From Stramenopiles sp. TOSAG23-3 (Eukaryota): DNA of 51,563 bases. The stretch spans positions 1-51,563 of the forward strand of contig LT642162.1 of assembly GCA_900128585.1 (NCBI GenBank), written 5' to 3'. The notes below the pieces were generated by a model. It searched no databases, was not told where the DNA came from, and worked only from the letters and a program-made list of their open reading frames with translations. Position 1 is the stretch's first letter; every line of letters begins with the position of its first letter. Position numbers and translations under genes: made by a program. This document shows, in pieces, positions 1-51,563 of the stretch.

Positions 1-422
1 TCTCCTCTGCTTGGATAATAGGGATAATTTCTTTCTGATTGATGATTGATTGATGATGATGGATTATTATTCTCTTTTCTTAATAAGGACAAAACGACGA
101 CACTTTTTCTTATCACAGCGCAATGGGTTATGTACTTCACTATTATTTATAAGTTATAAGTACCAGGTACCAAGTAGCATTAGCAGTAAACTTAAAAATC
201 AGAAGAATGAATTACTCCATTAAATATTTAAAAAAATAATAATAATTTGTTTTTTACAATAATATTGTTTAATTCATTTACTGTACAATTGTACAATGTA
301 CAACAAAAAACACACGCACAAGTAAAGCGATGGAAAACAAATTCCATTTCAGGAGTATGGTCATTAAAATTGACTCAACGTGTTCTTCTCCCTGCTTGCT
401 TTAGCCCCTCCTCAAAAAGAAA

Positions 423-3400
423 CTATACCAATGGGTTCGTTTCATAGCGAATGTTATTTATGTAGACCGCCTCCTCGCCCTCCTCCAAGCTACTGCACAC
501 TCGATCGTCCCCGCGAAAATATACACCAGTTACGTTTGCCAAAACTGTGCGAAACTGTTTGAACGTCACAGCATTCAAATCGTCAAAGTGAGACCATCCT
601 TGGTCCTCGCGGAAAGGAATAGAGTACGGCGACCAGCCAGAAGACGTCGGTGGCCCAAAGCCGACCATGGAATTTCCCAACGTCATTCCGTTTCCCCCTG
701 TCAAGTAAACCATGCCGTTCCGGGACCGCGCGTAACCCGCCGCGGCAGGGGCCATCATTTCAAACTGTAGACGGCCGTTGTACATGTATGATATATCTCC
801 AACAAATGCAGGCGGAGCCTTAAAATACCAAATATCGTCTTCTACGCACGGTGTTCGGACTGTTGCTGTATTCATCGGGGCGACACCGCCAATGCTTAAC
901 ACGCCCGCGTGAGCCCCACGTTGGACAGTTGAATATTTCTCCATAGATCCACTGGCACCATTTACGACTGAGGCATTGGGTGCCCCGTTCACAAACGTCG
1001 CTGCGGTAGTTCGCCAGTATATTTTTAATTGTAGATTCGACGCTCCCACAAATGGCCACCGAAGATCATCAAGAACCCCACTGGCTCCCAGTACTTCAGT
1101 GTATACTCGAATATTTTGCAACACTCCCGTAAAGCCTCGTTTCCAGCTCAAAAGGTCGCACGGGTACTGCTTGGGTCCGTCACAGTTTCCTACGATAGAG
1201 TTTCCAATCACCAGGGTCCCCTGTCGCTGCATCACATGATCTGTTCGGTACCCCCCTGAGTGGGAAAACTTGTTCGCTCCATCGACCCATAGCTGAACGG
1301 CACCAGTGTTAGACGCCCACGTTAGCGCAACATGGTGCCAGGTCCCATCGTTCACAGCGACACCTGTCTCCACCGTTGGATGGCGCCAGGTTAAATCTGA
1401 ATGGTCGGCCACAGCAAGGCGCAAAGCGCGTTGGTCGTACAGGGCAAACTCATAAAATGGTATCGTTGCCCCAGTCGTAGCATCCACTAAGCTGGTGTTC
1501 GTAGCATTAGACGGATAAAATGCAAGCAGGGTGCCCGCTGACTGCACGTCGGTAGTGCGTATCCACATGGACACTGTTATGTCGCTGTCCGGAAAGTCAT
1601 GTATGGCCCCAGCGGACGCAACATAGCCTGAACCGTTGAAGTCCATTGGCGCAGTGAACGTGGGGTCGGCAAAGACAGAGGGGTTTTCAGAATAGGAGGT
1701 CGTGGTGTTAGTGGCGTCGCACGGGATGTCACACTGCAAGATGATCGCTGATTCAACGGAGACCCCTGCCTCACATAGGGGCCGGGATGATAACCTGCCC
1801 ATAAACGCCTGGTCAACGCTGTAGAGGCCTTTGTCGTCTACCCAAACAGGGCTGTGGACTCCATTTCCAATAATTCCCCACCCTTGAAGATACGACAGAT
1901 AACCGCCTGTTGCATTAAAACTGCTCGCGACTGCCGTGGCACCGTCGCCGTAGTCGTACACTTTCAGGATGGTCTCCTTTTGGGATCCAAGGGCACTACT
2001 CCCGTACGTCAGGGCACCTTCGTTCGGCTGCAAGCTTAACTGGATCGACACAGTCTCGAACGTCTTCTCGTACGTCGCATCATCATTTAGGATGACAGAA
2101 ACCGTCTTGCTCGCTTCCCCTTCGGTAAAATTAACGACCAGTTCTATGTCTTCATAATCATACGTGTCTGTGCTGTTAGATGCACGCGGATTGGCCGTAA
2201 GTGCAATGCTTTTCACCCCAACCCTCACCACTCCAGCTGTGCCATGGTTTCGTACAACTGTAATATTGACAATTTCCTGATTCTCGACCACAACAGTCTC
2301 TTCCAGCATGAACGAGAAGAGTCCTGACGTTTGGAATTGTAGCACATTGATAGCAAACGCCGACTCATTTTGTGCGGCTACAACTTCCGGTAGGGTCGAA
2401 ATAGAAACAACAATAGGAAGAGGAAGAACGGTCTTCACCTTGTCAATCGTTTGAATGAGTATCATTGTGGGGGACGTGTTCAAGGGACTGTTCGGATCGG
2501 TAATTTGTTCCTCCAGAATCAGCGCAGCTTGCTCCGCCATTACCTCCGACCCGTCCAACGACGGTAAAATTGTGAAGTCAATGACGATGCTTCCTTGCGA
2601 AATAGAGTTTATTACGATTCTGCTTGGCGTGATTCCTAGTACCGAGGACAGGTCAGATTTAAAGCTCGTCTCAAACTCAATTCGTGCCGGTAACATTGGG
2701 TCAGTAAAAAATGTTGGGTCAGACGTTATTGTTGTCACATCAATATCAAGGGTAAGCGATAACTTCACTTCCAAAACACGCTGGTTGATGGCAACTTCTT
2801 CCGCTTCTGGTACCTTCTTTACCAACGGGATATCAGGGTAAGCCTTGAATGGCTCGTCCTGAAATTGGTAGCACAGTGATATGTCAGCAGCTTCCGAATC
2901 AAACACAAATGATGCCTTTCGTTCTGAAACTGTTCCTGGTGACGACCCTCCTGCCGGGATAGCGTCGCACCCAAAGCCAGATGGGACTAGTACAATGGTG
3001 TCTCCGTCCATGATACCTATACCGTCTACAAACATTGTGAGGGGAGCCCCCACCAAAGTATCAACGCTCGAGCCTTCCATTAAGGTTACGTTGTCGATGC
3101 GTTTGATTTGCATCGTGATGTGTCGAAATGGAACAAAGGGCCCATCGCCAAACTGGTAGCATAAGGTCAGCAAGTGCCCATCCAACAACGCATCATCAAA
3201 CGTGTACGTTGCGTAAGTACGAGGATCATCTCCCCCGACGACTTTGGTCTCCACATCGTTCATGCCCCCAAACCCCAAGGTATCACAGGAGTCGGTGCTT
3301 TTTACCCACTTTGTACGATCGCCAGTAGTAATTCCAAGCGACCCAGAAAATGTCACAGTCTTGTCTACACCTTGAACAGCCACATTTGCAGACGCATTGT

Positions 3401-6400
3401 CCATGCGCGGCAGAATTGGCAACATCGTTTGCCCGTAGTACAGATGGAAATCCTCACTGCCAAAGGCATAACACAGTCGCAGCCTAGTGCCTACGTACGC
3501 GGCGTCAACTGGCTGTAACGCCCCAGTGCCATCGTCGTACGGAACCGTGAACAAAAATTGGGCTACACCAATTGGTAATGTTGGGTTCCGGGTAACAAAT
3601 GCAATGTGGGTGCCTGGGGCGGGACCGTCATTGCAATTTATGTTGTCATAGGCTTGCAAATTTTGAAAACGATCGTCCCGTTCTACTCCAACGACCCATT
3701 TTATCCGATCTTTTACTAAAGGGTCGACTTCTCCAACATCTCCATAACGCGCATTGAAACCGGTAATGTGTGGACTAAAAACCGTTACACTAATATTAAC
3801 ATTAACAATGGAGTACTGCGATGTCGTTTCTTGGACGGACTTCGCATGAACGGACGTCTCTGCGCCATGGTACAACTTCAGCGGTTCAATGCCAAACCCG
3901 TAGCACAGCTTATGGGGCAGGTAAACCACAGAGGGTTGTGTGAAGTTCACAGTGAACGTCAAATCGTTCTGGACTTGGTCCCCCACAAAGTTGGTCCCAG
4001 GAATCATATTGTGCATATTTGTTGTTAAGTTGGGGGCTGTGTTACATTCCTCGTCCAATTGGGCGTTGAAGCGTGCCCAATTTACGCGGTCTCCAAATTT
4101 TGGACCGTAGCCAGTTACTTTGAATGGTTTTGTTTCACCAACAGATGCTTGACCGGAAACCCCCACTGTTGTTTTCAACACCTGGGTCAGGTGGTTTACG
4201 TAAACAAACACGTCAAACAGTTTCCACGGCTCGTCACCAAACATGTAACAAAGTTTATATGGCTGGGTGTGGTCTATCAACGGCGTGGTGAAAGCAATTG
4301 GGGCGCCACCAAAGAGCACTCTAAATGCCCCACCGTCGGTAACGCTGGGGCCAACAAGGTCCCCTCGAGCGTACTGGTCGCCAGAGCCACAATGTGACTT
4401 GGTTGTAAATGAGTATGGCACCCACTTTGCCGTGTCTAGCATTCCTGGCACCTTGTTAATCCCCGTTCCATTAAAGTACCACTTCTTAGTGTAGTTTACA
4501 ACAGCATGCTCATTTGAGCCCTTAAAGACTACTGTTTCCCCGATGTACCGGATGACAAACGATTTTGTAGGGTCTGTCATAGAAGTGTTTGTTCTGTTCA
4601 CTGGGTTCAGTGCAATATCCGTAAATGCACCGGCATCGACCTCAATTTGCAGTGCGTCATCAATGCCAGGCACATCAGTACCTTTTTGCTCCTCGGCGTG
4701 ACGGTAATCACCAACGTCCAGGGTGGCCCAGCGTTGGTAAGGCTCCAGTTTAATATGAAAGGTTGCATTATCATCCATGTCCAGTGTTGCGTTTTCTGAT
4801 ATGCGCATGTCCGTAATGTAACCCCCAAGCCAATCCACAATCCGGAACGCAGTAAAGTTGACACGAGACGTTGGTGTTAAATCAACGATTTCACTGCAAA
4901 CGAAAGATACAACGCCTGTCATGTAGTTGTATTCCACGCGGTGTAACACAGGCGGTGTGGTGTCCGGTACTTCTACGGCGGTGAGACTGGTGTTAGAAAT
5001 AGTATTTTGGGCAACATCCCGAAGTGCTCCTTCAACGACATCAAAAAGGGCCGCAATGTTGTCCCCTCCACTTTGGCCAGAAATCGCGATAGTGTTCGCA
5101 CGCTGCCGTTCTGTAAGCTGAAAAATTACCACCGGCTCGTCGCCATTAGGCATCAGAAGTTTCGTGTCGCTGGTAAATGGTACCGCTTTGTCCCCCGTAT
5201 TATTCGCAAAAAACATTCGGCCAAACAACATTTTGTCGCGTGGTGTGACATCGATTGTTTCGTCGGCAGTGACAGTTATTTTTCCATCGTTCAAGTCTAG
5301 AATCACGTGCGTAACATTCGGTTTCAAGTGATCGGCAAACTCGAGCACCTCCTGACCGCTTACAGCGCGCATGCGAAGCCCGCTGCGATCGGCGACAAAT
5401 CCATCCAAGATGCTCATAACTACCGAGATATTGTCGCCACCTGGTGTACCCGAAATGGCAATGATTTCGGTGCGTTGCTTTTCCGTTAAGGTCACATTAA
5501 GTTCATACTTTTCTATATTGGTTACAATTGCGCCAGTCAAAGAAATATCGTACGCTTCCGTGGCATTGTTCGAATTTCCAAAAAACGCCTTTGTCAAGTC
5601 TACATGGGAAGTGTTCAAGTCAATATACTCAGAGAATCGAAACGTCACCAAACCACAGCGAAGGAAACCACAACCCGCACCGCCTTCTCCAAGGTAGATT
5701 GTTGTGGCTACTAACGTCGGCGGCACGACATCAGGATGTTCCGTCAAATGTATGCTGGATTTGTTGTTGCCGTTTAAGAACAGATCCACAAACGTGTCAC
5801 TTTCAAAGCCTATTGCTGCAGCGGTACCATCGCCGCCTGGTACCCCCGAATACACAAGAAGTGCATTGCGCTGCTCTTCGTTTAAGTCAAACTTGAGAAT
5901 ATCCGTGTCCGCGATGTCTGAGACTATTGCTGCACCACCAAGTCCATCGAGAGCAAACAAGGGGGATGCAACAATGAGAGTGTCTGAAAACGCAAATGCG
6001 CCCACGTCTAACCTACTGATTGGGGTAATATCTAGGGTCTCGTCGAAGAAGAACTGGAGGTCTCCGGTGGAGTAGTTTAACGACACGATCGTGATTATCG
6101 GCGCGTCCCTATCAGGAATTTCCAACACTTCAAGCCCAGTCGCCGCAAGAATTTCGTTCTGACCAATGTCAATCAGTGCACCGGCAAGAACGTCTACCAC
6201 GGGGGTTGAACCATCGCCATTCGGGGAGAAAGATGATGTTCGTACTGCTGCTACCCGGGTACCCTCGTCAAGTGCAATGGTCACGTTGGTACCTTCTTCG
6301 CCAGTCACAGAAGAGCTTTTTCCATCTAACGGGATCGTCCTATTACCTGATGAGTTTGACAAAAACAGTTTCGCTAAGGCAACGTTAGATACTGGCGTGA

Positions 6401-9400
6401 TGTCCATGGTTTCTGTCATCATGAATGTGATCACCCCTAGGCTATAGTCCAGAATGACCCTTGATACGTTTGGTAAAATGTTGTCCGCAATTTCTGTGAC
6501 AGCAACGGCGATGGTTGCGTTGCTTGTTAGTTCCTCCAAATCTTTTAATGCTCCTTCCGGTAACGATAGGACAGTTGCGTTCCCGTCCCCGCCGGGGGTG
6601 CCAGACAGCCGCACGGCGTCGGCGCGTTGAGACTCCGTAAGAAGTATTGTGATTGTAAGCGTAAACTTGGGCTGAAAACTTGCTGGCTCTAAATCAACAT
6701 ACGCTACATTGAATAACTCTTCATCTGAAGCCCCAACGCTCGCATTCGAAAGCTTCGCTGAAGATAGGTTTAAAAATATATTGGGGTTCTCATTATCAAA
6801 TTGCATCATCGTATCACTCTCGATAGACTGGTGAACGGTCTTCAGCGTCTCCGAAGCCACCAAGTAAAGGGTCCCAGTTCCCAACTCGAGGCGAACGGAG
6901 ACTAAAAATGGTGGTACTGTGTCCCTTATTTCTGTTAAATTAACACTTGAAACAGCGTTCATTGGGTTCAACGCAAGGTCGTAAAGGGCGCCAACATCAT
7001 TCATAAACGTACTAGGTATACCATCCCCACTTTTCGTCCCAGAGTAAAATGTGGCCTGCAAACGTTGCGGTTCTGTTATTTTCAGCTTTAACGTCGTTTC
7101 AGAAGACTCAATAGGGACCGCACCCTCAAAGTTGAGGTCACGCGATCCCGTCGTATTTGAAACGTACAAAGCGCTCAGATTCAGTGTATAAAGTTTGTTC
7201 ACCGTCTCAGAACAGTCCAACAAGAGTGTTCCGTACCCAAAATCAATCGTTGCCGAAAGAAGAAACGGCTGTGTCGAGTCGGGAATTTCCGTTACAGACC
7301 TATTTCCTGACTGCAAGTTAGGGTTGGCACCTATGTCCAGAAATGCATTTGCATAGACGTCAATCAACAGAGCCGTGCCGTCTCCCCCAACAGTGGCGGA
7401 GCCACGCAACGCACCCGCCCTTTGTGTCTCCGTGAGTATCACAGTTACAGATTGAGAGTCATTTCTGTATATAAACGCACCTTGCAATGGTATCGTATCT
7501 TGGAGTGTGTTTTGAAGGAACAATTTACTTAAGTCAGCAATAGATGTTGGGGATGCAAGGTCAAGCGTTTCGCTGGCTGTTATTACCAGCGTCCCATCGT
7601 TCAGGTCCAGGACAGCACTGTCAATTGTTGGCGGTACTGTATCAGGTATTTCAATAACGGCTACGTCAAATTGCGCAGGGGCGGGATTTCCAGAATAGTC
7701 CAATATAGCGGCCGGAAACAAGTCCAACCGCGTCGGTGTCCCGTCGCCTCCGCCCGTGGCGGAGATCCGGGTTGCCTTGATACGTTGAAATTCCTGCATA
7801 TGGAGAATCGCAACCATACTGTCTAGTATACCCTCACCAATGACAGGACCCGCACTTCCTGTTGCCCCCACGAGTGACACGTCTGCACTCCCAGTCGTGT
7901 TCACTATGAACAATTTCGTAAAATTAATATTTGACATGGGTGTTATATCAACTGTTTCACGGAACTTTAAAGTAACCGTTCCGTACCCGAAATCAATTGT
8001 CACTGAGTCTAGTACGGGACCCACCGTATCGGGAATTTCTCTCAGTTGAATTCCGTCCAAAGTTAGACTTGGGCCAAAATTTTGTGCAACATCACGATAT
8101 GAACCGGGGGATAGGTCCACTAGCGCCGGTATCCCATCTCCACCGCTGACCCCAGCAATAGCAATTACTCTGATCCTTTGGATTTCGGTCATTTGAATTG
8201 TGACTTCTGAGCCGTCAACAGGTTTGGTTGCAGAACCATTTAAATTTATGTACTGAGAGCAATCAGTTGTGTAATAGCTCTTTGCGAACGTACGGATAAT
8301 TCCTGCCCCGTCTGTCCCACCTTGCGCAAAAGAGCTACCCGAAGCGTTTAGAGACGTTTTAACACATATAGAATAGTTTTGTGGAGTCGCAATGGCAAGC
8401 GGGCCAAATTGTAGCGCGGTTCCATTAAAAGAAATGTCAATCGGGCCTAAAGACGTTACGTCCACTTTGTTTGTGCTGTTCCCAGAGACATTAAACCCGT
8501 ATCCGACCGAAGTTAGAACATTTTCGCTGCATGAGCCATAGCCTTGAACAATTGCCACACGCGTCTGGTTCGTCAATCGAACTCCCCTCACCGTAATGTT
8601 GAAGGGAGAATCAGCCGTGACACCGTACCACTCGGTATTCTTGACAATAGGTACTAGTTGTACGTTGGTAACATTTGGTGTTGTTCCATTAATTATGCTA
8701 ATTTTACCTCCTTTCATATTTTTGTTCCCGTAATGCAGAACGTTAGGTGCTGTAAGCGGGACCTCAAAAATGGTAGTTACGTTAGAAACCTCCACCCCAG
8801 ATACGTAATACTCGGTCTGGTTATAATCGCTTTGGTTTAACGAACTATTGCTTAATGTGTTTGGAAACATAATTTCAAAATTGCCGAGGGCAGTTTGGGC
8901 AAAGCGGAACACATATCTATATCCTCGTACAAGAGTTATGTTTTGCTGCGCCACGCCATTGATAACAAAAACAAATTCCATATCTGCAGTAGTATTTCCC
9001 GTCGTGCCATTTGTGTTGTTCAGCGTTAAACCCGTGCCGTTCGTGCCATTGGTGCTCATCGTTTTACTCCCGACGCTAATCACGGAAACATTAAAATAAA
9101 CAGTTGTCCAATTTTTGGTTACGTTATAATCCGACGGAATTTCTGAAGACGTTTCCTCTGGCTCAGGTCGACGTGGAATAATTTCGGCAGGGTGAAAAAC
9201 TTCAAAACAAGCCGCGCTTGTAAAATTCTTGACAGCGATAAGAGAGCCCAGTAAATGCTCGGCGGGAGACGCCGCGATAATTTCGGACCCGCGAAATCTG
9301 ATTTCGCCTAAATTTAAATCGAGTGTTGCGTTTAGCATAGTTGGCACAAGTATGTCTGCGTGTTCAGTCAGCGTAACGTTGGGAATGGCCTTGTTTTCAA

Positions 9401-12400
9401 TTAAACCTAAATCATTCACGCCGCCGGCAAGGAGCTCGAACATCGTCGCTACCCCATCGCCTCCTGAGAGCCCCGAAAGTTTAATTGCCGCTGCCCTCTG
9501 TCTCTCTGTTAATGTGAACGAGACCGTAGCGGTTTCCGACGTTATCACTTCTGCGCCTACCAATGAAACCCCTTCGACATGATTGCCAAATATAGGTTGC
9601 GGGAATACTTTCTCTTGGAGATGAAACCCATTAAAAGGTATCGCATTGTCCCACGATACCAAACCACCCATAGAGTTTAACTTTTTGAATTCTAATTCAA
9701 AACTGTTTGTGATATTGTTATCATTTACAACAATGTCTGTAACGTATGCACTACCATCCACTGTTGCGCCGTAGGAGCCTATAAAATTGCTGGCAACCAG
9801 ACGTTTTGTCCATGACCCGTTGTAATCACTTAAATAAATGTCAAAACCAGTCTGAGATCTTGCACCATGATGAAATGAGTGCAACGTATAAATTCCTGAT
9901 TTTATACCAGAGACTTTAACAGTCATGGATCCTTCTTCATTTCGCAATGCAAAGCTTCCCAATAAATGTTGGAACTGCATATATTCTCCGCCGGATACTA
10001 AACGTGATGGTTCCAGAGTGGAAATACTCCTCACATACCGCATCCCAGTAAGCTCGACCTGCATTCCTGAGTACGAAGCGCTGCACACTGAGCAAGAAGG
10101 GTACGTAGTCGTATCCGCATAATCCTCCATTTCATTTGCATCCCAATCTAACACAAATGCATTAAACCCACTTTGCGCAGGATCGCTTTCAAAGCGCCGA
10201 AATGCTAGACCGACAAATTCATAGATTACCGGCTCGTAATTTGCCAAAAATGCTTTCGATAAATCAATCAGACCACCTCCAACACCGAGCGTCTCGCTAA
10301 ATTCAATAACCATCGTACCCGTAGTGTAATTTATAGCCCCGCTTATTGCTCTTGGAGCCACAATGTCAGGCAATTCATAAACAATCCCAACTGTTTCCAT
10401 TACCGGGTTAAGCCCCAGATCAAAAAACGAGTTATGTGCTAGTTCAAGTACAACGGGAGAACCATCTCCGCCTGGCGTACCGGCCATACGCTGTGCAGCG
10501 TTTCTAGTACTCTCCGAGAGTAAAATATTGATGACGGTAGCATCGGCAGCTGTGACAAATGAGTCATTCACATCGAACGTTTTGCTGGGCAGAATTGAAC
10601 CGGCATTGTCTGAAATATTTATAGTCTCCAAACGAATGTTTGCAAGTGGGACGAGGTCGATGGTTTCAGAAACGAACAGCGACAGCGTCCCTGTGCTATA
10701 ATTCAATGTAATGTTCTGAACAAATGGTGTCGATGTATCGTTTATTTCATCCAAAAGAAGGATGTTCGTGCCATTAAGTGGGTTTTGCGCAATATCTTTA
10801 AATAGTGCGGGATTACATTTAAAGAATACGTTCGTCCCATCGCCCCCTACCCGGGAGGAGATCCGGTATGCATTCACTCGCTCCTCTTCGGACAGCGTAA
10901 GGGTAACGACGGTAGAATCCACTTCATCAAACGTGGCACTATTCATTGCGGCAGACGTACCCGAACCATCGTGATTATCGACAAACCGGGCGTCTGGAAG
11001 ATTTACGTTGGTCTTCGGCGTCAAGTCAATGGTTTCGCTTGCTTTCAAGATGAGCCTTCCGTCCGAAAAGTTGATGCTCCCACTTTCTAGAAATGGTAGT
11101 ATATAATCGCGTGTTTCAACAAGTGTGTTGTTAAAGCTGTCATCGTTCAAATTTGAGCTTAAATCTACCACTGCTTTAGCCAGCATGTCGAATATTAAGG
11201 GCGATCCGTCTCCCCCCGGTGTAGCCGACATTGCAATTGCATTGACTCTCTGCAACTCCGTCAGTGTGATTGTGAATAGCGTAGTATCGACAGCTACAAT
11301 GGACGCACCGGACAAGGGCACCGCACTATCATTGGAAACATTCCCCAAAAACATTTTGTCCAAATCGGTAAATTCTATAGGTGTTCTATCGAGAGTTTCA
11401 GTCATTGCAACTCGCATTGTACCGTCCGCATAATTAATAGTTGCTGCACTGGACAATGCAGGTTTAATAACGTCCGACGTTTCGATGACGGGAAGGCCAT
11501 TAACAGCGATCAAGTTGTTCTCTGCCAAGTCTTTAAAAGCCCCCTCTCCGACATCCAACACAAGGGGGGTGCCATCTCCGATACTCTGCCCGGAATAATA
11601 CATCATTTGGACTCTTGAAACTTCTGGGATTTTTAATTCGAAGAAATCTAGTTCTGCGCGAAGTATTTCACTGCCGTCCAAGTTGACACTATTCGTGTCA
11701 TTTACCTTCAAACTTATATTTCTAAGAAATGCAAGATCGAACCGCTGTTTGGATGCTACAGTAGACAATGTTTCACTACTTTCGACCCTTAGTACACTGG
11801 TGCCGAAGTTAAATCTTGCTGCAAGTATAAACGGCTGCACTGTATCGGGGTGTTCTACTATCGGTATACCCGAAACAGGTTCATTGTCATTTATTGACAT
11901 ATCATGAAATGCACCCGCCTGCAGGTTCAAAACTGTAGGCGAACCATCACCGCCAGATGTACCAGATATTACAATCAGTGCCGCGCGCTGGACTTCTGTT
12001 AAATTAAAAGTTAGCGTTGTTGAACTGATGTTTCCAATTGCGGCTCCTACCAAACTAACGCCGACATCGTTATTATCGGCACTATTTGAAATGAATATCT
12101 TTGCAAGGTTTATTGGGTATGGGACACCAGGGTAGTTAAACTGTGTAAGCCTTCCCCCAACTTCCGCGTCTATGGTTTCTGACATGTTTAAAATCAAAAC
12201 TCCTTCCGACAATTTCAGTTCTGCGCCTGTTACAACAGGCGGTGTTATGTCCCCGATTTCCACCATTGACAGATTCAATGCCGCTATGTTAGGGTTTAAC
12301 CCCATATCTTGCATGCCGTTTTCCAGCACGTCCAGCGTTAGTGGTACCCCATCTCCTCCCGGAGTGGCAGTGTACTGGACTAGGTTGGCCCTGAGGGACT

Positions 12401-15400
12401 CAGGCAGTGTAATATTAGTTGTCCTCTCTTCTGACCGCTGTAAAATTTCGCTTCCAGTTATCTCAAACGATGTACTATTATCATTCGTCAAAATGAATTG
12501 AGTCGTATTTAAAAACGTGACACGCATTGGTTCCGACGCAATAATGCGCAATATACCAACGTTGAGGTCTAAAACAGCTGAATCTAGGGTTGGAGATACA
12601 TCATCGGGATACTCTAGTACCGTAACACCACTCATAGATGGGTTAAAATTATGGGCCATATCAAAAAATGCCCCACGTGACCCTGAAAAAAAAACTGGAG
12701 TCCCATGGCCACCTGGCGTGCCAGATCCCTTTATCAGCTGGACGCGTCTTGCCTCCGGTACTACCATGGTTATGTTAGTGGCATCAGCTGCCTCTACAGT
12801 TGCCACATCAAGCGGTACAAATAGAGCAAAACTTAAGGCGTTAAATTGAATCAGATCTACGCCCTCACCTTTGATGAAAAAATCAGAAGGCGGTGTCATA
12901 TCAATTGTTTCACTAAATGAGAACACGACTTTTCCTGTACCAAAAAACAATTGGACCAGTGTAACGACTGGTGGTGTGTGATCGGGAATCTCCCGTAGAT
13001 AGAAGTTTAAGTGTTCCGTCGCTTCATTCTTCGATATATCCCGTATTGCACCCTGGTAAAAGTCCAAAATATTTGCGTCACTATCACCTCCAGGCCCTAC
13101 AAAACGATTGCCATAATCCTCATCCTGGTCCCGTTGTAATGATTCGGCCGTTATTTGCTTCAGTCCAGTTTGGATAGCCGTTACGCGTTGTTGCTCCGTT
13201 AGCAAAATTGATATTGTAACAGCATCTGTTTGGTACACAGTTGCTCCCGCTAAACCCCCCGATAAACCTGTTTTGTCCACTATTCTTATACCCGATAAAT
13301 TTACTATGGGCTGCGGGGTTACATCTACCGTTTCATTGAAAATAAACGTTAGTACGCCAGTGTTATAATCAATAGTGGCATTTTGTAGTAACGGTTCGAA
13401 CCGATCAGGGATTTCAGAAACATTTATTCCATCTCGATTTTGAATCGCTACTAGGCCTAAATCGACCACTGCTCCCGTTTCCACATGTAAAATTTGAGAA
13501 AAATTGTCGTAGTCCGACGACATATAAAACGCTGCTACCCTGTCTTGCTCTGTCATTTGAAAATTTATCACATTTCCATCTGGAGACAATAATGCCATAT
13601 TTCCAAGTCGGTATGCATGCTCAGATAACGCACCGGCGCTTTGGGCAATGATTAGCTGGGTCATATTGAGGGATGATGCTTTCACATGCTCATCAAATGT
13701 GATCACAGTGACGCCTGTTCCAATGTCGATTACAACGGACGTTATCTCCGGGGGAACAATGTCTGCAAATTCTATCACGGTCAAATTCACCTTTCCAATC
13801 ACAGGCAGGTAAGACATATCATGGAAACTCCCTGGTAAATTGTCCAAAACGACAGCTTGCCCATCACCACCCGGCGTGCTAGCCCAATACTGCAACTGTG
13901 CCCGCTGGTGTATCGTTAACATAATTGTGACGGACGTGCGATCATTTTCTACCACTTCTGCGCCAACTAACGATACGCGCTCTGGGTTGGACAAAGTGGT
14001 GTAAGTATAATTGTCATATGCAGCGTTGAAGGTCGCATTGAGCGAAGTCCTTTGGGCCAACCATATTTTCTCTAGAACCACGTTTGATTTTGGCGTTGTG
14101 TCGATTGTTTCGCTCGTGTGTATCACAAGCATCCCATCACTATAATTGAATGACGCAGAGTCTATTGTCGGGTTGATAACATCTTCGATTTCCAATATTC
14201 CTCTGTTTAACTCGGGAACGTTCGAATTGCCAGCTACATCGAAAAACGCTCCCCGCAAAATATCAACTTTTAGCTGTGTTCCATCGCCACCTTTTACATC
14301 GGCAATACGAAGTGCAGTCACGCGCTGCAACTCTGTTAGTTTCAGGACAAGCTTGAAACCATCGTCCGACAACACGTCCGCACCATTTAATGGTAACGAT
14401 CCATCCCCAGTTTGATTCACCACTATAATACGTGATAAATTGACAAGCGATTTCGGCGTGGTGTCAAAAAACTCGTTGGAAGTGATTGTAAGTGTACCAC
14501 CACTAAAATCCAATGTTGCGTTAGTTACCAACGGGTCCGTCGTATCTCCCGTCTCTGTCACGAAGACGCCCGTTTGCAATACATTGGGATTAAATGCCAT
14601 ATCATAAACTGCAAAGGGATTCATCGTCAACGATATTGGGGCGCCGTCCCCGCCAGCAGTACCAGACATTGCAATAGCAATCACACGCTGTTGTTCTGTC
14701 ATGGTGACGTTTACAAAGGTTTTGTTTTCGACAGTAGCTACAGATCCATATAATACCAATTGAGAATTCGTTGCATTCACGACGACAAGTTTGGTAGTAT
14801 TTACCATACTTGCCGGACTTGCCATGATCGTCTCATTAAAAAACATTATTATTTCTCCATTGTTATAGTCCACTGTGGCATTAAAGAGAAATGGCGTGCC
14901 GGTGTCAGCATGTTCGATAAGCACGACGTCAAATGCCGAGTTATTGTTGCCCGCCAAATCTACACATGCGCTTGCCTCTGTGTGCAAATGCGCCGCGACA
15001 CCGTCGCCCCCGGGGGTTTCTGAGCGAACTATCGCCAATACTCTCTGCGCTTCAGTTAACACGACTGAAATAGTAACACTGTCGTCAGCGAACTCTTTTG
15101 CCCCTTGAATAAGGATATCCCCGCCATATGCGTCATTGGTTATAAACATTTTCCCGAAATTTGTCAGCGTTATTGGTGTCATATCAATGGTCTCATTAAA
15201 CGTCATGGTCACGACACCAGTTGTCAGCGCCACTGTGGCGCTTATCAAAATAGGCTCCCCGACGTCTGGCGATTCGGACAAGGTCAAAGCGGCAACAAAA
15301 ATGTCATTTCCAGCCATATCTTTGATGGCAGAGTCTTCCAAGTTCAGCACTGCTGCAAGCCCGTCGCCACCCGATGTGGCAGAAATTTCGACCGCTCGTG

Positions 15401-18400
15401 CCCGCATCGCTTCCTTCAATAATACGGTTATGGAGGGGAGATTATCCTGCACAACGGTTGCCCCAAGCAAAGTAAACTCGGCGATTGAACTGCTATTGCT
15501 AAAGAACGCCGCCGAGAAGTTTAATGTACTAAATCGGAGTGTCTCCGTATTTTCAAAAACTAGCACGCCATCGGTCAGTCGAACAGACGCTACTAGCGCG
15601 CTGGGCCTGGTAGTATCGGAAACTTCTTCCAAAGCCAGGTTCACAGTTTCAACATTTAAATTCGTTGCAACATCCCTGCACGCTCCTACTTCTAAATCAA
15701 TTTTAGTTGCTGTTCCAGCAGTATGGACACCTCCAGGGGTTGCGGAGAATGATAGGGCCGTGACACGTTCTGCTTCACTAAGTCTGATCTGAAGCAACGT
15801 TTGCGTATCGTTTGAAATCGTCAGGGAGTTCGCTAACGGCACAAACGTCCCCGCATTTCCATGGCTGTTGCCCGCAGGACTGTTATCGACTAGAACGAAC
15901 TTACTCAGATCCACAAAATTCCTTGGAGTTGTGTCCACCGTTTCACTGAAGTTCAGTGTTAGCATGCCATCGTTATAATCAATAAGCCCTGAGACTAACT
16001 GCGGTCGAGTGGTGTCGGCTGTTTCATTTACAACAATATTCAAATTGGCTTCATTTAAGTTTGTCGCAATATCTCGGACAGCCCCAGCAAGCACGTCGAG
16101 CACCACCGCGCTTCCATCACCTCCTTGGGTCCCAGACAAAACTATAAGCTCGACTCTATCTAACTCTGCCAAGCGTAGGGTAAAATTGAAGTGGTCGATT
16201 ATTGACTCTTTTATGCAGTTCTGCAGCACAATATTGGCATCACCTGACCTATTGACCAGCTTAATGAGGGTCAAATTAATCAAAGCGAGCGGCGTAATGT
16301 CGACTGGCTCTGAAAAATGTATTGCCAATAACCCATCGTTGTAATCCAAATCAGCGTGTAAGGTCACAATTGGTGTCACATCCTCCAGCTCTTCAATTGC
16401 CAAAATTTGACTGTTTAGGTTGTAGTTTAACGCAATGTCTGACAAAACAGCATTTGCATGCAGTTTTAAAGGCGTTCCGTCAAGAAACGAGGAGTTGGCT
16501 ATCGCAGCCACCCGTTCAAATGGCCCCAAGGTAATATTTACTGACGTTGCATCGCTTGTCGACAGCAGGTTCGAATTTGCTAACGAAAACAGCACCACGT
16601 CGGATCCAGTAGCGCTATCAACTAATGAAATATCGTTTATATGAACCCTTGTGGCCGGCGTAATGTCAATGGTTTCTGAGCAAAAGAGAGAAAGGACCCC
16701 ACTGTCTAAATCTAAGATTACCCTGTCAATGGTAGGGACCCGTGTATCATTTATCTCTTTGACAAAAACGTTAGAAGAGTTTATATTCAGGTTGTTTGAC
16801 AGATCTGAAACAGCATGCTCTAGAACGGTAAGTTTGAGGGCCGTTCCGTCCCCGCCTGGTGTCCCTGATGCTTGGATACATCGTACACGCTGAGTCTCCG
16901 TAAGCACAAGCGCCAACGTATTGTTGTTACCCGCCTCTACCGTTGCGCCTGTTAGTGATAAAGGACTCATGTCCCCATCAATGCCTGAATTGGTATCAAT
17001 CATAAACACACGCGCAAGGTTTAAGTTGGTGCTAGGGGTATTATCTAAAAACTCAGAGCCGTATAGTATCAATCTGCCCGTATTGAAGTCAATTTCAGAA
17101 GAAATTATGGACGGTTTAACAGCATCTGCCAATTCGATAACATTTAAATTTTGTGTGATAGGGATAGAATTCAACCCAATGTCTTTTATAGCGTCTGTAA
17201 TGCCCCGAAAAAGAATTCCCCCTCCATCCCCATTGGGAGCCATGGCCGATGCGTAGAGCGCCGTGACACGTTGGCGTTCCGTCAGTTGGATAGAAATGGT
17301 AGTGGACCTTGTTACACTAGCGGTTGCGCTTACTGTGATTCGTTCTGTAGCAACGAATTTTCTTGTATCGATCGAAGACAGGACAATGTCTCCACTACTG
17401 ACAGTGTTCTCTAAAAACAATTTGGATAGATCAACATATGAAACCGATTTAATAACTTCGCTCATGAATATTTCTAGCAACCCCGTTCCATAATTTAAGG
17501 ACACATTCAAAACAGTTGGTATAACCAAATCATCAAATTCTGTTAGGACAATTGTTGTTGTTTGCAGATCGTTAAGCGCTATGTCATGCACAGCAGAAGC
17601 ATTAACACGAATTTGCAAAGCTGACCCGACGCCACCAGTAGAGCCCGAATATATGTGTGCTGACGCCCGCTGTGCTTCCGTGAGATGTACGGTAACCAAC
17701 GTACGGTCGTTCCCATCCACGCCCGCTCCAGATAGATCTGGTACCATGACACTGCCGTTTTGCTGTAGGATTGACATAAGTGTCAATTGGACACGTGTTG
17801 TCGGACTAACGTCTATAGTTTCCGAAAAGTTCAGAATGAGCGTGCCCGTGCTATAATTTAAATAACTTTCACCATTTAAAAGAGGCAATGTTGTGTCTGC
17901 GGTTTCACGAACGGTTAAATTTATGTGCGGTTTATTCGGATTCAACCCTATATCGAACAACCCGCCTTCCGATACGCTAGCGAGTACGGCGGTCGTGTCT
18001 CCACCAGGCGTCCCAGAGTTAGCAATGGCTGCTACTCGCTGGACTTCCGACAAAAATACAGTGACAGGCGCGTTGGCGACCCCTTGGTCCGGCATGACGG
18101 GGTTACCACTAAGAGAAAACCTCATGCCATCATCGTGGATATCAATTATTGAAAGGTTTGTCAGGCCTGCGAGCAGTGTTTCACTCCCTTGTAACAACAC
18201 CTCGCCATTGTTATAGTCCACACTCACATTTACAACCCGCGGTGCGAGAATATCTGCAAATGTAACCAACTGCACATTGTCGACTTCAATGTTAAAATTT
18301 TCAGCGACATCGCGCAATCCGCTACCATACAATTTAATTTTAGGCACGTTACTGCCCCCCGGCTCTGCTGAAAATCTAATGGCATCCACACGTTCTTGCT

Positions 18401-21400
18401 CCGATATTTGAAATGTTATTGTGGTGTCATCACTTCCAGATATAGTGGCGGCACTAAACTTCACACCTGGAGCACCGCCGTTGGTTCCCCGAATCTCCAC
18501 TTTGGACCCATCAAAATTAGAAGAGGGGGAAATATCAATGGTTTCTGACGCATCTAGCTCTACAATCCCATCTGTAAAATTTAAACGAAGTTTCTGAGGG
18601 ACAGGTCTTACAATATCGGGGGACTCCTCTAATACAAGTGAAGCAAAGGGGTTATCCACTAGCCCAATGTCAGTGAACGCCCCGCTCAAAACATGAATTA
18701 GAGCAGCTACCGAGTCACCACCACTGGTGCCAGAGATTTGAATCGCAGACGCTCGCTGAAGCTCTGTCAATATAACTGAGATAATAGTACTGTCCTGCTG
18801 GGTTACCTCTGCGCCCGTAAGGATTATACCGTTTTCATCTGAGTTGTTCTTTATCTTGAGACGGTTAAGAATTATTCTATCCTTGGGCGTTATATCAATA
18901 ATGTCAGACGTATTGATAAGCATTAAGCCCGTCGAGTAATTAACAGAAACATCCAAAACAGCCGGCGGAATAGTGTCCGGAATCTCGTTTAAATATAAGT
19001 TTGGAGTATCAACGATAGGATTTTGTGCAATATCAATGAGGGCACCTGCTTCAAGATCAAGAACCAGAGTGGCACCATCCCCTCCAGGTGTGCCAGACAT
19101 CGCAATTGCCGAAGCACGCTGATCAATATCCAAGACCAATGTTATCAAGAGACCATCCGTAGTAATAATGTTTGCCCCAGACAGCACCAAATCTTTCGAC
19201 CCAGTTGTATTGGAGAGAAAGATTTTTCCCAAATTAACATTTCCCGCCGGGGTCATGTCAATTGTTTCGCTGCATGATATGATCATCACACCGTCACTGA
19301 AATTTAACGTTGCATTAAAAACAACAGGTATAATTGAATCTCGGTATTCTGTTATGCTGACTCCAAGGATTTCACTTAAACTGTTTGTCCCTATATCTTG
19401 TAAAGCACCTGTATCGAAGTCCATAACGGCTGCACCCGCGTCTCCCCCTGGGGTGGCAGATATTGCAATGCCTTGGACACGTTGTAATTCTGTAAGCACG
19501 ATAGTAATTACTTTATCCTGCCCAGTCAAGGGAGAGGACCCCAACAATGAAATATCCCTTTGGGATGATGCATCGGACAGAAAAAGCTTCGAAATGTTAA
19601 CCAACGATGAAGGGTTCGCATCGAGAGTTTCATTGGCACGTATTTTCAATTCCCCCGTGCTATAATTGAGTTCCACGAGCTGTATAACTGGCCTGCCGTT
19701 ATCTGCAAATTCTGTTAAATCAACTCCCTGAAAATTACGGGGCAAAACGTTGGTTCCAATGTCCCGAATTGAAGCGGCCAAAAACGTCATCGATTGCTTG
19801 CCACCATCGCCACCCGGTGTACCCGACGCTTCGATGGCACCCACCCTAGTCACTTCAGGCATTATCAATGTGATAGTCTCTTGGTCCGATGCTATAACGT
19901 CTGCACCTGACATGGTAATACCGTTACTACTACCATCGTTTGTAAGAAATATATCTTGTAAAACGACAAGAGACTTTGGAGTAGTGTCTATCGTTTCATT
20001 TGCGAAAATAATTATTGTCCCACTCGTAAAAAACACTTCAGCAGATAATACACCAGGGTTTATACTGTCTTTAGTTTCAATAAGCGACAGAACAAATTCG
20101 TCGCTATTCTCGTTTTGTGCTATGTCCCGTACCGTTGATGGTCTAACGCGTAGTATTGCACGAACTCCGTCGCCTCCTGGAGTACCAGATAACGCAATTG
20201 CAAGAACGCGCTGTGTCTCGAGTAATTCAATAGTTATACTTTCTGCATCAACGCCCGTAACGCTAGCGCCTGTCAACACTATCGATTGGTCATTTGTAAC
20301 ATTTTCAATGAAACAATTACCTAGGTTGAGCAGTGTGTTTGGTGTTAAATCCAGGGTTTCGCTTGACTCCACGATAATAATACCAGTACCGTAATTAATA
20401 TTTGCAGTCAACAATCGTGGATTTTCGATATCTGGAATCTCCTCCACTGCTAGGTTAGCATTTAAATTGACGAAGTTTTCCCCGTAATCTTGAAACGCAC
20501 CGTTGTACACAGTGCTAAAAATGCCTTCGCCATCACCGCCAGGGGTAGCAGAAGCTTCAATCGCCTTCACTCGTTGTGACTCGGTGAGCATTATTGTTGC
20601 CAAGTAGCTGTCTCCCGGCATAACATCTGCCCCAGACAATATAACCTCGTGGCTGCCCGTTGTTTTGTTCATAAAAGCGACCAATGACACATTCAGTGAC
20701 CCAACGTCAACAATTTCAGAAATGTTCAACACCATTTTCCCGTTGGTCATGTTGAGCGTAATTGTCCGCACGAATGGGTCCACCACATCGGCATATTGTG
20801 CAATTGTACTTGTTTTGGCTACGACACCATTTCCGGCCATATCGACAACGGCATTTTGGTTAATATTCAAAAACAAACTAACTCCGTCTCCACCTCGCTG
20901 ATCTGAGCGTCGTATTGCTGTAACACGCTGAAGATCATTCAAAAGCATTTTGACGGACTTGTCTCTATTATTCTCTTCGGTGACAATAGCACCAGTAAGA
21001 AGGAGATCTGAAAGAACTGAGGTGCGATTCGGAAGAGCCATATCGACAAGTTTAACTAAGCTGGAAGGCGTCGTTCGAATTGTTTCCGAAAAATATAGCA
21101 GCATAAAACCCGTTGAGAGGTTCAAGGAGCCAGATACAAACGTTGGTTTTATTTCGTCTGCGGTCTCATCGAGTGAAAAGCTTTGTGATTGTAAAATGTG
21201 ATTCTGAGCAATATCCTTAAATGTGACTGGATCGATGTTGACAAACGCTGGATCTCCGTCGCCACCTGGTGTGCCTGATATTGATAATGCCGCAATCCGC
21301 GCGACCTCATCAAGTTGAATTGTAATAAACAATGCATCGAGTGGGGTCACCTGGAGCCCAGTCAAAGAAATGTTTTTATACGCCGACGAATCCCCTATAT

Positions 21401-24400
21401 ATATACGAGCAACATCTACATTCGACACAGGTGTGGTGTCTATAGTTTCGGTTGTGTTAATTATAAGTACACCGGTACCATAGTCAATTGAGGCTGATAA
21501 ACCTAGTGGAGGAACCGTGTCCCCAATCTCTATTACATGCAATGCCAAGATTTCTTCCACCCCGTTTAATCCAATATCGTGATAGGCTTTCCTTTCTAGG
21601 GACAATGTAACGGGAATGGAATCTCCGCCGTTAGTACCTGAGTTCTCGATCGATGCCACTCGTTCAGGTTCACTCATACGAAATGTAAAGTTTAAACCAT
21701 CCACAACGGACACAAGCTCAGAATCGGTTAACGGGATTTTTTTATCTCCGGTCACATTACTGACAAAGATATGCGAAAAATTAACTCGATTGCTTGGGGT
21801 AACATCAATTGTTTCAGAATTTGCTATCGTGATAACTCCAGTAGAGTAGTTAACAGTGGCCAAGTGTGCCCTTGGAATTATTGTGTCAGGAATTTCCTGC
21901 AAAGTGAGGCTTTGGTTGACACTGTTTTTTGTTGTGCCAATATCTTGAAATGCTCCCGCGTACACGGTCAATACCGCAGCCACAGTATCGCTGTATAGAG
22001 AGTCAACCCCTGCAAAAGCAAGTGTTTTAACTCTCTCAGATTCTGACAGTTGCAAAGTAATTATTGATGAATCCGATCCAATTATAGTGCTAGATGACAA
22101 AGAGAGCACATTGGAAGATGGGTTAACTTCACCAGTGCTATTAGCTAATTCCAAATTATCCAAGTTCAGGTTTGATGTTGGAGAGAGATCCACAAATTCG
22201 CTAACATTTACTTTCAATACCCCGGTACTATAATTCATCTGAGCGGACAAAACCACCGGTGGGGTGGTGTCTGGAATCTCGTTGATAGAAATATCAAATT
22301 TCTGGAACGCATTCAACCGTCCAACATCTTGCACGAACCCTTCATAGGCATCTAAGACGATAGCACCTCCATTCCCCCCAGGTGTACCTGAAATTGCAAT
22401 ACTACGCACACGTTGGAGTTCGGTGAGCATTATTGTAATCATAGTCCCATCCACATTTATCATTGATGAAGCGCCCAAACTAACATTAAAAAAGGTCGTT
22501 TGATCAGAAATATACGCCAACGACAAATTGAATCCAGAGGCGGTGGGCGCATTGTCGACGTCTAAAGTCTCGCTTGCATTCAACGTAAGTTTACCATTGT
22601 TGTAATCAATCTCTCCAGACCCCAGGGTCGGCCTGCGACTGTCAGCCACCTCCGTAAGACTTGTCGCTGTTAAGCTAGAAATTCTATTCCCTCCTGTAAT
22701 GTCTGTAAGCGAGCCTGGAAACGTGTCCAGTATAGTTGCACCGCCATTACCACCTTGCACAGCCGACAGCGCGATGGCTTTTGCGCGTTGTAATTCCGTT
22801 AGTATAAGGGTTAGGACTTCCCCGTCTTTAGAAACTATCCCGGCTCCATTAAGTCGGACCGCCCTGTCTTGCGATATATCCGCTAGATCAATAAGTGATA
22901 GGTTCACTAAACTTATCGGCGTAGAGTCAATGTACTCGTCTGCTTTTATTCGCAAAACGCCGTCTGTGTAATTAATAGAGCCTGATTCGATTTTTGGCGG
23001 TATGTTATCAGGCTCTTCGAACGCTGTGAAATTTTCCACAAGATTGGAAGGGTTCAAGCCAACATCTAAAAATGCCCCATGTTCGAAGTCAATCCTAACG
23101 GCTGTTCCATCACCTCCCGGTACACCCGAAACATACAATAAGGGTATTCGTTGAGTTTCTAACAAATTTATGGTTGCCTTCAGAGCATTGTACTCATTCA
23201 CGGACGCTCCAGTAAGACGAATGCCAGGATCCGAGTCGTCGTTACGAATTACAATTTTTGAAAAATTTACGTGCTGCTGCGAACTTAACAACAATGTCTC
23301 TGATGCCGTGAGGACTAGGGTCCCCAACCCAAACTTCAAGGTTGCATTTGTAATTGATGGCGCCACACTGTCCAGGGTTTCATTGACAATAACAGTACTT
23401 GCATTCACATTTTTCAATTGCCCTATATCCGTGAACGAAGCAATCTCGCTTTCAACAAATACAGCATCTCCGTCTCCACCTGGGGTACCCGACATCAATA
23501 TTGCTGCTACACGCTGCTCCTCTGTAAGTTCAACAACAACGTATTCCATATCGTAGCCATTGGCAATCACCGTCGAGCCATGAAGTGACACATTCTGGGA
23601 CCCAATACTTTCGGATAAATAAAACTTGCTGATATTGAATTTTGCCACTGTAAATGGGGACAGATCCAACGTTTCAGTTGCCCTAATTGTTAAATAACCA
23701 TGCGATAAAGCAATGCTGGCGGAATAAAGACTGGGCGGAACAGAATCGGCAATTTCTGTCAGGTTCACAAATTCAATAATGCTGTTCTTTACCTGAGCAA
23801 CATCGTGAATACAAGACGGAAAGAGCTTCATCACCGTCCCACTATAATCCCCGCCAGGCGTCTTTGATTTATACAAAATATTTGTGCGCTGTGATTCTGT
23901 CAAGTGCAAAGTTACATGGAAACTGTCTGCGCCAGATGCATAAGCCCCAACTAACCTACTGCCATTCAGTGCTAAGGATGCGGACGCATTCAAAACGGAT
24001 ACCTTTGAAGAGTCAACGTTGGAAGCAGGTGTAACATCGATCGTTTCTGACATCTCAAAGATAAGTGTGTACAATCCTAAATCGACTACTGCAGAGACGA
24101 GCGTCGGGGGGATTGTATCTGGGATTTCTGTCACCGATATACCACCGTTAAAGGCCAGTGGATTTTTGCCAATGTCGAACATTGATCCAATATCAGCATC
24201 CACTACGGATGCAATGTCATCCCCCCCTGGCTGCGCGGACATTTCTATTGCTGAAACCCTTTGCGACTCTGTAATCTTCAGTGTTATAATAGATGCATCA
24301 GATGCGGTGATAGTAGCCCCCAATAGGGGTACCGTTCGCGCTCCTGTGGCGTTGGAAATATATACCCCAGACGCATTAATAAGAGAACTTGGCGTGGAAT

Positions 24401-27400
24401 CAATCGTTTCGGACGCGAACAGCTTTAATATCCCCGTACCTAAATTAATTTCGGCAGACTCAAGAAATGGTATAATGGAGTCTGGTACTTCATGTACATT
24501 CACCGAAGCCCCTGCTGTATTCAAATTCAACGCAACATCTGTTACTTGCGATGCGTCAATATCTAATACAGTGGGGTAGCCGTCACCACCGGGAGTCCCA
24601 GAAATTGCGATGACTGTCACCCGTTGCAGCTCCGTTAATTGTATAGTAAAATTGGTGGTACTGCCGTGACTTCCCAGTATTTTAGCTCCTGTTAGTGCGA
24701 TGTCACTCTCCCCAGTACGGTTCACAACTCTCATGCCATTAACCGATACTGTTGAATTTAATATCGTTTCACTAGCCTGTATTACTAACACACCGTCTCC
24801 TAGACTTAAAAATGCCCCTTTAATAATTCTAGGGGGTATTGTGTCCGCCGTTTCGTTCAGCGGTAAACCAAACGTATCGGCATTGTCATTTTGTGCAATA
24901 TCCTGCAAACCTCCAGCCTCTACATCCAACAATAGCGAAGAACTATCACCCCCAGGGGTACCGGACAACTGAATTGCTCGGGCACGACGCACCTCATCCT
25001 GTAAGATCAGTGTTATTGATGTTTCATCGTCAGCGACTATTGTGGACCCGGCCATGCTAATGTCTTTTCCACCACTGGTTCTGGACAAAAAGAATTTACT
25101 TGTGTCTACCTGGGTAGTGGGTGTTGAGTCTATCGTTTCACTTGACACTATAACCACAGTGCCTGTACTATAATTGACTCTGGAGCTTAGCACAGCTGGC
25201 AAAATAGCATCCGCAGTCTCAGAGACTGTTATGCCTGTAGTTTCATCTGCTAGATTTGTCCCGACATCTCCTACTGCTCCAGCATCAAAGTCAGCAACAA
25301 CGGCACTGTTATCACCCCCTGGGGTTCCAGACTTGGCTATTGCTAGTACTCTTTGTAACTCGGTCAGTTGAATAGTAACAGTGTATGATGGAGTGCTATC
25401 AATTGCGGGCCCTAAAACTTGTGCACCCTCCAGGTTTATTTCCTTCAGCCCGTCACTATTTGAGAGATAAATCCTGCTAACATTCACAAGATCACTTCTC
25501 ATTGTCTCGTCAGCCGTAATTGTCAAGACGCCAGTACCATATGCGACCGCGCAGGACAGAATTGTGGGTGTTTTCGTGTCCTCTATCTCGGTCACAGTCA
25601 CGTTGCTTTGCGCAGGGTTGGCATTTCCAGCAATATCTTGGATTGCTGCAGTGCTTGGATCCATGACTACCCCAGATTTTGAATACAGACCCCCTCGCAT
25701 TCCTGAGATACGCAATGTTTTTGCACGTACCGTCTCTGTTAACTTCATTGTCACTGTCGTGGCGTCCAATGCGGTTACCGTGGCCGCGGTAAGAGCGTAG
25801 CTAAGACCATCGGCGTGTTTGAATTGTAATTGTGATGGGTCTACTAGCGTTGATGGGGTGGAATCGATCGTCTCGCTAACATTAAGAATAACAATCCCAG
25901 TAGAAAAATTTATGCTTGCTGAAAGAACTATTGGTACAGTCGTGTCAGGCACTTCTGTTATTCCCCCCGTAAATATTGACTGCATTCTCAACCCAGCCAT
26001 GTCTACCAACGCTTTATTTTGCACTTTAAGAAACAATGCGGTTTCGTCGCCTCCAGGTGTGGCAGACTTTTCTATTGCATGAACTCGCTGTTCTTCATTT
26101 AATGTTACGACGAGTGTTTTTGTTTCTGATGCAACTACATGTTTTGCACCAGTCAAAGAAACAAAATTATCGCCAGTGATGTTTTCTATATATATACGCC
26201 CTAAATCCACCAAGGAAGTTGGGTTGGCGTCAATGGTTTCGTCGGCATTAATGGTAAGGGTGCCTGTATTCAAGTCTAAGTTTACAGATCCAATAACATT
26301 TGGTGGCACTACGTCCGGGCTTTCTGTGATCTGTAGACCGTGCTGCTCGTCCATTTCATTTCTAGCAATATCAGCTATTGTGGCGGAGTCGAAATCTATA
26401 AACAATCCCGAACCATCGCCACCAGGCTGGCCTGATATTGCTAGGGCCATTATGCGTTGTTCTTCCTGCAATTGAATCGTAACAACACTACCTTCGTTAT
26501 CGTTCCCGTTCACAAAAATAGATTTTGCATGAGTACCAGTTGTAGCAAGCGAAATAAAATCATGATCCCGGCTATGATAAAATGTGCCCTTGCCAGATGA
26601 ATGTGTCCCCGATACGTTGGCAATATTAATTCTGTTTAAGTGTAACTCTCCCGCCACTGGCGCCCCAATGCGCGCGTCAAAATTAACAATTTCAGAAAAC
26701 GTCAGAATCATTAGCCCAGTGCTAAAATTTAAAGAACAAGTTAAAACGGTAGGTGCCTGAACATCAGCAGTCTCATTAAATGTGTCTATGATTAAGCTAC
26801 CAGCTTTGTTAAATTTATTTCCAGAAAGGTCCAGAAACGAAGTGTTTCCATAAATTCGTAAAACGGCAGCAGTGCTAAACCCAGAAGTTCCGGATAATTT
26901 TATGGCGGCAGATCGTTGCTCTTCGGTCAATTTGAACCGAACTATGGTTGCGTCAGTTGTAGTCATCGTATTTACAGTTAATCGAACCCCACTCGCTAAT
27001 GATGAAGAAGACGTTTCAAGCACGTATACACTGCCAGGTGTAACAGAGGCGTGGTCCACGTCAATGGTTTCAGAAAATGAGAGAGAAATCACACCCGTAC
27101 CATAATCAATATTCTGAACACCACTTAATCCCGGAGACCGTTGATCTTCAATTTCTGTCACTGTAATATTTTGCCTTTCGTTGAATACAACACCTATGTC
27201 GTGAAATGCTCCACTATTTGCAACAGTATTTATGGCCGACCCATCCCCGCCAGGAGTGTTCGACCCACGAACAGCGTGCACGCGTTGCTCTTCCGTGATA
27301 ATAATTGTGAATGTCAGTCCGTCAGCACTAGCCAATGTTGACGCACCTTCAAGAGACACAATGGTATCCGCGCCATGCTCAGAGAAAGCAAACGCAGATA

Positions 27401-30400
27401 CATTTATATTACTGGTAGGTGTAACATCAACCGTTTCACTGCATGTAAAGATTAATGCCCTACCTCCAGCTGCTGCGTTATCATCTAAGCTTATCGTTAC
27501 AGACTGAACAATTGGTGAAGTGACATCTGGCAATTCAGTTACATTTATACCGGCGACAGCTTGATTATTAACTTGCCCAATGTCCAAGATGAAACCTCCA
27601 AGAACATCTAGAACTGCCGATCCTCCATCTCCACCGGGTGTTCCAGATATTGCAATGGCTTGGGCCCTCACTGCTTCTAACATACGTATCGTAAACGACG
27701 TGCTATCAGCAGTAGTTAAAAGGTCTGAACCGGCCAATAAGACTGTCTGAGAACTTGTCGACTGCGATAGGTACAGTTTTGAACTGGCCACCTTATCTGC
27801 AGGCGTCAGATCAACCCGTTCAGAAATATTAAAACTGATGTCACCATTGTCATAGTTAACAATAACACCTGTTATAAATGGACGAATGACATCTGGAGAT
27901 TCTGTTACAGCAAGTCCTGGACTTACAGCGCTTGGGTTTGTCGCTAAGTCATATACGGCTGTGGAAAGTACATCCACTATCAAAGCGCTCCCATCACCGC
28001 CAGGGCTGCCGGACTGCTCAATGGCAGAGACTCGGTCTGCCTCCGTTAAGGTAATTGTAATAGATGTGCCATCAGACGGCACATAAACCCCGTCATCAAG
28101 ACTTAGTAGCGCGCCAGACCCAGACGTATTACCAATGAAAACTTGTCCCAGTTGCACCGATTGATTAACACCATAATATGCGCTTCTGTCGGTTTTGTCT
28201 AAATTTATTGTTTCTGACGCACCCAAGATTAATATACCAGTACTCAAATTTATGTCGGCAGTTACAAATCTGGGGCGGGTGGTATCAAAATGTACAAGGT
28301 TGTTCGTAACCACGGCTGCATCATTTCCTCCCCTATCCTGGTATGATACTTGCACAGAGTAATCGACCCCGTCGATTAAAAGATCGGATGGAACAGGAGA
28401 AACGATATCATTATTATTCTTCATTGTTTGAAAGTTATCACCGTGAACAGTGACCTCGAACGTTCCCTGAAGCCTATTGCTTAGAATAAACTCTCGCGGG
28501 CCATTTCCATCGGCAAGCGAGCTAGCCGGGGTCACTATGAGCTTGATGGTTCCTGACAAAGGGTCTTCAGGCAACGTGAACGCCAAGAGAAATGCTGCTG
28601 GCACCCGATCGTAAGCTAATGGTTCTGTTGTTGTGGGAGGTTGGGTAAAAGTACCGACGTACGTAACCCGATCGTGCTGTACAGACGCAGCAGGGTTTCC
28701 TACAGAGTCCCTGTAGCTCAGCACTACCGTATATTTCACACCATCGACCAGATTGACAGCTGGCGAAATGCTTGCCACTTTCCCCGAGTCTTTGAAGGTG
28801 GTAAACACCGCCGTGGTAATGTTGTGTGACCCTACCGTCTCTATTTGTGACGAAAATGTGACAACTCTTGCGGCTGTGGTGTCCTGGATAACCGATAGAG
28901 CATTTTCAGGTCTGAATATCATTTGGACTGTCCCCGGCTTAGGCGTTTCTGGAAGTTTGAAGGATATCAAAAATATATCACTTATGTACTCGTCCGTCTG
29001 CGGTGTCTTAAACGTGGGCGTTAATGTGTGATTCCCAGAATAACCGACTCTACCCTGGGTGAAGGAGGCGATAGGATTTCCTGCTCTATCTTGGTATTGT
29101 AACGTGAAATTATAGACAGCCCCATCCACCAGATTTTGTGCCGGCGTCACAGACACAACAGCGGCATTATCTGCAGCCGCAGTAGTCAGGTTATTAATTG
29201 TCGTAATGTGAGACCCGAATGTCCCAATACTGTCCGCGAATACAACTACCCTTGACGCTGTAGTGAAGTCTGGAACCTCGTCAGCTGTGCTGACGCAAAC
29301 GATCAGTAATTTCAAAGAGCCACTCAATGCATTTTCTTTCAGGACAAAATCTACATCAAAAGCGACAGGCACGAACCCTACTGGCGACGCCATAGACGGT
29401 TTGATGGTCGCCTGGCCAGAAAAATATAGACGTTGCGTATTCGAAAATGCAGCATCATTTGTGGCTACATCTTGATAATTAAGTCGAAAATCGTATACCA
29501 TGCCATCAACGAAGTCGTTAGCATTACCTACGGCTGCTACTTGGGCTAGGGCGTTGGTCAAGTTTGACAGTATTGTGAATTGCATTTGGTGTGAGCTTGC
29601 TTGCTCGACGCTACTGGAAAATGTGATTGTGCGTGTGCCGCCGTTGTCTGCAATGGTCGGATGCGACGCTAAATTGTCTGCTACAAATGTCATTTTAACA
29701 GAGCCACTAAGTGCCGTCTCTGGAATAGTAACATTAAGGATAAAATCTGTGGTGACGTACGAGCCATCTGGCGGAAAGAGAACCGTGGGAGTCTCTGTGA
29801 AGGTATCATAAACCATGCCTGTAACTACGTCGATTGCCGCATCATTATTTGCTGTATCCTTATACGACAATGTCACCGTATAGGGAGACATGTGCACAAG
29901 GTCAATTGCTGGGCTGACTGAAGCAATAAAGCTAAGAGAAGAAGCCGCGGAGGAAAATCCAGTCATTAAACTCGATGCGGTGAACGTTCCGGCACTCTCG
30001 CCAGCAGATGTAAACAGAACTGAACGAGTACCATTAGAATCATATGCTTCCCCGCCGCTCTCGGGGCTAAACAACAGTTGTACAGATCCTGGAAGTGCAT
30101 CTTCCGGCAGCACAAAAGTAATTTGAAATGCAACCTTGACGGGAAAGTTGCTGCCAATAGACTGCAGGGTCGGCGTTCGTGTAAACGTATCAAACACAAT
30201 CACCACCGTAGGGGATGACGCTTCCTCATTATTAACAATGTCCTTCATGTTCATTGCAATAAGGTATGTAACTCCATCCACCAAGTCAATGGCAGGTGAA
30301 ACAGAAATAATATCCGAAGACTGGCCAGCTAAAATGCTAAGATTTGTCATTGGGATCGTATGGGAACCAACACTATCAAACGATGCATTTAGTATAAGAG

Positions 30401-33400
30401 TGCGTTTTCCAGCATCGTCTCCACCAGCAGGTGTAAAGACCAGTGACATAGAGTCTGGGAGAGCTGTTTCACTTACGGCAAATTTAAAGTCAAAGTTGAC
30501 TTTCACTCGCGTTTGGCTAACAGGCAAGCTCACCGCAGGTGGGTCGGTAAATGTATCAAACTCAACAGAAGTACTCAAGGCATGCGCTCTCTCGTTTCCC
30601 GCCATATCTACGTACGAACACGATATTGTGTAAAAAGCTCCATGAACAAGCGAGTTTGTCGGGGCCACTGAATCTATCGAAGCGGAGAGAGATGCTACCG
30701 AAGGTAAGTCAGTGACAGAAACTGCATGTGTCCCAACACTCTCAATCGACGAAGGGAATCGCATTTGCCTGGTCCCCGCGTTATCCACCGATCCGGATGT
30801 TCGTGAAAAAGCGACCAACACTGTCCCAGCTTTCGGTGGTTCTGGGATTGAAAATTGCAGGGTAAAGGTTTGCGCAACTTTAGTGTTCGATGCCGGCAAC
30901 GACAATGTAGGCGAAATGGTCGCATTTCCGCTAAATACAACAGCGGACTGGGTCAAAGACGACTTGATGTTACCAGGGGCATCTTGATATTCCAGAGCAA
31001 AGTCATATATCGCACCGTCGACAAGGTCTGTAGCGGGTGAAAGAGAAGCGATACCAGATAATGATGCCGAATCACTAAACGCGCCAATTGAAACGCTGTG
31101 CGTCCCAGCATTGATAACGGTGGTGTCAAATACAATCACTCGAGCTGCCGCAGTATCTGTGTTTCCTGATGCGTAAGTGATCGTTGCCTTCAAACTTCCC
31201 GCAAGGGCGTTTTCGGGAAGGGTATACAAGAAGGAAAAAGTAGTATTTATCGCTGTTTGGGTCCCGGGTCTAGTGAACACGATAGACTCCGTATTTACGT
31301 CAAACGTAACACTAGTGGCGCTATCCGTTGCAACCGGGTTCAGAACAACATCTTGGTACTGCACGGACACCGTATATTCAGTCATATGCACCAGGTCGGA
31401 CACTTTCGAAACAGCGTTTAAAATTGAACCAATTTCTGCTTGGTCCGTTACCGCAGATGTAAGAGCACCAAGCGTAAACGACTTATTGCCGTTGTCAAGC
31501 AGTCCTGATGATAAAGATAATGTGTGCGGCGCCAGACTGTCAACACTACCGCCCGTGTCGTCAAACACAAGTTTCAGTGTCCCTGCTTTCGCGCGCTCTG
31601 GTAAATTAAACAATATTGGTATTTGCTCCAGGACTACAGACGACGGCTTCGGGAGGAACAACGTTGGGTCTCTTGTACTAGACCCTGCATAAAGCACGTT
31701 TGGTACGGTGGCTTCCACAGGAGGATTTCCTCCTGCGTCGGCATATTCAATAGAAATTGAATATATGCCCCCGTCTACTAAGTTAACATTCGGGGTCACG
31801 GAAGTAAAATACTCCGCTAGCGTCGTTGCCAAGGATGTTAGATCGTAGATCGCAAGTTGGTATGCTAGTGCAAATTCTGCATTTCTATTGAGCACTAATA
31901 GCCGCTCGCCATTACCATCCTCTGCTCCCCCAGTTCTTAAAAACTTTAGCGTTACACTGCCCGGTTCTGCCAACTCTGGGATGATGAATGTTACTGGTAT
32001 TGGTGAACCTACTATTAAGGGTACGGTTATATCGGGGGCCAGCGTGGAGCCCCCTGCGTAGGTGATCAGATCGCGCGTCTGCGTCACTTCGCTGTTCGAA
32101 GCACAGTCTTGATATCTTAGTACAAACCGATAAACTGTACCGTCCACCAGATGATGGTTCCGTGGTTGAACATCCCTTAGGTAGGTGGACGCCGCCAGAC
32201 TGTCATCGTTGTAATGCCCCAGGTCAAAAAATGTAAAATTGGTGTGGTCTTGCCCACCCGCTGCTTCTAAAGCCGGCCCAAACGTAATTGTTCTTGGGCT
32301 GTAAGGATCCGCTGGTCCATCAACGCGAGTGAGCTGCAAAATTAAAGACCCCGCCAATGCCCGCTCGGGCAATCGCAGGCCGATGGTCCAGTTTTGGGGC
32401 AGCGCTACGACCCCAGAGAGTGTGTGTTTGAGTAGCCAAGAGTCGTGGGTTGCTAGGTCCAAGGTCGTATCGCCACAGAACGTCAAACCGGTTAGAAATG
32501 CGGTCGAGCGATCGTTTTGCGCTGCGTCCCGGTATTCCAAAAGAATGCTATACACTCCTCCGTCAATTAAGTCCGTGGCTGGGCTTATGCTTTTTACATC
32601 TGCAAGCCCTGCTAGCCCGGATAGTTGTTGGAACGCTCCACCTGCAATGGTTCTGACCCCGGCGGTTTCCTCCTCAAATATTATGGTCCTCGCACCTGCG
32701 CTATCCGTTTTCCCACCCGTTGGGGTAATTGTCAGTTTTAAACTATCTTCAAACGCTTTTTCGGGCAAGACGAATGTGAAATTAAATGCCGTTTTTAAAC
32801 AAGACGAATTCGCTGGACTGATGATGCGCAATGGCAAAGATTCGCCCCCATGAAATGAAATTCGTGACGTAACGGAGGATTTTGGGTTTCCGACAGGGTC
32901 TTGGTACTCTAGTGAAAGATCATAAATAGCACCGTCGACTAATTCTGTTTGAGGGGATACAGTGCTCACAACAGCCAGGTCCGCAGCCGCTGTGTGAAAA
33001 TTAGTAAATGTCATGAAATGCGAACCACGCGCCTCAATAGCGGAATTTTGGACGAATGTCAAAGTACGGACTGTGACGGGGTCGTTTTGAATGGCCGTCA
33101 AAACTAATTTGATGCTTCCAGTTAAAGGTATATCTGGGAGAGTAAATGACAAATTGAAAGACGAGGCCACCGCACTTTCATCCGCCGGATTCGTTAGTAT
33201 CGGTGTGGCCGTCGCATTGCCCGTGAATTCAATAAAGCCAACGGTCGCACTGTTCGCATCGTTTAAGACTGCGTCCCGGTAGCTTACTGTCACGTTGTAT
33301 ATTGTTCCTTCGTTCAGATCTAAGTCGGGCGCGGAAAGCGCGCCACCTTCGTCCGGCAACGCTGCAACAGATGTAATAAGCGCGCTAGAAGTCGCGGCGG

Positions 33401-35402
33401 TCGACAATTTTGGTACCAATATGCTGTAATCGCCAGCAGCGGTAATGTTGGCCGTGATCGTGTGCGTGGTAAAATATTCCTCTTCGAACCCGAATGCCGT
33501 TAGGGACAAAATTTTCAAAAATGTTATTGTAACACCGGCCGTGGATGCGACCTCGGGCAATGAAAAATTGACGTAAAATTGTTCAGGGAGAAAATCATTC
33601 GCCCCGGGGGATGCGATTTGCGGGGGATCCGTTTGTGTATCAAACGACACTGTCACTGTCTGCTCCACCGCGTTGTTCGTCGCAAGATCTTGGAAGCTTA
33701 AAGATAGCAGATACACCCCTTTATGCACAAAATCGCCATCTGGCGAAACGCTAGCAACATCTGCTGAATCCGAAGCCAGCGTGCTGAGAGAAACAAACTC
33801 CACTTTGTGGTTCCCTGTTTCCCGCACTGAGTCGGCGAACGTGATTACCCGGGCGCCCAGAGAGTCAGACGTCGGCCCGGACTGGTATGTGCCGGTAAGC
33901 TTCAACATGTTTGGCATCGCATCCTCCAACAGCGTAAACTCGAAATCAAAATTACTCCGCAAAACGGCATTTTCAAGCGGCGCGGTAAGGGACGGATTCA
34001 AAGCGACACTATCAAAGACAATCTGTAAAAATGTACTCGCTTCCGCATTCCCAAATGCATCTGAATATGCCAATTTAAATACGTACTTTGCACCGTTCGT
34101 CAAATTGCACGGGTTCACTACCGAGGTTACCTGCGAAAGGTCCGCTGCGTCCTCTATTGGCAAAAACACTATGTCATACGTCCCTTCGTTATTCGTATTG
34201 AGAAAAATTTGCCTCGAAACAGAGGTCAATGTGGTGGAGCAATTGTCGTCAACCTCTTGGCCCGGAATCGGTTGTATTATTACCGAGACCGTTCCGGGGT
34301 CCGCGGGCTCTGGCAACCTAAATTTCAAATTGAAATTTACTGGCATTTTAGCCACCCCGTTAACGCCAGTCGCGGGTTTGATCAGCACAGGTGTTTCCGT
34401 CTGACCGTCCATCGTCAATGGGCCGACCTCGACAATTGCAACGTCGTTACCTAAGACATCGGCGTATTCAAATGTTAAGTTATAACTCCCACTGTGTACT
34501 AAGTCCACGGCAGGCGAGACAGAACTTGCAAAAAAGGTGGACGCCTGCGTCTCCGGGTAAAACATATCTCCCAGGAGCGACAGCGGTCGCAATGAAACTG
34601 TTATGGCACTCAAAGTAGTTTCCTCAAAGGACTCTGACAAAACGATTACCCTCTCGCTCGTTGCATCCACGGTCGTGTTGAGCGGCTTGATTTTCAATTT
34701 AATCGTGCTCGCTTTTGGCTCTTCTGGCACGGTGAACGTGATGGCAAAACTGGAGGAAAAGACATTATTAATATTTGACACTGTAAACGTCGGCGTTGTG
34801 GTTTCTGCGTCTGTCATTTTTATCGCGAAGAAGCTAACCTGTGTGTAACTTCTGGCACACCCGTTACCAGTGCCGCACTTATACTCTACCCTAAACAAAA
34901 TGTTCACACCGGATGGGTAGTCCACCACGGACCCTTGTTCCCCGGACAATGAAACCGTGTTCCCCGTGGTGGGCATGCCCGTCACGGTCCAGGTCGTATA
35001 TTGTTTTACGTCCAGAACGGCCGCCACATCCGCAGCAGCGGTCGCCAGAGAGGCCATTGTAAAGTCGAAAACGTGTGGATTACTTGCACTAGTTGGTGTA
35101 ATTTGATTGGCGGTGTTTGCCAACGTAATAACTGTCGTTTTGACAGCATCGTCGATAGGATCCAATATTATTTTCAGCTCCTCGGCGTGCTTCTTTAACT
35201 CCAGTTGTATGTTCAAGGCCCTTGCGACCGAGTTGGGCTTCGCAAACGTTGGGAACTGAGCCTCTATATAGTCTGTCATCATCGGTTGCGCCCGCGCTGA
35301 GTTCATAAAAAGTAAAAAGAAAATCGCACGCGCAAAATTCCAGCCGCGTGCTGTGACCGCCATCCCGCGCGCACGTCGGCGCCTATTTACTATTGCAGCC
35401 AT
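423..35402 (-). CDS. Giant (11,659 aa) secreted multi-Ig-like repeat protein with SEA, Calx-beta, LamG/pentraxin and laminin IV-A domains (putative adhesin or extracellular filament)
   Basis: 34,980-nt ORF without stops. N-terminus is basic, then hydrophobic AIFFLLFM, then an ARA|Q signal-peptide-like cleavage site. Three tandem repeat families and recognisable C-terminal domain motifs follow. Many NxS/T sequons; no C-terminal TM helix or GPI signal (ends ...YETNPLV). Confidence 0.95.
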   Translation of the reverse strand: MAAIVNRRRRARGMAVTARGWNFARAIFFLLFMNSARAQPMMTDYIEAQFPTFAKPNSVARALNIQLELKKHAEELKIILDPIDDAVKTTVITLANTANQITPTSASNPHVFDFTMASLATAAADVAAVLDVKQYTTWTVTGMPTTGNTVSLSGEQGSVVDYPSGVNILFRVEYKCGTGNGCARSYTQVSFFAIKMTDAETTTPTFTVSNINNVFSSSFAITFTVPEEPKASTIKLKIKPLNTTVDATSERVIVLSESFEETTLSAITVSLRPLSLLGDMFYPETQASTFFASSVSPAVDLVHSGSYNLTFEYADVLGNDVAIVEVGPLTMDGQTETPVLIKPATGVNGVAKMPVNFNLKFRLPEPADPGTVSVIIQPIPGQEVDDNCSTTLTSVSRQIFLNTNNEGTYDIVFLPIEDAADLSQVTSVVNPCNLTNGAKYVFKLAYSDAFGNAEASTFLQIVFDSVALNPSLTAPLENAVLRSNFDFEFTLLEDAMPNMLKLTGTYQSGPTSDSLGARVITFADSVRETGNHKVEFVSLSTLASDSADVASVSPDGDFVHKGVYLLSLSFQDLATNNAVEQTVTVSFDTQTDPPQIASPGANDFLPEQFYVNFSLPEVASTAGVTITFLKILSLTAFGFEEEYFTTHTITANITAAGDYSILVPKLSTAATSSALITSVAALPDEGGALSAPDLDLNEGTIYNVTVSYRDAVLNDANSATVGFIEFTGNATATPILTNPADESAVASSFNLSFTLPDIPLTGSIKLVLTAIQNDPVTVRTLTFVQNSAIEARGSHFMTFTNFHTAAADLAVVSTVSPQTELVDGAIYDLSLEYQDPVGNPKSSVTSRISFHGGESLPLRIISPANSSCLKTAFNFTFVLPEKAFEDSLKLTITPTGGKTDSAGARTIIFEEETAGVRTIAGGAFQQLSGLAGLADVKSISPATDLIDGGVYSILLEYRDAAQNDRSTAFLTGLTFCGDTTLDLATHDSWLLKHTLSGVVALPQNWTIGLRLPERALAGSLILQLTRVDGPADPYSPRTITFGPALEAAGGQDHTNFTFFDLGHYNDDSLAASTYLRDVQPRNHHLVDGTVYRFVLRYQDCASNSEVTQTRDLITYAGGSTLAPDITVPLIVGSPIPVTFIIPELAEPGSVTLKFLRTGGAEDGNGERLLVLNRNAEFALAYQLAIYDLTSLATTLAEYFTSVTPNVNLVDGGIYSISIEYADAGGNPPVEATVPNVLYAGSSTRDPTLFLPKPSSVVLEQIPILFNLPERAKAGTLKLVFDDTGGSVDSLAPHTLSLSSGLLDNGNKSFTLGALTSAVTDQAEIGSILNAVSKVSDLVHMTEYTVSVQYQDVVLNPVATDSATSVTFDVNTESIVFTRPGTQTAINTTFSFLYTLPENALAGSLKATITYASGNTDTAAARVIVFDTTVINAGTHSVSIGAFSDSASLSGIASLSPATDLVDGAIYDFALEYQDAPGNIKSSLTQSAVVFSGNATISPTLSLPASNTKVAQTFTLQFSIPEPPKAGTVLVAFSRTSGSVDNAGTRQMRFPSSIESVGTHAVSVTDLPSVASLSASIDSVAPTNSLVHGAFYTISCSYVDMAGNERAHALSTSVEFDTFTDPPAVSLPVSQTRVKVNFDFKFAVSETALPDSMSLVFTPAGGDDAGKRTLILNASFDSVGSHTIPMTNLSILAGQSSDIISVSPAIDLVDGVTYLIAMNMKDIVNNEEASSPTVVIVFDTFTRTPTLQSIGSNFPVKVAFQITFVLPEDALPGSVQLLFSPESGGEAYDSNGTRSVLFTSAGESAGTFTASSLMTGFSSAASSLSFIASVSPAIDLVHMSPYTVTLSYKDTANNDAAIDVVTGMVYDTFTETPTVLFPPDGSYVTTDFILNVTIPETALSGSVKMTFVADNLASHPTIADNGGTRTITFSSSVEQASSHQMQFTILSNLTNALAQVAAVGNANDFVDGMVYDFRLNYQDVATNDAAFSNTQRLYFSGQATIKPSMASPVGFVPVAFDVDFVLKENALSGSLKLLIVCVSTADEVPDFTTASRVVVFADSIGTFGSHITTINNLTTAAADNAAVVSVTPAQNLVDGAVYNFTLQYQDRAGNPIASFTQGRVGYSGNHTLTPTFKTPQTDEYISDIFLISFKLPETPKPGTVQMIFRPENALSVIQDTTAARVVTFSSQIETVGSHNITTAVFTTFKDSGKVASISPAVNLVDGVKYTVVLSYRDSVGNPAASVQHDRVTYVGTFTQPPTTTEPLAYDRVPAAFLLAFTLPEDPLSGTIKLIVTPASSLADGNGPREFILSNRLQGTFEVTVHGDNFQTMKNNNDIVSPVPSDLLIDGVDYSVQVSYQDRGGNDAAVVTNNLVHFDTTRPRFVTADINLSTGILILGASETINLDKTDRSAYYGVNQSVQLGQVFIGNTSGSGALLSLDDGVYVPSDGTSITITLTEADRVSAIEQSGSPGGDGSALIVDVLSTAVYDLATNPSAVSPGLAVTESPDVIRPFITGVIVNYDNGDISFNISERVDLTPADKVASSKLYLSQSTSSQTVLLAGSDLLTTADSTSFTIRMLEAVRAQAIAISGTPGGDGGSAVLDVLGGFILDIGQVNNQAVAGINVTELPDVTSPIVQSVTISLDDNAAAGGRALIFTCSETVDVTPTSNINVSAFAFSEHGADTIVSLEGASTLASADGLTFTIIITEEQRVHAVRGSNTPGGDGSAINTVANSGAFHDIGVVFNERQNITVTEIEDQRSPGLSGVQNIDYGTGVISLSFSETIDVDHASVTPGSVYVLETSSSSLASGVRLTVNTMTTTDATIVRFKLTEEQRSAAIKLSGTSGFSTAAVLRIYGNTSFLDLSGNKFNKAGSLIIDTFNETADVQAPTVLTCSLNFSTGLMILTFSEIVNFDARIGAPVAGELHLNRINIANVSGTHSSGKGTFYHSRDHDFISLATTGTHAKSIFVNGNDNEGSVVTIQLQEEQRIMALAISGQPGGDGSGLFIDFDSATIADIARNEMDEQHGLQITESPDVVPPNVIGSVNLDLNTGTLTINADETIDANPTSLVDLGRIYIENITGDNFVSLTGAKHVVASETKTLVVTLNEEQRVHAIEKSATPGGDETALFLKVQNKALVDMAGLRMQSIFTGGITEVPDTTVPIVLSASINFSTGIVILNVSETIDSTPSTLVDPSQLQFKHADGLSYALTAATVTALDATTVTMKLTETVRAKTLRISGMRGGLYSKSGVVMDPSTAAIQDIAGNANPAQSNVTVTEIEDTKTPTILSCAVAYGTGVLTITADETMRSDLVNVSRIYLSNSDGLKEINLEGAQVLGPAIDSTPSYTVTIQLTELQRVLAIAKSGTPGGDNSAVVADFDAGAVGDVGTNLADETTGITVSETADAILPAVLSSRVNYSTGTVVIVSSETIDSTPTTQVDTSKFFLSRTSGGKDISMAGSTIVADDETSITLILQDEVRRARAIQLSGTPGGDSSSLLLDVEAGGLQDIAQNDNADTFGLPLNETADTIPPRIIKGAFLSLGDGVLVIQASETILNSTVSVNGMRVVNRTGESDIALTGAKILGSHGSTTNFTIQLTELQRVTVIAISGTPGGDGYPTVLDIDASQVTDVALNLNTAGASVNVHEVPDSIIPFLESAEINLGTGILKLFASETIDSTPSSLINASGVYISNATGARTVPLLGATITASDASIITLKITESQRVSAIEMSAQPGGDDIASVVDADIGSMFDIGKNPLAFNGGISVTEIPDTIPPTLVSAVVDLGLYTLIFEMSETIDVTPASNVDSSKVSVLNASASLALNGSRLVGAYASGADSFHVTLHLTESQRTNILYKSKTPGGDYSGTVMKLFPSCIHDVAQVKNSIIEFVNLTEIADSVPPSLYSASIALSHGYLTIRATETLDLSPFTVAKFNISKFYLSESIGSQNVSLHGSTVIANGYDMEYVVVELTEEQRVAAILMSGTPGGDGDAVFVESEIASFTDIGQLKNVNASTVIVNETLDSVAPSITNATLKFGLGTLVLTASETLLLSSQQHVNFSKIVIRNDDSDPGIRLTGASVNEYNALKATINLLETQRIPLLYVSGVPGGDGTAVRIDFEHGAFLDVGLNPSNLVENFTAFEEPDNIPPKIESGSINYTDGVLRIKADEYIDSTPISLVNLSLIDLADISQDRAVRLNGAGIVSKDGEVLTLILTELQRAKAIALSAVQGGNGGATILDTFPGSLTDITGGNRISSLTATSLTEVADSRRPTLGSGEIDYNNGKLTLNASETLDVDNAPTASGFNLSLAYISDQTTFFNVSLGASSMINVDGTMITIMLTELQRVRSIAISGTPGGNGGAIVLDAYEGFVQDVGRLNAFQKFDISINEIPDTTPPVVLSAQMNYSTGVLKVNVSEFVDLSPTSNLNLDNLELANSTGEVNPSSNVLSLSSSTIIGSDSSIITLQLSESERVKTLAFAGVDSLYSDTVAAVLTVYAGAFQDIGTTKNSVNQSLTLQEIPDTIIPRAHLATVNYSTGVITIANSETIDVTPSNRVNFSHIFVSNVTGDKKIPLTDSELVSVVDGLNFTFRMSEPERVASIENSGTNGGDSIPVTLSLERKAYHDIGLNGVEEILALHVIEIGDTVPPLGLSASIDYGTGVLIINTTETIDTTPVSNVDVARIYIGDSSAYKNISLTGLQVTPLDALFITIQLDEVARIAALSISGTPGGDGDPAFVNIDPVTFKDIAQNHILQSQSFSLDETADEIKPTFVSGSLNLSTGFMLLYFSETIRTTPSSLVKLVDMALPNRTSVLSDLLLTGAIVTEENNRDKSVKMLLNDLQRVTAIRRSDQRGGDGVSLFLNINQNAVVDMAGNGVVAKTSTIAQYADVVDPFVRTITLNMTNGKMVLNISEIVDVGSLNVSLVAFMNKTTGSHEVILSGADVMPGDSYLATIMLTESQRVKAIEASATPGGDGEGIFSTVYNGAFQDYGENFVNLNANLAVEEIPDIENPRLLTANINYGTGIIIVESSETLDLTPNTLLNLGNCFIENVTNDQSIVLTGASVTGVDAESITIELLETQRVLAIALSGTPGGDGVRAILRVRPSTVRDIAQNENSDEFVLSLIETKDSINPGVLSAEVFFTSGTIIIFANETIDTTPKSLVVLQDIFLTNDGSSNGITMSGADVIASDQETITLIMPEVTRVGAIEASGTPGGDGGKQSMTFLAASIRDIGTNVLPRNFQGVDLTEFADNGRPVIQLVELNYSTGELKIRANETLDANPSSLVNISKLFLSDASSQRDISLLGSSPLTGQDKVITIVLTELQRVQGIAISATPGGDAGAAVMDFDTGALQDIGTNSLSEILGVSITEYRDSIIPVVFNATLNFSDGVMIISCSETIDMTPAGNVNLGKIFLSNTTGSKDLVLSGANIITTDGLLITLVLDIDQRASAIAMSGTPGGDGATLVLDLEAGALIDIAQNPIVDTPNLYLNEIPDTIPPAVLDVSVNYSTGLMLINTSDIIDITPKDRIILNRLKIKNNSDENGIILTGAEVTQQDSTIISVILTELQRASAIQISGTSGGDSVAALIHVLSGAFTDIGLVDNPFASLVLEESPDIVRPVPQKLRLNFTDGIVELDASETIDISPSSNFDGSKVEIRGTNGGAPGVKFSAATISGSDDTTITFQISEQERVDAIRFSAEPGGSNVPKIKLYGSGLRDVAENFNIEVDNVQLVTFADILAPRVVNVSVDYNNGEVLLQGSETLLAGLTNLSIIDIHDDGMRFSLSGNPVMPDQGVANAPVTVFLSEVQRVAAIANSGTPGGDTTAVLASVSEGGLFDIGLNPNKPHINLTVRETADTTLPLLNGESYLNYSTGTLILNFSETIDVSPTTRVQLTLMSILQQNGSVMVPDLSGAGVDGNDRTLVTVHLTEAQRASAHIYSGSTGGVGSALQIRVNASAVHDIALNDLQTTTIVLTEFDDLVIPTVLNVSLNYGTGLLEIFMSEVIKSVSYVDLSKLFLENTVSSGDIVLSSIDTRKFVATERITVSATASVTRSTTISIQLTERQRVTALYASAMAPNGDGGGILFRGITDAIKDIGLNSIPITQNLNVIELADAVKPSIISSEIDFNTGRLILYGSEFLDNTPSTNLNLARVFMIDTNSGIDGDMSPLSLTGATVEAGNNNTLALVLTETQRVRCIQASGTPGGDGTALKLTVLEHAVSDLSNNLNINSSNVFVKEINDTRVPTIDRVILDLDSGVLSLFCSETIDITPATRVHINDISLVDSATGSDVVLFSLANSNLLSTSDATSVNITLGPFERVAAIANSSFLDGTPLKLHANAVLSDIALNYNLNSQILAIEELEDVTPIVTLHADLDYNDGLLAIHFSEPVDITPLALINLTLIKLVNRSGDANIVLQNCIKESIIDHFNFTLRLAELDRVELIVLSGTQGGDGSAVVLDVLAGAVRDIATNLNEANLNIVVNETADTTRPQLVSGLIDYNDGMLTLNFSETVDTTPRNFVDLSKFVLVDNSPAGNSHGNAGTFVPLANSLTISNDTQTLLQIRLSEAERVTALSFSATPGGVHTAGTATKIDLEVGACRDVATNLNVETVNLALEEVSDTTRPSALVASVRLTDGVLVFENTETLRFSTLNFSAAFFSNSSSIAEFTLLGATVVQDNLPSITVLLKEAMRARAVEISATSGGDGLAAVLNLEDSAIKDMAGNDIFVAALTLSESPDVGEPILISATVALTTGVVTMTFNETIDMTPITLTNFGKMFITNDAYGGDILIQGAKEFADDSVTISVVLTEAQRVLAIVRSETPGGDGVAAHLHTEASACVDLAGNNNSAFDVVLIEHADTGTPFLFNATVDYNNGEIIMFFNETIMASPASMVNTTKLVVVNATNSQLVLYGSVATVENKTFVNVTMTEQQRVIAIAMSGTAGGDGAPISLTMNPFAVYDMAFNPNVLQTGVFVTETGDTTDPLVTNATLDFSGGTLTITSNEFFDTTPKSLVNLSRIIVVNQTGDGSLPLNGADVLSDDGFKLVLKLTELQRVTALRIADVKGGDGTQLKVDILRGAFFDVAGNSNVPELNRGILEIEDVINPTIDSASFNYSDGMLVIHTSETIDTTPKSNVVLEKIWLAQRTSLNATFNAAYDNYTYTTLSNPERVSLVGAEVVENDRTSVTIMLTIHQRAQLQYWASTPGGDGQAVVLDNLPGSFHDMSYLPVIGKVNLTVIEFADIVPPEITSVVIDIGTGVTVITFDEHVKASSLNMTQLIIAQSAGALSEHAYRLGNMALLSPDGNVINFQMTEQDRVAAFYMSSDYDNFSQILHVETGAVVDLGLVAIQNRDGINVSEIPDRFEPLLQNATIDYNTGVLTFIFNETVDVTPQPIVNLSGIRIVDKTGLSGGLAGATVYQTDAVTISILLTEQQRVTAIQTGLKQITAESLQRDQDEDYGNRFVGPGGDSDANILDFYQGAIRDISKNEATEHLNFYLREIPDHTPPVVTLVQLFFGTGKVVFSFSETIDMTPPSDFFIKGEGVDLIQFNALSFALFVPLDVATVEAADATNITMVVPEARRVQLIKGSGTPGGHGTPVFFSGSRGAFFDMAHNFNPSMSGVTVLEYPDDVSPTLDSAVLDLNVGILRIIASEPMRVTFLNTTQFILTNDNSTSFEITGSEILQRSEERTTNITLPESLRANLVQYTATPGGDGVPLTLDVLENGMQDMGLNPNIAALNLSMVEIGDITPPVVTGAELKLSEGVLILNMSETIDAEVGGRLTQFNYPGVPYPINLAKIFISNSADNNDVGVSLVGAAIGNISSTTLTFNLTEVQRAALIVISGTSGGDGSPTVLNLQAGAFHDMSINDNEPVSGIPIVEHPDTVQPFILAARFNFGTSVLRVESSETLSTVASKQRFDLAFLRNISLKVNDTNSVNLDGSEILRAELDFFELKIPEVSRVQMMYYSGQSIGDGTPLVLDVGEGAFKDLAENNLIAVNGLPVIETSDVIKPALSSAATINYADGTMRVAMTETLDRTPIEFTDLDKMFLGNVSNDSAVPLSGASIVAVDTTLFTITLTELQRVNAIAMSATPGGDGSPLIFDMLAKAVVDLSSNLNDDSFNNTLVETRDYILPFLESGSINFSDGRLILKASETIDLTPKTNVNLPDARFVDNHDGSGTSAAMNSATFDEVDSTVVTLTLSEEERVNAYRISSRVGGDGTNVFFKCNPALFKDIAQNPLNGTNILLLDEINDTSTPFVQNITLNYSTGTLSLFVSETIDLVPLANIRLETINISDNAGSILPSKTFDVNDSFVTAADATVINILLSESTRNAAQRMAGTPGGDGSPVVLELAHNSFFDLGLNPVMETVGIVYELPDIVAPRAISGAINYTTGTMVIEFSETLGVGGGLIDLSKAFLANYEPVIYEFVGLAFRRFESDPAQSGFNAFVLDWDANEMEDYADTTTYPSCSVCSASYSGMQVELTGMRYVRSISTLEPSRLVSGGEYMQFQHLLGSFALRNEEGSMTVKVSGIKSGIYTLHSFHHGARSQTGFDIYLSDYNGSWTKRLVASNFIGSYGATVDGSAYVTDIVVNDNNITNSFELEFKKLNSMGGLVSWDNAIPFNGFHLQEKVFPQPIFGNHVEGVSLVGAEVITSETATVSFTLTERQRAAAIKLSGLSGGDGVATMFELLAGGVNDLGLIENKAIPNVTLTEHADILVPTMLNATLDLNLGEIRFRGSEIIAASPAEHLLGSLIAVKNFTSAACFEVFHPAEIIPRRPEPEETSSEIPSDYNVTKNWTTVYFNVSVISVGSKTMSTNGTNGTGLTLNNTNGTTGNTTADMEFVFVINGVAQQNITLVRGYRYVFRFAQTALGNFEIMFPNTLSNSSLNQSDYNQTEYYVSGVEVSNVTTIFEVPLTAPNVLHYGNKNMKGGKISIINGTTPNVTNVQLVPIVKNTEWYGVTADSPFNITVRGVRLTNQTRVAIVQGYGSCSENVLTSVGYGFNVSGNSTNKVDVTSLGPIDISFNGTALQFGPLAIATPQNYSICVKTSLNASGSSFAQGGTDGAGIIRTFAKSYYTTDCSQYINLNGSATKPVDGSEVTIQMTEIQRIRVIAIAGVSGGDGIPALVDLSPGSYRDVAQNFGPSLTLDGIQLREIPDTVGPVLDSVTIDFGYGTVTLKFRETVDITPMSNINFTKLFIVNTTGSADVSLVGATGSAGPVIGEGILDSMVAILHMQEFQRIKATRISATGGGDGTPTRLDLFPAAILDYSGNPAPAQFDVAVIEIPDTVPPTIDSAVLDLNDGTLVITASETLDLASPTSIADLSKLFLQNTLQDTIPLQGAFIYRNDSQSVTVILTETQRAGALRGSATVGGDGTALLIDVYANAFLDIGANPNLQSGNRSVTEIPDSTQPFLLSATIDFGYGTLLLDCSETVNKLYTLNLSALYVSNTTGSRDLNFEGAVPIESSETTLKLKITEPQRLQATFYSGTKSGDGIPSTFMNDVGALYDLALNPMNAVSSVNLTEIRDTVPPFLVSVRLELGTGTLYLVASETLKTVHQSIESDTMMQFDNENPNIFLNLSSAKLSNASVGASDEELFNVAYVDLEPASFQPKFTLTITILLTESQRADAVRLSGTPGGDGNATVLSLPEGALKDLEELTSNATIAVAVTEIADNILPNVSRVILDYSLGVITFMMTETMDITPVSNVALAKLFLSNSSGNRTIPLDGKSSSVTGEEGTNVTIALDEGTRVAAVRTSSFSPNGDGSTPVVDVLAGALIDIGQNEILAATGLEVLEIPDRDAPIITIVSLNYSTGDLQFFFDETLDITPISRLDVGAFAFSDTLIVASPLFALDGLGGAAIVSDIADTDILKFDLNEEQRNALLVYSGVPGGDGTAAAIGFESDTFVDLFLNGNNKSSIHLTEHPDVVPPTLVATTIYLGEGGAGCGFLRCGLVTFRFSEYIDLNTSHVDLTKAFFGNSNNATEAYDISLTGAIVTNIEKYELNVTLTEKQRTEIIAISGTPGGDNISVVMSILDGFVADRSGLRMRAVSGQEVLEFADHLKPNVTHVILDLNDGKITVTADETIDVTPRDKMLFGRMFFANNTGDKAVPFTSDTKLLMPNGDEPVVIFQLTERQRANTIAISGQSGGDNIAALFDVVEGALRDVAQNTISNTSLTAVEVPDTTPPVLHRVEYNYMTGVVSFVCSEIVDLTPTSRVNFTAFRIVDWLGGYITDMRISENATLDMDDNATFHIKLEPYQRWATLDVGDYRHAEEQKGTDVPGIDDALQIEVDAGAFTDIALNPVNRTNTSMTDPTKSFVIRYIGETVVFKGSNEHAVVNYTKKWYFNGTGINKVPGMLDTAKWVPYSFTTKSHCGSGDQYARGDLVGPSVTDGGAFRVLFGGAPIAFTTPLIDHTQPYKLCYMFGDEPWKLFDVFVYVNHLTQVLKTTVGVSGQASVGETKPFKVTGYGPKFGDRVNWARFNAQLDEECNTAPNLTTNMHNMIPGTNFVGDQVQNDLTFTVNFTQPSVVYLPHKLCYGFGIEPLKLYHGAETSVHAKSVQETTSQYSIVNVNISVTVFSPHITGFNARYGDVGEVDPLVKDRIKWVVGVERDDRFQNLQAYDNINCNDGPAPGTHIAFVTRNPTLPIGVAQFLFTVPYDDGTGALQPVDAAYVGTRLRLCYAFGSEDFHLYYGQTMLPILPRMDNASANVAVQGVDKTVTFSGSLGITTGDRTKWVKSTDSCDTLGFGGMNDVETKVVGGDDPRTYATYTFDDALLDGHLLTLCYQFGDGPFVPFRHITMQIKRIDNVTLMEGSSVDTLVGAPLTMFVDGIGIMDGDTIVLVPSGFGCDAIPAGGSSPGTVSERKASFVFDSEAADISLCYQFQDEPFKAYPDIPLVKKVPEAEEVAINQRVLEVKLSLTLDIDVTTITSDPTFFTDPMLPARIEFETSFKSDLSSVLGITPSRIVINSISQGSIVIDFTILPSLDGSEVMAEQAALILEEQITDPNSPLNTSPTMILIQTIDKVKTVLPLPIVVSISTLPEVVAAQNESAFAINVLQFQTSGLFSFMLEETVVVENQEIVNITVVRNHGTAGVVRVGVKSIALTANPRASNSTDTYDYEDIELVVNFTEGEASKTVSVILNDDATYEKTFETVSIQLSLQPNEGALTYGSSALGSQKETILKVYDYGDGATAVASSFNATGGYLSYLQGWGIIGNGVHSPVWVDDKGLYSVDQAFMGRLSSRPLCEAGVSVESAIILQCDIPCDATNTTTSYSENPSVFADPTFTAPMDFNGSGYVASAGAIHDFPDSDITVSMWIRTTDVQSAGTLLAFYPSNATNTSLVDATTGATIPFYEFALYDQRALRLAVADHSDLTWRHPTVETGVAVNDGTWHHVALTWASNTGAVQLWVDGANKFSHSGGYRTDHVMQRQGTLVIGNSIVGNCDGPKQYPCDLLSWKRGFTGVLQNIRVYTEVLGASGVLDDLRWPFVGASNLQLKIYWRTTAATFVNGAPNASVVNGASGSMEKYSTVQRGAHAGVLSIGGVAPMNTATVRTPCVEDDIWYFKAPPAFVGDISYMYNGRLQFEMMAPAAAGYARSRNGMVYLTGGNGMTLGNSMVGFGPPTSSGWSPYSIPFREDQGWSHFDDLNAVTFKQFRTVLANVTGVYFRGDDRVCSSLEEGEEAVYINNIRYETNPLV
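440..843 (-). other. Laminin IV type A (Laminin_B) domain, C-terminal part
   Basis: WYFKAPPAFVGDISYMYNGRLQF...VYLTGG...W..YSIPFRE..GW.....VTFKQFRTVLANVTGVYFRGD.....VYINNI matches the Laminin_B consensus. Confidence 0.82.
1010..1650 (-). other. LamG/pentraxin-like (concanavalin A fold) domain
   Basis: MDFNGSGYV...ITVSMWIRT...GTLLAF...VNDGTWHHVALTW...VQLWVDG...GTLVIG...FTGVLQNIRVY. Confidence 0.88.
1950..2327 (-). other. Calx-beta domain
   Basis: GLFSF..ETVVVEN...VNITVVRNHGTAGVVRV....TA....DYE....VNFTEGEASKTVSVILNDDATYE..FETVSIQL...LGSQKETILKVYD matches the Calx-beta consensus. Confidence 0.85.
2470..2775 (-). other. SEA-like domain with autoproteolysis-type GSIVI motif
   Basis: VKLSLTLDID...RIEFETSFKSDLSSVLGITPSRIVINSISQGSIVIDFTILP resembles the SEA fold pattern and the G|SVVV cleavage consensus (G at about 2592-2594). 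Confidence 0.7.
2830..4510 (-). repeat. Type-C repeats, 5 copies of ~100-115 aa with two conserved Cys
   Basis: G.G...GD..KWV...C ... LCYxFxxEP pattern: KLCYMFGDEP, KLCYGFGIEP, RLCYAFGSED, TLCYQFGDGP, SLCYQFQDEP. Confidence 0.85.
4560..28286 (-). repeat. Type-B protein repeat array, about 59 copies of ~120-125 aa, Ig-like (Big_5/SbsA-like framework)
   Basis: Recurring DTxPP....A.I(N/D)YSTG.L.I..SETID.TP ... L.GA ... LTExQRV.AIA.SGTPGGDG ... D(I/V)AxN ... E. Manual count of ExxR..GGDG motifs gives 59. Copies are strongly diverged at DNA level. Confidence 0.88.
28287..34810 (-). repeat. Type-A protein repeat array, about 17 copies of ~128 aa, Ig-like beta-sandwich
   Basis: Recurring T..P.L..P ... 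F.LPE.A..GS..L ... SVSP..DLVDG..Y...L.Y.D..GN. I counted 17 terminal Y/FxDxxxN motifs from YADVLGN to YQDRGGN. The DxxGN end motif is typical of bacterial Ig-like (Big) domains. Confidence 0.85.
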
Positions 35403-36394
35403 CGAACTCGAGCGACAACTATGGCTCCCCCTGTCTAATGGTGTTCTGTTTAAGTACCGTACATACGATTCGTTCTAGTTAGTTGGGTTGTGTCAAAAAA
35501 AGAAATGGCGAGGGAGTGGTGAAAGAAGAAAACAAAAGCTAGACAAACCCCTCAACTCAAATAATGCGTGTTTCTTCCTCTCTGCGTCCCCGCATGCAAT
35601 GTTATGCAACCACGAAAGAACCAACGGCGTGGGCAATACTTTTTCCCCTTCCAAACGACCGAATCAATTTAAGCAGAATCTAGAAAGAACGAAAGAACGC
35701 TCCGATTCAATGCTCAACGTTGAAATTGAATTCGTTTCTATCATTAATATATATAGTCGTTTGAAAATTGTTGCATGGGAAAAAAAGCTTCACCCGCGCC
35801 CCTCCTCACTCCTCGTCGCCGCGCTACTTTTCATGTATTCCAGTTCGGCGCCGGTATGGAAAAATAAAAACGCGGATTGATCTCGGAAAAAAAAAGTCTA
35901 GAGTTTAGGATTGAAGAAAGAGGGAAAGAGAGAATACTTACGATTATTACTAGACCGACCTTTCTGCCACTTCTATTTTATGGCAAAAACTTAAAACGTC
36001 TAGCTAGCTACCAAGGTCTATTGTTTGTCTCAATCGTCTGCCGTCAGTCGACTCAACTCAATTCGATTAACACGCTGATTATCAACCTAACGTTTCCAAC
36101 TAGATTGACACTATCACTTCAGCGGAACGGAACTATTTATTTAGATACTTTGACCAGGGTGAAGAAAATATTAATGTATGTATCTACGGCGTTGCGGCGT
36201 TGATAGATTCTATTCTTTCTGTTGGACAAAAAGAAACTCGGGCTAAATTCTTTTGTTCAAAATATTCAATTTTCTGATGACTCTTTCAACTATTATTATT
36301 ATATAATAAAAATATAATAATATTACTAATTCTTCTTCTTCTTCTTCTTTATTATTATTTTTTTATTATTGCTGTTGTTGTTGTTAACAAACCA

Positions 36395-36468
36395 ATCGAA
36401 ATCGAAATCGAAATCGAAATCGGAATCGTAATCGGAATCGAATCGAGAAGTAAGTAAGTAAGTAAGTA
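36395..36468. repeat. (ATCGAA)n hexamer run followed by (AAGT)n
   Basis: atcgaa x4, then atcgga/atcgta variants, then aagtaagtaagtaagtaagt. Confidence 0.9.
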
Positions 36469-36878
36469 GGTTAGGTAGTTAGGTCGGTCTTCTATTGATC
36501 ACGAGCTAATTCGTTTCACTTTGTTCAAAGCTTCAAGGAAAGGCCAAAACTATGAAGAAACATTCAAATATTTAGGATGGGTTTTCTGTTTTGGTTTTGT
36601 TTTGTGTTTTGTTTTGTTTAACTTGACACAAAGCCTCAAAAGAGCCAAAGAAAACCAAAGAACCAAAGAACCAACAGGATTCAAAAGTGTTGGTACGGAC
36701 GGTGTACATTAAGTAAAGTATGTAATCTATAATAAAAGAAAGGAATACGAAATTTAATTTAAATATTCTTTCTTTTGGTTTATTTGGGAGATTGGGAAAG
36801 ACTGCAAAAGCAAAAGCAAAGATTTGTAGTCTTAATCTCTTTCCATATCTCCTTCCACTGCTTTGGTTTTAAAAATAG

Positions 36879-36979
36879 GAAAGAAAGAAAGAAAGTATAC
36901 GAAAGAAAGAAAGAAAGTATACGAAAGAAAGAAAGAAAGTATACGAAAGAAAGAAAGAAAGAAAGAAAGAAAGAGTCGA

Positions 36980-37011
<32 letters not shown>

Positions 37012-37138
37012 GTCGAAAGAAAGAGAAAGAAAGAAAGAAAGAAAGAAAGAAAAGAAAGAAAGAAAAGAAAAGAAAGAAAGAAAAGAAAGAAAGAAAGAAA
37101 AGAAAGAAAAGAAAGAAAGAAAGAAAGAAAAGAAAGAA
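36879..37138 (+). repeat. (GAAA)n composite microsatellite with GTATAC and GAGTC interruptions
   Basis: Directly visible; 3 gaaagtatacgaaag and 2 aagagtcgaaag variant units. Confidence 0.95.
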
Positions 37139-37816
37139 GCTAACATGTGATTGGTCTATTTCATAAGGAAAGCAGAAAGCAGAAATAAAGTTCGCTCGTT
37201 TCGACATTCGACGTTGGGATCGAGATATAATATCGAGATACACTTTATAACTTTATATTATGTTCCACAACACAACCCACAACTCAAACAACTCAAACAA
37301 CCAAACAACAAAACACTCAAAACACTCAAAATACTCAACAAACACTCATTCCATCAAATCTTCTTTGACCATCATTCTTTCATTCTCTTTCTCTCTTCTT
37401 TGAATTCTTGAAGAATGAAATTTCGAAATTTTATACTTGCTTTTACATAAACTTACGATATTTGTACTAAGGGTACTTTACCTATATATAGAATACAATA
37501 TTAACACGCTTTTAAAATAAATATTTAACATATACATAGCATCATATGGTATTTATATATTAATATTTAATGAGAATTTGAAATAAAATAATATTCTTCT
37601 TTCTTTTCTTTCGTTCTTCTTTCTTCTTCTTTCGTTCTTCTCTTTCGTATAATAATGAACCAAGAAAATTGAAAATTGAAATTTGCAATGATTGAACTCT
37701 CTTTTTGATTTTTGAAAATGTTCAGAGAATTGTTTTGTAGAAACGTCACGTTATCAATGTTTAAAGGTTGAAGATATCGTTTTTTGGGGTAATTTCAATT
37801 TTCACTCTTACAGAGG

Positions 37817-39487
37817 ATGAGTTATAGGGAGAGTTTGTCGTTCGCAGCGTTCGGTGCTGGGACAGGTAAGACGCATACCAACGTTAGGTTAAGGCAACAG
37901 TTTCAAGAAATGGGACAATATTATGTCGACTTGCAGACCCGTTATAGGGCGCTGTTCCGGGAACTAAGGCCAAGCCAGCATCAGGCTTGGAATGCAAAGT
38001 TGGCGGCTGTCAAAAAGGAACGGGATATGATCTATGTGGAACTTCAAGCAGCGGCATCTCTTGGGCTTGCGCCGCCCGTTCAAAACGCACCGGCCGACGT
38101 TCCTTCCGTCTTGACGGGAAGGCCGGCGCCAGTGGAACGAATGACGAGCGAGGCAGAGAGACGCAGAAACGTCCCCAATTACGAAACGCACACAAGGAGG
38201 TTTGGGGGACCGTTGCCGTACTCGAGACTTCACCCTGCAACTACGCAATATTGGCTGCCTGGGCAGAGAGGGTTTGATATGGAGGCCGCCCGAGAGGATT
38301 TGAAAATAGGAGGGCAGCGCCCAGCAACCGCACCGGCTAGCGTCGACAAAGTTTCCATTCAGGGCCAAATCCCTGAATTCATGGACGAAGATTGGAAAAA
38401 TAGGCCGCACACTGCATCGTCGGGGGTATGGGCGTGGAAAGGGAAACGGGTAGTTGTCGGTGGGCCTCGGTACTATGGAGGGGTTGGAGCCACCAGCACA
38501 GGCATATTCAAGACTAGAAACGGACAGGAAACAAACAACAGGAAACCATCACCTTCGAAGGGGAACGAGGTGAAGACGCCTGATCGAAAAGAACTGGACT
38601 CGCCGTTTGGTAACGACGACCCTAGCATACAGCGAGCAACATCTGATAATGGCAGGCTGCCAACGGCAACCGCGGCGTTCGTGTTCAACCGGTTGAATGA
38701 CCCAAAACTGATAGCCACCATTGATAGAATGAAACAAAAAATGCAAGGTTCCTCCGACGAGCCCATAAAAGCTTTGGCAAAGGCACGAATATCCCTCGAG
38801 GAGCAGCAGGAGCGTCGTGTTAAACTTGAGCAAAACTTGGCTGAAGAGGAGACCCCGCGGTCGGCAGTGGAAGCAGAAGTCCCGCCGCCGTTGCGCGCTG
38901 AGCAGACGGCGGTGGAGGATCCTTTCCCTCCACCAGCGACGGAGCCAGCACAAGGAAGTGCAACGCCTACCAAACCGGCAGGTCAGTCCGATAGTGCAGA
39001 CCAGAACACGGAATTGTGGAAACGGAGTTATGAGGCTTCTCTAACAAAGCTTCAAAAGCGCATCACGGAATTGGAAAGAGAGCGTGATGGCCTGAAGGGA
39101 GAGGTGGCGCAGTGGAAACACTTAGCGAACAATTCTGCGAAATTATCGTTGGAGGCGCAACTTGAACGACGTGCGAGCAAGCTGAACCTTGTCGACGATA
39201 TTATCTCCTTCCAGGTGGCGACAAAACGGAAAAAACTCAATGTGGTCTCGAAACGGTCCAATTCCAGCGAGGTCCCGAAGAAGAAAAGTAAAACGGAGGG
39301 GGGGCACGATGACCCTTCAAACACAGAGACCACCATCAATTTTGAAGAATTTGACATCGTTGAGAATGTTATGTCCGCAGTGGAGGGGATTAGTATTGAT
39401 TCCCCCCTGGACGACGAGTTCAACAATAGCATTGATGGTTTTGACATTATAGAGCAGGTCGGGGACGTTGGGATGTTGGGGATGTGA
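37817..39487 (+). CDS. Hypothetical 556-aa protein, largely disordered with coiled-coil segments
   Basis: 1.67-kb GC-moderate ORF against AT-rich flanks. Heptad-like WKRSYEASLTKLQKRITELERERDGLKGEVAQW, RPATAP and RPHTAS motifs, acidic C-terminus. No family recognised. Confidence 0.8.
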   Translation: MSYRESLSFAAFGAGTGKTHTNVRLRQQFQEMGQYYVDLQTRYRALFRELRPSQHQAWNAKLAAVKKERDMIYVELQAAASLGLAPPVQNAPADVPSVLTGRPAPVERMTSEAERRRNVPNYETHTRRFGGPLPYSRLHPATTQYWLPGQRGFDMEAAREDLKIGGQRPATAPASVDKVSIQGQIPEFMDEDWKNRPHTASSGVWAWKGKRVVVGGPRYYGGVGATSTGIFKTRNGQETNNRKPSPSKGNEVKTPDRKELDSPFGNDDPSIQRATSDNGRLPTATAAFVFNRLNDPKLIATIDRMKQKMQGSSDEPIKALAKARISLEEQQERRVKLEQNLAEEETPRSAVEAEVPPPLRAEQTAVEDPFPPPATEPAQGSATPTKPAGQSDSADQNTELWKRSYEASLTKLQKRITELERERDGLKGEVAQWKHLANNSAKLSLEAQLERRASKLNLVDDIISFQVATKRKKLNVVSKRSNSSEVPKKKSKTEGGHDDPSNTETTINFEEFDIVENVMSAVEGISIDSPLDDEFNNSIDGFDIIEQVGDVGMLGM

Positions 39488-39673
39488 ATTGTTTTTTTGT
39501 TGTGCGGGTACATAGAGGGGGAGGAAAGTAAATTTATATTCAGGGTATACATCTCTCTATTACGAGTAAGGTTTTTAACTGCTTCAGATGTACGTCGCTT
39601 CACGGTACTTTATCGATGGCGTACACTACGTAACTGCCAAAGCAAGCGGCTTCGAAATCTCTCCTGCTCCTGC

Positions 39674-41995
39674 TTAATTGTTCCTGTCATCAAGTCCACG
39701 GCCACCGTGGGCACTCCCCAGCTTCGGGACCAGCTGGTCCATCCGACTGTGCAACGTCTCCATTTTCCGTTGCATGGATGCGCTTTGCATTTGAACGGCT
39801 TCGAGATTCGTTGTTATCTTCCCCCAGTATTTGCTCTGATTCGTGTGCACCATGCCCAGGGCCTGAATGAGGCGTTTCATAGACGTAAGACCAATGTCTT
39901 TCGCGGCAAACTCATCCATACTGGGACTTTCAGCAAGCCCTTCGCTCATGGACGCCAATTTTGCTTCTTTCTGCTCCCTATCATAAATGTACAAAATCCT
40001 TGAATTGATTGGTTGCTTGCACAACGACATGATACCCCGAACCTGTTCGTCTGTAACATCTTTGTGGTCCAAAAGCCCCCCCTCTAAGGCTTTTAATACC
40101 AGCGCAAAGTGCATGAAAACCGTGTGCTGATTCTGGCGCTTGAGTCTCCAAAGCTTCAAGCGTTCCTTGACTTCGTCGATGGTCATGTTGGATGGGTCAC
40201 CACAAAAATATCTAAACACTTTTGGCAAGCACGTCCGCGGCTGTTTCAGTTGTCGAACGAACCGGCGGTAGGTTCTTGGGTTCGTAAGGTACTCCCCTAG
40301 GTCAAGAACCGTTCGGCGCCAGCCGCTCATGATGTCTATGTTCTCTTCGCGCGCGTACTGCTTGTCTAAGCGTTCCTTCTCTTTGTGCCACACGTCCAAA
40401 ATGATCGACAAGAAAATGTTTGTCATGACAAAGTAGAAAAGAACAGTAAAAATGACAAAAAAGTACGGCGCAGAATCTGGGTCCGCTTCCACAAAACGGT
40501 TGTAGTCAATGTCCCCGATGGCCATCCGAAGTAGAGTGACAGAACTCGCCCGCAACGTTTTAAAATCGGCCGACCGGGGGCCGAAGAGAACGTAGCCACT
40601 GAAGACGAACCCGAAAAACATCAGAAAGAACAGGACGAAGAAATATATCATGTCTTTGAAGGCCATGGCGAGGGTTCGAAACACCGATTGAAGCCCGGAC
40701 GTCAAGTTCAAGTATTTAAACGTTCTAACGATGAGCAGAATTGTGTTAAGGGCATAAAGCTGCTGCATCGTCCGGTACCACAAAAGCAAGCTTGACGTGT
40801 TATAGAACGAGCCACTGTCCAGGGCAGACACTATCTGCAATTGATCGTCCAGGAACACGCCGCGACGAACCGAATCGTAGACGTGGATGCAGAACACAAA
40901 GTACATGACGGCATCTACCAGCGTCCACAGGTTTACGTTGTTCAGCCCGCGAGTGCGCAACCCGCCGAGAAACTTCAATGTATCCAAAATGATGATGATG
41001 CAGAGGAGGATATCCAAGAATACTATAAATGTTGCGGTGGAACTAGCGCGTTCCACAAGTTGCCCGTGGTAAAAGATGGCCTCCGTCTCCACCCAGCCCG
41101 ACACGGCAAATTCTATTCGAAACTCCGACCGAACAAACAAATCATAGTTCACATTGATGGTGGAGAACTGGACAAACACGCCCCGGGTCTGCTTGTCGAT
41201 GAACGGCACGCAAGTCGACGCCTCGGTGAGGAGTTCGTTGGGGCCTCTGGGCCAGCATGCCATCCATTTGATGGCTTGCTGCGCGGCAGTGCGATTCGTG
41301 TTCAAGTCGTAGATGTGCCCGGCCCCCGAGTAGACGACGGGGTTTATGCTTGCCCTGCTCTCCATCGGAAGGTCTCCCGTCTCTGCCGCAGGTTTCCAAC
41401 GGTACAGGCTCGTGTTGGACGCCTTCAAGATTCCGCCGAACCCTTGAGTGTCCATGTTTTCCTGGGAAAAATCGGTGGCACACTTGGTTTTGTCGACCAC
41501 CCCCGCGTCTAAGATTACAGGCGGCAGGTCGCACACAGTCTTGGATTTCACCCTTGCCTGGCGGAGCCGCACGCCCCACAACAGCTCGTTGTAGTTCTTC
41601 ACTGCGTGCGGACCGGTCGGGGAGGCGGTGTTGTTGTACATCCTTTCCACCAGAATCTGGTCGCACCAGCGCCAGAAGTTGTCCACCGTATCGATGTCGT
41701 CGAACGTGATCAACGTGTCCGTCGTCGAATGGAACTGGCTGCGAACGAACGTTTCCCGTAGTGTATTCTCTACTGCAAAACTGTGGGTGACGCTATTCTG
41801 CAAGACGACGTACGGCATGAACGTGACAACAAACATGAAAAACCGAAACATTTCGCGGCGCAGATGTTTCGCAGCGACTGCTTTGTCTACTTCAAAAAAC
41901 AGACGATCGTACATGATGTACTTTCCACGAAACTCTCCCATCTCGTAGTCGTCGTCCTCATTTTCCTTCTCTTTCTTTTTTTTATCGCCAAGCAT
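39674..41995 (-). CDS. PKD2: Polycystin-2-like (TRPP) cation channel, 773 aa
   Basis: S1 helix, then TOP/polycystin domain (TFDDIDTVDNFWRW, NELLWGVRLRQARV, two Cys, YSGAGHIYDL, FIDKQTRGVFVQFSTINVNYDLF), S2-S5, pore loop FKTLRASSVTLLRMAIGDIDY, S6 FYFVMTNIFLSIILD and a C-terminal coiled coil. Orthology to a particular PKD2 paralog is not established. Confidence 0.92.
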   Translation of the reverse strand: MLGDKKKKEKENEDDDYEMGEFRGKYIMYDRLFFEVDKAVAAKHLRREMFRFFMFVVTFMPYVVLQNSVTHSFAVENTLRETFVRSQFHSTTDTLITFDDIDTVDNFWRWCDQILVERMYNNTASPTGPHAVKNYNELLWGVRLRQARVKSKTVCDLPPVILDAGVVDKTKCATDFSQENMDTQGFGGILKASNTSLYRWKPAAETGDLPMESRASINPVVYSGAGHIYDLNTNRTAAQQAIKWMACWPRGPNELLTEASTCVPFIDKQTRGVFVQFSTINVNYDLFVRSEFRIEFAVSGWVETEAIFYHGQLVERASSTATFIVFLDILLCIIIILDTLKFLGGLRTRGLNNVNLWTLVDAVMYFVFCIHVYDSVRRGVFLDDQLQIVSALDSGSFYNTSSLLLWYRTMQQLYALNTILLIVRTFKYLNLTSGLQSVFRTLAMAFKDMIYFFVLFFLMFFGFVFSGYVLFGPRSADFKTLRASSVTLLRMAIGDIDYNRFVEADPDSAPYFFVIFTVLFYFVMTNIFLSIILDVWHKEKERLDKQYAREENIDIMSGWRRTVLDLGEYLTNPRTYRRFVRQLKQPRTCLPKVFRYFCGDPSNMTIDEVKERLKLWRLKRQNQHTVFMHFALVLKALEGGLLDHKDVTDEQVRGIMSLCKQPINSRILYIYDREQKEAKLASMSEGLAESPSMDEFAAKDIGLTSMKRLIQALGMVHTNQSKYWGKITTNLEAVQMQSASMQRKMETLHSRMDQLVPKLGSAHGGRGLDDRNN

Positions 41996-42217
41996 ACTGC
42001 CAGAATCCCTGTCTGTTGGGAAGAAAAAAAAACACTACCGTTTCTCAGGATGTACGTACGTGCACGATTAACTCTTTCTACACACACCAAACGTTCAACG
42101 GTGTACTTTTCCCATCCTTCTTTTCCAAACATTCTATCAACAACTTCACATACTACCATTCTTGACAAACGAACTAACAAACCTAAACCTGGTTGATAAT
42201 GTGTAGATGAAGCAGTC

Positions 42218-42336
42218 CGAAGAAGAAAGGAAGAAATCCGAAATAAAGGGAAGAAGAAAGAAGAAAGGAAGAAAGAGAAAGAAGAAGAAAAGAAGAAGAA
42301 AGGAAGAAGAAAGGAAGAAGAAGAAAAGAAAGAGGA
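42218..42336 (+). repeat. Degenerate (GAA/GAAAG)n purine tract
   Basis: gaagaagaaaggaagaa... visible directly; reads as a pyrimidine tract on the PKD2 sense strand. Confidence 0.85.
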
Positions 42337-42443
42337 ATAAAAACTACGGCTAGCTATTTCCATATTAAAAATTGAAGAAGAAGAAAAGAGGATGGATTAA
42401 CAATTAACAGACAAAAACAAAATTCTTTGGATGGATCGTATAG

Positions 42444-42448
42444 TTTCT

Positions 42449-42504
<56 letters not shown>

Positions 42505-42639
42505 TCGACTCTTTCTTTCGACTCTTNNNNNNNNNNNNNNNNNNNNNNNNNNNNNNNNNNNNNNNNNNNNNNNNNNNNNNNNNNNNNNNNNNNNNNNNNN
42601 NNNNNNNNNNNNNNNNNNNNNNNNNNNNNNNNNNNNNTT

Positions 42640-42671
<32 letters not shown>

Positions 42672-42819
42672 TCGACTCTTTCTTTCTTTCTTTCTTTCGA
42701 CTCTTTCTTTCTTTCGTATACTTTCTTTCTTTCTTTCTTTCTTTCGACTCTTTCTTTCTTTCTTTCTTCTTCTTTTTTAGATTTTTTTCTTTCTTCTTTC
42801 TTTCTTTCTTTCTTTCGAC

Positions 42820-42858
<39 letters not shown>

Positions 42859-42897
42859 CTCTTTCTTTCTTTCTTTCGACTCTTTCTTTCTTCTTCT
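42444..42897 (-). repeat. (GAAA)n composite microsatellite (TTTC on plus) containing an assembly gap
   Basis: 7 ttcgactctt and 1 ttcgtatactt variant units, the reverse complements of those at 36879..37138. Confidence 0.95.
42527..42637. other. Assembly gap (111 N)
   Basis: Run of n characters inside the microsatellite. Confidence 0.99.
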
Positions 42898-43126
42898 CAT
42901 TATGATGATGTTTCAGTGCTCTGTTTATATTAATTTGATAGTGGTATTCCCTCTTTTGAGTTTCAACGATCATCACCCTCTCTATTTTGAGCATTGAACA
43001 ATAAAACTAATGTTATCTATATTTATCATTCATCACCATATCACCATACAACCATGTAAATCAGTAAATAATTTGAATTAAGAGCAAACAGAGCAGGTTC
43101 GTTTATTTACTGTTTTCGTGGTTGCA

Positions 43127-43205
43127 CGTTGCCAACGTTGCAAGTTGCAACCCTCAAATCTAAAAACAATCTCTCTTATTTATCTTTTATACACACTCTC
43201 TCTAT
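43127..43205 (+). repeat. 79-bp inverted repeat, left copy
   Basis: cgttgccaacgttgcaagttgcaaccctcaaatctaaaaacaatctctcttatttatcttttatacacactctctctat is the exact reverse complement of 45574..45652. Confidence 0.97.
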
Positions 43206-45575
43206 TCGACCCGCCGCTCCAAGCCCGCCAGGCAAAATTGCAGGCGTGAACCGCTTCCGCTTCTCTCTCGGAGACGGGAGCGAAAACGGTTCTTCTTGGG
43301 CCATGCCAGGCCCTGGGAGAAAGTTCCCCCGGGGCGCAAGGCTGCTACCCATAGATCCCAGGACGGGGCCGGTCAGCGAACTGTTTCCCTTGCGCGCCCC
43401 GCCGCTTAATTTCTTTTCTGCCGCCAGCAGGGGGTGGGGCATCGGCTCCGCGGAGGACAGCTTTGCAGGTTGGAACCGTTTCCGGCCAATGTCGGGCGTG
43501 GAGATTTTCTCCAGGGGGTGGGCGTCGTCAAAGTTAATGCCGGAAGCGAACGGCAGGCCGGACCCGAGCGGTTTCAGGCTTACTTTCGTGTTGGTGTTCA
43601 TGGACCATGAATCGTTTTCGCCGTCCCCTTTCAGGGCCGCCTTGATCTCCTCGTCTTCGAGCAGCGAGAAGTCCTCCTCGCTGTCCTCGTTCGCGCCGTG
43701 CATTGGCTTGACCTGGCCGTACTGCTCCTCCCCGGCCATCCCCATGACCGTGTTGGACCTCTGCTCCTTTCGCCGCTTGTCCTTCCTCGACTTCTTTTTC
43801 TTCTTCTTTCGCTTCTTGCCCCCGCCGTGCTCCCCGAACGGTTCCGCGGACACGGAACGGTTCGGCTGGGGCGCCATGTTGTGCAGCGCGCCCATCCGGG
43901 GCGGCTCCATGTACAGGACGTTGTCCGCGCCGTTCTCGTTCTTGAGGACGCGGGTGGGGGACGTCGGCAGCGTCGCGTCGATGGCCAGGCCCGTAAACCC
44001 CCTGTCGTCGCTCGACCGGCCCTCTCCGCCACGGGACCGGCGGCCGTCGCCCGGCTTGTTGTTTGGCCGCTTGACCTTCTTCTGGGCCACCGCGGTGTCT
44101 TGGGCGTCGAACTTGGCGTCCTGGAATGGCCCGGTCCCGCCGCCCTCTCCCGCCCCCTCGTGGGCCTTGTCCGGGAGCGGCGAGGCGAACCCAGGGTGAA
44201 GCGGGCGGTCCCGGGCCTCTTTCTCGTGCTGGGCGACGTCCTCCGCGACGTTGAAGTGGGTCTTTTCCTCCATGCTCCAGATCGTGGGCTGGGTCACGGT
44301 GTCCTCGTCCCCCTCCCTGGGCGCCATGTGCGCGACTCCGACGCCGCCCGTCTGCCGCCCCCGGTGCTTTCGCCGCAAGTGGTCCTCCGTGCTCTCTTGC
44401 AGGAGCTTGGCGGCGAGCTGCTCGCGGCCCTCGAGGCGCCGCTTCTTCTGCAGCTTGGTGTGCAGGTTCTTGTAAAACTTGGCTCGGGGGTGGGTCCAGA
44501 CGGACTGCACCTTGTTCGCCCCTGGCCCGCCCATGCCGAGGGACTTCTCCATGTCCGCCTCCCAGCCCGATATTTTCGCAAACGTGGTGCCCTCGGCCCC
44601 TCCGCCCCCTTTCGCCTTCGCGGTCTCCCGCGCGACGGCGCCCGAGTTTGCGGAGTAGTAGTGCCACTTCCCGTTCGGGTCCGCGCGGTAGACCCACCCG
44701 GGCAACGGCTTCGACAGGCCCTGGTCGATGAGCCAGAGAAAGTCGGACCGGTCGTTCTTCGGGTTGATCCCGATCAGCGTTGCAAAGTCGACGACCTGCT
44801 TCTCCAGCAGGCCCTTCTTCTTTAGCTTCTCCAGCAGCCGTTCGAACGGCGTCATGTTGCTCGCCTTCTCCGCCTTCTCCGCCTCGGCGGCCGCAATCGC
44901 GGCCTCCTCCGCCATCCGTTGGGCCTCTTCCTCCGCGAGGCGCTCTTTCTCGGCGGCCTCCGCGTCCCCGTGAAGGGCCTGCTGTATGGCCTCCAGGTCC
45001 AGCACCCGCCCCGTTTTCGTCTTCTCCCTGGTCTGGTGGTCGAACGTGTACACGGACCCGTCCTCGTCGACGTACTCCGGGACGACGTTTAGCCCGTCGT
45101 CCCCCCCCATGCTGTCCTCCATGGCCTCCTTCAGCTCCTCCCTGCAGACGCCGAGGACCTCCTTGTAGTACTCTTCGGAGGGGTGGTCGTCGAGCGCCAT
45201 CAGCGCGGTCTCCCGGTCGTTCCGGCAGAGCCATTTCTCGTACGTATAGCACACCCCGGGCTCTTCCCCGTCGTGAACGAGCGTGGACCGAAGGTGGGCC
45301 ACCTCCGAGTCCGGGGCGTGCTCGGTCCACCCCGGTGGGAGCTCCACGCACGAGGCCATCCGCGGGATCCACATGAGCGTTTGCTCCGTGTCCAGGTCTA
45401 TTTCCATGTACTCGGCCAAGTCCTCTACGTCGTCCGGGTGAACGTCCCAGAACGTCTTTGCGGCGTCCTCCTTCGGCCCCACGTCGTCCGTGTCCGGGTC
45501 CCCAAGGACCTTCTTGTAATGCAGGAGCGCGTCCTGCCGGGACATGCGAATCTTCTTTTCCTGCGCCTTCGTCAT
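43176..45575 (-). CDS. Protein with two CEP164-N-terminus-like WW modules and a long disordered tail (799 aa from the ATG at 45575); probably the 3' part of a gene starting at 46048
   Basis: LAEYMEIDLDTEQTLMWIPRMASCVELPPGW...HPSEEYYKEVL and FATLIGINPKNDRSDFLWLIDQGLSKPLPGWVYRADPNGKWHYYS...WTHPRAKFYKNL resemble the CEP164 N-terminal helical-bundle plus WW module. Strong G/C-ending codon bias in this frame. Confidence 0.82.
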   Translation of the reverse strand: MTKAQEKKIRMSRQDALLHYKKVLGDPDTDDVGPKEDAAKTFWDVHPDDVEDLAEYMEIDLDTEQTLMWIPRMASCVELPPGWTEHAPDSEVAHLRSTLVHDGEEPGVCYTYEKWLCRNDRETALMALDDHPSEEYYKEVLGVCREELKEAMEDSMGGDDGLNVVPEYVDEDGSVYTFDHQTREKTKTGRVLDLEAIQQALHGDAEAAEKERLAEEEAQRMAEEAAIAAAEAEKAEKASNMTPFERLLEKLKKKGLLEKQVVDFATLIGINPKNDRSDFLWLIDQGLSKPLPGWVYRADPNGKWHYYSANSGAVARETAKAKGGGGAEGTTFAKISGWEADMEKSLGMGGPGANKVQSVWTHPRAKFYKNLHTKLQKKRRLEGREQLAAKLLQESTEDHLRRKHRGRQTGGVGVAHMAPREGDEDTVTQPTIWSMEEKTHFNVAEDVAQHEKEARDRPLHPGFASPLPDKAHEGAGEGGGTGPFQDAKFDAQDTAVAQKKVKRPNNKPGDGRRSRGGEGRSSDDRGFTGLAIDATLPTSPTRVLKNENGADNVLYMEPPRMGALHNMAPQPNRSVSAEPFGEHGGGKKRKKKKKKSRKDKRRKEQRSNTVMGMAGEEQYGQVKPMHGANEDSEEDFSLLEDEEIKAALKGDGENDSWSMNTNTKVSLKPLGSGLPFASGINFDDAHPLEKISTPDIGRKRFQPAKLSSAEPMPHPLLAAEKKLSGGARKGNSSLTGPVLGSMGSSLAPRGNFLPGPGMAQEEPFSLPSPREKRKRFTPAILPGGLGAAGRIERVCIKDK

Positions 45576-46048
45576 AGAGAGAGTGTGTATAAAAGATAAA
45601 TAAGAGAGATTGTTTTTAGATTTGAGGGTTGCAACTTGCAACGTTGGCAACGCTGGTCGCGCAACATCTTTTCAAAAATCTCCTTGTACGCTGGCACAAG
45701 GGGGTGCTCGAACGAGACGGACAATTCCACGTCGTTCTCGTCGAACTTGACGTAGTACGCCTTGTCGTCCGGGTTGACGAACATTTTATACTCCCCTGGC
45801 AACTCCGTCGTCAGTGCCTGGTTCAGCAGCCACACGTTCTCCGTGTCGAACTGAAGGTCCATTCCTATCGCTTTCGCAAACATCGATTCGTCTTCCTTGT
45901 TCGGGTGATGAAACCGTTTTCGCGGCGGGGAGGTTCGATTCGTAGGCGACACGGGCGGTTTCCTCCGACGCTTTGACGACGACGATTTTCCTCCTCCTCC
46001 TCCCCCACCACCCCGCTTGGTGTTCACTTTCAAGTTACGTTTTGCCAT
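45572..46048 (-). CDS. CEP164-type WW module protein, 5' part (about 132 native codons plus 26 codons read from the inverted repeat)
   Basis: MFAKAIGMDLQFDTENVWLLNQALTTELPGEYKMFVNPDDKAYYVKF...SFEHPLVPAYKEIF is the same module as the downstream ORF, preceded by a basic Gly-rich N-terminus. Confidence 0.75.
   Translation of the reverse strand: MAKRNLKVNTKRGGGGGGGGKSSSSKRRRKPPVSPTNRTSPPRKRFHHPNKEDESMFAKAIGMDLQFDTENVWLLNQALTTELPGEYKMFVNPDDKAYYVKFDENDVELSVSFEHPLVPAYKEIFEKMLRDQRCQRCKLQPSNLKTISLIYLLYTLSL
45574..45652 (-). repeat. 79-bp inverted repeat, right copy
   Basis: Exact reverse complement of 43127..43205. The ORF track shows the same 25-aa N-terminus for ORFs 43129(+) and 45650(-). Confidence 0.97.
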
Positions 46049-46396
46049 ATTCTCTCAACGCATACAAAAAATAATAACAAGAAACACGATGTCGAGGCTT
46101 CAATCCTCAAAAAATACAATGAAAAATCTACCTACCTCACCTCGTGTGTAAAACTTTACAAACCTGAAACCTGAAACTTCCTTCTCCATTTCGTTTTTCT
46201 TCTTCTTCCCTTCTTCTTCTTCTTCTTCTTTAACGGCAATGTTTTCATTCTTTGCTATGTCCCTGTTAAATGCTAAGAATCCAACAAAAGAAGCCTTTCT
46301 TTGATATGAATTGATGCTGTGTTTATATTATGAAATGTTATGCTATTTATATATTAATCTCTGAGGGTGAGGGTCCTCGTTTTGATTGAGTTGATA

Positions 46397-46408
46397 CTTT
46401 TTCTTTCT

Positions 46409-46474
<66 letters not shown>

Positions 46475-46697
46475 GACTCTTTCTTTCGACTCTTTCTTTC
46501 TTTCTTTCTTTCTCTTCTCTTTCCTTCTCTTCTCTTCTCTTCTCTTTCCTTCTCTTCTCTTTCCTTCTCTTCTCTTCTCTTCTCTTCTCTTTCCTTCTCT
46601 TCTCTTCTCTTCTCTTTCCTTCTCTTTCCTTCTCTTCTCTTTCCTTCTCTTCTCTTTCCTTCTCTTCTCTTTCCTTCTCTTTCCTTCTCTTCTCTTC
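46397..46697 (-). repeat. (GAAA)n microsatellite grading into GAGAA/GGAAA pentamer-type satellite
   Basis: tttc repeats with 2 ttcgactctt units, then ttctc/tttcc repeats on plus. Confidence 0.93.
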
Positions 46698-47141
46698 CAT
46701 TCTCTTCCTACTTTCCTGTTATAATTAAATTCACCCATTAATATACAATCAACCCATCTCCACCCAATTCAAATTAAAGATTCAATAGATATTATCCTAT
46801 TAAATCAATTGACCTCAATTTCACCCTTCGTTTTTCCATGCGTGAGTTGCAGCAATTGTGCAGCAGGTTAACGTGGCTAGTACAGATAACACACTCTTAT
46901 CACTACTTTCATTGATAGGAACGTGTCTGTCTAGTGTAAACACTTACAACTACATTTTTTCGCTTCCTCTTGGGAGTCAACCAACTTTATTGTACTTACT
47001 GCTTTATATGGTAGTCTGAAATGGCTTCCGTATCGTATATTACGTCGTACCACTATGGTACTTTGTCCCGTGTCTCATCTCATAGGCAGAATGACCCTGG
47101 CTTAGTACCTGTAGATGCGTTACGATAGTTGTTTTCATAGG

Positions 47142-50100
47142 CTAGTTAATTACAAAGTGTATGCCGATGGTACGACCGTCCATTTCTTGTTTGCTTGGGT
47201 CCACGATTGCGACTTTTTGGTACTTTGCTTTTCCGACAAAAGCTTCAATCACGTAGACCCCAGGGCCGACGGTGGTCTCTGGGCACTTCTCCCCATTCTC
47301 CACGACGACGGCGCAGACAATGCAGCCGTTCTCAACGTCGGTCACGAAATCTTTGCACAGGGTGATCTTTACAAATAGTGGAAGGGTGGTCCCGTTCGTG
47401 TTGCTAAAGCCCACCCGAATCTTCGGCAGGACAACATGGTGGACCGCAGGGCTCGGCTTTGACGCTTTGTTCAGGGCCACGCACACCTCGCTCATCAACC
47501 GTTCGACCGCAGTGGACACTTTCTCCTTCCCGACGGGGCTGTTTGCGACGGGGGCGGGCAGGACGGGGAGGGTGCTGGAGAACGGGCGCTTTGTCCAGCC
47601 AAGGGAAGCAGGAGACCGCTTGGTGGGCGACTCCCTAGGCCCGTACTCCAAGGACAGCAGCGGTACCTTTTTTTTCGACGGTTCGACTTTCATAATCGAC
47701 GGCGACGTTTTCCACAGTTTTTTCTCCGCTTTGGACAGCCACAAGTCCCCAATACTGCTCAGAAACGCCTCGTCGTCGCCCGGCGTTTCGTCCTCCTCGT
47801 TGCCGAGAGCAATGTCCCGGGGGGCTTCCTCGACGACGTTCCCGTCTTGAAGCGCATGCAGCGCTTCTACTCCAGACCCCGATTCGTATTTGCTGGGCAC
47901 CTCCAAGACGTTCTTTGCAACGTCGATGCCAGTCTTCAGACGCGTCGAATCCTCCTCCAAGTACGTCAACTTCTCCTCCAACGTTTTCACCGCCGTGACC
48001 GTGCTGGAAATCACCGACTCCTGCATGTCGTCCAAGTGCTCTGGCACCTCCCCGTTAACCTTTGCGACCCACAGGCCGTGGGTGCCGTGGGGGTTCGAGG
48101 AACGCACCCAGGACCCGCAGAAAGGCTCCTCCAGCCTGAACCATTTCCCGAGAGCTTCTGCCACTTTCAACTGTTGGCCAGGAAACAAAATGCCTAGCTT
48201 GCCAGTGAAGACTCCGTCCGCCATGATCGGGAGGCGCAAATACGCGGTGGCGTTGTGGGTCGCACCGGGGACCAGGTGGCTCGCCGGCATTTCCGCGGTG
48301 GAAGCATTGTGGACATATTCGTGAGGGTGAACGATGCCCCGTGCGCCCGTCAACGGGAGCAACTTTCGCTTCTTCTTTGGAATGGCGCTGTCCTCGATGG
48401 CGTTTACGGGCTGGTGCATTTGTGCCATGGCGTCCTTGCCCACGGCCTGGCCGGGCGTACTGAACGCGCGCGCTATCGATGCGACTTTGATCGCGTTTCG
48501 GCGGCCCTGTTCCGCGCGTTTCAGCGCGGACTCTAGCGTTCCCACCTGAACCTTCAACTCTGCGATGGTATCAGAGCTTTCCGTTCCCGCGGACGACGCT
48601 CTCGCGCTTTGCTTCGACCTGGTCGTGCGAGAGAGTTTTTTTAATTTAATTTTTTGGTACATCCGTTTCCGTTGCTTGCGTTTCAGCAAGGCTAGCTGCG
48701 ACGTGGGCTGCCGCGCCTGGGGGATGCTGGGCGTCGGGAGCGTTGGCGCCAGCGCCCGTTCCCTTCTGGTCCGCGTGCCTGCCGGGCTCGTGCTAGCTGG
48801 TTCCGCGATGCCTTCCACCTGGTTTGAAGCCGCGGGGTGGGCTTCCCCTTGCTGCTGCAGCTGTTCGTGGTGGGCGTGCAGCTGGTGGAGAATGTTTGCT
48901 TGCATCGTAACTGCATTTTGAAACGCCTCGCTGGCTCGGCCCGCTCGTTTCCCTCGCCCTGCCCCGGCCACGTCGTCTGCCGGCATCTCCTCCAACGCGT
49001 CCTCGACGGGCACTACCGCTCCGTTGTCCTGCCCTTCCTTCGGCATTTCCCCCGTTTGTTGCTCGTCTTCCGCGGCGGCCGTCGCCTCTGCTTCCTCTTG
49101 GGCGTCGCTATTTTGATTCGCCGTGGCTTTCTGCCCCAGCCGCTTTTGCAAACGGTCGTGCTGCTGGTTCACCGCGTCGGATTTTACTACATCCGTATTC
49201 TGAATGGCCCCGCTCGCTCCTTCGTCGACGACGGCCTCGAGTTTCTTTCCCTGGTTCTCCTGCCTTCTCTTATGGTCCGCCTTCTGCTGCAAACGCTTTT
49301 GTAATTTGTCGTGCTGGTCGTGCTGGTGGTCGAGAATACCGCTCTGTACAATTTCAGCGTTGGTGTAGGCTTCGCTGGTTCCCGCGTCGATCGCCTCGCC
49401 CATTTGCACCACGCGCGCTTCGTTCTTTCTTCGATCGTTCGATTTGTCCTTCAACCGCTGCTGCAACCGATCGTGTTGGTCGTGTTGCTGCTTGGCAGCG
49501 TTGTTCTGTACAATTTCGGCGTTATGAAAGGCTTCCTCCGTCTCACGGTCGACCTGATCGTTGAAGTGGTCGGCCTGGGGCTGTTCCACGGGCGCCTTGT
49601 GCTTTTGCCCCTTTTCCTTCAAACGCTTTTCCAGACGCGCGTGCTGCCGTTCTTTTTTCTCGATCGCATCGGCTTGCACGATTTCGGCGTTCTCAAACGC
49701 ATGCTTGGCTTCCTCGTCGATTGCATCGCCCCTTTCTACAACCGCCCGCTCCATCTTCTCTTTCTCCTTTTGTTTTCTTTTCAACCGCATCTGTAGTTTG
49801 TCGTGCTGCTGGTGGTGTTTTTCCACGGCACCGGCGTGTACTATCTCGGCGTTATGAAACGCGTCCTTAGTTTCTTGTTCCACCATTTCTTTAATCTGCC
49901 CAGTGTTGTGTGTTTGAAGGACGGGTCTTGTCTCCATTGCCGTGTCCTCCGTCGGAGCAGGTGCGGGGCTACCGTTTTCCGCCGCGGCGACAATTATCGA
50001 TGTTCCTGGTTGCTGCGATTCCGACTCTCCCTCGGAACCATCGTTGGATTGCTCCGCATCGGGCGCTTCTTCCTCCGTAGCAACGGGCGTTTCTGCCTCC

Positions 50101-50666
50101 GAACGTGGCACCGCGCGCTTCATTCGATTCAGAGTTTTGCTTTTCCATTTTTGGACCGCTTCAAACGAAAAGTCGTCGTCGCTCAAATCGATATCATCGG
50201 AATCGCTGCCCGCGTTCCCGGCGTCGTTGCGTTTCGCCCACTTTGCAACCGCTTCGTACGAAAAGTCGTCGTCGTTCTCGGAGAGGGGTTCGTCGCTGGA
50301 ATAATCGCTCGCCTCTTCGTTCGCTGCAAGCTTTGGAAATGGTGTCAAATTCATTCCCATGGGCCCCGTCGTGAAATTCGCCAGGACGGACTTTGCGGTG
50401 ATGCTACGCCGACCTGCAGCGCCCGCCTTTGCGGGGACGACCCTCGGGGGCAGCTGCGTCCCACCAGGGCTTGCCAAAAGGCTCGTCTGCCGCTGCTGTT
50501 CGTCCCGTAGTTCTTCGATGTGCTGCATTTCCAAAACCTGCGATTTTCGAAGTTCGTCTCGAATGTCCGCCACATCCCCAGGCGAAATATCGATCTGAAG
50601 TTGTTGCAGGATGGTATCCACTTCCGCGGACTCTACTCCACCCACGTCGTCAGAGCCGTTACTCAT
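47142..50666 (-). CDS. Hypothetical 1174-aa protein with ~54-aa His/Gln-rich helical repeats, coiled coils and an SH3b-like domain
   Basis: 3.5-kb ORF with G/C-ending codon bias. Repeats AFxNAEIV...QHDxLQxRL. ATAYLR...GKLGILFPGQQLKVAEALGKWFRL....SWVRS resembles SH3_3-type domains. Confidence 0.85.
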   Translation of the reverse strand: MSNGSDDVGGVESAEVDTILQQLQIDISPGDVADIRDELRKSQVLEMQHIEELRDEQQRQTSLLASPGGTQLPPRVVPAKAGAAGRRSITAKSVLANFTTGPMGMNLTPFPKLAANEEASDYSSDEPLSENDDDFSYEAVAKWAKRNDAGNAGSDSDDIDLSDDDFSFEAVQKWKSKTLNRMKRAVPRSEAETPVATEEEAPDAEQSNDGSEGESESQQPGTSIIVAAAENGSPAPAPTEDTAMETRPVLQTHNTGQIKEMVEQETKDAFHNAEIVHAGAVEKHHQQHDKLQMRLKRKQKEKEKMERAVVERGDAIDEEAKHAFENAEIVQADAIEKKERQHARLEKRLKEKGQKHKAPVEQPQADHFNDQVDRETEEAFHNAEIVQNNAAKQQHDQHDRLQQRLKDKSNDRRKNEARVVQMGEAIDAGTSEAYTNAEIVQSGILDHQHDQHDKLQKRLQQKADHKRRQENQGKKLEAVVDEGASGAIQNTDVVKSDAVNQQHDRLQKRLGQKATANQNSDAQEEAEATAAAEDEQQTGEMPKEGQDNGAVVPVEDALEEMPADDVAGAGRGKRAGRASEAFQNAVTMQANILHQLHAHHEQLQQQGEAHPAASNQVEGIAEPASTSPAGTRTRRERALAPTLPTPSIPQARQPTSQLALLKRKQRKRMYQKIKLKKLSRTTRSKQSARASSAGTESSDTIAELKVQVGTLESALKRAEQGRRNAIKVASIARAFSTPGQAVGKDAMAQMHQPVNAIEDSAIPKKKRKLLPLTGARGIVHPHEYVHNASTAEMPASHLVPGATHNATAYLRLPIMADGVFTGKLGILFPGQQLKVAEALGKWFRLEEPFCGSWVRSSNPHGTHGLWVAKVNGEVPEHLDDMQESVISSTVTAVKTLEEKLTYLEEDSTRLKTGIDVAKNVLEVPSKYESGSGVEALHALQDGNVVEEAPRDIALGNEEDETPGDDEAFLSSIGDLWLSKAEKKLWKTSPSIMKVEPSKKKVPLLSLEYGPRESPTKRSPASLGWTKRPFSSTLPVLPAPVANSPVGKEKVSTAVERLMSEVCVALNKASKPSPAVHHVVLPKIRVGFSNTNGTTLPLFVKITLCKDFVTDVENGCIVCAVVVENGEKCPETTVGPGVYVIEAFVGKAKYQKVAIVDPSKQEMDGRTIGIHFVIN

Positions 50667-51399
50667 GGTTCACCCTTTTCTACCGAAGCATATTCTACCA
50701 TACCATACCATACACAACAACAAACAGTACAGAACAAAAGTAAGTCAAAGAGGCAGCACAAAATGTCCACAGCAATGGTTCAAAGCAGCGTTCGGACGTT
50801 CACAAATCCTTTGGTGTGTTTCCAACCTTGTAGAAACAAAGTAACAGTTCTTGATCTCAAGTAGAAGAAGGTCTTTCTTTTTCCTTCTTCTTTCTTTCTT
50901 TCTTTCTTCTTTCTTCTAGCGTTTCTTCGATCGGATCATCTATTTCTTCGTTTTTATATTCTTTATGCTAAAGCCTTATTAACATTAATTCTTTCTTCTT
51001 CTTCTGGTCTTCACTTCTTCACTTTCTTCTTCTTTCTTATATTTATTAAAAAAACGTTTTTAATAATAAATAATAATTTAAAAAAATAGTTTTTGAATAT
51101 CCTTAGAGATATTTTCTACCTTCTTTGTCATTTTTGTGAACAGCATCTTATCACTATAATTCCTTAAATCAATGAAATAAGCAATATGTGATTTTTCATC
51201 GGATTGCACATCCTAGATCTTTCTCCTGCCAAGTTATTATCAATCATAATTATTAAGAAATATAAGGGAAAGATAATTTGATAGTGAAGGAGCTTAAAAG
51301 AAAATGAATTTTTCTAATGTTTTAAGGAAGAATTACGAAAAAAGACGAAAAGTGAAAAAAAATTCACAACCAACCGGGCGGCAATTTGTAAATTATAGC

Positions 51400-51563
51400 T
51401 CTCTTCTTCTTCTTTCTTTTTTCTTCTTCTTCTTCTTTCTTCTTTCTTCTTCTTTCTTTTTCTTCTTCTTCTTCTTCTTCTTCTTCTTTCTTCTTCTTCT
51501 TCTTCTTCTTCTTCTTATTCTTCTTCTTCTTCTTCTTCTTCTTCTTCTTCTTTCTTCTTCTTC
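51400..51563 (-). repeat. (GAA)n microsatellite (TTC on plus), runs off the window end
   Basis: ttcttcttc... directly visible. Confidence 0.95.

Follow-up and report, generated by a model that had tools for sequence, protein, structure and literature searches.

The perfect inverted repeat that brackets a 2.4-kb open reading frame (ORF) in the window, by which we mean the entire 51,563-nt stretch of contig LT642162.1 of Stramenopiles sp. TOSAG23-3, is very probably an error and not a genetic element. The evidence below points strongly to its right copy being a misplaced 77-nt piece of the gene's own downstream flank, brought in by an assembly or amplification chimera that splits a conserved gene. 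Because this misplaced flank piece replaces a G-rich coding stretch, the apparent cassette is most readily explained as an assembly or amplification error. The features of the locus, with P0001 denoting a 99.7% identical database protein of 914 residues, are as follows.

45653 to 46048, minus strand: 5' part of the gene, 132 codons (MAKRNLKV...KMLRDQ), without a stop of its own.
45575 to 45651, no strand assigned: foreign piece, a 77-nt reverse-complement copy of 43128-43204 that replaces 117 nt of native linker coding sequence.
43207 to 45573, minus strand: gene body, corresponding to P0001 residues about 117-906 (TKAQEKK...GLGAAGR), which is the 2.4-kb ORF minus its artificial start and stop.
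43205 to 43206, no strand assigned: deletion site, where 36 nt of native sequence are absent (the last 8 residues NVNSMGAL, TGA, and 9 nt of 3' flank).
43127 to 43205, minus strand: left repeat copy, genuine 3' flank and probable 3' UTR, beginning 9 nt past the true stop.

The deposited letters bear out the repeat described by the first-pass annotation. A repeat search identifies arms at 43127-43205 and 45574-45652 that are exact reverse complements over 79 nt (100% complementary), separated by 2368 nt, and an exact-repeat scan in both orientations (k=40) recovers the same pair as the longest exact repeat in the window. The scan finds 26 exact repeats, among which the 79-nt pair alone is not a microsatellite. 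When up to 3 mismatches are allowed, the 79-mer has 2 matches in the 51.6-kb window versus none in all 100 shuffles. The annotation had also noted the lack of a target-site duplication and of a transposase, and both observations hold: the outer flanks differ (GGTTGCA versus CTGGTCG), and neither the ORF list nor a Pfam search yields a transposase-like ORF or Pfam match between the arms. By the same two routes, no recombinase gene is found within or beside the inner segment. The outer end of the left copy can form a hairpin (43120-43152, -9.2 kcal/mol, z = -2.26), although 6 of 200 shuffles fold equally well, and this structure is too weak to be read any further. The scaffold carries an N gap 600 nt from the repeat locus.

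Two minus-strand ORFs are read from the deposited sequence. The larger, as reported earlier, encodes 799 residues from an ATG at 45575-45573 that takes its first two letters from the end of the right copy, and it ends within the left copy at a stop at 43176 (...GAAGR-IERVCIKDK-stop); use of a TTG at 45650 as an alternative start would extend the product to 824 residues. The smaller, upstream ORF (46048..45572, 158 residues), which the first-pass annotation does not mention, has no stop of its own, crosses the entire right copy, and terminates at a TGA overlapping the ATG of the 799-residue ORF. Neither product is assigned to a family in a Pfam search, in which the only match, to Choline_bind_3 at 17.4 bits, falls short of the cut-off of 27.

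Comparison with homologous proteins reveals that these ORFs are fragments of one gene. First, tblastn places P0001 residues 116-906 at 45578..43206 with 99.7% identity over 791 residues, and residues 1-78 at 45883..45650, the 99.7% figure being given for both the 791- and the 78-residue stretch. Second, the 40 residues of P0001 that lie between the two window ORFs, and the 8 that follow ...GAAGR, are nowhere encoded in the window. The missing linker (GGDEGGGGGQSL) is 40 residues long and Gly/Glu-rich. Third, the homologues P0002 (58% identity), P0003 (48%) and P0005 share the same unbroken layout, with a conserved Q[DE]AQ..LAG at the start of the linker. The product of 45653..46048 aligns with the N-termini of these three proteins as far as ...MLRDQ and then diverges, and the window ORFs part from all four proteins exactly at the repeat boundaries. 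In the genomic contig of one relative (L001) the gene is a single ORF of 1081 residues, and in another contig (L002) it is divided between two overlapping ORFs of 376 and 671 residues, probably through a frameshift in that contig; a bracketing inverted repeat around the gene is absent from both. A scan of metagenome contigs with P0001 returned three loci from other species or of partial length (49%, 45% and 71% identity, the last over 75 residues), with no near-identical native locus among them.

Contigs from four public sequencing runs provide an independent view of the locus: the probable source sample (X1), a second sample of the same organism (X3), and two independent marine metagenomes (X2 and X4). 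All four sets are Logan contigs (k=31) and not raw reads. The gene body is intact in these data, with one X1 record spanning 43205-45574 at zero differences and a depth of 60, and with contigs of X2 and X4 also tiling 43207..45573. The region 45652-46100 is covered in all four runs; it is the only part covered in X3, although 0.88 of the sampled words are present in that run, and the hole in its coverage carries no evidence. The left copy is covered without any difference in X1, X2 and X4, where it is continuous both with 42950-43126 and, through 34 extra letters, with the gene body. In each of these runs the same 34 letters separate one piece that ends at 43206 from another that starts at 43205, and as the pieces overlap by 2 nt, the native sequence absent from the window amounts to 36 nt, present in all three runs that cover 43205/43206. 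Hand translation of their reverse complement, continuing the frame of ...GGT CGA, yields N V N S M G A L and a stop, which is how P0001 ends.

The right copy fares differently. No listed contig piece of any of the four runs covers 45575-45651, and no joint is reported there. Contig pieces stop fitting at 45574 (X1, X2 and X4) and at 45652 (all four runs); because the end bases of the 79-nt arm at these two positions also match native sequence, the foreign piece is exactly 77 nt. Beyond both junctions the contigs continue into native coding sequence. On the gene-body side, the loose ends of X1 and X2 run into GCGACTG and then poly-C, where the contigs end, with X1 terminating in at least 23 C directly past 45574 and X2 after GCGACTGCCCC. 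On the upstream side, those of X1, X2 and X3 enter the start of the native linker. Hand translation of the loose ends gives ...GGQSL-TK and MLRDQ-QDAQNVLAGA, both belonging to the P0001 linker. The first-pass annotation had treated reads joining CAG directly to downstream coding sequence as the mark of an assembly artefact, and in substance this is what the contigs exhibit, joining ...GAC CAG to CAG GAC GCC CAG AAT..., the beginning of the linker. Of the origins that it listed, the chimera is thus the one that agrees with the contigs, all of which continue natively wherever they reach a junction. Its suggestion of an inverted duplication of the gene's 3' end is right in that the letters present twice do come from the genuine 3' flank, but their second occurrence is confined to the deposited assembly and is not seen in the contigs examined. 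The gene's reliance on the repeat for its start and stop turns out to be a by-product of the error, with the true start lying upstream and the true stop within the 36 missing nucleotides.

Taken together, the protein and contig comparisons indicate that the native locus is one minus-strand gene of about 969 codons without introns. From 5' to 3' it consists of 46048..45653, a 120-nt Gly/Glu-rich linker, 45572..43207, 24 nt more and a TGA; 9 nt further on comes an AT-rich 3' flank, which is the left repeat copy.

The linker itself gives the true path a reason to break, since it includes a long run of G (C on the plus strand) at which the contigs end. Short-read assemblies fail to cross this run, and in the scaffold the resulting break was bridged by the 77-nt inverted copy of the gene's 3' flank from 2.4 kb away, with 36 nt being lost at the other end of the 2,370-nt unit 43205-45574. 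The outcome is a gene seemingly bracketed by a perfect inverted repeat that donates both its ATG and its stop. As to how this arose, the likeliest source is the formation of inverted chimeric molecules during whole-genome amplification, a path error in the de Bruijn graph or in gap closing, or both, the wrong path presumably being adopted because the homopolymer interrupted the true one. The path that was deposited must have had some reads behind it. X1 depth shifts two-fold (60 versus 30) between the two contigs meeting at the locus, and the Logan contig sets from the organism's own runs amount to only 7-16 Mb; both would fit an amplified, partial genome. By eye, TCGT.ATAGAG is common to the native 3' flank and to the point at which the gene body meets the inverted copy (TCGTAATAGAG in the native form versus TCGTCATAGAG in the window), with four matches, one mismatch and one match lying just outside the 77-mer. 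A one-step chimera is insufficient, because the second junction, from the inverted copy to the upstream exon, has just 1 nt in common with the native sequence.

The locus resembles two known sources of error. According to Lasken & Stockwell (2007, PMC1855051), inverted sequences accompanied by intervening deletions make up more than 85% of the chimeras from multiple displacement amplification (MDA), and complementarity of 2-21 nt is seen at over 70% of junctions. The likeness to these is threefold: the gene is joined to inverted nearby DNA of the same molecule, 2.4 kb away; a deletion and a few complementary bases at the junction are present; and the sample has the look of an incomplete genome with uneven coverage. 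However, a single inverted chimera would continue into the inverted flank, whereas in the window the path departs from the inverted copy at exactly 77-79 nt and returns to the correct upstream exon. A second event, or a decision by the assembler, is therefore needed. The locus also resembles a misassembly, the error occurring exactly where the independent k=31 contigs break in poly-C. Misassembly of de Bruijn graphs or during gap closing at homopolymer breaks is generally known, and 77 is a k-mer size common in short-read assembly. The length of the foreign piece equals this usual k, the N gap is 600 nt away, and the unit 43205-45574 abuts the same 77-mer both ways, as an edge would that occurs twice on one bidirected vertex. 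Both the amplification (MDA) and the k=77 origins of the error are inferred.

The alternative that survives best is that the arrangement is a real structural variant of the sequenced cell, or a minor allele, that the assembler happened to pick, and we regard it as very unlikely. On this account a replication fork stalled at the poly-G run, and a microhomology-guided template switch of the FoSTeS/MMBIR type inserted the inverted 77 nt and deleted the 36 nt. The short TCGT.ATAGAG homology with the native 3' flank at the junction would suit such a switch, and the homopolymer in the replaced segment could stall polymerases in vivo as in vitro. Minor variants also escape contigs: because contigs lose rare variants, the native form is shown at high depth, and the form in the window is not thereby absent from every molecule. 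Against this account, the contigs of the probable source itself are native at every junction that they reach, at depths of 60 and 30, and the variant is seen neither in the two independent metagenomes nor in the second sample. It would also break up a protein that is conserved among relatives at 45-58% identity, and a length of exactly 77 nt for the foreign piece is not what an event in vivo would be expected to give. The narrower proposition that the rearranged form is real in a minority of molecules or in one allele, through an in vivo template switch at a fork stalled by poly-G, is given slightly less credence still.

The misplaced-flank reading also accounts better for the locus than does mobile DNA, in the form either of a small mobile or introner-like element inserted twice in opposite orientations or of a cassette bounded by terminal inverted repeats (TIRs) and carrying the gene. 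Introner-like elements have been reported in marine protists, and perfect 79-nt inverted arms around a unique segment recall both these and TIR elements of the MITE or foldback kind, a likeness confined to the window. Unlike such elements, however, the locus has no target-site duplication, no transposase and, within the window, only two copies of the repeat, one of which native DNA lacks. Coding sequence is replaced, not interrupted: with 117 nt of conserved coding sequence gone, neither excision nor splicing could restore the frame or the missing residues, and by eye no frame-keeping GT..AG boundary is present. In two independent metagenomes the left copy is fixed, occupying an identical position without any change and with no loss of the surrounding sequence, and the right copy is in none. 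Both the IR-bounded cassette and the paired insertions proposed in the first-pass annotation are accordingly set aside as highly improbable. Reading the right copy as an intron was rejected as well, since removal of the 79 nt leads downstream into an Arg/Gly/Pro-rich junk frame (the 612-residue ORF 43534..45372), the GT..AG candidates 45651..45567 and 45651..45561 are both out of frame, and the window contains none of the 40 linker residues that P0001-P0003 and P0005 possess. An adapter or vector origin of the 79-mer is ruled out by the native context of the left copy in two independent marine metagenomes; the loose resemblance of the 79-mer to the transposase mosaic end (TCTCTTAT...TATACACA) was given no weight.

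The invertible segment raised in the same annotation has only its geometry to commend it, arms in inverted orientation flanking 2.4 kb, and is barely credible, given that no gene for a recombinase occurs within the segment or next to it, that contigs of the four runs report no strand-changing joint or opposite orientation of the inner segment, that native DNA lacks one of the arms, and that inversion would part the two halves of one conserved ORF.

The relevance of these findings is mainly one of quality control. The public scaffold splits a conserved gene of about 969 residues into two false ORFs, one of 158 residues with a repeat-encoded tail and one of 799 residues with a repeat-encoded start and stop; since these termini are invented, any gene model or protein taken from the scaffold is wrong here. 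The warning sign is an inverted repeat that is perfect and as long as a k-mer, one arm of which occupies a stretch that is homopolymer-rich in homologues, in a scaffold with N gaps. Such repeats should be compared with homologous proteins and independent reads before they are called mobile or invertible elements. If the real variant were true, the locus would instead be a natural snapshot of a FoSTeS-type rearrangement in an uncultured marine protist.

The perfect inverted repeat described in the first-pass annotation is confirmed in coordinates, length and complementarity: a repeat search of the window recovers arms at 43127–43205 and 45574–45652, each 79 nt, 100% complementary and spaced 2368 nt apart. 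The 79-mer matches the window twice at ≤3 mismatches, at the two arms, versus 0/100 shuffles, and the arm pair is the longest of 26 exact repeats (k=40, both orientations) and the sole one other than (CTTT)n-type microsatellite. The enclosed minus-strand ORF is also as described; its ATG joins the right arm's final two bases to G45573, and it spans 799 aa (824 aa if counted from an upstream TTG), ending in the left arm with the tail ...GAAGR-IERVCIKDK-stop at 43176. The outer flanks of the arms contain no duplication, in agreement with the earlier report of no TSD. An upstream minus-strand ORF absent from that annotation (46048..45572, 158 aa) has no stop of its own, crosses the entire right arm and terminates at a TGA overlapping the ATG.

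The window looks eukaryote-like, with long intron-less ORFs, most of them on the minus strand:

423..35402, minus strand, uninterrupted 11,659-aa ORF, 44–53% GC
39674..41995, polycystin-type channel ORF
47142..50666, 1174-aa ORF

The first is a giant intron-less gene of a kind unassigned by Pfam, with no family at E ≤ 1e-5 in its first 10,000 residues. Spacers between the long ORFs are AT-rich with (CTTT)n throughout; in three of them (42400–42900, 46380–46700 and 36880–37150) (CTTT)n/(GAAA)n is broken up by a recurrent CGACTC unit, a composite motif present in both orientations and matching exactly over as much as 59 nt. The sole N gap (111 N at 42527–42637, ~600 nt from the left arm) sits within one of these spacers. 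At the outer end of the left arm, 43120–43152 forms a quasi-palindrome (GGTTGCA...TGCAACC, with palindromes AACGTT and TTGCAA) whose DNA folding is weak (-9.2 kcal/mol, z = -2.26); it could be a 3’-end signal, or a fold-back site favouring chimeras.

The inverted repeat is very likely an artefact of scaffold construction and not a biological feature. Among the four origins proposed earlier, assembly or amplification chimera is the one upheld, both by homologues that cross the two junctions and by the lack of the right arm in the contigs listed for four sequencing runs. First, the 799-aa ORF matches the database protein P0001 (914 aa) with 100% best-segment identity; further homologues are P0002 (58%), P0003 (48%), P0004 and P0005. 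By tblastn against the window, P0001 residues 1–78 map to 45883..45650 and residues 116–906 to 45578..43206, the latter at 99.7% identity (2 of 791 residues differ, one being the artificial ATG codon); the ~40 intervening residues, QDAQNVLAGATEDPGEGERQEAGEAEGEGGDEGGGGGQSL, and the last 8, NVNSMGAL, match nowhere in the window. In alignments the upstream ORF tracks P0001, P0002, P0003 and P0005 through ...EKMLRDQ and parts from all four precisely at the start of the right arm. The 799-aa ORF enters the alignment at TKAQEKK, immediately past the right arm, and departs at ...GLGAAGR, the start of the left arm. In our reading the upstream exon ends at 45653 on a codon boundary and the body restarts at codon ACG 45572–45570; therefore, 40 codons fit between them in frame. 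The gene is one unbroken 1081-aa ORF in L001, a relative’s metagenomic contig, and a bracketing inverted repeat is found at the gene in neither L001 nor a second such contig, L002. The L002 homologue (783–3912) is divided between two overlapping ORFs of 376 aa and 671 aa (the latter open at its 3’ end), a split probably due to a frameshift error in that contig. The true gene is therefore a single ORF of ~969 codons, comprising 55 residues before the first residue of P0001 plus 914.

Second, 15 of 24 listed public runs contain at least half of the locus’s sampled words. Logan contigs, which unlike raw reads reveal variants present but cannot show variants absent, were compared over 42950–46100 for four runs: X1, a possible source run, and X3, a different sample of the same organism with coverage confined to the upstream side of the locus, and X2 and X4, metagenomes of marine and seawater origin taken from two further studies. 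One 2776-nt X1 contig (depth 60, 0 differences) spans the left-arm side. The X1, X2 and X4 contigs fit 42950–43206 and then 43205 onward, with an identical 34 extra letters between the pieces in all three; the pieces overlap by 2 nt, and the window therefore lacks 36 native nt. Reverse-complemented, this insert continues in frame after ...GGT CGA as AAC GTC AAC AGC ATG GGG GCC TTG TGA (N V N S M G A L stop), followed by nine further bases and then the left arm. Thus, the left arm, identical in two independent natural populations (X2 and X4), is the genuine 3’ flank of the gene, and the real stop codon has been lost from the window. Within the spacer that follows the gene, 8 nt are absent at 43032 and A stands for G at 43082 in both X2 and X4, and X1 agrees with the window at both positions; these differences are natural population variation, and X2 and X4 are therefore independent of the source.

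On the right-arm side, none of the listed contig pieces of X1–X4 lies on 45575–45651. Gene-body-side pieces cease fitting at 45574 in X1, X2 and X4, and upstream-side contigs of X1, X2 and X3 at 45652. Where loose ends on the gene-body side are listed (X1 and X2), they read GCGACTG and then a C run (at least 23 C in X1), at which the contigs end; the reverse complement is ...GGG GGG CAG TCG CTG ACG AAG (G G Q S L T K). The upstream loose ends, likewise reverse-complemented, read CAG GAC GCC CAG AAT GTG CTG GCG GGG GCC (Q D A Q N V L A G A). Loose ends on both sides are the P0001 linker. As the two end bases of the arm also fit native sequence, the foreign piece is 45575–45651, exactly 77 nt, which takes the place of 117 native nt.

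That the deposited form is a genuine minor allele, produced in vivo by template switching, is highly improbable. The contig data are compatible with an undetected variant, but the native form is at high depth in X1, the probable source itself, and the variant is seen in no other sample compared; such an allele would moreover cut a conserved protein in two, and the exact 77-nt length of the piece would have to be coincidental. Mobile or introner-like insertions, proposed earlier, fail: the right arm substitutes for coding sequence and does not interrupt it, the arms have no TSD, just two copies occur within the 51.6-kb window, and native DNA lacks one of the arms. The proposed invertible segment fails on that same missing arm, with no recombinase found and no strand-changing joint in the contigs.

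The artefact most likely arose at the long poly-G/C run of the native linker, which independent assemblies at k=31 also fail to cross. With the true path interrupted there, the deposited assembly would have linked the body of the gene to its upstream exon by way of the closest AT-rich flank, copied in inverted orientation. Chimeric template molecules and a graph or gap-closing error are compatible, not mutually exclusive, causes; both fit, and the present data do not tell them apart. In one account of multiple displacement amplification (MDA), inverted sequences with intervening deletions make up >85% of the chimeras, most of them intramolecular, and over 70% of junctions have 2–21 nt complementarity (PMC1855051). 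As in most MDA chimeras, the inverted donor here is on the same molecule, 2.4 kb off. The junction TCGTCATAGAG is similar to TCGTAATAGAG in the native flank. At the other end, the loss of 36 nt fuses GGGTCGA to ATAGAG, and the native flank has TCGTA ahead of ATAGAG. Contig sets of small size (7 and 16 Mb), together with a two-fold change in depth (60 vs 30) from one X1 contig to its neighbour, suggest an amplified partial genome. Assemblies commonly use k = 77, and the foreign piece, of exactly this length, counts toward a graph or gap-closing error. The unit 43205–45574 abuts the same 77-mer in both orientations, as would an edge that connects twice to a single bidirected de Bruijn vertex. 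The second junction, from inverted copy to upstream exon, has just 1 nt in common with native sequence, more than a simple one-step chimera would account for.

The reconstructed ~969-aa protein has no Pfam family and contains three similar short motifs, which may be WW-type repeats:

motif 1, N-terminus, W(L/I)..QAL...LPG.Y/W.....P.G..YY
motif 2, LPPGWTEH
motif 3, FLWLIDQGLSKPLPGWVYRADPNGKWHYY

The protein is conserved at 45–58% identity in marine metagenome contigs. What the locus holds is an ordinary conserved protist gene, its Gly-rich linker containing a homopolymer, that a misassembly has broken.
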